Part shown: piece after piece, positions 1-26,333 of the stretch
Position numbering within the stretch: the stretch's first letter is position 1
Layout of the letters: each line of letters starts with the position of its first letter
Assembly: GCA_964484575.1 (NCBI GenBank)
Contig: CAZAGP010000279.1
Coordinates: forward strand, 1 to 26,333
From: an uncultured Candidatus Bathyarchaeia archaeon
GTDB lineage: Archaea > Thermoproteota > Bathyarchaeia > 40CM-2-53-6
DNA length: 26,333 nucleotides
Direction: 5' to 3'
The notes under the pieces: model-generated
Told to the model about the DNA's origin: nothing
Seen by the model: the letters and a program-made list of their open reading frames with translations, nothing else
Databases searched by the model: none
Program-made: the position numbers and the translations under genes

Positions 1-113
1 TCCAATTGGTCACGAAGAACTTCGAGAAGCGTGTAAGCCGGTGGACATTTCACTTTAATCGATTGCCCGTTTAGCTGGAAACGTATGTCGTGCTCCACCC
101 GCACTGGACTCAC
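1..113 (-). CDS. 5' fragment of a (2Fe-2S)-binding small subunit, xanthine dehydrogenase / CoxS-CutS family; runs off the left edge
   Basis: Manual translation from GTG at 113: MSPVRVEHDIRFQLNGQSIKVKCPPAYTLLEVLRDQL, open to base 1. Fits the usual CoxS-type N-terminus (I.F.LNG...V.P...LL..LR..L), which is normally followed by LTGxKxGC. The cysteines lie outside the window. Confidence 0.7.
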   Translation of the reverse strand, partial: MSPVRVEHDIRFQLNGQSIKVKCPPAYTLLEVLRDQL

Positions 114-264
114 TTCCGTATTCTAGACCTAAGGATACGCAAATATGTGCCTCTTAACCGTTGACTGAATTCGATCAATCTCCGTCCGGGGATAAACTGA
201 ACTGACGTAACTTCGTTAATCTATTTCGAAAGGCTCTTTGCCATCGTCACATTCTGCTTATGTC

Positions 265-1293
265 ATGTCGCGTGTAGCTCTTTATCTACAGGATAAGCAC
301 CAAGTTCGTGAAGAGCTTGAGTTTGTCCAATATGCTGAGAAGAAGGGTTTCGAGGCAATTTGGCACGCCGAATCACGATTAGCACGAGACGCTATCACTC
401 CCCTAGCTGCAATGGCTGTGGTCACAGAAAGGATCAAACTGGGAACGGGTGTGATCAACAATTGGACAAGAAACGTTGGTCTATGCGCTGCCACTTTTCT
501 CACATTAGACGAGCTCTCCGGCGGCAGGGCTCTTTTAGGCTTAGGAGCCTGGTGGGACCCGCTTGCTTGGAAGGTTGGGATAGAGCGAAAGAAACCGATC
601 AGAGCCATGCGTGAGTACTGTACTGTCCTTCAACGTCTTTTCAGAATGGAAAATGTGAGCTTCGATGGTGAGTTCGTACGAGTGCGTGACATTCGACTCG
701 ACGTCGTATATGGGGATCCGCAATCTCCGCGGAAAATTCCAATTTACATCGGAGCCACCGGATGGGATATGATCGAACTTACTGGCGAGATTGCGGACGG
801 CCTCCTTCTAAATTACCTTGTATCGCCAGGGTACAATGAGAGAGCGCTGGACCACCTGAAAGCGGGTGCTATGAAAGGAGATCGAAATTGGCAAGAGATA
901 GATCGTCCACAACTCATCGTCTGTTCTCTCGACGAGGACGCAGACAAAGCATTAGATGACGCACGACCACTTGTTGCGCAATATCTTGGCCAGCAACCTC
1001 ATATAGCGAAAGCTAGTGGAGTCAAGGAGAGTTTGATCGAAGAGGTTAAATCTGCTCTGGGTGGTTGGCCTGCAAAGCCGGGTGGATTAAAGGAAGCTCA
1101 ACTTCTCATCGATGACAACCTGGTTAGACTCATAACTGCCAGTGGCACTGCAGATGATTGCCTGAAGAAAGTGGAGGAGTACAAGAATACTGGATGCACG
1201 TGCCCCATTCTGTATCCGCTGGGAGAAGACGTCCGGGCGATGATTGACGTATTCCAAGTTCAACATCAGCAACCTGGTCCGTTGGTTGCTTAA
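265..1293 (+). CDS. LLM-class (luciferase-like) oxidoreductase, Mer-like, probably F420-dependent
   Basis: [56 protein letters not shown] motifs. ATG at 265 preferred over TTG at 238. Confidence 0.85.
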
Positions 1294-1323
1294 TCTGACT
1301 GATGCGGCACGACTTCATGTATG

Positions 1324-2172
1324 CTAGCCGCTTTCCCAAAGTGATCTGAAATACTCTCTTGACCTGACGGCATCCTTATACGACGTGAAAACCTCAAAAG
1401 TAATGGTCATGTCGTAGCCAATTTCCTTAAGCCATCTGACAACCTTCTTGAAGTCTATAATACCAGAACCGAGCGGCAAATGCTCGTCTAGTTCTCCGTG
1501 ATTATCGTGTATGTGGATATGTCTCAGTCGAGGAGAAAACCGTTTCAGATAAGCCTCGATTCTACTCATACCACCTTCAATGAACGCATGTGCGATATCC
1601 AGGTGGCAATTCAGGTCAGACACACTCTCCATGACGTGTGAATAATTTGCCAAGCCACCTGTTCCGTAGTCTCCAACGGGGACGTTCTCCAACATCAACC
1701 CAATACGCCTTGATTTGCCATACCTACAAAGTTCATTCATTGCGGTCGAAAAATTGTCAAGGAAAATGTCTCGAGACTCTTTGGTATCACCAACGCGGCC
1801 GAGCTTTCCGTAGAAGTGAAAATTGAGCAGCTCAAGTTTAAGCTGTGAGGCAGTTCGGATCATGGTTCTTGCTTCATCTATCCAGCCTCTCCGCGCCCTT
1901 ACGTGGGATGAACCAAACTGGACCCAGTATGCCGTATGGCCGATTGCAAACATTTCATTAGCGGACAGTAATTCCAATATTCGTTTTCGCTGGTGCGTCA
2001 AGATCGAAGGAGTAGCACTCGGTTCTTCTATTCCTATTTCCGCAAAATCGAAACCCAGCCTTTTGAATCGGATGATCTCGTCGGGCACTGGTAGAATTGG
2101 GTCCGTTAACATTCCGAACTTAGGAATCGGAATATCTGAGTTCAATGCTGGTTGATGGAGATGGAACTTCAC
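1324..2172 (-). CDS. Sugar-phosphate isomerase/epimerase family protein (xylose-isomerase-like / AP-endonuclease-2 TIM barrel)
   Basis: Metal-ligand pattern LENV, HLDIAHA, HIHIHDN..DEHLPLGSG, TFEVF. The true start may be TTG at 2145. Confidence 0.8.
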   Translation of the reverse strand: MKFHLHQPALNSDIPIPKFGMLTDPILPVPDEIIRFKRLGFDFAEIGIEEPSATPSILTHQRKRILELLSANEMFAIGHTAYWVQFGSSHVRARRGWIDEARTMIRTASQLKLELLNFHFYGKLGRVGDTKESRDIFLDNFSTAMNELCRYGKSRRIGLMLENVPVGDYGTGGLANYSHVMESVSDLNCHLDIAHAFIEGGMSRIEAYLKRFSPRLRHIHIHDNHGELDEHLPLGSGIIDFKKVVRWLKEIGYDMTITFEVFTSYKDAVRSREYFRSLWESG

Positions 2173-2359
2173 GAGGCACCCGGCTTATGTGAAACTTTCT
2201 ATCAAGCCTTATCACGGTCGAGCACAGAAACAGTTTACCGCCACAAAAACGAGCTCTGAAGCTTCATAGGTACAACACCGAGTGGGCAGAAAGTCGAATC
2301 AACGCAAAAATGCGTACGGACATTGGGCCGTATTGGGCCTTCGGCTAAGTTTAACTACG

Positions 2360-2375
2360 TATGGGGCACCCAATA
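2360..2375. promoter_or_regulatory. Imperfect palindromic operator copy 1 (TATGGGG-CA-CCCAATA)
   Basis: One mismatch to TATTGGG-NN-CCCAATA; sits between the TATA-like TTTAAC and the padR start. Confidence 0.6.
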
Positions 2376-2388
2376 TGTTGCGAGAACA

Positions 2389-2712
2389 TTGCGGGATGAA
2401 AGTGAGCATTTATGCTGCGACATGCGTGGAATGCTCTCGTTTCTGCTACTCTGGCTATTATGCAAACGACCCATGTACGGCCAAGAATTAGCTGAAGAAA
2501 TTGCAAAACGTAGAGGCGACAAGCCCAATCCGGGAACGATCTATCCGGCTCTGAAGGAGTTGCACAAGCGTGGATTGGTTCAAATGCGCAGTGAAGGGCG
2601 CAAGACGATCTATGAGTTAACGAGTGAAGGACAGAATGGTGTGATGGAGGCGTCAATTTACTTCTGTAGAGTATTCGGAGAAGTCTTCCGTTCTCCAGCA
2701 CAACAAGATTAA
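2389..2712 (+). CDS. PadR-family transcriptional regulator with an N-terminal Cys-Cys
   Basis: RGMLSFLLLWLL..PMYGQEL...PNPGTIYPALKEL...GLV.....RKTIYELT is the PadR wHTH signature. In-frame TTG at 2389 lies about 35 nt after TTTAAC. Confidence 0.9.
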   Translation: MRDESEHLCCDMRGMLSFLLLWLLCKRPMYGQELAEEIAKRRGDKPNPGTIYPALKELHKRGLVQMRSEGRKTIYELTSEGQNGVMEASIYFCRVFGEVFRSPAQQD

Positions 2713-2716
2713 CCAT

Positions 2717-2732
2717 TATTGGGTGTCCGATA
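2717..2732. promoter_or_regulatory. Imperfect palindromic operator copy 2 (TATTGGG-TG-TCCGATA)
   Basis: Two mismatches to the consensus; immediately upstream of the AT-rich TATA stretch before the wHTH gene. Confidence 0.6.
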
Positions 2733-2753
2733 TATTTATTAATCAATCATGAA

Positions 2754-2769
2754 TATTGGGTGTCCAAGT
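2754..2769. promoter_or_regulatory. Imperfect palindromic operator copy 3 (TATTGGG-TG-TCCAAGT)
   Basis: Shares an identical 12-mer (TATTGGGTGTCC) with copy 2; lies between the TATA stretch and the likely start at 2776/2779. Confidence 0.55.
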
Positions 2770-2775
2770 TTAAGA

Positions 2776-3375
2776 TTGGTGAAAATCTTGCCTGAAGGGG
2801 ATGAACTAGATCTACGGCGAGGCGACTGGCAGGTACTCGACGCGTTTCATGATGCCGAATCGAGTCTTGCATTTCAAGGCCTCAAACGCCGGCTGGGAAT
2901 GCACCAAGAAACCCTGTCCCGTGCCCTCCAACGTTTAGCGGATGACAACCTGGTCGAACGTACCGAGGATGGGTATCGGCTTACTCAGCATGGTTCAGAG
3001 ATCACTCACATACCGGCACGGGGACACTCTACGAAAGGCACTAGTCTCCTTGAGACATATCTTCCGTCAGATGTGCCAGCAACCGATGTGATTTCGAGAT
3101 TGAAATATTCTTGGTTCAGCAGACTTCGCTGGCTGGGTTATTCGAACAATGAGAATGAAACGTTACTCACCTGGGTTACAGATGACGGTAACACTCAAGT
3201 GCGAGCCCGATTCAAGAACAATCATCTGTCGATTGAAATCGACACTGAAGATGGAGAAAACTCCAACATCGCAATCAAATCGGCTCATGAATTAGCGGCT
3301 CGCATAATTCGTGAGTATCAAAATGTACAGAATACTCGAACAGCACAAACGGTACACACGACGCAGAGCTCCTGA
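2776..3375 (+). CDS. Winged-helix DNA-binding protein with an uncharacterised C-terminal domain
   Basis: FQGLKRRLGMHQETLSRALQRL....LVER..DGYRLT is a wHTH. TTG 2776 or GTG 2779 preferred because the ATG 2749 extension contains the operator repeat. Confidence 0.75.
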   Translation: MVKILPEGDELDLRRGDWQVLDAFHDAESSLAFQGLKRRLGMHQETLSRALQRLADDNLVERTEDGYRLTQHGSEITHIPARGHSTKGTSLLETYLPSDVPATDVISRLKYSWFSRLRWLGYSNNENETLLTWVTDDGNTQVRARFKNNHLSIEIDTEDGENSNIAIKSAHELAARIIREYQNVQNTRTAQTVHTTQSS

Positions 3376-3413
3376 TAGATTAGTCGCATGTGATTCAGCT
3401 AATTCTAATGAAG

Positions 3414-3444
3414 ACTGGAGCCGACGCACCCGCCGGCTCACCAG
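3414..3444. terminator. GC-rich hairpin between convergent genes (possible terminator or stability element)
   Basis: CTGGAGCCG / CGGCTC-A-CCAG stem, 10 bp with one bulge, 10-nt loop. Confidence 0.3.
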
Positions 3445-3473
3445 CAACCTAGTAATTCAACCACAGTGATCGA

Positions 3474-5270
3474 TTACTGGATGATTGGATCGACGAACTT
3501 GAAATTGACCGTGTCCAGCATCCCCTTATCTGTTATTCGCAATTTTGGAATGACTGAGAGCGTTGTCATAGCTAAATTCATGTACGGGGATGGAAGCGTG
3601 CAGCCCAACGTGACCCAAGCGTCTCTTAATAGGTCCACTTCCTGAACCACTGATTCGACAGGTTGGTCGGACATAATCCCTGCGATTGGTAGCGGAACGG
3701 TAGCAAGCACCTTTCCTTTGCGAGCAACTACCATCCCTCCTCCGCTCTTAATGACCTCGTTAGCAGCGATTAGCATCTCTTCTTCAGATGCACCCGCGAC
3801 GACCAGATTGTGACTATCATGTGCCACGGTTGAAGCTACTGCTCCTTCTCTTATCCCAAATCCTTTCACAAACCCGATCGATTTGTTGCCTGTGCCCTTG
3901 TGTCTTTCGAATACTGCAATCTTCAACACATCTTCGTCCACGTTAGCGTATACTCGACCATCTTTCGATGGGGCTTCCGCTTCCAAATTATCTGTGTAGG
4001 CGCTGGCCGGGATTATTCCGATAGCTCTCACCCTCACCGTTCGCTGGGATGTTTTCGATTTTATCGTGAAGTCATCCAGGGTGGGAGATGACTTGAGCAC
4101 GATCGACTTGCGAGTGAATTCGGGAAGTTTCGGAGAAGTAATGTTTGCTATCAGCTTCCCACCCTGCGAAACCACCTGTCCATTAGCAATCACCGTTCCA
4201 ATCCTCACGGTTGACAACCTGTCGAGAATTATCATGTCAGCAAGCCTAGCAGGTGCTATGCTTCCTAGATTTCTGGAGCATTCATAGTGTTCTGCTACGT
4301 TAATCGTTGCCATCTGGATCGCTCGAATCGGGTCAACGCCCTCTTCGATTGCTCGTCGCACAACGTGATCGACATGTCCATCAGTGATAATCGAATGTGG
4401 TTCCCTGTCATCCGTGACTAGGCAAATGTGCCTCGAGTCTAACTTTTCTTCTGTAATCGCGCGCACTGTATCAGCAACATCGCGCCACGCGGAGCTTTCT
4501 CGTAGCATAACGTACATTCCTAACCGAAGTTTTTGCACTGCTTCAATCTTCTTAGTAGATTCATGGCATGAAGTTATCCCGCTAGCAACGTACGCAACCA
4601 GGTCTCGGTCCAGAAGATTGACCGCGTGTCCTTCCACCACGCGGCCAGCTTTCAGAGTTGCGGCAAGTTCCCCGTGAACTTGTGGATCACTTGAGATTAC
4701 GCCAGGATAATTCATTATCTCACCGAGCGCGACCACTCCATTCCATTTTAACGCCTCTTCAACTTCCGCGGTGGTTATGCTTCCGCCTGTTGTCTCAAAA
4801 CCTGGAGCGGCAGGAACACATGAAGGGAAGGTTATTAGGACCTTCAACGGCAAATTTCGCGATTCATCTAGGAAGAATCGCACGCCACTCAAGCCTAACA
4901 CGTTGGCGATCTCATGGGGGTCTGCGAAAACGGTAGTTGAACCATGAGGGAGAACTGCTCTAGCTAATTCTGTGGCCGTAACCATCGCGCTTTCAATGTG
5001 CATGTGCCCGTCAATGAATCCTGGAACAAGATATCTACCCGCCGCCTCGATCACTTGTGTCGTCGGCCCGATAGTATGCTCAGCATGCCCAATGAAAGCG
5101 ATTCGATCCTTCTTTACTGCTACATCTTGCTCTTCAATGATTTCTCCAGAATTTACGTTAACTAATGAAACGTTCCGCACAACCAGGTCAGCCTTCAATT
5201 TGCCCGTCGCGGTGTCCACAAGCGTGCGGGTCATCTCGTGCAGGCGCGTTCTACCCTCAAACTCGAACAA
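3474..5270 (-). CDS. ade: Adenine deaminase
   Basis: 598 aa; GFIDGHMHIES (HxH), DPHEIANV, EGHA, CHE, VTDD and the C-terminal GA.ASTVAHDSHN...LPLPIAGIMS domain typical of AdeC. Confidence 0.92.
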   Translation of the reverse strand: MFEFEGRTRLHEMTRTLVDTATGKLKADLVVRNVSLVNVNSGEIIEEQDVAVKKDRIAFIGHAEHTIGPTTQVIEAAGRYLVPGFIDGHMHIESAMVTATELARAVLPHGSTTVFADPHEIANVLGLSGVRFFLDESRNLPLKVLITFPSCVPAAPGFETTGGSITTAEVEEALKWNGVVALGEIMNYPGVISSDPQVHGELAATLKAGRVVEGHAVNLLDRDLVAYVASGITSCHESTKKIEAVQKLRLGMYVMLRESSAWRDVADTVRAITEEKLDSRHICLVTDDREPHSIITDGHVDHVVRRAIEEGVDPIRAIQMATINVAEHYECSRNLGSIAPARLADMIILDRLSTVRIGTVIANGQVVSQGGKLIANITSPKLPEFTRKSIVLKSSPTLDDFTIKSKTSQRTVRVRAIGIIPASAYTDNLEAEAPSKDGRVYANVDEDVLKIAVFERHKGTGNKSIGFVKGFGIREGAVASTVAHDSHNLVVAGASEEEMLIAANEVIKSGGGMVVARKGKVLATVPLPIAGIMSDQPVESVVQEVDLLRDAWVTLGCTLPSPYMNLAMTTLSVIPKLRITDKGMLDTVNFKFVDPIIQ

Positions 5271-5402
5271 GGTAAACCCGCAATTATAACGTCTTGAAGA
5301 TTTAAGAAAGCCCTTGTTGCGGTTGACGCTAGATCATTAGTTTTCAAGCTCTACGTACTAGTGAGGCATTGAGCTCGAATGTAGTGATGGTTCTACAGCA
5401 TG

Positions 5403-5436
5403 TATTATAAAACGCGTAGGGTGCAGCTTTACGCGT
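5403..5436 (+). promoter_or_regulatory. TATA box (TATTATAAAA) followed by an inverted repeat ACGCGTA-N11-TACGCGT
   Basis: TATA at 5403-5412, about 35-40 nt before GTG 5446; 7-bp arms at 5412-5418 and 5430-5436. Confidence 0.5.
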
Positions 5437-5445
5437 GATCAGGAC

Positions 5446-6837
5446 GTGAGCTCATTACTGGTGACCGGTGGAACTCTAATTACGATGGATACTCACAGGC
5501 GCATAATCACCGATGGCGGTATCCTGATTGAAGGCTCCCGAATATCGAAAATAGGCAAATCATCTGAAGTGAAACGTGAGTCGAGCGCGGAATTTGAAAT
5601 CGATGCCAAAGGAATGGTAATTCTGCCAGGGCTCATTGATGTTCACGTGCACCTCGCGCAAGCCATGTTGCGAGGATGCGCAGATGATACTTCACTGATC
5701 GATTGGCTCCAGAAGTTCGTTTGGCCTCTGCAAGGGAATTACGATGAACATGATGGCAAGGCAAGCGCCGAACTCTGCATGCTTGAAATGATCAAGTCTG
5801 GTACGACCACCTTCTTGGAAACGCATGTGCACAGACGCTACGGGTTCGACGGAATTGCGAAAAGCGTAGAGAGCAGTGGAATGCGCGGCATCCTAGCTAA
5901 GACAGTGATGAGCCTTCCTAGCTATGGTAGCCAGCAGAACATCATGCACCCAGGCATGATCGAAGACGGTGAGACATGCCTAAGGGAGGTTGAGGAGTAC
6001 TTCAAGAGATGGAATGGGAAGGCTGATGGTCGAATCAAAGTCTGGTACGGAGCAAGGTCACTGGGAGGGTGTACACCTGAACTCTATAGGAAGATAGCAG
6101 AGGGCGCAAAACGATTAGGAACAGGAGTAACGATGCATTTGGACGAAGTGCCCCAGGATGCAGAATATACTCGAAGAGAATTCAATAAATTGCCCGCGGA
6201 ATTTATGGACGAAGTGGGACTTACTGGTCCAAACGTTGTGTATGCTCATGGAGTTTGGTTGACTGAACCGGAATGGAAGATTCTGGCTGAGAAAGGAGCA
6301 ACAGTCGCTCACTGTCCGTCTTCTAACATGAAATTGGCTTCTGGAATCGCAAAGGTTCCTGAGATGATTAAGAGTGGGGTTAACGTGGGATTAGGATGTG
6401 ACGGGGGCCCTAGCAATAATTCATACGACATGATTCGTGAGATGAAGTTGGCCTCACTCGCTCAGAAAGCAAGATTACTCAACCCGCTTGTAATGGACGC
6501 TGAGACAGTTCTCGAACTAGCTACCATCAACGGAGCTAGGGCATTAGGGGTGGATAAGGAAATCGGCTCGTTAGAAGTTGCAAAGAAAGCCGATCTAACG
6601 CTCGTATCGTTACGGCAACCCCACCTAGTTCCAGCACACAATCCGGTCTCCCATTTGGTGTACGCCGCATCAGGATCAGACGTTGACACGGTCATAATTG
6701 ATGGACGAATTATAATGAAGAATCGTCAAGTGCTGACTCTCGATGAAGAGAAGATTATTCAAGAAGCTAACGAGCGTGGAACAAGGCTCTTGGCGAGAGC
6801 TGGAGTCACGATTAAACCCAAATGGGGATACGTTTGA
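5446..6837 (+). CDS. Metal-dependent amidohydrolase (MtaD / SsnA / guanine-deaminase-like superfamily)
   Basis: LPGLIDVHVH (HxH), MHLDE (HxxE), AHGVW, HCPSSNMKL, GLGCDG, GKKAD-like KKADL. Substrate cannot be assigned from motifs. Confidence 0.85.
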   Translation: MSSLLVTGGTLITMDTHRRIITDGGILIEGSRISKIGKSSEVKRESSAEFEIDAKGMVILPGLIDVHVHLAQAMLRGCADDTSLIDWLQKFVWPLQGNYDEHDGKASAELCMLEMIKSGTTTFLETHVHRRYGFDGIAKSVESSGMRGILAKTVMSLPSYGSQQNIMHPGMIEDGETCLREVEEYFKRWNGKADGRIKVWYGARSLGGCTPELYRKIAEGAKRLGTGVTMHLDEVPQDAEYTRREFNKLPAEFMDEVGLTGPNVVYAHGVWLTEPEWKILAEKGATVAHCPSSNMKLASGIAKVPEMIKSGVNVGLGCDGGPSNNSYDMIREMKLASLAQKARLLNPLVMDAETVLELATINGARALGVDKEIGSLEVAKKADLTLVSLRQPHLVPAHNPVSHLVYAASGSDVDTVIIDGRIIMKNRQVLTLDEEKIIQEANERGTRLLARAGVTIKPKWGYV

Positions 6838-6858
6838 CCGTTGGGTCTAAACTTGCGT

Positions 6859-6876
6859 CGGGGTGCGTGCACTCCG
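6859..6876. terminator. Short hairpin between convergent amidohydrolase and carbamoyltransferase genes
   Basis: CGGGGTGC-GT-GCACTCCG, one G-T pair. Confidence 0.25.
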
Positions 6877-6927
6877 GAATGCTTCCTATCGCTCTATTGT
6901 ATTCTTGGCGATGGTGCATCATCAACG

Positions 6928-7953
6928 CTAAGTGCGCTTTCCACTCATTGTAAGCGCTAGTACCGCCATCTTCGTGTACATTCCGTTCTCCGCCTGAGGG
7001 TAGATGACCGAGTGTCGTCCATCCAGCACTTCATCTGTAGCCTCTTCACCTCGCAGAACTGGCAGCACGTGAGTAACTATCGCTCGCTTACTCATCTTAT
7101 CAAGTAAATCCTGCGTGAGAGTCCAGTTTCGGTACTTCTCATGGATCTCCAGCTCTCGGTCCTTGCCGAACCTGCTTGCTCCTATTGAAAGAAGTTCATT
7201 CGTAGCCCAGTTTCTAGGAAAAACCGCGTTGGCTCCATCCAAAGCGGATTCGAGATCGTTAGTCACTGTGAATTCTGCTCCCTGGGCCAGGGCATTCGAC
7301 CTTGATGCATCAATTATTTTGGGGTCTAATTCGAATCCAGGGGGATGAGCCAGTACCACGTCCATACCGAAACGTGACATTATCAGTGCCTCTTCGTTAA
7401 TGCTGCAACGACCTCGAAAGCTCTTCGCGTATCCCCACATGATCACGTATTTCTTCCCTTTCACCTTGCTAAGGGCTTCTTCAGTCGTCATTAAATCAGC
7501 AAGGCCCTGTGTAGGGTGATACGTGCAGCATGCCATGTTAATTACCGGAATCTCAGCATGTTTCGCATACTCTCGGATGGTGGAGACTCCTACTCCAGAT
7601 ACGTAGTCGATTGCGGAGTCTAGGATTCGTACGCCCAAACCATGCCCATACTTCTCGTACATCTTAGCCACATCTCTGGCAGCCTCCCCAGAACCTAAAC
7701 GCGTAGTGGAAACGTCAATATACTGAGCATGTCCACCAAGATACGTCATTCCCGCTTCAAACGCTGCCCGTGTCCTAGTCGACGGAGCGTAGAAGAGCAT
7801 GAAGAATGTTTTAGCATTGAGTACGGGGAGGACTCTGCCGCGGTGATACTGTCGTTTCATCTCCTTGGCAGTCTTTAGGGTTGCTACAAGCTCATCAATC
7901 GACCAGTCTTGTGTGGTTATTAGGTCGCGCCCGCCCAAATCTACTTTAACCAA
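6928..7953 (-). CDS. Carbamoyltransferase-fold protein 1 (OTCase/ATCase superfamily, YgeW-like, non-canonical)
   Basis: STRT, HPTQ and HVLP motifs. TTG at 7953 follows GAAGGTGGG (SD-like), giving 341 aa; the track's extension to 8286 overlaps carbamate kinase. Confidence 0.88.
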   Translation of the reverse strand: MVKVDLGGRDLITTQDWSIDELVATLKTAKEMKRQYHRGRVLPVLNAKTFFMLFYAPSTRTRAAFEAGMTYLGGHAQYIDVSTTRLGSGEAARDVAKMYEKYGHGLGVRILDSAIDYVSGVGVSTIREYAKHAEIPVINMACCTYHPTQGLADLMTTEEALSKVKGKKYVIMWGYAKSFRGRCSINEEALIMSRFGMDVVLAHPPGFELDPKIIDASRSNALAQGAEFTVTNDLESALDGANAVFPRNWATNELLSIGASRFGKDRELEIHEKYRNWTLTQDLLDKMSKRAIVTHVLPVLRGEEATDEVLDGRHSVIYPQAENGMYTKMAVLALTMSGKRT

Positions 7954-8082
7954 TCTTTCCCACCTTCGGCGTCCACTATGACGGACGAGAAATTCTGCTA
8001 AATAGATGTTGCTAAACCCCAGCCAACGAGTCAAAGGTCTTAAGGGCCGACAGAGACCGGGTATACCACTTCCTGAGAGAGT

Positions 8083-9045
8083 GTGAGAGTATTGCCCGAT
8101 TCGTTGATCGTCATAGCACTTGGCGGGAACGCCCTTCTGCAAAGAGGACAGAAAGGAACCGTTGAGGAACAATATGAAAACATGAGGAGGACCGTTCCGA
8201 AGATAGCTGACCTGATCCAGAGAGGTTACAAAGTGGTTCTGACGCATGGGAACGGGCCGCAGGTTGGAGCAACCCTCCTTCGTCACGAGGCTGCTAAAGC
8301 TATCGTACCGCCATTCCCGCTAGATGCCTGCGGAGCAGAAACGCAAGGCTTCATCGGGTATATGATTCAGCAAGTATTGAGGAATGAGCTTAAGGCACGA
8401 GAAATTGAAAAATTCGTCGTAACGGTAGTCACACGCGTAATTGTCGATAAACACGATTTGGCCTTTCAGAATCCGACGAAGCCAATCGGACCATTCTATT
8501 CAAAGGATGAAGCGACTAAATTGAAGGAACAGAAACCCGATCTGGTGATTAAGGAAGATGCGGGTCGAGGCTACAGGCGAGTCGTACCTTCTCCTGATCC
8601 CAAGATAATTGCAGAGCGGACAGCTATACGTGCCCTCGTCGACGCCGGATTCGTTGTTATTGCTTGCGGAGGAGGAGGCATTCCCATAATCGAAGAGGAA
8701 ACCCAGACAGTGGGAGTGGAGGCAGTGATTGACAAGGACCTCGCGGCTCAGCGCTTAAGTACCCTGATCGGGGCACAAATCCTGATAATCCTCACCGACG
8801 TGGACGGGGCGTACATGAACTACGGAACCTCAAAACAAGAAATAATCAGACAAATCACTTCTGGAAAATTGAAAAACCATCTGAAAGAAGGACAGTTCAA
8901 GGAAGGCAGTATGGCACCAAAGGTTGAAGCTGCAATTCGATTCGTGGAGAGCGGTGGCGAACGCGCAGTTATTGCTGATCTCGGAAGTCTAGTTGAAGCT
9001 CTCGAAGGAAAAGCAGGGACGCAGATCACAGTGCCAAAAGCTTAA
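8083..9045 (+). CDS. arcC: Carbamate kinase
   Basis: ALGGNAL, THGNGPQVG, KPIGPF, EDAGRGYRRVVPSP, GGGGIP, EAVIDKD, GSMAPKVEAA. Alternative start TTG 8092. Confidence 0.95.
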   Translation: MRVLPDSLIVIALGGNALLQRGQKGTVEEQYENMRRTVPKIADLIQRGYKVVLTHGNGPQVGATLLRHEAAKAIVPPFPLDACGAETQGFIGYMIQQVLRNELKAREIEKFVVTVVTRVIVDKHDLAFQNPTKPIGPFYSKDEATKLKEQKPDLVIKEDAGRGYRRVVPSPDPKIIAERTAIRALVDAGFVVIACGGGGIPIIEEETQTVGVEAVIDKDLAAQRLSTLIGAQILIILTDVDGAYMNYGTSKQEIIRQITSGKLKNHLKEGQFKEGSMAPKVEAAIRFVESGGERAVIADLGSLVEALEGKAGTQITVPKA

Positions 9046-9083
9046 TTTAATCACAACTAATTCAGCGAAGGGTGGTAATTGAA

Positions 9084-10154
9084 ATGCCGTCATTCGTTGG
9101 TTTCTGGAAAGGCAAAGACTTTCTTGATACGAATGATTTTTCTCAGGAAGAGATCAAGAAGGTTCTTGATGCAGCCGACATTCTGAGAAAGAATTTCAGA
9201 TCACGTAAGAAACACCAGTATCTTTCCGGTCAAACACTCTTCATGCTTTTCTATAATCGATCACTCAGAACCAGAAACTCTTTCGAAGGAGGAATGTACC
9301 AGTTAGGAGGACATGCACACTTCCTCAGCCCTCAAGACGTCTATACTCCTGCCCTACCCGAAGACATGGTCGCCTATCAGACTGAAGCGATTTCGGACGT
9401 AGCGAGAGTCCTAAGTCGATACGGTGACGCAATAGCGATCAGAATCTATGGTGATGCAGCGAAATGGGTGATCGGACGAGGTCACAAGGTAGTTCAGGAA
9501 TTCGCAATAAACGCTACAATTCCTGTGCTTAACATGGAAGACGACATGTACCATCCGTTCCAGGCATTAGCCGACGTCCAGGCAATGCGGGCTGCTATTC
9601 CTAAACTCGCTGGGAAGAAACTTGTAGTTTCCTATGCTTACTCTGGCGGACTGAAGCCATTAGCTGTACCGCAAAGCGAAGTTCTCATCGGAACTCAAAT
9701 GGGAATGGAAGTTGTGCTCGCCCACCCACCCGGATTTGAACTAGAAGAGGTAGTGCTGAAAGCTGCCAAAGCGAACGCGGACAGATATGGTGGAGATTTC
9801 AAAATCGTAACTGACATGAAAGAAGCATTTGACGGAGCGGACGTGGTGTATCCTAAAGCGTGGTCACCAAAGAACTACTTTCCACCGCACAGAGCCGAAC
9901 TAGACAAGCAAGGCGCGATGTCGCACCAAGACAAGTACAAGAGCTGGATTTGCACTCAAGAGATGATGGATCTCACAAACAAGGGAAAATACATGCATTG
10001 CGGACCCGCAGACAGAGGCCAAGAAGTTACAGATGACGTGATCGACAACATGAACTATTCACTGTACTTCGAAGAAGCCGAAGATCGTCTCCACGTGCAG
10101 AAGGCGATTATGGCGATGGTGATGGGCGGTCGTCCCTCTCGTCGTCGGAAATGA
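9084..10154 (+). CDS. Carbamoyltransferase-fold protein 2 (AOTCase/SOTCase/YgeW-like, non-canonical)
   Basis: SLRT, HPFQ, YPKAW, MHCGP and EAEDRLH motifs. ATG 9084 follows AGGGTGG (SD-like). Confidence 0.88.
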   Translation: MPSFVGFWKGKDFLDTNDFSQEEIKKVLDAADILRKNFRSRKKHQYLSGQTLFMLFYNRSLRTRNSFEGGMYQLGGHAHFLSPQDVYTPALPEDMVAYQTEAISDVARVLSRYGDAIAIRIYGDAAKWVIGRGHKVVQEFAINATIPVLNMEDDMYHPFQALADVQAMRAAIPKLAGKKLVVSYAYSGGLKPLAVPQSEVLIGTQMGMEVVLAHPPGFELEEVVLKAAKANADRYGGDFKIVTDMKEAFDGADVVYPKAWSPKNYFPPHRAELDKQGAMSHQDKYKSWICTQEMMDLTNKGKYMHCGPADRGQEVTDDVIDNMNYSLYFEEAEDRLHVQKAIMAMVMGGRPSRRRK

Positions 10155-10663
10155 AGACGAGTCGAACGCCGGACCAAACCCCGATTGTTCTAGCAAACTG
10201 GGGGAGGCGAATTATCGCTTGGTTCGTAGACTATGTCATAATCAGTATATTATTGGGATATTTCCAGCTTGAGACAGTAGAGACCAGAATGTTTCCGGCT
10301 GCTTTGCTACCGAAGGCTCCAGGAACGGATATTTCGGTTTGGTCGCCCTTATCGATTCTAATCTTCTTTCTGTACTTCACATTCTCAGAATGGTACCTTG
10401 GAAGGTCAATAGGGCAACTACTATTGAATGTTCGAATTGTTGACGTCCAAGGGAAAGCCCTCAGTTTACGCGCATCGGCAATTCTAGGCATAGGTAAATC
10501 GAACCCACTTTTCCTGTTATTTGATTGCCTCATTGGTCGAGCTTACAGACCAAGTCGCGAACTGCGGCAAAGATTAACGAATAGAATTTCCAATACAATT
10601 GTCATATTCATCGGAGAGTCAGCCAGAACGATTGAGCAAGACGGTTACATGAAGGAACCCTGA
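10151..10663 (+). CDS. RDD-family membrane protein
   Basis: LANWGRRIIAWFVD, hydrophobic segments, GRSIGQLLL.VRIVD and RQRL...ISNTIV. ATGA overlap with the upstream stop. Confidence 0.8.
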   Translation: MKTSRTPDQTPIVLANWGRRIIAWFVDYVIISILLGYFQLETVETRMFPAALLPKAPGTDISVWSPLSILIFFLYFTFSEWYLGRSIGQLLLNVRIVDVQGKALSLRASAILGIGKSNPLFLLFDCLIGRAYRPSRELRQRLTNRISNTIVIFIGESARTIEQDGYMKEP

Positions 10664-10742
10664 GCTGAAGCGAGAGTTTCATTTCAAAATGACAAGGGGT
10701 TTCCTTATACCAATAATCAGCAATTACTTATGAAGAAACAGC

Positions 10743-11687
10743 ATGGCTGACTACGACGTAGTCATTATCGGATCAGGTCCAGCAGGTTTGACTGCTGCAG
10801 TATACTCTGCTCGAGCACTTGTGAGAACTCTTGTAATTGCTGGCAGAGTTTCTGGCGGACAACTCATGTTAACCAGTACAGTTGAGAACTTCCCCGGATT
10901 TTCCAATGGAATCCAAGGACCGGATCTCATGGTAGAAATGCGAAAGCAAGCTGAACACTTCGGAGCGGAAATTGTTGACGACGATGTGGAATCCGTAGAT
11001 TTCAAAAAGAAATTGAAGCGAATTGTCTTTGGTAAACGATCGGTAACTTCAGATGCCGTGATAATAGCAACAGGTTCCTCTGCGAAATGGCTTGGAATAC
11101 CGTCGGAAGCGAAATTGCGCGGTCGCGGCGTCTCAAGTTGTGCGACATGTGATGGATACTTCTTCCGAAACAAACCTGTGGCAGTAGTTGGCGGGGGCGA
11201 TACCGCTATCGAAGAAGCATTGTTCTTAACCAAATATGCAACAGAAGTTGAGATAATCCATCGGCGCGATAAGCTTCGAGCAACTAAAATTATGCAACGA
11301 AGAGCCTTATCAGAGCCTAAGATTCTATTCCGCTGGGATTCTGTCGTTGATGAGATTCTTGGTCAGAACAAAGTGGAAGGCCTCAAGATCAGGAACTTGA
11401 AGACGGGTGAAGTGTCAATGTTACCAGTCGAGGGAGTTTTTATGGCTATAGGATTTCAGCCAAACACGAAAGTCTTCGAAGGCCAGATCCAACTTGACGA
11501 AAAAGGGTACGTAGTAGTTACAAACAATACGGAGACAAGCGCAGAGGGCGTATTTGTCGCGGGAGACGTCCACGATTACAAATACAGGCAGGCCATTACC
11601 GCTGCGGGAGAAGGCTGTAAGGCTGCAATTGACGCTCTATCCTACCTAGACAGGCAGAAGGAAATTGCCATCACGACTCATGAATGA
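10743..11687 (+). CDS. trxB: Thioredoxin-disulfide reductase
   Basis: GSGPAG FAD motif, GGQL, GVSSCATCDG (CxxC), VGGGDTA.EEA, FVAGDV...YRQAITAAG.G. Confidence 0.95.
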   Translation: MADYDVVIIGSGPAGLTAAVYSARALVRTLVIAGRVSGGQLMLTSTVENFPGFSNGIQGPDLMVEMRKQAEHFGAEIVDDDVESVDFKKKLKRIVFGKRSVTSDAVIIATGSSAKWLGIPSEAKLRGRGVSSCATCDGYFFRNKPVAVVGGGDTAIEEALFLTKYATEVEIIHRRDKLRATKIMQRRALSEPKILFRWDSVVDEILGQNKVEGLKIRNLKTGEVSMLPVEGVFMAIGFQPNTKVFEGQIQLDEKGYVVVTNNTETSAEGVFVAGDVHDYKYRQAITAAGEGCKAAIDALSYLDRQKEIAITTHE

Positions 11688-11697
11688 TTATCGGATT

Positions 11698-11814
11698 CTA
11701 TAGGCCTAATCCTTTGAACAGAAATCTTCGTTGGCAGACGGGGCAATATGAATTCTCACGTAAGATGGTCTGGCCGCAATATCCACATCTGATATAGACA
11801 GAAGCTATTTGCAT
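11698..11814 (-). CDS. Putative 38-aa one-domain zinc-finger microprotein (CGYCG...CPVC)
   Basis: Manual translation ATG 11814 to TAG 11698: MQIASVYIRCGYCGQTILRENSYCPVCQRRFLFKGLGL. Two CxxC knuckles 10 aa apart, entirely intergenic, below the ORF-track cutoff. Confidence 0.6.
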   Translation of the reverse strand: MQIASVYIRCGYCGQTILRENSYCPVCQRRFLFKGLGL

Positions 11815-12111
11815 CCGACATCAGTCTGAACGAGAGTTATCTTCCGATTTTGATGTTTCTTCGTCGAAACAAGCAACAATCGACGTATAGAACCTATAAT
11901 TATACAATCTTCTATCAAAGTTAGTGAACACTCATCATTCGAGAATCATCACATCTTTCATAGACGATGATGGCAAAGTTAATCGACAGGCATCTCGTCA
12001 CCAACTTACGAAACGTTAAGGCTAGTGATACCCTATCCGATAGAATTCAATCTAGAATCAAGTTTCGCTCGAAAGTGTCTTTTACCTAACTGCACTCATA
12101 GTGAACGGCTT

Positions 12112-14121
12112 GTGAGGTTTACGCTACCACATAGAATTACCTACGATCTAATGCCCGTCCTAACGCCTTTGATAATGTACACGGTATTGTCAGGCTTCAC
12201 AGCCATTTTCATATATGGAGTGTACCGTCGTCTTAGAATATACTTTCGAGGAGTTACCGATTTTCAAACAAACGAATTAGGCTCGCGAGTCAAAAGAGTA
12301 TTAGCGAATGTGCTTGCTCAACGTAAAGTTGTGAGGAAACACTATCCAGGTTTGATGCACTCGCTTATCTACGTCGGGTTCCTAGTTCTCTTAATCGGAA
12401 CTTTACTTGTTTTCCTAGACTACGACATTTGGATGACTCTCTTTCACGAGCAAATCCTAGTAGGCAACTTCTATCTGGTCTACGAGACGTCGCTCGATGC
12501 TTTTGGGTTAGTTGCGATCACAGGCCTTGTATTTGCGATATTTCGCCGCTCTGTAACGAAACCATCAAACTTGCCCAGTTCAAAGGATGACCTGTTCATC
12601 TTCTCAATCCTTCTCGTAATACTCTTTACAGGATACATAATGGAAGGCATTCGGCTAGCCGTAGATAATCCACCTTGGGCCAAATGGTCATTCGTAGGAT
12701 ACCGCGTGGCACTTCTTCTTAACGCCTCCTACGGTAAACAAGTCGCTAATTTCTACCCAGCGCTTTGGTGGTTCCATGCTGTCTTGGCATTCACAGCTGT
12801 TGCAGCTATCCCATATACAAAACTGTTTCATTTGGTAACGTCACCATTAAACGCATTATTTGCTGATCAACGACCGATCGGACAGCTGAGCACACCCTTT
12901 AACCTACGGGAAGTTCTAGCGTCCGGCAACTTTGACGTTAAAATGGGCGCCGCTGCTATTAGTGAATTTTCCTGGCGAGAAAGACTATCTTTCGACTCCT
13001 GCACTACCTGCGGCAGGTGTAGCAATGTCTGCCCTGCAACCGCCGCAGGAACCCCACTGTCACCTATGTACTTGATACTCAAACTCCGAAATGTAATGCT
13101 AACAGAAAAAGAAACGGGTACGTCGCTAATAGGACGAATCATCAACCAAGAGGAGTTATGGGCGTGTACCACATGCAGGGCGTGCGTCCATGAATGTCCA
13201 GTGTTGATCGATCACATCGATGCGATCGTTGACATGAGACGTCATCTTGTAGGAGAAGGAAAACTGGATCGGCCCAAGAGAGATTTGCTTAATAATTTAA
13301 CCAACTCTACGAATCCATACGGACTTCCCTCAAATGATCGCCTTAACTGGACGAAAGACCTTGACGTCAAGACCGTAAGAGAACAACCTGAATTTGAACT
13401 CCTCTACTGGGTAGGCTGTTCTGGTTCATACGATCCCAGAAATCAAGCAGTATCTCGAGCATTGGTTAAGATACTGAACGCAGCTAAGGTGCGGTTCTCT
13501 GTTCTAGGAAATGAGGAGAAGTGCAATTGTGAAGTCGCAAGGCGTCTAGGCGAGGAGGGACGGTTCCAACAGGCAGCACTCGAACTAATTGAAGTGTTCG
13601 AAAAGTACAATGTTAAGAAAGTTCTCACCCAATGTCCCCACTGCTTCAACACTTTCAAGAATGAATATCCTGAATTCGGCGCGTCTTTTCAGGTAATCCA
13701 TCATACACAATTCATCGCCGAGCTCCTCGAGTCAAAGCGCCTGATACTAAGAAGAGGAGCCGAACAGGTCGCTACTTTTCATGATCCATGCTATCTCGGA
13801 AGATACAATTCCGTGTTTGAAGCTCCCAGATCGATACTCTCGTCAATGGCGCAAGTGACAATTCGAGAGATGCCTCGTCACGGTAAGGATAGTTTCTGCT
13901 GCGGAGCTGGCGGAGCGAATTTTTGGTATAAAGTGGACCAAAAAAGAAGGACCAACCTGATACGTTTCGAAGAAGCAGCAGAGACAGGGTCGAATATAAT
14001 TGTAACTGCGTGTCCCTTTTGCACATCAATGTTTGAGGACGCTGCTCTATCGTTCGAATCTACAAATTCAACTAGAGTGAAGGATATTGCCGAACTCGTA
14101 GCAGACTTAATCGATTCTTAA
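12112..14121 (+). CDS. Membrane-anchored Fe-S oxidoreductase with NarI-like TM domain, two [4Fe-4S] motifs and CCG domains (FadF / HdrF-like, heterodisulfide-reductase-related)
   Basis: Several N-terminal TM helices with His (MHSLI, WWFHAV, LFHLVT); CTTCGRCSNVCP and CTTCRACVHECP; WVGC, CPHC, HDPCYLGR, CCGAGG, ACPFC. Start uncertain (GTG 12112 or ATG 12151 preferred over 12025). Confidence 0.88.
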   Translation: MRFTLPHRITYDLMPVLTPLIMYTVLSGFTAIFIYGVYRRLRIYFRGVTDFQTNELGSRVKRVLANVLAQRKVVRKHYPGLMHSLIYVGFLVLLIGTLLVFLDYDIWMTLFHEQILVGNFYLVYETSLDAFGLVAITGLVFAIFRRSVTKPSNLPSSKDDLFIFSILLVILFTGYIMEGIRLAVDNPPWAKWSFVGYRVALLLNASYGKQVANFYPALWWFHAVLAFTAVAAIPYTKLFHLVTSPLNALFADQRPIGQLSTPFNLREVLASGNFDVKMGAAAISEFSWRERLSFDSCTTCGRCSNVCPATAAGTPLSPMYLILKLRNVMLTEKETGTSLIGRIINQEELWACTTCRACVHECPVLIDHIDAIVDMRRHLVGEGKLDRPKRDLLNNLTNSTNPYGLPSNDRLNWTKDLDVKTVREQPEFELLYWVGCSGSYDPRNQAVSRALVKILNAAKVRFSVLGNEEKCNCEVARRLGEEGRFQQAALELIEVFEKYNVKKVLTQCPHCFNTFKNEYPEFGASFQVIHHTQFIAELLESKRLILRRGAEQVATFHDPCYLGRYNSVFEAPRSILSSMAQVTIREMPRHGKDSFCCGAGGANFWYKVDQKRRTNLIRFEEAAETGSNIIVTACPFCTSMFEDAALSFESTNSTRVKDIAELVADLIDS

Positions 14122-14183
14122 TCGATTCATCTCAATTTTATTAGTTTGAACGAGTCTTTGGAGGTTTCGCTCGGCGGGGAATC

Positions 14184-14975
14184 GTGGTAAATATCATAGT
14201 GCTCGTTAAGCAAGTTCTACAAACTGCTGATCTCAAAATAGACAAAACAACCAAGGCCATAGTGACGCAGGGAGTTGCTCGAGTAATAAGTGAGACTGAT
14301 AAGAATGCACTGGAGGAATCGATTCGAATCAAGGAGAAAAACGGAGGGAAGATCACAGCAATAAGTATGGGTCCCGCTGAAGCAAGAGAAGCGCTGAGAG
14401 AGGCGCTAGCGATGGGGGCGGACGAAGCAATTCTCCTGACCGATCCACGATTTGAAGGATCAGATGCACACGCAGTCGCGAGTGTGCTAGCCGCAGCAGT
14501 CACAAAGATAGCGGACTACGATTTGATAATCTGTGGCGCGTATTCTGAAGACATGTTCGCGTTTCAAGTAGGACCAAGACTAGCAGAGGCGTGTAATTTG
14601 CCTCAGTTGACTTACGTAACCAAGATAGAATTGCAGGGCAGCCAGATAATCGTCGAGAGGGATTTGGAGAATGAACGCCAGGTCGTCGAAGGTAGACTGC
14701 CCTGCTTGGTAACGGTTGTGAGAGAAATCAACGAACCCAGACTCCCTACACTGATGGCAATTATGGCTTCATCGAAGAAGCCGACCTCTGTATGGTCGGC
14801 AGATGACCTACGACTTACGGAGAGCGAGTTGGGATACAACGGGTCTCTCGACGAATTGCTAAGAAGTACCGTTACCACGGGGGAAAGAAAACGTACAATC
14901 CTACAAGGAGAAGCAAAAGACGCAGTCTCCAAGCTTACTCGAGCTCTTCAACAGGAAGGTTTCTTGAGGGGTTAA
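14184..14975 (+). CDS. etfB: Electron transfer flavoprotein subunit beta
   Basis: IIVLVKQV, D.NALEE, LAMGADEAILL, QVGPRLAE, INEPRLP. Confidence 0.93.
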   Translation: MVNIIVLVKQVLQTADLKIDKTTKAIVTQGVARVISETDKNALEESIRIKEKNGGKITAISMGPAEAREALREALAMGADEAILLTDPRFEGSDAHAVASVLAAAVTKIADYDLIICGAYSEDMFAFQVGPRLAEACNLPQLTYVTKIELQGSQIIVERDLENERQVVEGRLPCLVTVVREINEPRLPTLMAIMASSKKPTSVWSADDLRLTESELGYNGSLDELLRSTVTTGERKRTILQGEAKDAVSKLTRALQQEGFLRG

Positions 14976-14978
14976 GGG

Positions 14979-15953
14979 GTGGCGCAAGAGAAACGCGACA
15001 TCTGGATTTTTTCAGATCACCTTCAACACGGATTCGAACTTCTAGGCAAGGGAAAGGAGCTTTCGGAGGAACTGAGCTCAGATCTCGTTGCGTTTGCAAC
15101 GACCTCTACCAGTGCTGACGAATACGTTAGACATGGTGCTGACAAAGTTGTTCTTGTAACTAATCCACTGTTACGAGAATTCCAGGTTGACACATACACT
15201 GACGCGTTGTCGGAGTTGGCGAATGAACATAAACCGGATGCAATCCTGATTGGAGCGACTAGAATTGGATTGGAACTTGCACCCCGCCTAGCAGAACGGT
15301 TGAAAACAGGTTGTGTGACTGAGGCTACACGAGTTGAGTTAGATGCAGACAAGAAATTCCTCCTTATGGACAGAGTCACTATGGGAGGCAACCTTATGGA
15401 AACGCACATTTCTCGGTCAAAGCCGCAAATTGCAACTGTGCCTAGGGGTGTCTTTGCCCAGAGAGCACCAGACCCGTCAAACAAGGGTCAAGTAATCATT
15501 GCTGAGCCGACGATCAAAGACCCCACTACGAAGCTCCTCGAAAGGAAGCCTAAGGAGGTAAAGGGAGTAAAATTGTCAGAGGCTACAATAATCGTGTCCT
15601 TCGGTCGAGGAGTCCGAAAGAAAGAGGATATGATGATGATAGAGGACTTTGCGAAAGCCCTTGGCGCTGTAGTGGGATGTTCTCGTCCAGTTGCCGAAGA
15701 CCTCGGATGGTTGCCTGAAGAGCAATACATTGGACTGTCAGGCCAGAAGGTCAATCCGAAATTATACTTCGCTTGCGGAATTTCAGGTCAAATTCAGCAT
15801 CTTACAGGAATAAGAAACAGCAAAATTATTGTATCAATTAATAATGACCCAAAGGCTCCGATTTTTGAGTTCAGCGACTATGGCATCGTTGGCGACCTCT
15901 ATGTGATATTGCCCCTCCTAACCGAAAACATCCGTCAACTGGCCAGAAGTTAA
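14979..15953 (+). CDS. etfA: Electron transfer flavoprotein subunit alpha
   Basis: HGADKV, APRLAERL, L.EATIIVS.GRG, GCSRPV, PKLYFACGISG.IQHL.G, IN.DP.APIF..DYGIVGDL. Confidence 0.93.
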   Translation: MAQEKRDIWIFSDHLQHGFELLGKGKELSEELSSDLVAFATTSTSADEYVRHGADKVVLVTNPLLREFQVDTYTDALSELANEHKPDAILIGATRIGLELAPRLAERLKTGCVTEATRVELDADKKFLLMDRVTMGGNLMETHISRSKPQIATVPRGVFAQRAPDPSNKGQVIIAEPTIKDPTTKLLERKPKEVKGVKLSEATIIVSFGRGVRKKEDMMMIEDFAKALGAVVGCSRPVAEDLGWLPEEQYIGLSGQKVNPKLYFACGISGQIQHLTGIRNSKIIVSINNDPKAPIFEFSDYGIVGDLYVILPLLTENIRQLARS

Positions 15954-17173
15954 TCCTTACCAACAAACGAGGGCATCGAGAGAACAGCAGCTGAAAGAAG
16001 AGTAATAAAGAGCCTGGGATCCCGTGCAAGAGATAACAAGATCTTCCCCTGAAAATCGATGTCCGCTGCTCTTCCCAAGATTTCATCGTTTCTTAACTCC
16101 TTCGCCATAGTGAAGATTCTACTAAGCTGCCTATCTGGCATCCCATACATGAGGCGCCTTAGCAAACTCATCGCTTTCAAATCGAAACCAAATAGACGCC
16201 TCCAAGAATCTTCATAACTCTTCAGGAATGAGGACGACATATCATCACGCAGTATAGCGTTGGCTGCGGTTTGTCCCGCAAGTTTTCCGCAGGCCAGCCC
16301 AAATACTATACCTCCGCCCGTTGTTGGCTTGACTTGAGAAGCAGCGTCACCAACTGCTAAAACAGCGTCCGAGTAGGTCTGGCCAACCGCACCATTCACT
16401 GGAATAGGATGAAAGCTAGGTCTCGTAACATACTTTGCGTTTCTAAGTTTTGACGACACTATTGGATGCTTCTTCAGAAACCTTTCAAGGCATAGTTGTA
16501 CATTGGACCCAACAGCAGCCCCCAAACCAACCTTCGCAGAACCATCCTTTCGAGGAATAATCCAACCAAAAAATCCTGGGGCAAATTCTTGGCCAAAATA
16601 CAATTCGACAAGATCTGTATCAATATCTGTGACATGTTCGACGTGAATTTGGGCTGAGTTAACGAATTTCCGAACGTCATGTTGAAAGGCACCGACTTGC
16701 CTCGAAACCGGGGCTCCACACCCTCCCGCATCGATCACCATCTTGCAAGAAATTTCACTACGAGAAGTCTTTAGTTTGATCAAATTACCAGATCGCTTGA
16801 TAGTGTCTACTCTGGAATCTAGACGGAGGACTACTCCCTTCTGCACCGCAAGAGAAGCGAGATACTTGTCGAACTTTGCTCTGTTAATCACCCAGGTAAT
16901 TGGAGTTGGCCGACGTAGGACTAAACGTTCCCCATTTGGGGAACTTATTATTGCACCTTTAATCTCATTTTCCACAAAATCCTTAGAAAACTGAGGACTA
17001 TATCGCTTGAAAAATTCTATTCCGACATGACCTGAACAGTGAGATGGAAAACCAATCTCTGAATGCTCTTCGAAGACCGCGACGGAAACTCCCCTTTCTG
17101 CGGCCGCAATTGCTGATGACGCACCGCTGACGCCACAACCTACAATGGCTAGGTCGACTAATTGTGTTAACAA
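15950..17173 (-). CDS. Geranylgeranyl reductase family FAD-dependent oxidoreductase (digeranylgeranylglycerophospholipid reductase-like)
   Basis: IVGCGVSG (GxGxxG), INRAKFD..L, APGFFGWIIP (PxxxxWxxP), VGDAA.QVKPTTGGGI. Confidence 0.8.
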   Translation of the reverse strand: MLTQLVDLAIVGCGVSGASSAIAAAERGVSVAVFEEHSEIGFPSHCSGHVGIEFFKRYSPQFSKDFVENEIKGAIISSPNGERLVLRRPTPITWVINRAKFDKYLASLAVQKGVVLRLDSRVDTIKRSGNLIKLKTSRSEISCKMVIDAGGCGAPVSRQVGAFQHDVRKFVNSAQIHVEHVTDIDTDLVELYFGQEFAPGFFGWIIPRKDGSAKVGLGAAVGSNVQLCLERFLKKHPIVSSKLRNAKYVTRPSFHPIPVNGAVGQTYSDAVLAVGDAASQVKPTTGGGIVFGLACGKLAGQTAANAILRDDMSSSFLKSYEDSWRRLFGFDLKAMSLLRRLMYGMPDRQLSRIFTMAKELRNDEILGRAADIDFQGKILLSLARDPRLFITLLSAAVLSMPSFVGKD

Positions 17174-17176
17174 GTA

Positions 17177-17428
17177 TCAATCTTGCTTTCGACGTTCTGG
17201 TTGATCTGCGAGCTCTACGCGTCTCTTACCTTTCATCTGCCTTGAGACTCGAATTGCCCCGTTAACTTCCAATTTCATAAGTATCTCATTCAATTCGCGG
17301 AAACTCAGGTCCTCTTTCCCGTTTTTCACTTCTTTTAGCAATTCGTCATCGGTCAACGGACCCTTTCGTCCGATTAGATCGAGCACAGTGAGTTGAAGTG
17401 GTCGCGGTCCCCAAACTTTCGTTGCCAA
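17177..17428 (-). CDS. Small winged-helix-like protein (83 aa) between cdc48 and the GGR gene
   Basis: VLDLIGRKGPLTDDELLKE...ELNEILMKLEVNGAIRV is wHTH-like; 14 nt from the cdc48 stop and 3 nt from the GGR start. Confidence 0.7.
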   Translation of the reverse strand: MATKVWGPRPLQLTVLDLIGRKGPLTDDELLKEVKNGKEDLSFRELNEILMKLEVNGAIRVSRQMKGKRRVELADQPERRKQD

Positions 17429-17442
17429 AGCGTAACCGCTAC

Positions 17443-19623
17443 CTATGCTACTGGAGTGGGTGCTGCAGCTCGTTCTCGCCTAAGCCTCTTGGAGAACTTC
17501 TGATACCATGCGTCATCTTCGGGAGTAATACTAGGCCCTACGCGTTCCATTGCTTCGTCGAAATCACGACGTGAAACCTCTGCGGCATTGACATCCTCCC
17601 GCAATGCATTCATGGCTGCTTCTCTACAAATCGCTTCAATATCTGCTCCTGAATATCCCTGCACTTTTCGCGCCAGCTCATCCACAGTTACATCTCGCGA
17701 GAGAGGCATCGAAGCTGCATGAATCTTGAAGATCTCCTTGAGGGAATCGACGTCCGGTGAAGGCACATAGATCAGCCTGTCGAATCTTCCTGGACGCATC
17801 ACGGCAGGATCTAGGATGTCGGGTCGATTTGTCGCCGCGATTACAAGAACGTTCTGCAATGTCTCTATGCCATCAATCTCGGTCAAGAGTTGGCTGATAA
17901 CACGTTCACTTGCTCCAGAATCTGCATATCCTAAACCACGTTTTGGCACGATCGCATCAAGTTCGTCAAAGAAGATTATTGAGGGGGCGGCCGTCCTTCC
18001 TTTTCGGAATACTTCTCGAATAGCCTTTTCTGACTCACCAACCCATTTGGAAAATATTTCAGGTCCTTTGATTGATATGAAATTAGCTTCGCTTTCCGTG
18101 GCGACGGCGCGCGCTAAAAGTGTCTTGCCGCATCCTGGCGGTCCATACAGGAGGATCCCACGTGGAGGCTTTATCCCCATTCTCTTGAACACTTCAGGTT
18201 TCTTCAGCGGCCATTCCACAGATTCCATAAGTTCCTGCTTTACTCGTTTCAGCCCGCCCACTTGCGTCCATTGTACTTGCGGCACTTCGACGTAGACTTC
18301 GCGCATTGCTGTGGGAGTAATCTCTCGGTATGCCGACATGAAATCGTCCATGATTACCACCATCTTTTCCAAGATTTCGGGCGGAATCCGCTCCTCTTCT
18401 AAGTTTATTTCAGGTATGTAGCGTCTGAGTGCTTTCATTGCCGCCTCCCTACATAATGACGCAATATCGGCTCCAGTGTATCCGTGTGTCACATCAGATA
18501 GACGTTTAAGATCAACGTCCTCGCCGAGTGGCATGTTTCGCGTGTGAATTTGCAGTACTTCAAACCTTCCGGCCTTGTCTGGAACACCAATCTCTATCTC
18601 TCGATCAAATCTTCCTGGGCGTCGCAAAGCTGGGTCAATCGCGTTAGGACGGTTTGTTGCTCCAATCACGATGATATTGCCGCGCGAGCCCATTCCGTCC
18701 ATTAAAGATAGTAGTTGCGCGACTACTCGTCTTTCTACTTCTCCCGTCACCTCTTCTCGTTTCGGCGCGATGGCATCCATCTCATCGATGAAGATTATGC
18801 TGGGTGATGTTTCCTGTGCCTTCTGGAATATCTCGCGCAATCTCGCCTCAGACTCTCCGTAGAACTTGGACATAATCTCAGGTCCAGAAATTACATAGAA
18901 ATTAGCGTCAGACTCGTTCGCGACAGCTTTAGCTAATAGCGTCTTTCCGCACCCGGGCGGGCCGTAAAGGAATACTCCTCTAGGCGGTTCTATGCCTAAT
19001 CGTTGGAAGAGTTCAGGGTGTCGGAGTGGAAGTTCGACCATTTCCCGAATTCGCTGAATTTCCTCATGTAAACCACCTATGTCTTCGTAAGTCACTATCG
19101 GGATGCCCTTTTTCTCGGGCGTCGGTTCGCTAAGTACTTGGACGTGTGCTGCCTCTGTAATCTTAACTGCGCCGTGAGGTCGAGTTCTAGTTACAATAAG
19201 CGGCACAGCGCTTCCGAAGATGGAGAGGAGAGTCATGTCTCCTTCGATGAATGGCATGTCCATGAACCGTCGTTTGACGAAACTCACGAACTCCTCATCA
19301 ACACTTAATCGTACGTCAGTGGGGGCGAAGACGATAGCTTGAGCGTCCTTGACATCTGCCTTCCTTACGCTGACATATTCATTTAGGGCTACACCAGCAT
19401 TTCTGCGAATGAGGCCATCCATTCTGACAATTTCCTGCCCTTGATCCTCTGCATAAGCTGGCCAGGCTACGGCGACGGTCATTTTCTTTCCGTGAATTTC
19501 GACAAAATCTCCGGCAGTACTTCCAAGCTTTTGCATAGTATCGTTGTCGATACGAACCTTACCGTGACCAACATCTCTTTGTCTGGCGTCAGCAACTCGT
19601 AAAGATATTTCTTTGCTACTCAT
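17443..19623 (-). CDS. cdc48: CDC48/VAT-family AAA+ ATPase
   Basis: N-domain RVADA.QRDVG; two AAA modules with GPPGCGKT Walker A, IFIDE/IFFDE Walker B and RPGRFDR arginine fingers. Confidence 0.97.
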   Translation of the reverse strand: MSSKEISLRVADARQRDVGHGKVRIDNDTMQKLGSTAGDFVEIHGKKMTVAVAWPAYAEDQGQEIVRMDGLIRRNAGVALNEYVSVRKADVKDAQAIVFAPTDVRLSVDEEFVSFVKRRFMDMPFIEGDMTLLSIFGSAVPLIVTRTRPHGAVKITEAAHVQVLSEPTPEKKGIPIVTYEDIGGLHEEIQRIREMVELPLRHPELFQRLGIEPPRGVFLYGPPGCGKTLLAKAVANESDANFYVISGPEIMSKFYGESEARLREIFQKAQETSPSIIFIDEMDAIAPKREEVTGEVERRVVAQLLSLMDGMGSRGNIIVIGATNRPNAIDPALRRPGRFDREIEIGVPDKAGRFEVLQIHTRNMPLGEDVDLKRLSDVTHGYTGADIASLCREAAMKALRRYIPEINLEEERIPPEILEKMVVIMDDFMSAYREITPTAMREVYVEVPQVQWTQVGGLKRVKQELMESVEWPLKKPEVFKRMGIKPPRGILLYGPPGCGKTLLARAVATESEANFISIKGPEIFSKWVGESEKAIREVFRKGRTAAPSIIFFDELDAIVPKRGLGYADSGASERVISQLLTEIDGIETLQNVLVIAATNRPDILDPAVMRPGRFDRLIYVPSPDVDSLKEIFKIHAASMPLSRDVTVDELARKVQGYSGADIEAICREAAMNALREDVNAAEVSRRDFDEAMERVGPSITPEDDAWYQKFSKRLRRERAAAPTPVA

Positions 19624-19824
19624 TTCTAATCATTCTGAACGTAGTATTCGCGTTGAAGAAACTTGGATGGTGAGACTAAAATTGCTTTTGCACTAGTTTT
19701 CAACTGCTACAATATCAAGTCCTGTAACCAAACATACGAGCTTGATGCTTCATCACAAAGAGATGGAATATTACCGTAGATTGGCGCTATTCATATGTTA
19801 AAATGTTACTAAGAGTAACGGAAA

Positions 19825-20094
19825 TTAGACTCTTCCCATTCTTAGGACCTGAATTTCACTTACGGTGTCGATGGAGCGAATTGCTTCCTCAACTTGGTCC
19901 ATGTGTCCAGCAGCATCTTCAGGAAGAACTACGTGCGCGATAAGAGCAACTAGACCGAAGGCAACTGGCTCTTCGTCGAACCTTTGCACAATGGAACCGG
20001 TGGGCAGAGAATCCTTCACTCTTGACTTCAGCGGATTAAGATCGACATTTGCTTCTTTGGGGAAGATCTTGATTGAAGCGAGAACTTTCGCCAA
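19825..20094 (-). CDS. ef1b: Translation elongation factor 1-beta
   Basis: KIFP...VDL, EEPVAFGLVAL, DQVEEAI.SI..VS.IQV; follows the conserved Zn-ribbon gene. Confidence 0.93.
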   Translation of the reverse strand: MAKVLASIKIFPKEANVDLNPLKSRVKDSLPTGSIVQRFDEEPVAFGLVALIAHVVLPEDAAGHMDQVEEAIRSIDTVSEIQVLRMGRV

Positions 20095-20112
20095 GTGCTT
20101 ATAACCGCTATT

Positions 20113-20313
20113 TCATGGACCTGTATATCCACACTTCACACAGCGGTACGGCCTACCGAACATTCTACATTTCTCGCATCGCCAGACTGTCACTTCGCCG
20201 CAGCTGGGACACGGAAATTTCACTGCACCCTCGCCTGGCAGAATTGTGCGGGAACACCAGGAGCAGGTTGGCATCCGTATGACTTTTTCATTCACTGTGG
20301 ATGTTGCACTCAT
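20113..20313 (-). CDS. Zinc-ribbon protein, DUF1610 / HVO_2753-like
   Basis: CSWC, CPSCG, RCEKCR, YRCVKCGYTGP; conserved position upstream of ef1b in archaea. ATG 20313 preferred. Confidence 0.88.
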   Translation of the reverse strand: MSATSTVNEKVIRMPTCSWCSRTILPGEGAVKFPCPSCGEVTVWRCEKCRMFGRPYRCVKCGYTGP

Positions 20314-20454
20314 GACTAACCCTTCGAAGGCAGACACGCATTGCGTGAACGTTATAAACTGATTGCTAAAAGACTGAATTTATCTAACAATAACCGGCAG
20401 ATTCAAACAGCGGACCACACAGGGCTGTGTCTTGTCACATGTGGGTTGAGCGTA

Positions 20455-20910
20455 TTGGTCAACATCGACTCTGTCTGTGATCTTGGCGACTTCAGACGAT
20501 TTATGATCTTCAGCACGTGCCAATCATACATACCTGCCGAACTGGATGAAGATGAGACAGTCTATCCGGAGCGGTCGTCTGACAAGGGGACGATGTATGT
20601 TGAAGCGGAAGACAAGGCAACTGTTCATCAGATTCGAGAAATCCGATTCGCTAGGGTCTCAAACGTACTTGGCATTATATACAACTCGAAGAGTGGCAGA
20701 ACTCAGCTCAAGTGGCGTCATTTGAAAGGGAGGATGGGGCGCCTTAGCGGTGAAGCAAGCCCAAATACATTGGTCAACCTATTTGCCTCAAGAGCCCTTC
20801 CCGAATCTTATGCGATTAACGATCGTCGCAAAGAGCAGCAGGAACCGGAAGAAACTCCCGTAGAGCCGGCAGAAGACAATCAGATAGACGAGGCCTTTGC
20901 GGACACATGA
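20455..20910 (+). CDS. Conserved archaeal (TACK-type) hypothetical protein with acidic tail
   Basis: Long ORF with core YVEAEDK...VLGIIYNSKSGRTQLKWR...GEAS.N.LVNL, which from memory resembles TACK hypotheticals (unverified). Start uncertain (TTG 20455 or ATG 20503). Confidence 0.65.
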   Translation: MVNIDSVCDLGDFRRFMIFSTCQSYIPAELDEDETVYPERSSDKGTMYVEAEDKATVHQIREIRFARVSNVLGIIYNSKSGRTQLKWRHLKGRMGRLSGEASPNTLVNLFASRALPESYAINDRRKEQQEPEETPVEPAEDNQIDEAFADT

Positions 20911-21019
20911 TAACCAATCACAAGAAAAGCAGTCTCAAACCATCATGATTACAACGAATTGATACGTTATAGCTCAGAGAACTAAATTCAGTTCTCATCA
21001 CGAATACGAATAGAAAACA

Positions 21020-21154
21020 TTGCGCCTCGAACACGAAGTTAGGAAGAATATGCTGCTGGAACAGCACTACGTGCATGGAGATTGGAGGATCATTAAGATC
21101 TACGAACGAGGCAAGCTTCTTGAATTAGTAGTACGTCGGAGAACGCCCTGCTAG
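21020..21154 (+). CDS. Possible small protein (44 aa; 34 aa from ATG 21050)
   Basis: MRLEHEVRKNMLLEQHYVHGDWRIIKIYERGKLLELVVRRRTPC fills an otherwise empty 290-nt gap; no recognisable motif. Confidence 0.3.
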   Translation: MRLEHEVRKNMLLEQHYVHGDWRIIKIYERGKLLELVVRRRTPC

Positions 21155-21201
21155 CCACACACTTATACATTGTACGTAGACATTTCAATCGAGGGCTGAA
21201 T

Positions 21202-22236
21202 GTGGGTGTCGACTTAGCTGACGTAGTGACTCAACGACCAATTACCCTAGACAGTCTGGCTAACAAAACACTAGCTGTCGATGCCTACAATGCTCTTTAC
21301 CAATTTTTGGCCATAATACGACAACCCGATGGAACGCCGTTAAAGGACAGACAAGGAAGAGTGACAAGTCACTTGAGCGGATTATTGTACAGGACTGCAA
21401 ACTTATGCGAGAAGGGAATTAGGTTGTCGTTTGTTTTCGATGGTAAGCCTCCTGAACTGAAGGAATCAGAAATTCAGAAGAGACGGCAGATCAAACAGAC
21501 TGCTATAATTCATTATCACCGAGCACTTAGGGAAGGCAAACTTGAAGAAGCTAGAACTTATGCCCAGGCGACCTCGACGTTAAAGGACGCAATGATAGAT
21601 GACGCGAAAACGCTTCTTACTGCTATGGGTCAACCGTGGGTTCAAGCACCGTCTGAAGGTGAAGCTCAAGCCTCATACATGGCGTCTAGAGGTGACGTAT
21701 GGTCTGTTGCCTCTCAAGATCATGATTCACTACTATTTGGTGCCCCGCGCATGGTGAAGAACCTGACAATTACCGGTCGTAGAAAGCTTCCACGCAGAGA
21801 CGCTTACGTCGAGTTAGAGCCCGAACTAATCGAGTTGCCGCATGTACTCCAAGAGTTATCCATTACGCGTGAACAGCTAATTGACGTAGGCATCCTAATC
21901 GGCACAGACTTCAATGCTGGAGTAAAGGGAATAGGTCCAAAGACAGCTTTGAAACTTATCCGTGAGTATGGGCAACTTGAGAAAATTCTAGAGAATGACG
22001 ACTCCCTTGAAATTGATCCGAATTATATTCGCGCTCGTGAAATCTTCATTCACCCGAATGTGACATCTGAATATTCGTTGCAATGGTCGAAACCGGACGA
22101 AGATAAGATCATCTCTTTCCTTTGTCGCGAACGAGCCTTCTCGGAAGATAGGGTGAGAAAAGCGGTATCTAGGATGGCTAAGGTGTCAGACACTAAAATC
22201 AAAGCCGGGGACACATTAGAATCTTACTTTCTGTAA
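21202..22236 (+). CDS. fen: Flap endonuclease 1
   Basis: MGV start, AVDAYNALYQFLAIIRQPDG, FVFDG.PP..K, APSEGEAQA, SQD.DSLLFGAP, ILIGTDFN.GVKGIGPKTALKL. Confidence 0.96.
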   Translation: MGVDLADVVTQRPITLDSLANKTLAVDAYNALYQFLAIIRQPDGTPLKDRQGRVTSHLSGLLYRTANLCEKGIRLSFVFDGKPPELKESEIQKRRQIKQTAIIHYHRALREGKLEEARTYAQATSTLKDAMIDDAKTLLTAMGQPWVQAPSEGEAQASYMASRGDVWSVASQDHDSLLFGAPRMVKNLTITGRRKLPRRDAYVELEPELIELPHVLQELSITREQLIDVGILIGTDFNAGVKGIGPKTALKLIREYGQLEKILENDDSLEIDPNYIRAREIFIHPNVTSEYSLQWSKPDEDKIISFLCRERAFSEDRVRKAVSRMAKVSDTKIKAGDTLESYFL

Positions 22237-22240
22237 ACCT

Positions 22241-22924
22241 TCAAAGGCTCCATCCGCGTTTGCCCCTCATAGGCACGAAAGCGACTCCACCGAGACTTTC
22301 ACGGCTCACTGCTCCACTTTGACTTTTTCTCACGCGAATTAGTTCCTGGTAGAATTGAGCGTGTCCAACTGGGATAAGCAAGACACCCCCTGCACGCAGC
22401 TGGCTGATTAAGCGTTCTGGAATTTCAGGTGCTGCGCTCGTCGTGAGGATAACGTCGAACGACTCCACGTTATCCAGCCCCTCGGATGCATCACCTTCAA
22501 GGAAACTCACTCTATCAGCGTATCCTATTCGATCTACGTTCTCTTTTCCAATGTGGGCCAATTCAGGCACTATCTCCACAGCCCAAACATGTCCCCAGTC
22601 TATTGGAGAATGATCATTCGGAGCCACAACTTCAGCATATACACAGCTCATGTAACCGCATCCACCTCCCACTTCAAGTACGCGATGACCCAACTTCATC
22701 CCGCTGAACTCACATAATAATGCGGTCATATGCAGCGCGCTTGTTGTCTGTCCAAATCGTATCGGCAGCGGCGAATCAACATACGCATGATTTCGAACAT
22801 CTGAGGGAAGGAATTCCTCTCGAGGGACCTTCATCATGGCCGCAATCACGCTAGGAGTTCGCAATATGTTTTGGTCTACGAGATCATTAATTGCTTCACG
22901 TCGCCAAGACGAAAAATCTCTCAT
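22241..22924 (-). CDS. pcm: Protein-L-isoaspartate O-methyltransferase
   Basis: VPREEF, AY.DSPLPI..GQTTSA, VLEVGGGCGY (SAM motif I), QL..GG.LLIPVG, VAFVPM.G. Confidence 0.88.
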   Translation of the reverse strand: MRDFSSWRREAINDLVDQNILRTPSVIAAMMKVPREEFLPSDVRNHAYVDSPLPIRFGQTTSALHMTALLCEFSGMKLGHRVLEVGGGCGYMSCVYAEVVAPNDHSPIDWGHVWAVEIVPELAHIGKENVDRIGYADRVSFLEGDASEGLDNVESFDVILTTSAAPEIPERLISQLRAGGVLLIPVGHAQFYQELIRVRKSQSGAVSRESLGGVAFVPMRGKRGWSL

Positions 22925-22978
22925 CCTGTAGTTTTAATCGTTCTCATACCAATAAACGTTACACGATTCTGGTGCAAC

Positions 22979-23407
22979 ATGTTGAGATTCATCGAAGAGT
23001 TCGTTGCACGCGGTCACCCAAACATTATTGCCACTCACCCCACTACTTTAGAGATCACAAAAGATCTTTCACTAACCAAGACGGGTGACTGCATCATCGC
23101 GGTCGAAGCGTCAAAAGGGCTAATTGAATTATCAAGAGACTTCAGGAAGGCATGTGTGAATGATGAATCAAGAATTACCGTTGAGTTGAATGTGTCAGGT
23201 GTCGTAGAGCGAATCGCGGGAACAGGAAGTCATCTTCTAACTCTTACGGATGAAAGAGACCTCGTCGTTAGAAAATCAACTTACGTCTCGAATAGGACAT
23301 TAATGATCAATGCGGATAGGGCCGCCTCAGATCTTCCTAGGGAGTTTGTACAGGGCTTGAATTCACCCTCAAGTACTATTCACATTCGCTTGACTGTTTA
23401 CGTTTAG
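22979..23407 (+). CDS. DUF371 domain protein
   Basis: ARGHPNI.ATHPTTLEITKD..LT..GDCIIAV, V.RKS.Y..RTL.I.AD.AA.DL. ATG 22979 avoids overlap with pcm. Confidence 0.85.
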   Translation: MLRFIEEFVARGHPNIIATHPTTLEITKDLSLTKTGDCIIAVEASKGLIELSRDFRKACVNDESRITVELNVSGVVERIAGTGSHLLTLTDERDLVVRKSTYVSNRTLMINADRAASDLPREFVQGLNSPSSTIHIRLTVYV

Positions 23408-23412
23408 TTTAC

Positions 23413-24474
23413 TCACGCTATCCTTGCGTCAATAGCCACCTCGACACGGCTCGGTCCGACTTCTCTTATTACTCGCAGAAAGGGCAACGAGATCACCTTT
23501 CTCCCAACGCTCTCTATTCCAGATCGAAACAGGGCCGAGCACTGCTGTAACGCGTTCTCTCGCGAGACAAAATGATAGAAGTGCACTATCCCTCCATCCT
23601 TCCTGAGCAGTTTAGATGCGGCCCCGAGGAACGCTTGCGAGTCTGCGGGTAAGTTCATTACGACGCGATCGGCAATTCCAGGGGATTTCGCGGCAAAATT
23701 CTGCGCGTCATCCAGAACCGGGATGACCCTATCGGCAACCTCGTTCGCGAAGATGTTTTCTTTTAGATACTTGTACGCACTAGGATTCAAATCAACTGAA
23801 AACACCCGCGCGCCTTGTTGCTTCTTCGCAATGAGAATTGAATACGTACCCACGCCCGCAAACATGTCAACGACAACTTCACCATCCTTGACTTGGCTCG
23901 CCAGGCGCATACGTTCATGTGCCAACCTCGGATTAAAATAGACGGAGCTGACGTCAAGAGAAAACTTCGAAGAAAATTCTATGTGGACGGTTTCCGGACT
24001 TCCAGCACCTTGTATTACTTCAATTCCTGGAATCCGATACTGACCAGATATCTTCTCCGTCTTATTGACCACCAGTCGTAAATGCGGATTTAATCTCATA
24101 AGACCTTCAGCAATGATCTTGGAGAAAAGTTGCAGTTCATCGTCTAGCTGGAGAATCCCAATATCGCCTACGATGTCATAAGAACGCGGAAGCTGATTCA
24201 TCACATACAAGGGAAGAACTTCTCCTACAGCTTGACGGAGATCCCTTGGTCTCCTCGATGAGGCAGCAAATATAGCTTGAACTAGTTCTGCCTCGGAAAA
24301 GTTCGCTGACATATAATCGAATTCGGCCTTTGAGAGGTCTCGTTTGACAGGAATTACTAGAGAGTTGTCTCTTCTGATAAACTCACGAGTGCCGTCAAGG
24401 AGTTGCAGTTTAATCAAGAAGCGGATTGCGCGCTGGACATTTCCATATTGAACTGCAATTCCATATCCTTTCAT
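23413..24474 (-). CDS. trm5: tRNA (guanine37-N1)-methyltransferase, Trm5 / Met-10+ family
   Basis: SYDIVGDI, YFNPRL..ER, VVDMFAGVG.YSI, DLNP, DRVVMNLP, plus an N-terminal D1-like domain. Confidence 0.82.
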   Translation of the reverse strand: MKGYGIAVQYGNVQRAIRFLIKLQLLDGTREFIRRDNSLVIPVKRDLSKAEFDYMSANFSEAELVQAIFAASSRRPRDLRQAVGEVLPLYVMNQLPRSYDIVGDIGILQLDDELQLFSKIIAEGLMRLNPHLRLVVNKTEKISGQYRIPGIEVIQGAGSPETVHIEFSSKFSLDVSSVYFNPRLAHERMRLASQVKDGEVVVDMFAGVGTYSILIAKKQQGARVFSVDLNPSAYKYLKENIFANEVADRVIPVLDDAQNFAAKSPGIADRVVMNLPADSQAFLGAASKLLRKDGGIVHFYHFVSRENALQQCSALFRSGIESVGRKVISLPFLRVIREVGPSRVEVAIDARIA

Positions 24475-24553
24475 TATCCAATCCTCGCATCTTTTGCCTC
24501 ACGCAACTCTAAATACTTGAACAATGGACCATCATTCTTGAGAGGTCTCGATT

Positions 24554-24883
24554 TTGGTGCAATGGCGAAGGCGGGAGGAAGTAATAGGCAAAGATGTCAT
24601 CGATAGCGACGCCAACAGGATCGGAAGCGCTAAGGATCTTGCTTGGTCTGAGGATGGAGTATTTGCACTAGTTGTAGAAGGCGTAGACGAAGAGGAGTCA
24701 TTCCTACCGTTTGATAATGTTGAGAGGGTTGGTGACGTGATCTTTGTAAAAGCGAAGACATCACTCGTATCAATTCCGACAAGGCCCTGCCCTATGTGCA
24801 AGCATAGGAATCCTATGGAAGCTATGTTCTGTGCAAAGTGTGGACGCGCGCTCGAGGAAGATGAAAAATCGGTGAAGAAATGA
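24554..24883 (+). CDS. PRC-barrel domain protein with C-terminal zinc ribbon
   Basis: VIGKDVIDSDA.RIG.AKD...LPFDNVERVGDVIFV is PRC-like; CPMC-x9-CAKCG follows. Confidence 0.75.
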   Translation: MVQWRRREEVIGKDVIDSDANRIGSAKDLAWSEDGVFALVVEGVDEEESFLPFDNVERVGDVIFVKAKTSLVSIPTRPCPMCKHRNPMEAMFCAKCGRALEEDEKSVKK

Positions 24884-24945
24884 TACAGCTTGGTAAGCCG
24901 GTCACATTGTTGCAAAACAGTATGCTTCCTATCACGTAACAACGT

Positions 24946-25001
24946 AAAGTTGCGTCTAATATGCAAGTGCAACTTTCGTATATCCTGAAGCGCGTATAAT
25001 A
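24946..25001 (+). promoter_or_regulatory. Inverted repeat AAAGTTGC-N15-GCAACTTT followed by a TATA-like TATAATA
   Basis: Perfect 8-bp arms at 24946-24953 and 24969-24976; TATAATA at 24995-25001, about 30 nt before ATG 25030. Confidence 0.45.
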
Positions 25002-25029
25002 ATACGATAAACGGGAGTGTATACTCAAA

Positions 25030-26333
25030 ATGGGTTCAGTGAGCATAAACAGACGTCTTTCGACACTCTTCCTGTTCATCCTAGTCATACTCATGCTGTC
25101 TAGTCCGTTGGGACTGCTGATTCCAGCTCAGATAGTTCCACGCGCCTCAGCCATGACCGTCTCAGCTGCTCCCTCCTCCAGTTTCAGTCTGAATGAATGG
25201 AATGTACCCACGCCAGGTTCAGGTCCATGGGGCATAACCACAGACCAGCTTGGTAACATTTGGTTCACGGAAAACGTGACGAATAAGCTTGCAACCTATA
25301 ACCCTAACACCAATAATTTCACGGAATGGGGCATACCCGGCGGAGGAAGCCCACGATATGTCTTCACGAAGCAAGCACCAACGAGCATCAGCGGCGGCAG
25401 GAATGTAACCCAAGTTTATTTCACGGAATACTCCTCGAGCAAAGTTGGCTACTTCAACAGTTGGAATGGAACGTTCTATGAGTGGCAGTTGCCAGCAGGC
25501 AGCAACCCTGTTAGCGTCTTCGTTGACGATAATTACACCATCTGGTTCACGGAATCAGGTCGGGATGTTATTGGACGCCTTACGCCAGCCACGAATCAGC
25601 TGACCGAGTGGACCCTTCCCGGAGCAACGACCGCGGCGGGAACCCCGTCACTTAAACCGTGGGGAATTTTCGTCCAGTCCGCGTTAACCGGAACATACCA
25701 TAACGTAACCGATCGATACGTTTGGTTTACGGAATTGTCAAATAACGCTATTGGAAGACTCCAAATAACGAACAATCTTCTGATCCTGTGGGACCTGAGC
25801 AGTATCAACATTATTCCTGGACTTAACTATGGACCCATGGACATCACAGTAGACTCAACCAACCCAGGAAACGTCATCTTCTCCGCAAGCACGGGCGATC
25901 GAATCTCAGTACTCCAGAACTGCGGCACGACGTGTACAGGCTACACTGAATATGCTCTCCCGTCTCGAACATCAATCGCGAAACCTACGAGTGTCACCGT
26001 GGATTCGTCGCGTGGTGGAGTCTGGTTCCCGGAGTATAATACCGGGATAGTGGCTTTTGCTGACAGATCAGCGCAAGGAGAGACGGGCGCCGTTCCAACT
26101 TCTACGGCGTGTGTAATCCCACCGACCGCGGGTCCTGCATGCTCAACGCCTTCTGGATATTCAGCAAAAACAGTAACGCCAACGGTTACCAACAATGTGC
26201 AAGGTTATTCTAGTATCGGAAATCCGTTGCCCTCAGCTGCGGTTTCCGTTTACCAGGGACCAATTAATGGCGTCACAGAATACAAACTGCCAACCAACAA
26301 TTCGCTACCTAACTTTGTCACAGTCGATTATCA
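25030..26333 (+). CDS. Secreted or membrane-anchored Vgb-like (virginiamycin B lyase fold) beta-propeller repeat protein, truncated by the window end
   Basis: Manual translation from ATG 25030 is open for 434 codons to the edge: N-terminal RR plus hydrophobic stretch, then repeats of TEW.LP...P..I..D...IWFTE...K/.IG. Absent from the ORF track because no stop codon is in the window. Confidence 0.85.
   Translation, partial: MGSVSINRRLSTLFLFILVILMLSSPLGLLIPAQIVPRASAMTVSAAPSSSFSLNEWNVPTPGSGPWGITTDQLGNIWFTENVTNKLATYNPNTNNFTEWGIPGGGSPRYVFTKQAPTSISGGRNVTQVYFTEYSSSKVGYFNSWNGTFYEWQLPAGSNPVSVFVDDNYTIWFTESGRDVIGRLTPATNQLTEWTLPGATTAAGTPSLKPWGIFVQSALTGTYHNVTDRYVWFTELSNNAIGRLQITNNLLILWDLSSINIIPGLNYGPMDITVDSTNPGNVIFSASTGDRISVLQNCGTTCTGYTEYALPSRTSIAKPTSVTVDSSRGGVWFPEYNTGIVAFADRSAQGETGAVPTSTACVIPPTAGPACSTPSGYSAKTVTPTVTNNVQGYSSIGNPLPSAAVSVYQGPINGVTEYKLPTNNSLPNFVTVDY

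Follow-up and report, generated by a model that had tools for sequence, protein, structure and literature searches.

The stretch under study spans positions 1 to 10,663 of the window, the whole 26,333-nucleotide sequence analyzed, which is an entire contig (CAZAGP010000279.1) of a Candidatus Bathyarchaeia genome that was assembled from peat and is 80% complete (GCA_964484575.1). Every gene named in the original prediction was recovered in place with Pfam and NCBIfam profiles and translations, and ORFs annotated as a xylose-isomerase-like TIM-barrel protein, a PadR-family regulator, and a winged-helix regulator were found in addition (Table 1).

Table 1. ORFs annotated in positions 1 to 10,663 of the Bathyarchaeia contig
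Feature	Positions	Strand	Evidence
XDH-family 2Fe-2S small subunit, first 37 residues, runs off left end	3-113	-	translation
Luciferase-like (LLM) oxidoreductase	238-1293	+	PF00296, 220 bits
Xylose-isomerase-like TIM-barrel protein	1324-2172	-	PF01261, 108 bits
PadR-family transcription regulator	2323-2712	+	PF03551, 50.5 bits
Winged-helix (MarR/HVO_A0261-like) regulator	2749-3375	+	Pfam
Adenine deaminase	3474-5270	-	TIGR01178, 561 bits (cutoff 472)
TRZ/ATZ-type amidohydrolase	5446-6837	+	NCBIfam matches, tree
Carbamoyltransferase 1 (group CT-B)	6928-7953	-	PF02729 + PF00185
Carbamate kinase	8083-9045	+	TIGR00746, 430 bits (cutoff 358)
Carbamoyltransferase 2 (group CT-A)	9072-10154	+	PF02729 + PF00185
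RDD-family membrane protein	10151-10663	+	PF06271, 52.6 bits

The CT-B gene is divergent from the carbamate kinase gene, and CT-A follows the kinase gene after a gap of 26 bases. A 452-amino-acid ORF reaching position 8286 was rejected as the CT-B coding sequence, as it overlaps the kinase gene and CT-B orthologs begin at 7953. The RDD gene, whose product is possibly transport related, shares its first 4 bases with the end of CT-A, and it is found 3' of CT-A in 15 Bathyarchaeia-type loci. In the closest relatives (L013, L014, and L023), the TIM-barrel ortholog is a conserved neighbor of the LLM gene, and the PadR gene was found in L013 and L014, the closest relatives, only. Near-identical contigs with pieces of CT-A were present in three of three peat metatranscriptomes, pieces matching CT-B in one RNA run only of these three, and near-identical contigs spanning positions 2780 to 3373, within the winged-helix regulator, in three RNA runs; this regulator is apparently transcribed in peat, with the qualification, common to all transcript matches, that peat RNA libraries may include DNA. 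A second contig of the bin with an atypical transferase (C130) is probably misbinned.

Candidate purine entry enzymes, ring openers, and reductase

The molybdenum and FAD subunits of the XDH-family enzyme were sought to the left of base 1 and were found on an overlapping contig (C309), positions 3739 to 3986 of which match positions 1 to 248 of the window (97.2% identity over 248 bases). C309 encodes a 158-amino-acid small (iron-sulfur) subunit followed by an FAD subunit and a molybdenum subunit of at least 740 amino acids, the top NCBIfam match of which was PucD (637 bits). It continues the first locus leftward and completes a PucD-like xanthine dehydrogenase set, with a gene order also seen in a relative (L023). 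The large subunit shows 29 to 30% identity to both XdhA and XdhD of E. coli, about the same distance from each, and its reaction is therefore not fixed by sequence. Adenine deaminase is the predicted entry step for adenine (adenine to hypoxanthine), and genes encoding it also adjoin XDH-transferase clusters in three Nitrososphaerota loci (L046, L052, and L055).

The TRZ/ATZ-type amidohydrolase was best matched in NCBIfam by 5'-deoxyadenosine deaminase (436 bits, under the cutoff of 522) and scored only 222 to 228 bits on SsnA models. A role as the SsnA-equivalent ring opener was rejected on these low scores and on its placement in a deaminase-like clade separate from SsnA; judged from sequence, it is probably a purine or purine-nucleoside deaminase feeding the pathway. 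Its orthologs (69 to 84% identity) adjoin transferase genes in 13 Bathyarchaeia-type loci, which are often accompanied by a BMP/PnrA-type ABC transporter.

A separate contig (C232) carries an SsnA-clade hydrolase, a divergently transcribed hydantoinase/allantoinase-type hydrolase, and MocA, and this locus is kept in five relatives. The SsnA-like protein is 35% identical to E. coli SsnA, with which it shares a clade (support of 100/100), and it scored below the cutoffs of NF005540 (425 bits versus 444) and TIGR03314, the NCBIfam SsnA-family model (406 versus 455). Dihydroorotase, allantoinase, and dihydropyrimidinase models scored about equally on the second hydrolase. The hydantoinase that had been sought to the left of base 1 lies on C232. 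The ring openers lie apart from the transferases here and in most Bathyarchaeia relatives, at distances of 90 to 470 kb in relatives with both on one contig.

The top NCBIfam matches of the LLM oxidoreductase were F420-dependent Mer-type and F420 LLM models, none of which reached its cutoff. The genome encodes CofD, and the enzyme is probably F420 dependent, as judged from these annotations. Orthologs adjoin SsnA-clade or hydantoinase genes in two loci (L085 and L058), and in the Bipolaricaulota cluster L085, the ortholog (64% identical) is directly upstream of the SsnA-clade gene. The LLM protein is a candidate ring-reducing (dearomatizing) enzyme replacing YgfK/UacX; an F420 LLM reductase has been predicted for Chloroflexota clusters (PMC12507026).

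Two atypical carbamoyltransferases and a carbamate kinase

CT-A and CT-B represent two old ortholog groups that span archaea and bacteria and are separate from ArgI, PyrB, and YgeW. No NCBIfam equivalog model reached its cutoff for CT-B, and CT-A was matched best by the AOTCase model (271 bits, cutoff 288), with 161 to 171 bits on YgeW models (cutoffs 453 to 500). Together, the two transferases scored 194 to 271 on the AOTCase model against that cutoff and 121 to 161 bits on TIGR03316 (cutoff 500), and with only about 30% identity to YgeW, both were closer by sequence to AOTCase and archaeal OTCase. Like YgeW (the knotted carbamoyltransferase, PDB 3q98) and AOTCase (PDB 3kzc and 3m5c), they have the OTC fold, carbamoyl-phosphate motifs, and a [YF]-[PA]-[KR]-x-W loop in place of the OTCase DxxxSMG ornithine loop, which was absent from both in the motif comparison. 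The motifs were SLRTR, HPFQ, YPKAW, HCGP, and EAEDR in CT-A and STRTR, HPTQ, FPRNW, HVLP, and QAENG in CT-B; SLRTR and HCGP in the former and HVLP and QAENG in the latter set them apart from YgeW and AOTCase.

Carbamate kinase, which converts carbamoyl phosphate and ADP to ATP and carbamate, is 47% identical to E. coli YqeA and is also encoded in relatives without the transferases. The kinase could in principle serve an arginine/citrulline-type pathway, with citrulline made elsewhere, for example by a DDAH-like enzyme encoded on contig C229, and then cleaved by ArgF or one of the transferases. A DDAH-like amidinotransferase (264 amino acids; 179 bits, cutoff 450) and an ArgF-type gene are present. 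This explanation is highly improbable, given that CT-A and CT-B are without the ornithine loop and that the kinase gene is beside them in 41 loci, with the DDAH-like gene unlinked. The original prediction had noted no arginine or agmatine deiminase; none was found in the window, and genome-wide searches returned no PF04371 match (agmatine deiminase) and, with PF02274, only the DDAH-like protein, below the family cutoff, leaving no arginine deiminase elsewhere to explain the kinase. The arrangement resembles the arginine deiminase and agmatine deiminase pathways, in which carbamate kinase works with a catabolic OTCase or PTCase, in that ureido phosphorolysis would be coupled to substrate-level phosphorylation; it differs in having no deiminase, no ornithine/putrescine loop, and purine-related neighbors.

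CarB was not found in three carrier genomes (G000, G116, and G069), and the kinase may therefore also, or instead, supply carbamoyl phosphate for biosynthesis. A wholly biosynthetic role, in which the kinase would make carbamoyl phosphate without a synthetase and N-acylornithine or another amine would be the substrate that CT-A and CT-B carbamoylate, also draws on the near-cutoff AOTCase score of CT-A (271 versus 288) and on its solitary position beside housekeeping genes in some Nitrososphaerota. It was nevertheless considered improbable: canonical ArgF-type and PyrB-type genes are encoded elsewhere in this genome and in genomes with CT-A alone, 64 of 121 genomes in the class lack CarB and nearly all of these are without CT-A or CT-B, and the two transferases track SsnA rather than arginine genes and have catabolic neighbors.

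Gene neighborhoods in related genomes

Within 10 kb of CT-A in 80 related loci, CT-B was present in 43, carbamate kinase in 41, an XDH-family large subunit in 33, CysK-like and ThrC-like genes in 31 and 30, respectively, and SsnA-clade, hydantoinase, LLM, and adenine deaminase genes in 11, 9, 8, and 6; YgeX was found in none of the 80. The grouping originally predicted recurred, with the families occurring together across archaea and several bacterial phyla. Orthologs of CT-A, CT-B, and the SsnA-like protein were encoded in exactly the same 3 of 121 sampled genomes of the class, a profile that amounts to about two or three lineages because kin are not independent. Another five genomes carry a solitary CT-A gene, and CT-B was encoded elsewhere in all five. 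ThrC-like and CysK-like PLP enzymes occupy the place of YgeX in relatives and are lost in this lineage, and no ortholog of YgfK, YgeX, or YgeY was found in the genome.

Recurrence in many genomes makes the grouping more than chance. That the adenine deaminase, the regulators, and the LLM/TIM-barrel pair are chance neighbors of a transferase-kinase module, with no single unit, was given little probability. The genes between XDH and CT-B do differ among Bathyarchaeia, and the adenine deaminase, PadR, and winged-helix genes stand at this spot only in the closest relatives; against this, adenine deaminase is independently beside XDH-transferase clusters in Nitrososphaerota, LLM orthologs in L085 and L058 keep company with SsnA-clade or hydantoinase genes, and XDH genes are beside the module in several phyla.

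One of the three genomes that share CT-A, CT-B, and the SsnA-like protein (G069) encodes all of these side by side with carbamate kinase and a HyuA-like protein (37% identity to HyuA of E. coli); adjoining genes in the same cluster specify ThrC-like and CysK-like enzymes, a PreT/YgfK-like flavoprotein, and a PreA-like DHO_dh/Fe-S protein. The PreT/PreA-like pair and dihydropyrimidinase-like gene adjoining the transferases there, the nearly equal model scores of the C232 hydrolase, and a class III aminotransferase downstream in several Bathyarchaeia loci would suit reductive breakdown of a pyrimidine or another monocyclic N-heterocycle. LLM or PreT/PreA would then reduce the ring, a dihydropyrimidinase-type hydrolase would open it, the transferases would phosphorolyze beta-ureidopropionate and beta-ureidoisobutyrate, and the SsnA-like protein would be a deaminase. 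Such a pathway is unlikely, as the transferases are accompanied by XDH-family enzymes in 33 loci and by adenine deaminase in 6, the SsnA-like proteins cluster with E. coli SsnA, and a bicyclic substrate suits two ring hydrolases and two transferases. The substrates of ThrC-like and CysK-like PLP enzymes, moreover, are alpha-amino acids that carry a leaving group in the beta or gamma position, a description matched by diaminopropionate but not by beta-alanine. The C. difficile reductase for urate, UacX, is PydA type (PMC12507026), so the PreA-like genes are no argument against purines.

A predicted archaeal route of anaerobic purine breakdown

Positions 1 to 10,663 (with C309) and C232 were interpreted as two loci that probably act jointly, encoding an archaeal anaerobic purine breakdown of the reductive uric acid (2,8-dioxopurine) type; this interpretation is well supported because of gene context, and the substrates are predicted. 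The core of the original pathway, leading to carbamate kinase, was strongly supported by synteny and co-occurrence, with the correction that the window amidohydrolase is not the SsnA equivalent. Aminopurines or their nucleosides would be converted to oxopurines by adenine deaminase and probably also by the TRZ-type enzyme, and the PucD-like three-subunit molybdenum hydroxylase would interconvert the oxopurines (hypoxanthine, xanthine, urate, and 2,8-dioxopurine). The F420-type LLM would reduce the ring in place of YgfK/UacX, and the C232 SsnA-clade hydrolase and hydantoinase would open the two rings, yielding a compound with two ureido groups, which in E. coli is 2,3-diureidopropionate. CT-A and CT-B may each take one ureido group with phosphate, and the kinase encoded between them would convert each resulting carbamoyl phosphate to ATP. 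Phosphorolysis of both ureido groups fits the data, given the pair of transferases and the absence of YgeY, and would give up to two ATP per purine versus one in E. coli, where YgeY hydrolyzes the second group. Less readily accommodated by the purine interpretation are the subcutoff transferases, the distant ring openers, the missing YgfK, YgeX, and YgeY, and the missing ThrC-like and CysK-like genes.

In E. coli and Clostridium sporogenes, the cluster for the reductive uric acid (2,8-dioxopurine) pathway comprises xdhD-ygfM, ygfK, ssnA, hyuA, ygeW, yqeA, and ygeY, together with ygeX (PMC12507026; bioRxiv 10.1101/2025.04.24.650524), and YgeW with YqeA produces ATP from 2,3-diureidopropionate (bioRxiv 10.1101/2025.04.24.650524). 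Shared with that cluster are an XDH-family molybdenum enzyme, an SsnA-clade ring hydrolase, a hydantoinase-type hydrolase, MocA, and an OTC-fold carbamoyltransferase paired with carbamate kinase. The present system differs in being archaeal and spread over at least two loci, in having an adenine deaminase within the island, a candidate F420-type LLM reductase in place of YgfK, and CT-A and CT-B in place of a YgeW ortholog, and in having neither YgeY nor YgeX nor the ThrC-like and CysK-like genes of its relatives. Purine breakdown without oxygen, with ATP gained through carbamoyl phosphate, is most likely the function encoded in this peat-soil archaeon, with two unusual carbamoyltransferases in the role that a single one fills in gut bacteria. 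It seems to represent an archaeal variant, as yet unpublished, of a pathway that was solved for bacteria in 2025; the literature searched contained no description of such a pathway for archaea. A further likeness is to the Chloroflexota F420/LLM variant, in which a luciferase-family, putatively F420-dependent enzyme replaces YgfK/UacX near XDH and SsnA, described only for bacteria, in one passage of PMC12507026, and found through SsnA family IPR017700. With the archaeal SsnA-like protein below the TIGR03314 cutoff, a survey of the IPR017700 type may miss it.

Gene content of the island and its upstream continuation

The window forms an entire contig (C279) of a metagenome-assembled genome, G000, which contained 1.72 Mb in 315 contigs and was estimated to be 80% complete with 0.9% contamination. 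Archaeal housekeeping genes (e.g., CDC48, FEN1, and Trm5/TYW2) occupied the right half of the window, and the nearest public loci, whose transferases were 91 to 93% and CDC48 98% identical to those of the window, were labelled Bathyarchaeia. Peat metagenomes contained the window DNA. Model scores and the gene map confirmed the presence of the genes that the original prediction had named for positions 1 to 10,663.

Predicted features of the island, with model scores where these bear on the annotation
Feature	Position	Strand	Remarks
XDH-family 2Fe-2S subunit, first 37 residues	3-113	-	
LLM (luciferase-like) oxidoreductase	238-1293	+	top models F420/Mer-type, all below cutoff
Xylose-isomerase-like TIM barrel	1324-2172	-	
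PadR regulator	2323-2712	+	
Winged-helix regulator	2749-3375	+	
Adenine deaminase	3474-5270	-	TIGR01178, 561 bits versus equivalog cutoff of 472
TRZ/ATZ-type amidohydrolase	5446-6837	+	best model 5'-deoxyadenosine deaminase
Carbamoyltransferase 1 (CT-B)	6928-7953	-	
Carbamate kinase	8083-9045	+	TIGR00746, 430 bits versus cutoff of 358; 47% identity to YqeA
Carbamoyltransferase 2 (CT-A)	9072-10154	+	
RDD membrane protein	10151-10663	+	

The terminal 248 bases of another contig of the same genome (C309, positions 3739 to 3986 of 3,986) overlapped window positions 1 to 248 with 97.2% identity (7 mismatches), and the assembly apparently broke within the xanthine dehydrogenase (XDH) small-subunit gene because of strain variation. 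Upstream of the overlap, C309 encoded a complete small subunit of 158 amino acids (1 residue differing in the shared part), a FAD subunit, and a Mo subunit of at least 740 amino acids, which placed the expected Mo and FAD subunits left of base 1 and supplied a counterpart of the XDH-family molybdenum hydroxylase (XdhD/XdhAC type) of the Escherichia coli reductive urate cluster. Among NCBIfam models, PucD xanthine dehydrogenase matched the Mo subunit best, with 637 bits against an equivalog cutoff of 784, and this large subunit shared 29 to 30% identity with XdhA and XdhD of E. coli. A related locus, L023, matched this arrangement, with genes for the XDH large, FAD, and small subunits followed by LLM, TIM barrel, amidohydrolase, transferase, kinase, and transferase. 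Profiling the XDH large subunit and the hydantoinase across the class gave no useful signal, as paralogues with 34 to 44% identity were widespread and a clear orthologue was recovered only in genome G116.

Genes for a thioredoxin reductase, an HdrD-like membrane Fe-S protein (NarI and CCG domains), and EtfB/EtfA lay 3' of the island (window positions 10743 to 15953), in an order kept after the island in most Bathyarchaeia relatives. Three loci labelled Methylomirabilota, Acidiferrales, and Acidoferrum (L012, L017, and L059) had the archaeal gene order and 78 to 98% protein identity to the window, and the first included an archaeal CDC48; these look like misbinned Bathyarchaeia contigs.

The two carbamoyltransferases and their genomic neighbors

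Five genes with the ornithine carbamoyltransferase (OTC) fold were found in the bin, two in the window and one each on contigs C180, C249, and C130. The window pair TRANSFERASES and relatives from 80 loci formed two separate, well-supported tree groups, CT-A and CT-B, each with archaeal and bacterial members and neither grouping with YgeW; the C180 gene grouped with E. coli ArgI and the C249 gene with PyrB. All curated models scored below cutoff for both proteins, including those for YgeW (TIGR03316; CT-B, 121 bits, and CT-A, 161 bits, versus 500), ornithine carbamoyltransferase (TIGR00658; 202 and 225 bits, respectively, versus 281), and N-acetylornithine carbamoyltransferase (AOTCase) (NF003384; 194 and 271 bits, respectively, versus 288), the last being the closest model to CT-A. 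Because the ornithine and acetylornithine models score best, databases are likely to label both proteins as such. The best-matching solved structures were AOTCase and Pyrococcus OTCase (170 to 198 bits).

The motifs were STRTR, HPTQ, FPRNW, HVLP, and QAENG in CT-B and SLRTR, HPFQ, YPKAW, HCGP, and EAEDR in CT-A. In this comparison, the DxxxSMG ornithine loop was absent from both and was replaced by FPRNW and YPKAW, respectively. The lysine of the AOTCase motif (YAKSW) is kept in CT-A, with arginine in CT-B. The [YF]P[KR]xW loop of the pair is shared with both YgeW (YPKSW) and AOTCase (YAKSW) and therefore does not fix the substrate, and the motif comparison did not separate YgeW-like from AOTCase-like specificity.

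Contig C130 (L008) contained, within positions 1 to 6558, a second XDH small subunit, a third atypical transferase (CT-B type), an LLM gene, and an SsnA-like fragment. Joining it to the left end of the window was ruled out, as the small-subunit fragments of the two contigs span identical residue ranges and differ in sequence. Its G+C content was 57.7%, versus 47.6% for the window, and its tetranucleotide profile was outlying. The transferase nested within Nitrososphaerales (91% identical to that of L052), and the C130 genes were 83 to 91% identical to those of a Nitrososphaerales MAG. C130 is thus probably misbinned, carrying the version of the same cluster from a Nitrososphaerales organism, and was not counted in the inventory.

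An arginine-type pathway would be another way of feeding the carbamate kinase, and the missing deiminase speaks against it. In G000 (80% complete), agmatine deiminase (PF04371) had no match, and the sole PF02274 member was a DDAH-like protein for which arcA models scored 47 to 50 bits against cutoffs of >400; the absence of both deiminases from the island, as originally described, extended to the assembled genome. On contig C229 (L009, positions 11825 to 13862), a creatinase/prolidase-fold gene was directly followed by a gene for a DDAH-like amidinotransferase of 264 amino acids.

A scan of one genome per species yielded the 80 loci with a CT-A relative. These belonged to Bathyarchaeia (82 to 93% identity), to Nitrososphaerota, including Caldarchaeales, Nitrososphaerales, and Conexivisphaerales (63 to 75%), to Hadarchaeum, and to Bipolaricaulota, Thermotogota, Caldisericota, Chloroflexota, and other lineages (51 to 58%). 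Within 10 kb, the most frequent neighbors were CT-B (43 of 80 loci), carbamate kinase (41), the XDH-family large subunit (33), and CysK-like (31) and ThrC-like (30) pyridoxal phosphate (PLP) enzymes, followed by the window-type TRZ hydrolase (14), SsnA-clade hydrolases (11), hydantoinase (9), LLM (8), adenine deaminase (6), and weak matches to YgeY (2); neither YgeX nor YgeW occurred within 10 kb of CT-A at any of the loci. Adenine deaminase independently adjoined XDH-transferase clusters in Nitrososphaerota, and in a Bipolaricaulota locus (L085) the gene directly upstream of an SsnA-clade gene was orthologous to the window LLM (64% identity). An ABC transporter of the BMP/PnrA type, a family named from a purine-nucleoside receptor, was present in several Bathyarchaeia loci and in genome G069. 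The two PLP neighbors were considered as YgeX, which was ruled out by NCBIfam placing them with cysteine synthase and threonine synthase. No orthologues of either were present in G000 or its two closest relatives (2.3 and 3.1 Mb), suggesting that this lineage lost both.

Loci with a lone CT-A adjoined Suf and RNA polymerase genes, neighbors that gave no functional hint. Besides the three carriers described below, five genomes in which a lone CT-A lay beside housekeeping genes all carried a CT-B orthologue elsewhere and a PyrB-type gene, and 4 of the 5 carried an ArgF-type gene.

Candidate ring-opening enzymes and genome-level co-occurrence

Translated genes from the E. coli ygeW-xdhD region served as tblastn queries against G000. 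The SsnA ring-opening amidohydrolase of this region had a homologue outside the window, on contig C232 (positions 8863 to 10257), with 35% identity to E. coli SsnA over 453 residues. It scored just below the cutoff of NF005540 (425 versus 444 bits) and fell in a clade (100/100 support) with E. coli SsnA and amidohydrolases of related clusters; model scores and a separate tree clade ruled out the window amidohydrolase as the SsnA equivalent. Divergently adjoining the SsnA-like gene, here and in at least 4 of 5 relatives examined, was a gene for a cyclic amidohydrolase of 455 amino acids (C232 positions 10378 to 11745; hydantoinase, allantoinase, or dihydroorotase type), 29% identical to HyuA. 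It scored 323 bits against the cutoff of 393 for TIGR02033, and dihydroorotase and allantoinase models scored alike. Also beside the SsnA-like gene was MocA, the cytidylyltransferase for cofactor maturation in XDH-family enzymes. The C232 locus (L093) was kept in five Bathyarchaeia relatives, 90 to 470 kb from the transferase locus where both were on one contig. Downstream of the SsnA-like gene (C232 positions 7143 to 8847), a fusion of NUDIX and IF-2B (ribose-1,5-bisphosphate-isomerase-like) domains and an ORF of 128 amino acids were likewise kept in five Bathyarchaeia relatives; this arrangement suggests a possible connection of the breakdown of purine bases with the archaeal nucleotide/pentose-bisphosphate route.

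Equivalents of HyuA, YgeX, YgeY, and YgfK had been described as missing from the window; none was found there, and the hydantoinase-type gene on C232 is a candidate for the first elsewhere in the genome. In G000, YgfK had no tblastn match, the E. coli YgeX query had no real match, and YgeY had no convincing homologue, the only match being a generic M20 protein (28%, contig C263). A dearomatizing reductase of the YgfK/UacX kind was missing from the inventory, and the window LLM is a candidate substitute.

Orthologues of CT-A, CT-B, and the SsnA-like protein occurred in exactly the same 3 of 121 genomes sampled across the class (G000, G116, and G069), a profile that represents two or three lineages, as kin are not independent. 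This co-occurrence is what a shared pathway predicts and, with the 80 loci across archaea and bacterial phyla, bore out the association of these families. The clearest case of clustered pathway genes was G069, in which 15 kb contained genes for SsnA-like, CT-A, CT-B, HyuA-like (37% identical to E. coli HyuA), carbamate kinase, DHO_dh-ferredoxin (PreA/UacX type), ThrC-like, and CysK-like proteins. In the same 15 kb, a protein with Fer4_20 and Pyr_redox_2 domains (PreT type) shared 36% identity with the corresponding part of YgfK, so that G069 has a PreT/PreA-like pair where the E. coli cluster has YgfK. This pair and the dihydropyrimidinase-like genes make a pyrimidine or other heterocycle route possible, although such a route fits XDH, adenine deaminase, the SsnA-clade hydrolases, and the PLP neighbors more poorly than purine breakdown does. 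Three MtmB-like (monomethylamine methyltransferase family) genes and one URO-D/MtaA-like gene were interleaved with the purine cluster of G069 (C1:512798-534139; L107 and L108).

CarB, the large subunit of carbamoyl-phosphate synthetase, was not found in G000, G116, or G069, and the kinase also occurred in relatives without CT-A or CT-B, which lends some support to a biosynthetic role for the kinase and transferases. However, CarB was missing from 64 of the 121 class genomes sampled, about half of the class, which ruled out its absence as a mark of carriers, and canonical ArgF and PyrB genes were present. Carbamate kinase or uptake may therefore be what many Bathyarchaeia rely on, and the kinase may well serve both directions.

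Predicted purine fermentation and putative transcripts in peat

In E. coli, XdhD converts urate to 2,8-dioxopurine, followed by reduction by YgfK; YgeW with phosphate removes one ureido group, YqeA uses the resulting carbamoyl phosphate to form ATP, YgeY hydrolyzes the second ureido group, and YgeX converts diaminopropionate to pyruvate (PMC12507026; bioRxiv 10.1101/2025.04.24.650524). Both 2025 papers dealt with bacteria only and mentioned neither archaea nor a second transferase (PMC12507026; bioRxiv 10.1101/2025.04.24.650524), and nothing further on the pathway intermediates, or on Bathyarchaeia together with these enzymes, came from the searched library.

In the archaeal version predicted here, the two deaminases would be the point of entry for adenine and probably for other aminopurines or the corresponding nucleosides, and the PucD-like enzyme would carry out hydroxylation and dehydroxylation steps. 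The LLM protein would act as a reductase with F420H2. CofD is present in G000, and an F420 LLM variant has been predicted for Chloroflexota (PMC12507026). The SsnA-like and hydantoinase-type enzymes would open the two rings, and CT-A and CT-B would each take one ureido group, delivering two carbamoyl phosphates to the kinase. With two rings, two hydrolases, two ureido groups, two transferases, and no convincing YgeY match in the clusters, the predicted gene content is consistent with this scheme. The ThrC-like and CysK-like proteins of relatives, which have the PLP fold of YgeX, may handle diaminopropionate or albizziin. The island is real and conserved, and its gene context, from which the pathway chemistry is predicted, gives strong support. 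With a probability placed a little short of even, uncultured archaea (Bathyarchaeia, Caldarchaeales, and Nitrososphaerales) and deep-branching bacteria (Bipolaricaulota, Thermotogota, and Caldisericota) would have in common an old purine fermentation in which two dedicated transferases phosphorolyze both ureido groups, yielding two ATP per purine via one carbamate kinase, with an F420-dependent LLM ring reductase in the lineage of the window and, where carbamoyl-phosphate synthetase is lacking, carbamoyl phosphate that may also feed arginine and pyrimidine synthesis.

Peat and sediments harbor Bathyarchaeia as one of their most abundant archaeal groups, and little is known about how these archaea obtain energy. 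Purine fermentation with substrate-level phosphorylation, if true, would let them live on nucleic acid remains. CT-A and CT-B would represent new enzyme specificities in a well-studied family, and the pair would represent a pathway variant that conserves energy more efficiently than the route elucidated in gut bacteria only in 2025, with possible use in engineering urate-degrading strains.

Three peat metatranscriptomes contained contigs nearly identical to the window, covering CT-A in all three runs, CT-B in one, thioredoxin reductase in one, and the winged-helix regulator (positions 2780 to 3373) in all three. Remaining parts of the first 12 kb were uncovered by metatranscriptome contigs; the adenine deaminase, amidohydrolase, and kinase genes had no match longer than about 30 bases. 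Because the same genes turned up in more than one run, putative transcripts are a likelier source of these contigs than stray DNA.

Follow-up and report, generated by a model that had tools for sequence, protein, structure and literature searches.

A Mer-like LLM-fold protein of a Bathyarchaeia genome as a candidate F420H2-dependent 2,8-dioxopurine reductase

What reaction would an LLM-fold protein catalyse beside an XDH-family gene in an archaeal genome? This question is raised by P0001, which is encoded near the start of the window (the whole stretch of DNA analysed here, 26,333 nt). In the first-pass annotation, P0001 was proposed to be an F420-using reductase of the purine ring. The reductive urate pathway needs two reductions, an XDH-type step and the YgfK step, with a single reduction that is not of the XDH type (PMC12507026). 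Comparison with other genomes and protein families supported the proposed role, and we consider P0001 to be probably an F420H2-dependent 2,8-dioxopurine reductase that takes the place of YgfK in the second reductive step of the pathway. The region contains the following features:

1 to 113, minus strand: XDH-family molybdenum hydroxylase 2Fe-2S small subunit, first 37 codons (translation; the contig end cuts the gene)
114 to 264: intergenic region that separates the divergent XDH operon and LLM gene (read from the sequence)
265 to 1293, plus strand: P0001, LLM-fold F420-type oxidoreductase, candidate F420H2-dependent 2,8-dioxopurine reductase (ORF, Pfam, NCBIfam, AF2, tree)
1324 to 2172, minus strand: xylose-isomerase-like TIM-barrel protein, convergent with the LLM gene (PF01261 at 5.8e-31)
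2323 to 3375, plus strand: PadR-type and MarR/wHTH-type regulators inside the island (Pfam)
3474 to 5270, minus strand: adenine deaminase (TIGR01178, 561 bits, cut-off 472.5)
5446 to 6837, plus strand: amidohydrolase of the TRZ/ATZ-DadD-GuaD-SsnA group (NCBIfam)
6928 to 7953 (start approximate), minus strand: carbamoyltransferase 1, YgeW-like (Pfam OTCace_N and OTCace)
8083 to 9045, plus strand: carbamate kinase (TIGR00746, 430 bits, cut-off 358)
9072 to 10154, plus strand: carbamoyltransferase 2, YgeW/AOTCase-like (Pfam, NCBIfam; 32% identity to E. coli YgeW)

P0001 is a protein of 342 aa, translated from a single intact open frame on the plus strand (265–1293). We assigned the start to ATG 265 rather than to the upstream TTG 238 because homologues align from residue 1–3. 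The protein matched Pfam Bac_luciferase (PF00296) with an E-value of 9.7e-65, and its AF2 model (pLDDT 89.8) reached a TM of 0.86 to the F420-holding jMer (Foldseek). The two motifs singled out in the first-pass annotation, GVINNWTR (residues 62–69) and LGAWWDPLA (residues 93–101), are indeed present in this LLM-fold protein. Neither is a product of chance, because the family shows no variation at G62, V63, W67, T68, R69, N70, W96, W97, P99 or A101, nor at Tyr7 (scored over 40 members from at least eight phyla). The comparison of GVINNWTR with GVTNPYTR of Mer was also apt: true Bathyarchaeia Mers read GVTNPYTR at the same site. P0001 is 59–91% identical to 39 LLM proteins from SsnA/XDH clusters, and these SsnA/XDH-linked LLMs, P0001 included, form one clade (SH-aLRT 97). 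The family has the signature LYLQDxH, GxGV(I/V)NxWTRN, G(A/V)WW(D/E)PLA, LNYLV and LGQQPHI, and in the DSSP string of the predicted P0001 model the invariant residues fall at the C-terminal ends of beta-1, -3, -4 and -6. Its hosts include Bathyarchaeia, Caldarchaeales, haloarchaea, Actinomycetota, Chloroflexota and Acidobacteriota, with ∼60% identity between archaeal and bacterial members; three Chloroflexota proteins of the same clade (L043, L058 and L065) are 61–63% identical to P0001.

An XDH-family gene beside the LLM gene had been reported, and an XDH-type operon does adjoin it, of which 37 codons lie in the window and the rest on contig C309. The fragment in the window (113 to 1, minus strand) encodes a CoxS/XdhC-type 2Fe-2S subunit. 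Positions 3739–3986 of C309, a contig of the same assembly, overlap window positions 1–248 with 97.2% identity and without gaps, and C309 carries the complete XDH-type operon (2Fe-2S subunit, FAD subunit, a small ThiS-like ORF and Mo subunit). This operon and the P0001 gene are divergently transcribed, an arrangement also found in the close relatives L001–L003. Conservation of the xylose-isomerase-like gene beside the LLM gene, and of the PadR-type and MarR/wHTH-type regulators, is limited to L001 and L002, the closest relatives. The operator from the padR region, TATTGGGTGTCC, has 0 copies in the XDH–LLM intergenic region; therefore, a shared regulon is unsupported.

The remainder of the island also points to purine catabolism. 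Together, the window and C309 hold the XDH operon, adenine deaminase (Ade), an amidohydrolase, two carbamoyltransferases and carbamate kinase. The amidohydrolase (5446–6837) was matched best in NCBIfam by 5′-deoxyadenosine deaminase, at 436 bits and thus below the cut-off of 522. Its assignment as an SsnA orthologue was rejected by score, since SsnA models gave only 222–228 bits. This type of amidohydrolase is found between XDH subunits in Actinomycetota loci. The OTCace_N and OTCace domains of carbamoyltransferase 1 begin at residue 120 of the longest ORF, and the protein is 29% identical to E. coli YgeW, while the carbamate kinase shares 47% identity with E. coli YqeA.

To describe the neighbourhoods of the family, 80 loci were examined by taking, for every ORF, its best match in a panel of E. 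coli and window proteins, and by Pfam-annotated neighbour clusters from an all-against-all BLAST of 1008 non-overlapping ORFs. The counts were not taken from the greedy ORF filter because the true LLM frame was lost there in 24 high-GC loci. A purine-pathway gene was present in 42 of the 43 fully flanked loci (≥7 kb on both sides): 33 had an XDH subunit, 34 an SsnA-group amidohydrolase, 22 a carbamoyltransferase, 15 a carbamate kinase and 14 an adenine deaminase. Among all 80 loci, an SsnA-type gene or XDH subunit lay within 300 bp of the LLM gene in 45, and adenine deaminase was near it in 15. The amidohydrolases adjoining the LLM gene best match SsnA, and a Chloroflexota one passes the SsnA cut-offs (518 versus 444 bits). 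XDH homologues are present in the family loci, where the LLM is the only other conserved oxidoreductase; no ORF for a YgfK-like or PreA/PreT/UacX-type reductase was detected in any of the 80. Similarly, YgfK (TIGR03315) was above cut-off in none of five family-bearing genomes, including the one studied here. In 151 Chloroflexota genomes, LLM and SsnA occurred together in 23, LLM alone in 2, SsnA alone in 9 and neither in 117 (Fisher p = 8e-18, a statistic that ignores phylogenetic relatedness). Full-length YgfK was found in two of the nine genomes with SsnA and without the LLM, and in none of nine tested genomes with both. In agreement with the link to XDH and purine genes that was anticipated for these proteins, the family is purine-linked by neighbourhood, and YgfK was absent from the family-bearing genomes tested.

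The window belongs to a MAG that is 80% complete (G000) and encodes at least 12 LLM proteins. One of them, on contig C130, is a second family member with 57% identity to P0001, and it adjoins an SsnA-like amidohydrolase, a carbamoyltransferase and a 2Fe-2S subunit. The two paralogues belong to different subclades, P0001 with Bathyarchaeia and the C130 copy with Caldarchaeales, and they may have divided the work. Both retain Y7, Q9, D10, H12, W96, W97, N183, Y184 and LGQQPHI; since all family-invariant active-site residues are kept, we favour a shared chemistry and closely similar substrates. On contig C232, an SsnA-like and a HyuA-like gene form a pair, accompanied by a MocA-like gene. At a distance of ∼7–8 kb from the first of these there is a fragment of a DHO_dh-family gene with an FrhB-like neighbour. 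This fragment could derive from a UacX-type reductase rather than PyrD. Searches of the genome gave no match to YgfK and no YgeX orthologue.

Since the named models and crystal structures that P0001 matches best are those of Mer, many homologues are named Mer by JGI and no other Mer was found in G000, P0001 might be taken for the methylene-H4MPT reductase of this lineage, acting in the archaeal Wood–Ljungdahl pathway. This is contradicted by the sequence tests, and we regard it as next to impossible. P0001 scored 179.0 bits against Mer model TIGR03555 (cut-off 348.7) and 192.4 bits against NF002619 (cut-off 276), whereas true Mers from 31 Bathyarchaeia genomes scored 389–515 bits. The catalytic Glu6 of Mer lies at the end of beta-1, and Asp96 and Phe233 contact the C1 carrier (PMC11094777). 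In alignments with six true Mers, FGIEFVP corresponds to VALYLQD of P0001, which replaces Glu6 with Tyr7, and GPGD corresponds to GAWW, which replaces Asp96 with Trp97; Val8 and Phe233 are likewise replaced, by Gln9 and Gln239. In a quick IQ-TREE phylogeny (LG+G4), the six Mers formed their own clade near the base, whereas P0001 was placed in a distant clade of 29 rows (SH-aLRT 97) nested in one of 52 rows (support 100). A tree with Mer, Adf, Fgd and RutA had been suggested; ours, with rows other than Adf, Fgd and RutA, confirmed the separation from Mer, and the distance to Adf and Fgd was taken from NCBIfam scores and Foldseek ranks. Taxonomic distribution also argues against Mer. True Mer was present in 31 of 101 sampled Bathyarchaeia and the P0001 family in one (G000 alone, which precluded a co-occurrence analysis within Bathyarchaeia), and the family is frequent in Haloarcula, Caldilineaceae, Thermoleophilia and Blastocatellia. 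A methanogen-type H4MPT pathway is not known from these four groups. By its scores, replaced catalytic residues and separate clade, P0001 is not Mer, and the grouping with true Mer named earlier as a refutation of the purine role was not seen.

The LLM fold is also common to FMN monooxygenases, and many hosts of the family are aerobes, as would suit an FMNH2-dependent, RutA-like monooxygenase using O2 to open, or to hydroxylate, the ring of a purine or pyrimidine. We consider this very unlikely, because P0001 looks like an F420-type LLM by both sequence and predicted fold. All of its top 14 NCBIfam matches were F420-class LLM models (up to 192 bits), whereas the best FMN-type model, alkanesulfonate monooxygenase of the SsuD type, reached 42.6 bits against a cut-off of 510. 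Among solved structures, Mer, Fgd1/2 and Adf are nearest to it in sequence and in fold, and FMN monooxygenases ranked below all F420 enzymes by fold (Foldseek; RutA itself was outside the alignment). In F420 enzymes of this type, a Gly-Val non-prolyl cis-peptide site lies under the F420 ring (PMC11094777). G62-V63 of P0001 is this site by alignment, cis geometry not being readable from sequence, and it is invariant in the family. The genetic evidence is consistent with F420. A search for cof/fbi genes in G000 revealed adjacent cofC and cofD and two cofE, all above cut-offs, and two FrhB-like genes; searches for the Fo synthase genes cofG and cofH gave no match, the MAG being 80% complete. Furthermore, cofE was above cut-off in all five other family-bearing genomes (Caldilineaceae, Acidimicrobiales, Haloarcula, Blastocatellia and Verrucomicrobiota), and cofC, cofD, cofE, an FbiB-type nitroreductase domain or fno lay within 10 kb of the LLM gene in 14 of 80 loci. 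A flavin reductase partner was not seen among the conserved neighbours. The host itself is a member of the Bathyarchaeia, which are generally regarded as anaerobic. The comparisons do not point to the FMN monooxygenase behaviour that would have spoken against the proposal.

An F420 enzyme could still have no part in purine catabolism and owe its neighbourhood to co-transfer or chance, given that LLM families are large and functionally varied (G000 alone illustrates this) and that 13 of 58 loci with ≥1.5 kb on both sides lacked matches to SsnA and XDH when first searched with the panel. However, most of these 13 loci, once annotated, carry an XDH FAD subunit, a UacY-like Amidohydro_3, adenine deaminase or F420 genes. 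Since the purine linkage of the fully flanked loci also extends across six archaeal and bacterial groups, and genome-wide co-occurrence with SsnA is strong, we judge an absence of any purine role to be improbable. A different substrate for the same family and cofactor is possible, if doubtful: P0001 would reduce another oxopurine or a ring-opened intermediate, and the C130 copy would be the 2,8-dioxopurine reductase. Examples of such substrates are the product of the adenine deaminase or deaminase-type amidohydrolase branch, xanthine and 6,8-dioxopurine. The existence of two diverged paralogues in different subclades fits this division, as does the setting of P0001, whose neighbours are XDH, Ade and an amidohydrolase of the deaminase type and not SsnA; many Actinomycetota loci, moreover, contain two XDH large subunits and two carbamoyltransferases. 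Against it, the two paralogues keep every family-invariant active-site residue, and the known pathway has only one non-XDH reduction.

We therefore return to P0001 as a probable 2,8-dioxopurine reductase. Its fold, family, non-Mer status, neighbourhood, genome co-occurrence and genetic link to F420 are established here, and we infer its substrate and the direction of its reaction. The neighbouring XDH-type enzyme would convert urate to 2,8-dioxopurine (yanthine). F420H2, bound on the C-terminal face of the P0001 barrel, would then reduce the pyrimidine ring of 2,8-dioxopurine by direct hydride transfer, with the family-specific Tyr7, Gln9/Asp10 and Trp96-Trp97 presumably binding the purine. 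The dihydro product would be drawn onward through hydrolysis by an SsnA-type amidohydrolase, followed by a hydantoinase; YgeW-like carbamoyltransferases would cleave the ureido groups with phosphate, and carbamate kinase would convert the carbamoyl phosphate to ATP. In such a scheme, the LLM would do the work of two known reductases, E. coli YgfK, which is a flavo-Fe-S enzyme dependent on NAD(P)H, and clostridial UacX. Several observations weigh against this role. P0001 is not beside an SsnA orthologue, the SsnA-like gene being on another contig, and it is the C130 paralogue that, unlike P0001, adjoins such an amidohydrolase. The family also occurs in aerobes such as Haloarcula, Caldilineaceae and Thermoleophilia, from which a 'reductive' urate route is not known. 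We also counted the ambiguous DHO_dh fragment on C232 and the failure to find cofG/cofH and YgeX against our preferred explanation.

More broadly, we give an even chance to an F420-driven reductive urate pathway that is widespread in Archaea and bacteria, aerobes included, in which the LLM is a new, Mer-derived F420H2:2,8-dioxopurine oxidoreductase and G000 obtains ATP from purines. The Archaea concerned would be those of soil, hot springs and hypersaline habitats (Bathyarchaeia, Caldarchaeales and haloarchaea), and the bacteria Actinomycetota, Chloroflexota and Acidobacteriota. The enzyme might have arisen from a Mer-like barrel with its pterin pocket rebuilt as a Trp-Trp/Tyr purine pocket. 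In G000, duplicated LLMs and three phosphorolytic carbamoyltransferases would yield ATP from purines. If the assignment of P0001 is correct, a new reaction would join the short list of physiological F420 roles, and a purine-fermentation route solved in gut bacteria in 2025 would extend to Archaea. Dearomatisation of the purine ring, the least favourable step, would have been solved at least three times by unrelated enzymes (YgfK, UacX and the LLM). A common misannotation would also be mended, as the Mer label given by pipelines inflates the apparent Wood–Ljungdahl capacity of Bathyarchaeia and other MAGs. The LLM family is small, soluble and cofactor-simple, which makes it practical for expression and assay, and it might find use in engineered urate-degrading strains.

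The use of F420 in purine catabolism, presumed undescribed in the first-pass annotation, had already been suggested: Li et al. [quoted passage not shown] Their remark is a single, bioinformatic sentence limited to bacteria, without an assay, a family definition or archaea (PMC12507026). The Chloroflexota proteins and P0001 share PF00296, SsnA/XDH neighbours and the proposed role. In contrast to them, P0001 is archaeal, lies apart from SsnA in its genome, has a second paralogue and is accompanied by two phosphorolytic carbamoyltransferases and a carbamate kinase. New here are the presence of the family in Archaea, the range of phyla that it spans, its signature and the second paralogue in G000.

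Among solved structures, Mer (PDB 8QPL, 1Z69, 1EZW and 1F07) is closest to P0001, with a TM of 0.86 and 29–31% identity in the Foldseek alignment. The two share an F420-type barrel, the Gly-Val cis-peptide site and a carboxamide residue at the end of beta-6 (we use 'carboxamide residue' for jMer residue 178, which is Gln in PMC11094777 but Asn by PDB alignment count). For both, the expected chemistry is reduction at a C=N-type centre in an N-heterocycle, with the hydride passing straight from F420H2, but P0001 differs from Mer in its C1-carrier residues, sub-cut-off scores, clade, gene context and taxonomic spread. Fgd and Adf (glucose-6-phosphate and secondary-alcohol dehydrogenase) also have the F420-type LLM fold (TM 0.74–0.77), but they are only 19–20% identical to P0001 and occur in unrelated contexts, and the Fgd model scored 63 bits against a cut-off of 420. 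In its proposed reaction, the P0001 family resembles YgfK (DOPOR; E. coli and C. sporogenes) and UacX (PydA-like; C. difficile). P0001 did not match the YgfK model (TIGR03315) and has an unrelated fold, and so would be a functional analogue, as proposed, and not a homologue. The positions in the gene clusters are alike (ygfK-ssnA-ygfM-xdhD in E. coli and ssnA-LLM-FAD-FeS-Mo subunits in Actinomycetota), and the LLM family and YgfK have complementary distributions. Unlike YgfK and UacX, P0001 is built on an unrelated fold without Fe-S clusters, bound flavin or a nicotinamide site, and its hydride would come from free F420H2.

The window spans all of contig C279, which carries the gene for the LLM (luciferase-like) protein P0001 and belongs to an archaeal metagenome-assembled genome (MAG; 315 contigs, 1.72 Mb, 80% complete) whose closest relatives are Bathyarchaeia MAGs. 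Because homologues align from its first residues, ATG 265 is the start of P0001. The first-pass annotation had described an LLM protein with GVINNWTR and LGAWWDPLA beside an XDH-family gene, and this was confirmed, with the two motifs at residues 62-69 and 93-101 and with 37 codons of the XDH gene in the window and the rest on another contig of the genome, C309.

265-1293, plus strand: LLM gene, single open frame, 342 aa (Pfam Bac_luciferase, 9.7e-65)
113 to 1, minus strand: CoxS/XdhC-like 2Fe-2S subunit, first 37 codons only inside the window
C309, minus strand: complete XDH-type operon (2Fe-2S subunit, FAD subunit, ThiS-like ORF, Mo subunit)
Downstream of the LLM gene, in the window: xylose-isomerase-like TIM-barrel gene
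PadR-type and MarR-type regulators
Adenine deaminase (above the equivalog cut-off)
TRZ/ATZ-DadD-GuaD-type amidohydrolase
YgeW-like carbamoyltransferase
Carbamate kinase (above cut-off)
Second carbamoyltransferase

C309 3739-3986 overlaps window 1-248 at 97.2% identity (7 mismatches and no gaps over 248 bp), and the break left of the LLM gene looks like the product of co-assembled strain variants, not a true locus end. Since C309 holds the full minus-strand operon, the LLM gene is divergent from it, a layout also seen in three relatives (L001-L003). The ThiS/MoaD-like ORF between the FAD and Mo subunits encodes 79 aa (C309 2245-2484, minus strand; PF02597, E 3e-7). Three copies of TATTGGGTG(T/C)CC flank padR and a wHTH gene (2364-2375, 2717-2728 and 2754-2765); the window has 4 matches versus 1.2 expected, with no copy in the XDH-LLM intergenic region. 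Window 12025-17173 encodes a separate electron-transfer module with four parts: an HdrD-like membrane protein (NarI-like domain, 4Fe-4S, two CCG domains), EtfB, EtfA, and a geranylgeranyl-reductase-like flavoprotein that is divergent. Relatives showed no link between this module and the purine island.

Hundreds of metagenome relatives of P0001 (120 clusters at ≥77% identity) were found, and relatives at 59-63% identity occur in many groups of the genome collections. Hosts include haloarchaea (Haloarcula japonica and H. salina), Caldarchaeales, Actinomycetota, Chloroflexota, Acidobacteriota (Blastocatellia) and a few MAGs of other phyla. Only one of 101 sampled Bathyarchaeia genomes carries the family, a rarity that fits an accessory catabolic trait rather than a core C1 enzyme. 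Across 40 aligned members (mean column identity 73%), Y7, Q9, D10, H12, G62, V63, W67-N70, W96, W97, P99, N183, Y184, LGQQPHI (241-247) and W268-A270 are invariant. In an AlphaFold model of P0001 (pLDDT 89.8), these residues lie just after strands beta-1, -3, -4 and -6, the catalytic face of the barrel.

One alternative is that P0001 is Mer. Among named entries it matches Mer models and Mer crystal structures best, its metagenome relatives are often named Mer by JGI, and Foldseek ranked jMer (a Mer structure with F420) first (TM 0.86), then Fgd1, Adf and Fgd2, with FMN monooxygenases lower. P0001 reaches 179 and 192 bits against Mer models with curated cut-offs of 349 and 276, while Mer itself scores 389-515 bits in 31 of 101 sampled Bathyarchaeia genomes; no true Mer was found in the P0001 genome or in the five sampled genomes of its taxonomic family. 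P0001 was aligned with six true Bathyarchaeia Mers and jMer, with residue roles from jMer (Gehl et al. 2024, PMC11094777). In this alignment, the catalytic Glu6 (FGIEFVP) is replaced by Tyr7 (VALYLQD), Asp96 (GPGD) by Trp97 (GAWW), Phe233 by Gln239 and Val8 by Gln9; P0001 retains the Gly-Val cis-peptide site beneath F420, along with the carboxamide residue where beta-6 ends. As GPGD aligns with GAWW, LGAWWDPLA corresponds to the loop after beta-4, the pterin-contact site of Mer. The first-pass annotation had proposed that a tree be built to compare P0001 with Mer, among others. In a maximum-likelihood phylogeny covering 122 LLMs, the Mer sequences group by themselves close to the base, and P0001 falls outside that clade, in a well-supported one with all its described relatives (SH-aLRT 97). 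Mer identity was rejected on the sub-cut-off scores, the replacement of Glu6, Asp96 and Phe233 and the separate clade, and we regard it as extremely improbable.

All ORFs of 80 fetched loci were searched with a panel of proteins from the E. coli ygeW-xdhD cluster, the window and other contigs of the genome, and the remaining conserved neighbour clusters were then annotated with Pfam.

Features at most 10 kb from the LLM gene, counted in the 43 loci flanked by 7 kb or more on each side
Any purine-pathway gene: 42/43
SsnA-group amidohydrolase: 34/43
XDH subunit: 33/43
Carbamoyltransferase (CTase): 22/43
Carbamate kinase (CK): 15/43
Adenine deaminase (Ade): 14/43
HyuA-like hydantoinase: 9/43

Typical gene orders
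Actinomycetota: CTase, XDH-L, SsnA, LLM, XDH-FAD, XDH-FeS, XDH-L, CTase, CK
Chloroflexota: SsnA, LLM, XDH-FAD, XDH-L
Caldarchaeales: Ade, LLM, SsnA-like, FeS, XDH-L, CTase, CK
Haloarchaea: YgeY, CK, CTase, LLM, HyuA, SsnA-like

Homologues are linked to purine genes in the kind of neighbourhood analysis that the first-pass annotation proposed. In 45 of the 80 loci, the LLM gene has an SsnA-type gene or XDH subunit no more than 300 bp away; adjoining amidohydrolases match SsnA best, a Chloroflexota one above SsnA cut-offs. None of the 80 loci has a YgfK-like or PreA/PreT-like (UacX-type) ORF. PnrA/Bmp-type ABC transporter genes occur in ~10 loci and a UacY-like Amidohydro_3 gene in 9. True YgeX is almost absent near the LLM gene (1 locus). 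A threonine-synthase-like PLP enzyme (TIGR00260 above cut-off) is conserved in 21 loci (e.g. L058:3-1394); 17 loci have a further, weak PALP cluster (e.g. L050:920-2413). The ThrC-like enzyme might serve the pathway at its diaminopropionate end.

LLM and SsnA in 151 Chloroflexota genomes
Both: 23
LLM without SsnA: 2
SsnA without LLM: 9
Neither: 117

The association is strong (Fisher p = 8e-18, kinship ignored), a value that overstates the case since related genomes are not independent. Full-length YgfK was found in two of the nine genomes with SsnA alone (G107 and G120, loci L112 and L111; 906 and 994 bits, cut-off 835), in none of nine tested Chloroflexota genomes with both genes, and YgfK in none of five family-bearing genomes of other phyla, this one included. 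The published statement that Chloroflexota are without YgfK (Li et al. 2025, PMC12507026) is therefore not valid phylum-wide.

Genes for cofC, cofD, cofE, an FbiB-type nitroreductase domain or fno adjoin the LLM gene in 14 loci, mostly in Chloroflexota. CofE was above cut-off in all five tested family-bearing genomes; among 14 control genomes, it matched only in the three F420 producers. The first-pass annotation had suggested a check for cof/fbi genes. The genome has adjacent cofC and cofD, two cofE, two FrhB-like genes and at least 12 LLM paralogues; a search for cofG and cofH in this 80%-complete MAG found neither.

Further pathway genes lie on two other contigs. C130 (L107) carries a mini-cluster (1-6558), which also includes an amino-acid permease.

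1-328, minus strand: start of an amidohydrolase gene
334-1335, minus strand: second LLM family member (57% identity to P0001; falls with Caldarchaeales in the tree)
5060-6085, minus strand: third YgeW-like carbamoyltransferase
6135-6557, minus strand: another copy of the 2Fe-2S XDH subunit, cut by the contig end

On C232 (L108), SsnA-like and HyuA-like genes are divergently arranged and a MocA-like cytidylyltransferase gene comes next (together 8863-12329), with a NUDIX/IF-2B gene beside them; the SsnA-like protein shares 35% identity with E. coli SsnA. YgfK and YgeX were not found in the genome, and YgeY gave a weak match only. The start of C232 (2-484) encodes the C-terminal part of a PyrD- or PreA-like member of the DHO_dh family. 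About 440 bp downstream of it, past a small minus-strand ORF (580-882), comes the gene for an FrhB/FdhB-type F420-binding protein (927-2138); the SsnA-like gene is some 7-8 kb away from the fragment. The fragment may belong to a normal PyrD or to a UacX-type ring reductase linked to F420.

Two 2025 studies (Li et al., PMC12507026; Liu et al.) showed the bacterial urate route: urate is reduced to 2,8-dioxopurine by XdhD/DOPDH, after which YgfK uses NAD(P)H to dearomatise the ring. HyuA, YgeW (phosphorolytic, yielding carbamoyl phosphate), YgeY, YgeX and YqeA, a carbamate kinase, act in the later steps. In E. coli assays, Li et al. detected no product with YgfK by itself and obtained turnover only with SsnA present, for which they suggested an unfavourable equilibrium; Liu et al. 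found that YgfK with NADPH alone converts 2,8-dioxopurine to the next intermediate. The first-pass annotation knew of no description of F420 in purine catabolism; this functional idea is not new, having been raised for Chloroflexota by Li et al. (PMC12507026). We found no paper assaying such an LLM enzyme or mentioning an archaeal one. P0001 is an archaeal example of this predicted kind of enzyme. Our analysis adds that the family has archaeal members, Bathyarchaeia among them, and is spread over several phyla. It also supplies a family signature, sets the family explicitly apart from Mer, ties it genetically to cof and fno, and shows a distribution that complements that of YgfK, whose presence in some Chloroflexota qualifies the earlier statement. 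A further addition is the duplication of the LLM in this genome.

Comparative evidence supports well the F420-dependent purine-ring reductase originally proposed, and P0001 is likely to act in purine degradation as an F420-type reductase. Since the bacterial route has only two reductive steps, and the loci keep XDH, lack YgfK and UacX and retain the LLM as sole other conserved oxidoreductase, we infer that the LLM is a putative 2,8-dioxopurine reductase; reduction of 2,8-dioxopurine with F420H2 is, more likely than not, the specific reaction. Hydride would pass from F420H2 to the pyrimidine ring via the LLM, and SsnA would pull the reaction forward. F420 and NAD(P)H have similar redox potentials. 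Invariant Trp96-Trp97, Tyr7, Gln9 and Asp10, in place of the Mer pterin contacts, plausibly stack on and protonate the purine. The proposed step parallels direct hydride transfer by Mer to a C=N-type centre, and family loci mirror the E. coli order ygfK-ssnA-ygfM-xdhD, with the LLM in the ygfK position.

Follow-up and report, generated by a model that had tools for sequence, protein, structure and literature searches.

A carbamoyltransferase of Bathyarchaeia in a distinct, mainly archaeal subfamily, with a predicted role in ureido group breakdown

Introduction

Only about nine specificities are known for the transcarbamylases, a textbook enzyme family. The gene studied here, CT1, lies in a stretch of 26,333 nucleotides from an uncultured Candidatus Bathyarchaeia archaeon (the whole stretch is referred to as the window). 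A preliminary description had assigned its product a mosaic active site matching no standard specificity class, and had explained this either by a new substrate specificity or by a partly degenerate subunit. The public annotation of CT1 is "ornithine carbamoyltransferase". The locus raises the question of whether CT1 is an active enzyme and, if so, on which second substrate it would act.

Results

The CT1 gene

CT1 is a 341-residue open reading frame on the minus strand, as seen from the translation; the plus-strand frame in the same place is riddled with stops. The start codon is TTG at 7953 (caa on the plus strand, 7951-7953), which matches the M-x-K-V-D-L start shared by the orthologues, and the stop codon is TAG (cta on the plus strand, 6928-6930). 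A longer reading frame from a GTG at 8286 was rejected, since it would run into the divergent carbamate kinase gene. The features of the window are collected in Table 1.

Table 1. CT1 and its neighbours in the window, with the basis of each assignment (bit scores are followed by the model's cut-off).
Feature	Positions	Strand	Basis or remark
[2Fe-2S] small subunit of an XDH-family molybdenum hydroxylase, first 37 codons	3..113	-	runs off contig end
Luciferase-like (LLM) oxidoreductase, candidate F420-dependent ring reductase	238..1293	+	PF00296
Adenine deaminase	3474..5270	-	TIGR01178, 561 bits (472)
TRZ/ATZ-family amidohydrolase or deaminase	5446..6837	+	convergent with CT1
CT1 carbamoyltransferase	6928..7953	-	Pfam OTCace_N + OTCace; signature STRTR/R85/HPTQ/W173-x-Y..R180..S184/FPRNW/HVLP/QAENG
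Divergent intergenic region CT1/carbamate kinase, 129 bp	7954..8082	.	sequence
Carbamate kinase (CK)	8083..9045	+	TIGR00746 arcC, 430 bits (358)
CT2, second carbamoyltransferase paralogue	9072..10154	+	motifs SLRTR, HPFQ, YPKAW, HCGP, EAEDR
RDD membrane protein and thioredoxin-reductase-like flavoprotein	10151..11687	+	Pfam

Family placement and structure model

Both carbamoyltransferase domains are full length in CT1 (PF02729, 129 bits, E 2e-37; PF00185, 112 bits, E 3e-32). Together with STRT, R109, HPTQ, HVLP and the fold of the AF2 model they place the protein in the aspartate/ornithine carbamoyltransferase superfamily, the hallmarks of which are the two Pfam domains, SxRT, HPxQ, HxLP and the beta4 arginine (PMC4581275). 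The model has a pLDDT of 97 and matches solved carbamoyltransferases with Z values of 38-45. The best superposition was obtained with the knotted AOTCase of Xanthomonas campestris (PDB 3KZK/3KZC; Z 44.7, 1.4-1.6 Å over 315-318 residues), whose 120's and knot loops match those of CT1 in length and align to them without gaps; the knot loop of CT1 is, however, not proline-rich (GYAKSFRGR vs TYHPKPLN). Knotted carbamoyltransferases are marked by an extended 120's loop and by a loop following beta6 which threads the 240's region into a trefoil knot, a feature that CT1 may have.

CT1 reaches the curated cut-off of no NCBIfam model. It scored 204 bits with the OTCase models TIGR00658 (cut-off 281) and NF001986 (306), 196 with the AOTCase model NF003384 (288; members of the AOTCase clade score 414-531), 180 with the PTCase model TIGR04384 (500), 140-143 with the ATCase models (237-263; TIGR00670 140 vs 237), and 129 and 121 with the YgeW models NF005538 (453) and TIGR03316 (500). 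In trees with ATCase as outgroup, CT1 forms a well-supported clade of its own, apart from YgeW, AOTCase and OTCase, within the AOTCase/SOTCase/YgeW ("knotted") supergroup (support 100), and the AU test rejected a union with YgeW (p 1.6e-5; 37 rows, LG+G4, the group having been named after the tree was seen). The view that CT1 fits no standard specificity class is thus borne out. The likeness to YgeW that had been pointed out earlier is real, but it is common to the whole knotted supergroup, and CT1 is not a member of the YgeW family. CT1 belongs to a distinct, mainly archaeal subfamily of the knotted-type supergroup, and its sequence predicts an active enzyme.

By sequence, the top-scoring solved structure is the OTCase of Pyrococcus furiosus (PDB 1A1S/1PVV; 171 bits, 36% identity), which has STRTR, HPxQ and the short 80's loop in common with CT1. 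This match and the public annotation would agree with an ordinary ornithine, putrescine or aspartate carbamoyltransferase whose motifs have drifted. We find such an assignment scarcely credible, since CT1 has neither DxxxSMG nor the PTCase loop nor RxQxER, scores far under the cut-offs of those models, and is accompanied in its genome by canonical versions of OTCase (DVWVSMG, HCLP) and ATCase (RIQKER, HPLP), both encoded elsewhere. As to PTCase, FYAPSTRT has Ala where FxQxSxRT has its third-position Gln, and the C-terminal extension of about 20 residues is absent. A link to the arginine deiminase or agmatine deiminase pathway was also considered and rejected; no agmatine deiminase was found in the genome, where a weak ADI-superfamily match lies on another contig.

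Active site

The motifs given in the preliminary description (STRT, GVRI, HPTQ, FPRNW, HVLP, QAENG) were all confirmed in the translation, and motif inspection likewise found no RxQxER. The carbamoyl-phosphate motifs are FYAPSTRTR (S58-R62), GVRI (R109) and HPTQ (146-149), and the predicted carbamoyl-phosphate site is complete, with S58-T59-R60-T61, R109, H146, Q149 and the HxLP turn. FPRNW (245-249) stands where OTCase has DxxxSMG (D231..S235-M236), HVLP (295-298) replaces HCLP (C273 to V296), and QAENG replaces ENR (R319 to G324). CT1 furthermore lies outside the OTCase clade and, unlike OTCase, carries insertions of 10 and 5 residues in the 120's loop and the knot loop. With G324 it has lost the C-terminal basic residue (arginine in OTCase, lysine in YgeW), a carbamoyl-phosphate ligand which is also absent from ATCase (E. 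coli PyrB), where "NG" is found as in CT1. In contrast to ATCase, CT1 has no RxQxER, HPLP or equivalent of R167. S80 of PyrB, on the 80's loop extending into the active site of the neighbouring subunit, aligns with the invariant R85 of CT1, which presumably has a role there.

E. coli YgeW (YTCase) is the catabolic carbamoyltransferase of the reductive urate/2,8-dioxopurine pathway and is paired with the carbamate kinase YqeA. CT1 resembles it in the extended 120's loop, the length of the knot loop, the xPxxW segment and two basic residues (K203 and K270 of YgeW, R180 and R247 of CT1), and also in adjoining a carbamate kinase gene and occurring with amidohydrolase, hydantoinase, XDH and PLP-enzyme genes. 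The segment WGYAKSFRGRCS followed by LAHPPGFEL shows a gapless alignment with the knot loop, and the strand after it, in both AOTCase and YgeW. On the other hand, CT1 is only 29% identical to YgeW and 55 residues shorter (341 vs 396), has neither the extra N- and C-terminal helices nor the insertion of about 10 residues (two helices) in the 240's loop, and differs in HVLP vs HCLP, R85 vs Q98, A141 vs Q160 and G324 vs K364. From AOTCase (30% identity) it differs in the 80's loop, which is short and OTCase/YgeW-like and lacks the Trp of the long AOTCase/SOTCase loop, in the substrate pair Glu144 and Lys252, which becomes A141/R247, and in its location outside an arginine biosynthesis cluster; the sister group of the AOTCase clade is CT2, not CT1.

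The predicted second-substrate pocket is lined by the invariant R180, R247, W249, V296 and R301, of which R180 and R247 are probably functional, and A141 stands where AOTCase and YgeW have their Glu/Gln anchor. Such a pocket would fit a small anionic ureido acid and not ornithine, aspartate or putrescine. Residue mapping sets the second-substrate positions of CT1 apart from their counterparts in OTCase, ATCase, AOTCase and YgeW, which lends support to a new substrate specificity.

Conservation and gene neighbourhood

The orthologue set comprised 81 proteins spread over many archaeal phyla (Bathyarchaeia, Desulfurococcales, Hadarchaeota, Nitrososphaerota, Korarchaeota-type, Baldr- and Hodarchaeota MAGs). 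STRTR, R85, R109, H146, P147, Q149, W173, R180, S184, F245, R247, W249, H295, V296, P298, R301 and E304 are present in all of them. Position 324 is G in 45, N in 27, L in 4, R in 3 and S in 2, so that the ENR arginine is absent in 78/81. CT1 is under purifying selection, with a dN/dS of 0.054 against its nearest orthologue. The subfamily has at least 322 relatives in one-genome-per-species prokaryotic genomes, and thousands of its metagenomic proteins carry the annotation "ornithine carbamoyltransferase".

For the gene neighbourhoods, 35 CT1 loci were counted in which each flank extends over at least 8 kb. CK was found within 10 kb of CT1 in 27/35, CT2 in 26/35, a PLP enzyme in 23/35, a TRZ/ATZ amidohydrolase in 18/35, a Bmp transporter in 11/35, a PreA/UacX-like DHO_dh+Fer4 protein in 8/35, a D-hydantoinase in 6/35, and a molybdenum hydroxylase and an LLM protein in 5/35 each; adenine deaminase, nucleoside ABC transporter and F420-type LLM genes occur in some loci as well. 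The LLM gene recurs beside CT1-type genes and XDH subunits. CK is present in 20/20 relatives carrying CT1, and this co-occurrence and the adjacency in 27/35 loci point to a carbamoyltransferase and carbamate kinase module, presumably a catabolic one. The back-to-back arrangement is kept through the genus, where the two genes lie about 150 bp apart on opposite strands in at least 14 genomes. The Hadarchaeota loci (n=12) have neither CK nor CT2 within 10 kb. A further member of the CT1 clade (55% identical) lies in the P0122 operon, which reads transporter, carbamoyltransferase, YgeY-like M20 (31% identical to E. coli YgeY) and PLP enzyme, has no CT2, and mirrors the catabolic ygeW-ygeX-ygeY genes of E. 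coli. The sister clade of the CT1 clade (P0124, P0126) is found in biosynthetic-looking contexts.

With these data the notion of a degenerate subunit can be judged. CT1 without catalysis, serving only in mixed trimers with CT2, could account for the loss of the ENR arginine and the HCLP cysteine and for the adjacency of the two genes in 26/35 loci. We consider this very improbable: the remaining carbamoyl-phosphate ligands are invariant, the residues that seem to be missing are a conserved signature of 81 archaeal orthologues, ATCase does without the same arginine (PMC4581275), the dN/dS is low and the pLDDT high, and CT2 is not found within 10 kb in the 12/12 Hadarchaeota loci or in the P0122 operon.

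In the window, CK is 47% identical to E. coli YqeA and is the sole carbamate kinase found in the genome, and CT2 is 35% identical to CT1. The amidohydrolase convergent with CT1 has 5'-deoxyadenosine deaminase, guanine deaminase and SsnA as nearest models, all below cut-off. The RDD and thioredoxin-reductase-like pair adjoins the module in 15 loci, all of Bathyarchaeia type. Elsewhere in the genome, a third CT1-type paralogue, CT3, lies on contig C130 beside another XDH small subunit (with Fer2_2 and Fer2 domains), an LLM gene and an SsnA-like fragment. A join of this contig to the left end of the window was rejected as there is no sequence overlap; the two 2Fe-2S fragments cover the same homologous region, and they are therefore different genes. 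The genome also contains an XDH trio and, together with a MocA-like gene, a pair of SsnA-like and hydantoinase-like genes. An orthologue of YgeX (diaminopropionate ammonia-lyase) was not found in the genome or among the CT1 neighbours, the search giving only weak PLP-fold matches; the PLP enzymes linked to CT1 are threonine-synthase-like (ThrC-like) and cysteine-synthase-like (CysK-like, SbnA-like). No CarB was found in the present genome, nor in 12/16 same-genus genomes with CT1, several of which are 98-100% complete.

Discussion

Our preferred reading, to which we give a probability of roughly 0.55, is that CT1 is an active enzyme in the catabolic phosphorolysis of a purine-derived ureido group, within an archaeal counterpart of the bacterial reductive purine pathway. 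This pathway was worked out in gut bacteria in 2025, and in E. coli YgeW and YqeA phosphorolyse 2,3-diureidopropionate and yield ATP (bioRxiv 10.1101/2025.04.24.650524; PMC12507026). CT1 would convert a ureido compound and phosphate to an amine and carbamoyl phosphate, from which the adjacent CK would form ATP, NH3 and CO2. The substrate would most likely be 2,3-diureidopropionate, at one of its two ureido groups, or the mono-ureido product, after reductive opening of the purine ring. The second ureido group, which in E. coli is split off by YgeY through hydrolysis, may fall to CT2. The direction of the reaction, the identity of the substrate and the division of labour between CT1 and CT2 are predictions. 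The LLM gene of the window would have a precedent in Chloroflexota clusters, where an F420 LLM takes the place of YgfK/UacX (PMC12507026).

Several observations count against this reading. Only a minority of loci have hydantoinase, PreA-like or XDH genes close to CT1, the window amidohydrolase scores nearer guanine or 5'-deoxyadenosine deaminases than SsnA, no YgeX orthologue was found, the sister clade looks biosynthetic, and the Hadarchaeota CT1 has no CK or CT2 nearby. The pair of PreA-like reductase and dihydropyrimidinase fits pyrimidine breakdown equally well, and CT1 and/or CT2 might then phosphorolyse the beta-ureidopropionate or beta-ureidoisobutyrate that such a pair produces, replacing the hydrolytic beta-ureidopropionase so that uracil or thymine breakdown would give ATP. 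This is in line with the PreA-like DHO_dh+Fer4 proteins of CT1 loci (210 bits to the PreA model), with their D-hydantoinase/dihydropyrimidinase above cut-off (476 vs 393), and with a class-III aminotransferase near the module in Bathyarchaeia which could take beta-alanine. The module has, however, further links to adenine deaminase, to molybdenum hydroxylases of XDH type and to amidohydrolases resembling SsnA, its two or three carbamoyltransferases fit the two ureido groups on a purine skeleton, and both UacX (PF01180) and the hydantoinase HyuA belong to the purine pathway as well (PMC12507026). A pyrimidine substrate is on balance unlikely.

The failure to find CarB in this genome and most of the same-genus genomes with CT1 means that the kinase could run in the synthetic direction. 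An anabolic role, in which the only CK found in the genome makes carbamoyl phosphate (in the manner of the Pyrococcus-type CK-like CPS) that CT1 uses to turn an amino acid, for instance a diamino acid, into a ureido metabolite, would also suit the frequent cysteine-synthase-like/SbnA-like and threonine-synthase-like neighbours and the contexts of the sister clade, and an anabolic diaminopropionate carbamoyltransferase is already a known class (PMC4581275). Against it stand the recurrent neighbours of CT1, which are catabolic or concerned with uptake (deaminases, hydantoinase, ring reductases, XDH, nucleoside ABC importers), and the resemblance of the P0122 operon to a catabolic one, and we hold an anabolic CT1 to be rather improbable.

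Returning to purine breakdown, it is tempting to speculate that in Bathyarchaeia without carbamoyl-phosphate synthetase the CT1-CK-CT2 set, possibly with CT3, recovers both purine ureido groups and serves as an ATP-forming step of fermentation and as the sole supply of carbamoyl phosphate, with CT1 acting on a new class of substrate. We put this forward tentatively, as a doubtful extension. If it is true, two carbamoyl phosphates would be obtained per purine, compared with one in E. coli, the module would supply carbamoyl phosphate for pyrimidine and arginine synthesis, and CT1 would define a new substrate class among transcarbamylases. The placement of the CT1 subfamily corrects a systematic mis-annotation as "ornithine carbamoyltransferase". 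Overall, to judge by the genes around CT1, lineages from peat, sediment and hot springs may have an archaeal form of the reductive purine pathway that is older and uses energy more efficiently, which would bear on nucleic-acid base fermentation by uncultured Bathyarchaeia and their relatives.

The CT1 gene and its family assignment

The carbamoyltransferase CT1 is encoded on the minus strand; on the other strand, stop codons occur throughout the same interval. The longest minus-strand reading frame would add 111 N-terminal residues, which homologues do not support and which run into the beginning of the divergent carbamate kinase gene (CK); the N-termini of orthologues (M-x-K-V-D-L) match the start at 7953. 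Gene callers relying on the longest reading frame would misplace the start of CT1. All motifs named in the preliminary description were found, i.e. STRTR (58-62), R109 in GVRI, HPTQ (146-149), FPRNW (245-249), HVLP (295-298) and QAENG (G324), and the translation and residue mapping agree with it that DxxxSMG and RxQxER are absent.

Coordinates of the features discussed (window positions unless a contig or locus is named)
Feature	Location	Strand	Description
CT1	6928-7953	minus	341 aa, TTG start, TAG stop
Longest reading frame over CT1	6928-8286	minus	452 aa, GTG start at 8286
CK	8083-9045	plus	carbamate kinase
CT2	9072-10154	plus	second carbamoyltransferase paralogue
CT3	contig C130, L006:5060-6085	minus	third CT1-type paralogue, 51% identical to CT1, same signature (FPRSW, HVLP, QAENL)
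Threonine-synthase-like PLP enzyme	L007:11042-12292		~416-425 aa, above PRK08197 cut-off; also in 34 other loci
SsnA-like and hydantoinase-like pair	contig C232, L112:7561-12329	divergent	406 bits (cut-off 455) and 323 bits (cut-off 393)
CK match in same-genus genome G013	contig C1, 24600-25121 and 25137-25616		two adjacent pieces

Both Pfam carbamoyltransferase domains are full length in CT1, which falls below the curated cut-off of every NCBIfam model: 204 bits for OTCase (cut-off 281-306), 196 for AOTCase (288), 180 for PTCase (500), 140-143 for ATCase (237-263) and 121-129 for YgeW (453-500). Of the solved structures, P. furiosus OTCase matches best in sequence, at 171 bits, with AOTCase (137) and YgeW (118) next. 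The source genome, a Bathyarchaeia MAG of 80% completeness, has five members of the family, namely CT1, CT2, CT3, a canonical OTCase (DVWVSMG, HCLP) and a canonical ATCase (RIQKER, HPLP). Since the latter two are encoded elsewhere in the genome, CT1 is ruled out as the cell's ArgF or PyrB.

Phylogeny and conservation

Trees were built from representatives of a 1.8-billion-protein library together with E. coli ArgI, PyrB and YgeW and the genome's own paralogues (FastTree, 115 rows; IQ-TREE LG+C20 PMSF, 66 rows). In both, the YgeW and AOTCase clades join several unnamed ones in a supergroup (support 99-100), and the CT1-type sequences form a separate clade (96-98). CT2 is placed beside AOTCase, whose clade members reach 414-531 bits against the AOTCase model. 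The AU test (37-row set, LG+G4) rejected a tree uniting the CT1 family with the YgeW core in one clade (delta lnL 90.8, p 1.6e-5), a grouping defined with the tree already in view. The separate clade, this test and the scores below all cut-offs support the earlier suggestion of a new substrate specificity outside the standard classes.

A search covering one genome from each prokaryotic species gave 322 relatives. The best 80 of these, with 56-92% identity, come from Bathyarchaeia, Desulfurococcales, Hadarchaeota, Nitrososphaerota, Korarchaeota-type, Baldrarchaeota and Hodarchaeota MAGs. Across 81 CT1-type proteins S58-T59-R60-T61-R62, R85, E90, R109, H146, P147, Q149, W173, R180, S184, F245, R247, W249, H295, V296, P298, R301, E304, Q320 and A321 are invariant, while position 324, the site of the OTCase "ENR" arginine, is G in 45, N in 27, L in four, R in three and S in two. 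The decay-like features of CT1 are thus a conserved family signature, and with a dN/dS of 0.054 (at dS 0.83) against the closest orthologue the proposal of a partly degenerate subunit is not borne out. CT1 represents a distinct, conserved and selected subfamily.

The library protein P0132, on the CT3 sub-branch, has eroded motifs (YCNEAVRAR for FYxxSTRTR, FNPIQ for HPTQ, HDLP for HVLP) and is a candidate for a true pseudo-enzyme within the CT1-type clade. The 7.8-kb contig DASQZS010000039.1 (L028), assigned to an Acidobacteriota bin ("Candidatus Acidoferrum sp."), encodes a CT1 of 79% identity in the Bathyarchaeia-type order CT2-CK-CT1-PLP-amidohydrolase-LLM-2Fe2S (LLM, luciferase-like oxidoreductase); it probably reflects misbinning, not a copy in a bacterium.

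Structure model and active site

The AF2 model of CT1 (83-sequence alignment; mean pLDDT 97.1, pTM 0.94) was superposed on solved structures with VIA-align. The closest match was knotted AOTCase (Z 44.7, rmsd 1.4-1.6 A over 315-318 residues), followed by P. furiosus OTCase (42.3, 1.9 A, 313), E. faecalis YTCase (42.2, 1.7 A, 324) and E. coli YgeW (39.0, 2.1 A, 319). CT1 differs from OTCases by a 10-residue extension of the 120's loop and a five-residue extension of the "knot loop", both of which align with AOTCase without gaps. These extensions mark the knotted group of AOTCase/SOTCase/YgeW-type enzymes (Shi et al. 2015, PMC4581275), although the knot loop of CT1 is not rich in proline.

When the active-site residues listed in PMC4581275 were mapped onto CT1, the carbamoyl-phosphate ligands (S58-T61, R109, H146, Q149 and L297) proved to be kept in the CT1 family. 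Elsewhere in the map a basic residue is lost at G324 (OTCase R319, YgeW K364), A141 replaces AOTCase E144 and YgeW Q160, and V296 the Cys of HCLP. Invariant arginines occupy position 180 (YgeW K203), position 247 (AOTCase K252, YgeW K270, OTCase D231) and position 85, which corresponds to OTCase Q82, ATCase S80, YgeW Q98 and AOTCase W77, a residue of the 80's loop that projects into the active site of the adjacent subunit. By analogy with S80 and K84 in ATCase, R85 may compensate for the lost C-terminal Arg/Lys. The carbamoyl-phosphate site is intact and the second-substrate pocket novel; the mapped substitutions make the pocket more cationic than that of any characterised class, and the substrate would be a small carboxylate-bearing ureido compound.

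Gene neighbourhood

CT1 is divergent from CK, the genome's only carbamate kinase (430 bits on the arcC model, cut-off 358), which CT2 follows, and convergent with a TRZ/ATZ amidohydrolase. Farther out on the amidohydrolase side are genes for adenine deaminase, two regulators, a TIM-barrel protein and an LLM oxidoreductase, and then the beginning of a gene for an XDH-family (molybdenum-hydroxylase) 2Fe-2S subunit. Among 30 relatives CK is present in all 20 CT1-carrying genomes, the source genome included, and the back-to-back CT1/CK-CT2 arrangement is retained in at least 14 same-genus genomes. In G013, where the CK match is in two pieces, CT1 and CT2 adjoin without an intervening kinase, which may reflect a frameshift or a rearranged form of the module.

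The reading frames of 84 loci were clustered de novo and named by Pfam and NCBIfam, and neighbours were counted in the 35 loci where the CT1-type gene has 8 kb or more of sequence on both sides. These were carbamate kinase (27/35), CT2 (26), a fold-type-II PLP enzyme (23), TRZ/ATZ amidohydrolase (18), a Bmp-type substrate-binding protein with ABC parts (11), a PreA-like DHO_dh + 2x4Fe-4S reductase (8), D-hydantoinase/dihydropyrimidinase (6; 476 bits, cut-off 393), Mo-hydroxylase subunits (5) and LLM (5). In the full set of 84 loci the linked PLP enzyme resembles threonine synthase in 35 and cysteine synthase in 13. The threonine-synthase-like enzyme, possibly a counterpart of YgeX, is the most conserved neighbour across archaeal phyla besides the carbamoyltransferases and CK, and is missing from the window. 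The linkage of CT1 to CK, CT2, the PLP enzyme, amidohydrolases and purine genes is conserved.

In Desulfurococcales the order is CT1-CT2-CK-amidohydrolase-PreA-like-PLP, with an SsnA-like amidohydrolase (28% identical to E. coli SsnA), and a "Hecatella" locus has additional HyuA-like (37%) and YgfK-like (36%) genes. A 55%-identical member of the clade lies in an operon of transporter, carbamoyltransferase, M20 hydrolase (31% identical to E. coli YgeY, full length) and CysK-like PLP enzyme, which mirrors E. coli ygeW-ygeX-ygeY. In Bathyarchaeia loci L022-L033 two genes recur a few genes from the CT2 side (clusters c11 and c12), one like 2,4-diaminopentanoate dehydrogenase (287 bits on the Ord model, cut-off 400), the other for a class-III aminotransferase; they suggest that a diamino or beta-amino acid product may be processed further.

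Elsewhere in the source genome, CT3 immediately follows the gene for a second XDH-family 2Fe-2S subunit on a 6.6-kb contig. The contig also encodes a metallophosphoesterase, an amino-acid permease and an LLM oxidoreductase, as well as the N-terminal part of an SsnA-like amidohydrolase. Genes for a NUDIX-IF-2B fusion resembling ribose-1,5-bisphosphate isomerase and for a MobA/MocA-like cytidylyltransferase flank the SsnA-like/hydantoinase-like pair on C232, a set that recalls the E. coli ssnA-xdhD-mocA region, and an XDH trio is found on contig C309.

Proposed role

In E. coli and clostridia urate is converted to 2,3-diureidopropionate by an XDH-family enzyme, YgfK or the PF01180 enzyme UacX, SsnA and HyuA; one ureido group is phosphorolysed by YgeW, with ATP formed by the carbamate kinase YqeA, the other is hydrolysed by YgeY, and diaminopropionate is deaminated by YgeX (bioRxiv 10.1101/2025.04.24.650524; PMC12507026). 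These two studies conflict on which ureido group YgeW takes, and neither mentions archaea. In Chloroflexota an F420 luciferase-family enzyme stands in place of the reductase (PMC12507026). Our full-text search found no literature on the archaeal enzymes. Almost every step of the bacterial pathway has a counterpart in the archaeal module, which has two carbamoyltransferases, and on the simplest reading both ureido groups would be recovered as carbamoyl phosphate.

Several observations count against a role in purine breakdown. The amidohydrolase adjoining CT1 in the window is closer to deaminases than to SsnA, a YgeX orthologue was not found, a sister clade (P0124, P0126) occurs in biosynthetic-looking contexts, and pyrimidine breakdown would account just as well for the PreA-like and dihydropyrimidinase genes. 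The module could also feed biosynthesis with CK as the cell's carbamoyl-phosphate source, because the large subunit of carbamoyl-phosphate synthetase (CarB, TIGR01369) was not found in the source genome, which has the canonical OTCase and ATCase, or in 12 of 16 same-genus CT1 genomes, several of them 98-100% complete. CK is present in all CT1 genomes without a CarB match, and CK or the catabolic carbamoyltransferases may be the only source of carbamoyl phosphate there.

Overall, we infer that CT1 works in the catabolic direction; its substrate would be of the diureidopropionate type, and the choice of ureido group is likewise part of this proposal. The CT1 subfamily is most likely used in archaeal purine fermentation.

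What the first reader, a model, noticed from the sequence alone, without database searches (positions are those of the whole stretch)
9084..10154. Carbamoyltransferase 2: AOTCase/SOTCase-like N-domain, YgeW-like C-domain and an HCGP motif
Seen: SLRT instead of STRT, a long insertion in the 80s loop (VYTPALPEDMVAYQTE), AYSGGLKPLAVPQS, YPKAW, MHCGP and EAEDR; it lies 38 nt after carbamate kinase on the same strand. Known: SxRT variants with extended 80s loops typify N-acetyl- and N-succinyl-ornithine transcarbamylases, and KPLxVPQ / YPKSW typify YgeW. Inference: it is catabolic because it is coupled to ArcC, and acts on a different ureide from paralog 1. The pair may work in sequence on a di-ureido substrate or form a hetero-oligomer.
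Basis: partly seen in the sequence, partly recalled or inferred. Interest (0 to 1): 0.68.

Follow-up and report, generated by a model that had tools for sequence, protein, structure and literature searches.

The report
Archaeal purine-ureide carbamoyltransferase, YgeW-like
This peat archaeon gene most likely encodes an enzyme that uses phosphate to split a urea-like group off a purine breakdown intermediate; with its neighbouring paralogue it could give two energy-rich carbamoyl phosphates per purine, where E. coli gets one.

Summary
Window 9084-10154 (+) encodes an intact 356-aa carbamoyltransferase (CT2) 38 nt after carbamate kinase. It has SLRT, HPFQ, HCGP, long AOTCase-like 80s and 120s loops, and YgeW-like C-domain motifs (KPLAVPQ, YPKAW, ADRGQEV).

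It is not an N-acetylornithine carbamoyltransferase. The three defining residues are changed, it scores below the NCBIfam cut-off, no arg genes are nearby, and the genome has a canonical OTCase.

In trees CT2 falls in a clade that is sister to the YgeW clade and that also contains the true AOTCases. Relatives in archaea and bacteria sit in reductive urate (2,8-dioxopurine) clusters with SsnA, a hydantoinase, XDH, YgfK or an F420 reductase, and carbamate kinase.

None of 27 loci with two carbamoyltransferases has the ureidohydrolase YgeY, whereas 19 of 47 single-enzyme loci do.

Best reading (about 0.6): CT2 is the YgeW equivalent and CT1 replaces YgeY, so both ureido groups of 2,3-diureidopropionate are phosphorolysed.

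Caveats: there is no biochemistry. These genomes lack CarB, so the kinase may also work anabolically. The fold could not be modelled.

Earlier notes in this scan reached the same reading on other genomes. Verdict: a new variant of a known pathway.

The parts
9084..10154 (+). CT2: 356-aa carbamoyltransferase with knotted-type sequence features; sister lineage of AOTCases with a YgeW-like second-substrate site
9070..9075 (+). GGGTGG Shine-Dalgarno-like element 8 nt upstream of the ATG at 9084; supports this start over the GTG at 9072
   Evidence: homologues start M-x-SFVG
9261..9272 (+). SLRT (res 60-63), carbamoyl-phosphate binding SxRT motif
   Evidence: motif definition PMC4581275
9339..9386 (+). 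Extended 80s loop (res 86-101). Tyr87 lies at or next to AOTCase Trp77; Thr100 aligns with AOTCase Glu92
9438..9485 (+). Extended 120s loop (res 119-134), a signature of knotted transcarbamylases
   Evidence: PMC4581275
9552..9563 (+). HPFQ (res 157-160), HPxQ carbamoyl-phosphate motif; Glu152 just upstream equals AOTCase Glu144
9654..9674 (+). Proline-rich loop KPLAVPQ (res 191-197), shared with the YgeW clade. Lys191 equals YgeW Lys203; Pro192 sits where AOTCase has Asn185
9849..9863 (+). YPKAW (res 256-260); Lys258 equals AOTCase Lys252 and YgeW Lys270
9996..10028 (+). HCGP followed by ADRGQEV (res 305-315). HxLP motif with Leu changed to Gly; Asp310 and Glu314 equal YgeW Asp334 and Glu344, where AOTCase has Arg298 and Lys302
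8083..9045 (+). Carbamate kinase (arcC, 430 bits, above cut-off), the only one found in the assembly; start codon uncertain within 8083-8107
6928..7953 (-). CT1: divergently transcribed paralogue (35% identical to CT2), clade A, with FPRNW and HVLP; proposed partner acting on the second ureido group
10151..10663 (+). RDD-family membrane protein; its ATG overlaps the CT2 stop (ATGA), so it is probably co-translated. Conserved downstream of CT2 only in close relatives
5446..6837 (+). TRZ/ATZ-type amidohydrolase, closer to GuaD/DadD-type deaminases than to SsnA; probably a purine deaminase feeding the pathway
3474..5270 (-). Adenine deaminase (561 bits, above cut-off)
238..1293 (+). F420-type LLM oxidoreductase, 59-62% identical to LLM genes beside SsnA and XDH in Actinomycetota; candidate dioxopurine reductase
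   Evidence: PMC12507026
3..113 (-). N-terminal fragment of a 2Fe-2S XDH-family small subunit that runs off the contig start

Best explanation
CT2 is a catabolic carbamoyltransferase of an archaeal version of the reductive urate (2,8-dioxopurine) pathway. It is the functional counterpart of E. coli YgeW.

Proposed route, inferred from gene content: purines are deaminated and passed through XDH, then an F420-dependent LLM reductase, an SsnA-type ring opener and a hydantoinase-type amidohydrolase, giving 2,3-diureidopropionate. CT2 then uses phosphate to remove one ureido group as carbamoyl phosphate. The divergently encoded paralogue CT1 does the same to the remaining mono-ureido product, a step that YgeY performs by hydrolysis in E. 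coli. Carbamate kinase, encoded between the two genes, converts carbamoyl phosphate plus ADP to ATP. In these CarB-less genomes the carbamoyl phosphate could also feed ATCase and OTCase.

Shown here: the sequence features, the phylogeny, the gene neighbourhoods and co-occurrence, and the presence of CT2 sequence in RNA libraries. Inferred: the substrate, the direction of the reaction, the order of the two enzymes, and which ureido group each one attacks.
For: 1. Active-site pattern. CT2 keeps the carbamoyl-phosphate motifs. It shares Lys191, Lys258, Asp310 and Glu314 with the proposed second-substrate residues of YgeW (K203, K270, D334, E344); AOTCases differ at three of these four positions (all but Lys258).

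2. Phylogeny. In the IQ-TREE analysis, CT2-type clade B (support 100/98) is sister to YgeW clade C (100/99), with the join supported at 95/89. CT1-type clade A (98/94) lies outside both.

3. Gene context. Of 74 non-arginine loci holding relatives, 41 have carbamate kinase and 31 have SsnA, XDH, HyuA, YgfK or LLM markers.
- In genome G064 the order is SsnA (408 bits), CT2, CT1, hydantoinase, carbamate kinase, a DHO_dh/PreA-like plus GltD-like reductase pair, and a ThrC-like gene.
- G000 itself has an SsnA-like gene (425 bits), a cyclic amidohydrolase and MocA on contig C232, and an XDH on C309.

4. Complementarity with YgeY. None of 27 two-transcarbamylase loci has YgeY, against 19 of 47 single-transcarbamylase loci.

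5. Pairing. Eighteen loci carry both an A-type and a B-type gene. In about nine they are adjacent on one strand, and in five only the carbamate kinase gene lies between them. The pair occurs in Bathyarchaeia, Desulfurococcales, Asgard archaea, Thermotogota, Bipolaricaulota, Chloroflexota and Cloacimonadota.

6. Genome-level co-occurrence among 201 genomes of the class.
- CT2 is in 9 genomes, CT1 in 9 and a strong SsnA match (at least 376 bits) in 9; all three occur together in 6.
- All 5 other genomes with an A+B pair that were checked have a strong SsnA match.

7. Published biochemistry. YgeW phosphorolyses 2,3-diureidopropionate and with YqeA yields ATP; YgeY hydrolyses the second ureido group. 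A transcarbamylase replacing an M20 amidohydrolase in purine catabolism has a precedent in UGTCase (PMC4016543).

8. Expression. Contigs at least 99% identical from three peat metatranscriptome runs lie on CT2.
Against: - No enzyme assay exists for any clade A or clade B protein.
- CT2's 80s loop is AOTCase-like, not YgeW-like, and position 152 is Glu where the YgeW clade has Gln. The substrate could therefore differ from YgeW's.
- The amidohydrolase next to CT2 in the window is deaminase-like, not SsnA. In G000 the SsnA and hydantoinase genes lie on another contig.
- Carbamate kinase is widespread in the class (90 of 201 genomes). All CT1/CT2 genomes lack CarB, so the kinase may run anabolically.
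- No YgeX-type diaminopropionate ammonia-lyase was found, so the end of the pathway is unexplained.
- Exclusivity with YgeY is not strict at genome level. Two of five A+B genomes hold a YgeY-like gene (38-41% identity) elsewhere, although without purine genes nearby.
- Related genomes are not independent, so the Fisher test overstates the case.
- The RNA-library contigs do not cover the kinase, and DNA carry-over cannot be excluded.
Confidence: 0.6

Rival explanations
1. CT2 is catabolic but acts on another ureide. Candidates are allantoate or ureidoglycine (also a di-ureido route), N-carbamoyl-beta-alanine from reductive pyrimidine breakdown, or an N-carbamoyl amino acid released by a hydantoinase. 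In this reading CT1 and CT2 would serve parallel pathways rather than successive steps.
For: - In L015 the CT2 orthologue lies near an Asp/Glu/hydantoin racemase and a cyclic amidohydrolase that scores about equally as allantoinase, hydantoinase and dihydroorotase, all below cut-off.
- G064 has a PreA/PreT-like reductase pair that could equally reduce pyrimidines.
- A transcarbamylase that phosphorolyses allantoate is documented (PMC4016543).
- CT2 differs from YgeW in the 80s loop and at residue 152.
Against: - Association with SsnA, XDH and the YgfK or LLM reductases, which mark the dioxopurine route, recurs across phyla.
- Pyrimidine breakdown gives only one ureido group and does not explain the complementarity between YgeY and a second transcarbamylase.
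- C. difficile uses a PF01180 reductase in its urate cluster, so the G064 reductase does not argue for pyrimidines.
Confidence: 0.2
2. CT2 is anabolic. It uses carbamoyl phosphate made by the adjacent kinase, which in these CarB-less genomes would be the only synthase, to carbamoylate an N-acylated diamino acid. It would then be an AOTCase- or SOTCase-like step of arginine synthesis, or a step towards an unknown carbamoylated product.
For: - The best NCBIfam hit is AOTCase at 271 bits, just below the 288 cut-off.
- The best PDB hit is X. campestris AOTCase.
- True AOTCases branch beside archaeal CT2 within clade B.
- At the three discriminating positions CT2 has Thr, Pro and Glu, close to the SOTCase pattern, and its SLRT motif equals that of SOTCase.
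- CarB was not found in any CT2-bearing genome.
Against: - AOTCase Glu92, Asn185, Lys302 and Arg298 are not kept.
- All 10 loci with at least two arg genes hold clade B2 enzymes only, and none of them has carbamate kinase.
- No arg gene lies near CT2.
- The genome has a canonical OTCase scoring 401 bits.
- ArgG was found in only 2 of 6 CT2-bearing genomes.
- B. fragilis SOTCase is a weak match at 81 bits.
Confidence: 0.08
3. CT1 and CT2 form a hetero-trimer, so that one particle carries both specificities. This does not exclude the best explanation.
For: Transcarbamylase active sites are built across subunit interfaces (PMC4581275). The two genes are often adjacent or flank the kinase gene.
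Against: All characterised members of the family are homotrimers or multiples of them. In G111, G128, G152 and G155, CT1 (with its own kinase gene) and CT2 lie on different contigs. No modelling was possible.
Confidence: 0.1

Closest known systems
E. coli YgeW (YTCase), the carbamoyltransferase of the reductive urate / 2,8-dioxopurine pathway
   Same: - Sister clade in the tree.
- Shared KPLxVPQ, YPKxW and HCxP-ADRGxEV motifs, with the equivalents of K203, K270, D334 and E344.
- Carbamate kinase next door.
- Relatives sit in clusters with SsnA, HyuA, XDH and a reductase.
   Different: - Only 32% identical; 161-171 bits against YgeW model cut-offs of 453-500.
- Long AOTCase-like 80s loop instead of the short Gln98 loop.
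- Glu152 instead of Gln160.
- Lacks YgeW's extra N- and C-terminal helices and the 240s-loop insertion.
- Paired with a second transcarbamylase instead of YgeY.
N-acetyl-L-ornithine carbamoyltransferase (AOTCase, X. campestris ArgF'; PDB 3KZC and others)
   Same: - Closest solved structure (about 196-198 bits) and closest curated model.
- Same clade B.
- Extended 80s and 120s loops, Glu144 and Lys252 equivalents, proline-rich loop.
   Different: - Glu92 is Thr, Asn185 is Pro, Lys302 is Glu, Arg298 is Asp, and Trp77 is Tyr or Thr.
- No arginine-gene context; carbamate kinase is adjacent instead.
- AOTCases form a separate long-stemmed subclade, all in arg clusters.
Ureidoglycine carbamoyltransferase (UGTCase, Rubrobacter xylanophilus Rxyl_2847)
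   Same: A transcarbamylase that replaces an M20-family amidohydrolase in purine catabolism. It phosphorolyses a di-ureido acid (allantoate) and is followed by carbamate kinase.
   Different: UGTCase belongs to the unknotted ATCase branch and serves the oxidative allantoin route. CT2 belongs to the knotted group and is associated with the reductive route.
Catabolic ornithine and putrescine carbamoyltransferases (ArcB, PtcA) with ArcC
   Same: The same logic of ureide phosphorolysis coupled to ATP synthesis by carbamate kinase.
   Different: CT2 lacks DxxxSMG and the PTCase motifs. No arginine deiminase was found by Pfam/NCBIfam annotation of the window's ORFs, and no agmatine deiminase appeared in it. 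The genome-wide ADI-family match is weak and lies on another contig.

Membership tests
Aspartate/ornithine transcarbamylase superfamily | SxRT, HPxQ and HxLP carbamoyl-phosphate motifs, with both Pfam domains | tested here: met
   PF02729 at 134 bits and PF00185 at 109 bits. SLRT and HPFQ are present. HxLP reads HCGP, a Leu-to-Gly change conserved in 118 of 120 close relatives. Motif definition from PMC4581275.
Knotted transcarbamylases (AOTCase, SOTCase, YTCase group) | Proline-rich loop and extended 120s loop (sequence signatures) | tested here: met
   KPLAVPQ loop and a 120s loop as long as in AOTCase. CT2 falls in the 57-row knotted group with 100/99 support.
Knotted transcarbamylases (AOTCase, SOTCase, YTCase group) | 3-1 trefoil knot in the C-terminal domain | not testable with these tools
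N-acetylornithine carbamoyltransferase (AOTCase) | Glu92, Asn185 and Lys302 (X. campestris numbering) | tested here: not met
   These positions are Thr100, Pro192 and Glu314 in CT2. Rule from PMC4581275.
N-acetylornithine carbamoyltransferase (AOTCase) | Score above the curated NCBIfam equivalog cut-off (NF003384, 288 bits) | tested here: not met
   271.1 bits.
N-acetylornithine carbamoyltransferase (AOTCase) | Location in an arginine biosynthesis gene cluster | tested here: not met
   No arg genes in the window. Arg context occurs only around clade B2.
N-succinylornithine carbamoyltransferase (SOTCase) | A/S/P/V/Q, Pro and V/I/E at the three discriminating positions; His176, Arg178 and Arg278 anchoring the succinyl group; arg-cluster context | tested here: inconclusive
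   Pro and Glu fit the rule and Thr is close to it. The three succinyl anchors were not mapped. B. fragilis SOTCase is a weak match at 81 bits, and the arg-cluster context is absent.
YgeW / YTCase | Score above the curated cut-offs (NF005538 at 453 bits; TIGR03316 at 500 bits) | tested here: not met
   170.7 and 160.6 bits.
YgeW / YTCase | Short OTCase-like 80s loop with Gln98; extra N- and C-terminal helices; 240s loop with two extra helices | tested here: not met
   CT2 has the long 80s loop and lacks the YgeW-specific insertions and termini. Features from PMC4581275.
YgeW / YTCase | Proposed second-substrate residues K203, K270, D334, E344, Q160 | tested here: inconclusive
   Four of the five are kept (K191, K258, D310, E314); Q160 is Glu152. 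This supports 'works like YgeW' but not membership.
YgeW / YTCase | Carbamate kinase adjacent, and purine (SsnA, HyuA, XDH) cluster context | tested here: met
   The kinase gene ends 38 nt upstream. For the context of orthologues.
Ornithine carbamoyltransferase | DxxxSMG ornithine loop | tested here: not met
   The loop is replaced by YPKAWS. TIGR00658 scores 225 bits, below its cut-off of 281.

The most novel reading that the evidence does not exclude
A module of two transcarbamylases plus carbamate kinase (CT2 type then CT1 type) replaces YgeW plus YgeY. Both ureido groups of the C3 purine remnant would then be phosphorolysed, giving two carbamoyl phosphates (up to 2 ATP) per purine. In Bathyarchaeia that have lost CarAB, this module and its kinase would also supply carbamoyl phosphate for pyrimidine and arginine synthesis. 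The biosynthetic AOTCases of Xanthomonadales and Acidobacteriota would have arisen from within this catabolic clade.
Probability: 0.4. Interest if true: 0.75.

Novelty: new variant of a known kind. Interest (0 to 1): 0.6.

Why it matters
The anaerobic urate pathway was solved only in 2025 and only in gut bacteria. The order of its two ureido cleavages is still disputed (PMC12990295).

If this reading is right, three things follow.
- A natural variant that splits both ureido groups with phosphate would double substrate-level phosphorylation from purines. That matters for energy-limited peat and subsurface archaea.
- It would assign a function to a large set of proteins now annotated as ornithine or N-acetylornithine carbamoyltransferase in Bathyarchaeia, Desulfurococcales, Asgard archaea, Chloroflexota, Thermotogota and others.
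- It would provide two enzymes whose specificities could settle which mono-ureido intermediate is used.

The work also suggests where AOTCases came from. It warns against inferring "catabolic" from an adjacent arcC in lineages that lack CarAB.

Tried and rejected
- **Structure prediction.** The ESM Atlas had no model and returned only generic OTCase/AOTCase cluster names. The knot and the active-site geometry are therefore untested.
- **Rfam.** The whole window gave no hit, so there is no riboswitch or other known RNA near the operon.
- **Joining contigs.** I tested whether contig C130, which ends in an XDH 2Fe-2S gene next to CT3, joins the window start. The two fragments cover the same part of the protein, so they are paralogues and not one gene.
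- **The neighbouring amidohydrolase as SsnA.** I first read the gene at 5446-6837 as the SsnA equivalent. This is rejected: it is closer to GuaD/DadD-type deaminases, and the real SsnA-like gene is on C232.
- **PALP genes as YgeX.** I first read the two PALP genes next to the L015 orthologue as YgeX. This is rejected: they score as CysK-like and ThrC-like.
- **Strict genome-level exclusivity of YgeY and the A+B pair.** Not upheld. Two of five genomes have a YgeY-like gene elsewhere, outside any purine context.
- **Literature.** Searches for an archaeal or two-transcarbamylase variant, or for Bathyarchaeia with carbamate kinase, found nothing relevant.
- **Unknown 317-aa family.** The protein next to CT3 matches no Pfam, NCBIfam or PDB entry.
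Full report
**1. The observation**

Window 9084-10154 (+) translates without a stop into a 356-aa protein (P0001). It carries both transcarbamylase domains (PF02729 at 134 bits, PF00185 at 109 bits).
- The carbamate kinase ORF (arcC, TIGR00746 at 430 bits, above cut-off) ends at 9045, 38 nt before the ATG.
- GGGTGG lies 8 nt upstream of that ATG.
- The stop codon overlaps the ATG of an RDD-family membrane protein gene (ATGA).
- The 120 closest database relatives (74-92% identical, named Bathyarchaeia, "Nitrososphaerota" or Nezhaarchaeales where a name exists) keep SLRTR (120), YPKAW (120), KPLAVPQ (117) and HCGP (118).

These features are therefore conserved. The source is a peat metagenome. 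The assembly is a 1.72-Mb, 80%-complete genome of Bathyarchaeia type.

**2. What family it belongs to**

The best curated model is AOTCase, at 271 bits against a cut-off of 288. YgeW models give 161-171 bits against cut-offs of 453-500. The best solved structure is X. campestris AOTCase at about 196-198 bits.

The published discriminators of AOTCase are Glu92, Asn185 and Lys302 (PMC4581275). In CT2 these are Thr100, Pro192 and Glu314. Arg298 is Asp310, and Trp77 aligns with Tyr87 or Thr88.

The genome holds five transcarbamylases:
- a canonical OTCase (401 bits);
- a canonical ATCase (385 bits);
- CT1 (window 6928-7953, minus strand);
- CT2;
- CT3 (contig C130).

The 80s and 120s loops are AOTCase-like. 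The proline-rich loop (KPLxVPQ), YPKxW and the stretch after HxLP (ADRGxEV) are those of the YgeW clade. Four of the residues proposed to bind YgeW's second substrate are kept as K191, K258, D310 and E314 (YgeW K203, K270, D334, E344).

**3. Phylogeny**

I built a FastTree of 125 transcarbamylases taken from the fetched loci and a careful IQ-TREE of 63 of them. Both give the same groups.
- Clade A: the CT1 type, including CT3.
- Clade C: the YgeW type, including E. coli YgeW.
- Clade B: the CT2 type.
- Clade D: a very divergent group.

B and C are sisters (95/89) and A lies outside them. Within B, the true AOTCases form a long-stemmed subclade (stem length 0.94). Ten of its 12 rows lie in loci with at least two arginine-biosynthesis genes, one more lies beside argB, and one sits on a short contig without them. 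This subclade branches beside the archaeal CT2 sequences (95/80). That explains the near-threshold AOTCase score. It also suggests that AOTCases derive from this otherwise kinase-linked clade; this depends on the outgroup rooting.

**4. Gene context**

The window holds, in order:
- an XDH 2Fe-2S fragment;
- an F420-type LLM oxidoreductase;
- adenine deaminase;
- a GuaD/DadD-like amidohydrolase;
- CT1 (minus strand);
- carbamate kinase;
- CT2;
- the RDD protein gene.

Elsewhere, the same genome has these pieces:
- An SsnA-like gene (425 bits; SsnA is its best model), divergent from a cyclic amidohydrolase and followed by MocA, on contig C232.
- A three-subunit XDH on contig C309.
- CT3 with a second LLM paralogue, a second XDH 2Fe-2S gene and a partial amidohydrolase on contig C130.

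This gene set matches the reductive urate (2,8-dioxopurine) pathway published in 2025. In that pathway an XDH-type enzyme acts first, then a reductase (YgfK, UacX, or an F420 LLM in Chloroflexota), SsnA and HyuA, giving 2,3-diureidopropionate. YgeW plus phosphate then gives carbamoyl phosphate, which YqeA converts to ATP. YgeY hydrolyses the second ureido group, and YgeX degrades diaminopropionate.

A scan of one genome per species returned 80 loci with relatives of CT2. I annotated them by BLAST against window proteins and the E. coli ygeW-xdhD and arg genes.
- Ten loci have arginine-biosynthesis genes. All ten hold clade B2 enzymes, and none has carbamate kinase.
- Of the other 74 loci (70 from this scan plus four archaeal loci fetched earlier), 41 have carbamate kinase and 31 have SsnA, XDH, HyuA, YgfK or LLM genes.
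- The LLM genes beside SsnA and XDH in Actinomycetota are 59-62% identical to the window's LLM.

The most compact archaeal example is G064, from another family of the same class. Its gene order is SsnA (408 bits), CT2 type, CT1 type, hydantoinase type, carbamate kinase, ParB-like, a DHO_dh/PreA-like gene plus a GltD-like gene (the C. difficile-type reductase), and a ThrC-like gene.

**5. The pair**

CT1-type and CT2-type genes co-occur.
- Among 201 genomes of the class, CT2 (at least 55% identity) is in 9 and CT1 (at least 58%) is in 9. Seven genomes have both, and all the exceptions are less than 90% complete.
- A strong SsnA match (at least 376 bits; the next best is 292) is also in 9 genomes. 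Six genomes have all three.
- In the fetched loci, 18 carry both an A-type and a B-type gene. About nine are adjacent on one strand, almost always in the order B then A. In five more, only the kinase gene lies between them.
- The pair is found in Bathyarchaeia, Desulfurococcales, Thor- and Hermodarchaeota, Thermotogota, Bipolaricaulota, Chloroflexota and Cloacimonadota.
- All five such genomes that I tested have a strong SsnA-family gene (305-527 bits).

Most telling is the relation to YgeY. None of the 27 loci with two transcarbamylases (A+B, or C+D) contains YgeY, whereas 19 of the 47 loci with one transcarbamylase do. The Fisher p value is 5e-5, and the difference persists when at least 5 kb of flank is required. 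Related genomes are not independent, so this p value overstates the case. This is the pattern expected if a second transcarbamylase takes over the YgeY step. The precedent is UGTCase, which replaces the M20 allantoate amidohydrolase.

One caveat applies. At whole-genome level, two of five A+B genomes have a YgeY-like gene (38-41% identity) elsewhere, with no purine gene within 10 kb.

**6. Mechanistic reading**

CT2 shares the C-domain site with YgeW and is its sister, so it most likely does the YgeW step. CT1 has Ala for Glu152, Arg for Lys258 (FPRNW) and HVLP, and most likely takes the mono-ureido product.

Which ureido group is attacked first is unknown, even for YgeW. CT2's kinship with AOTCase, which carbamoylates the distal amine of an N-alpha-acylated diamino acid, makes the 3-ureido group a reasonable guess. 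That is inference only.

The Leu-to-Gly change in HCGP is confined to the Bathyarchaeia/Desulfurococcales clade. Its effect was not tested.

**7. What weakens the case**

- No clade A or B enzyme has been assayed.
- Carbamate kinase is common in the class (90 of 201 genomes). CarB is found in 102 of 201 genomes, but in none of the CT1/CT2 genomes, while all 11 genomes of the sister genus have it. The kinase may therefore also make carbamoyl phosphate for ATCase and OTCase, and "next to arcC" does not by itself mean catabolic.
- ArgG was found in only two of six CT2 genomes. This argues against an arginine-synthesis role.
- No YgeX orthologue was found. Instead, ThrC-like and CysK-like PLP enzymes recur in these clusters in archaea and bacteria.
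- An allantoate or pyrimidine ureide cannot be excluded for some loci.

**8. Expression**

Contigs from three peat metatranscriptome runs match CT2 at 99% or better (9105-9469, 9186-9563, 9694-10018, 9828-10037). Others match the wHTH regulator gene (2780-3401), once CT1 and once trxB. None matches the kinase. This is consistent with transcription in situ but does not prove it, because DNA carry-over is possible and the runs were chosen using this region.

**9. Novelty**

The two primary papers and the commentary deal with bacteria only. They treat all PF00185 neighbours as YgeW, and they mention neither archaea nor a second transcarbamylase. Full-text searches found nothing further.

Earlier AI notes in this scan reached the same reading on other genomes (e1-1466016 and e1-1239439). 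These are not independent evidence.

I class CT2 as a new variant of a known pathway enzyme. It works like YgeW, but it is a member of neither the YgeW nor the AOTCase family as these are defined.

Noticed in passing
L015:11066-13409; L047:6012-8401; many bacterial loci (L077, L082, L085, L104-L113, L135): A CysK-like and a ThrC-like (PRK08197-type) PLP enzyme recur in uricolytic clusters of all variants. A YgeX-type diaminopropionate ammonia-lyase was seen in only one locus (L098) and in none of the CT2-bearing archaeal genomes. These enzymes may handle diaminopropionate, by elimination or by beta-replacement to Ser or Cys.
   Followed up: partly
G000 and genomes G197, G111, G128, G134, G152, G155, G161, G064: CarB (carbamoyl-phosphate synthetase large subunit) was not found in any CT1/CT2-bearing genome. 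It is present in 102 of 201 genomes of the class and in all 11 of the sister genus. Across families of the class, carbamate kinase and CarB are largely complementary, which suggests an anabolic role for the kinase in many Bathyarchaeia.
   Followed up: partly
tree (L118, L121, L123, L125-L136): True AOTCases (arg-cluster context; Xanthomonadales and Acidobacteriota) form a long-stemmed subclade nested within the kinase-linked CT2-type clade. This suggests the biosynthetic enzyme evolved from a catabolic ureide transcarbamylase.
   Followed up: partly
L089, L104, L107, L108, L110, L113, L115: A third variant: a very divergent transcarbamylase (clade D, stem length 2.8) sits directly upstream of a YgeW-type gene in Chloroflexota, Actinomycetota and Planctomycetota clusters that lack YgeY. 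It may correspond to the 'pseudo-ATCase' next to ygeW reported for Nocardioides (PMC4016543).
   Followed up: partly
G000 contig C130 (L006:1-6558): A third paralogue, CT3 (clade A, 52% identical to CT1), lies downstream of a second XDH-type 2Fe-2S gene. Nearby are a 317-aa protein of unknown family (four paralogues in the genome; no Pfam, NCBIfam or PDB match), an amino-acid permease, a second F420 LLM (56% identical to the window's) and a partial amidohydrolase.
   Followed up: partly
G000 contig C232 (L141:8863-12329): An SsnA-like gene (425 bits), a divergent cyclic amidohydrolase (hydantoinase, allantoinase or dihydroorotase-like) and MocA (molybdenum cofactor cytidylyltransferase) lie together. 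This mirrors the E. coli ssnA/hyuA/mocA neighbourhood.
   Followed up: yes
window 2749-3375: The wHTH (MarR/HVO_A0261-like) regulator gene between padR and adenine deaminase is covered by contigs at least 99% identical in all three peat metatranscriptome runs, although it lay outside the region used to find those runs.
   Followed up: no
window 3-113 (-): This is the N-terminus of an XDH-family 2Fe-2S small subunit cut by the contig start. It is a paralogue of the gene at the end of contig C130 and not the same gene, so the assembly probably broke at paralogous copies.
   Followed up: yes
L049, L055, L056 (G155, G128, G152): In the sister genus, CT1 has its own carbamate kinase gene and ThrC-like neighbour. 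It sits beside IMP dehydrogenase and a nucleoside-type ABC transporter, while CT2 lies on another contig.
   Followed up: no
L046:10-7731 (G064): The G064 purine cluster is flanked by MtmB-like, corrinoid-protein and URO-D-type methyltransferase genes and by an aldehyde:ferredoxin oxidoreductase with a ferredoxin.
   Followed up: no
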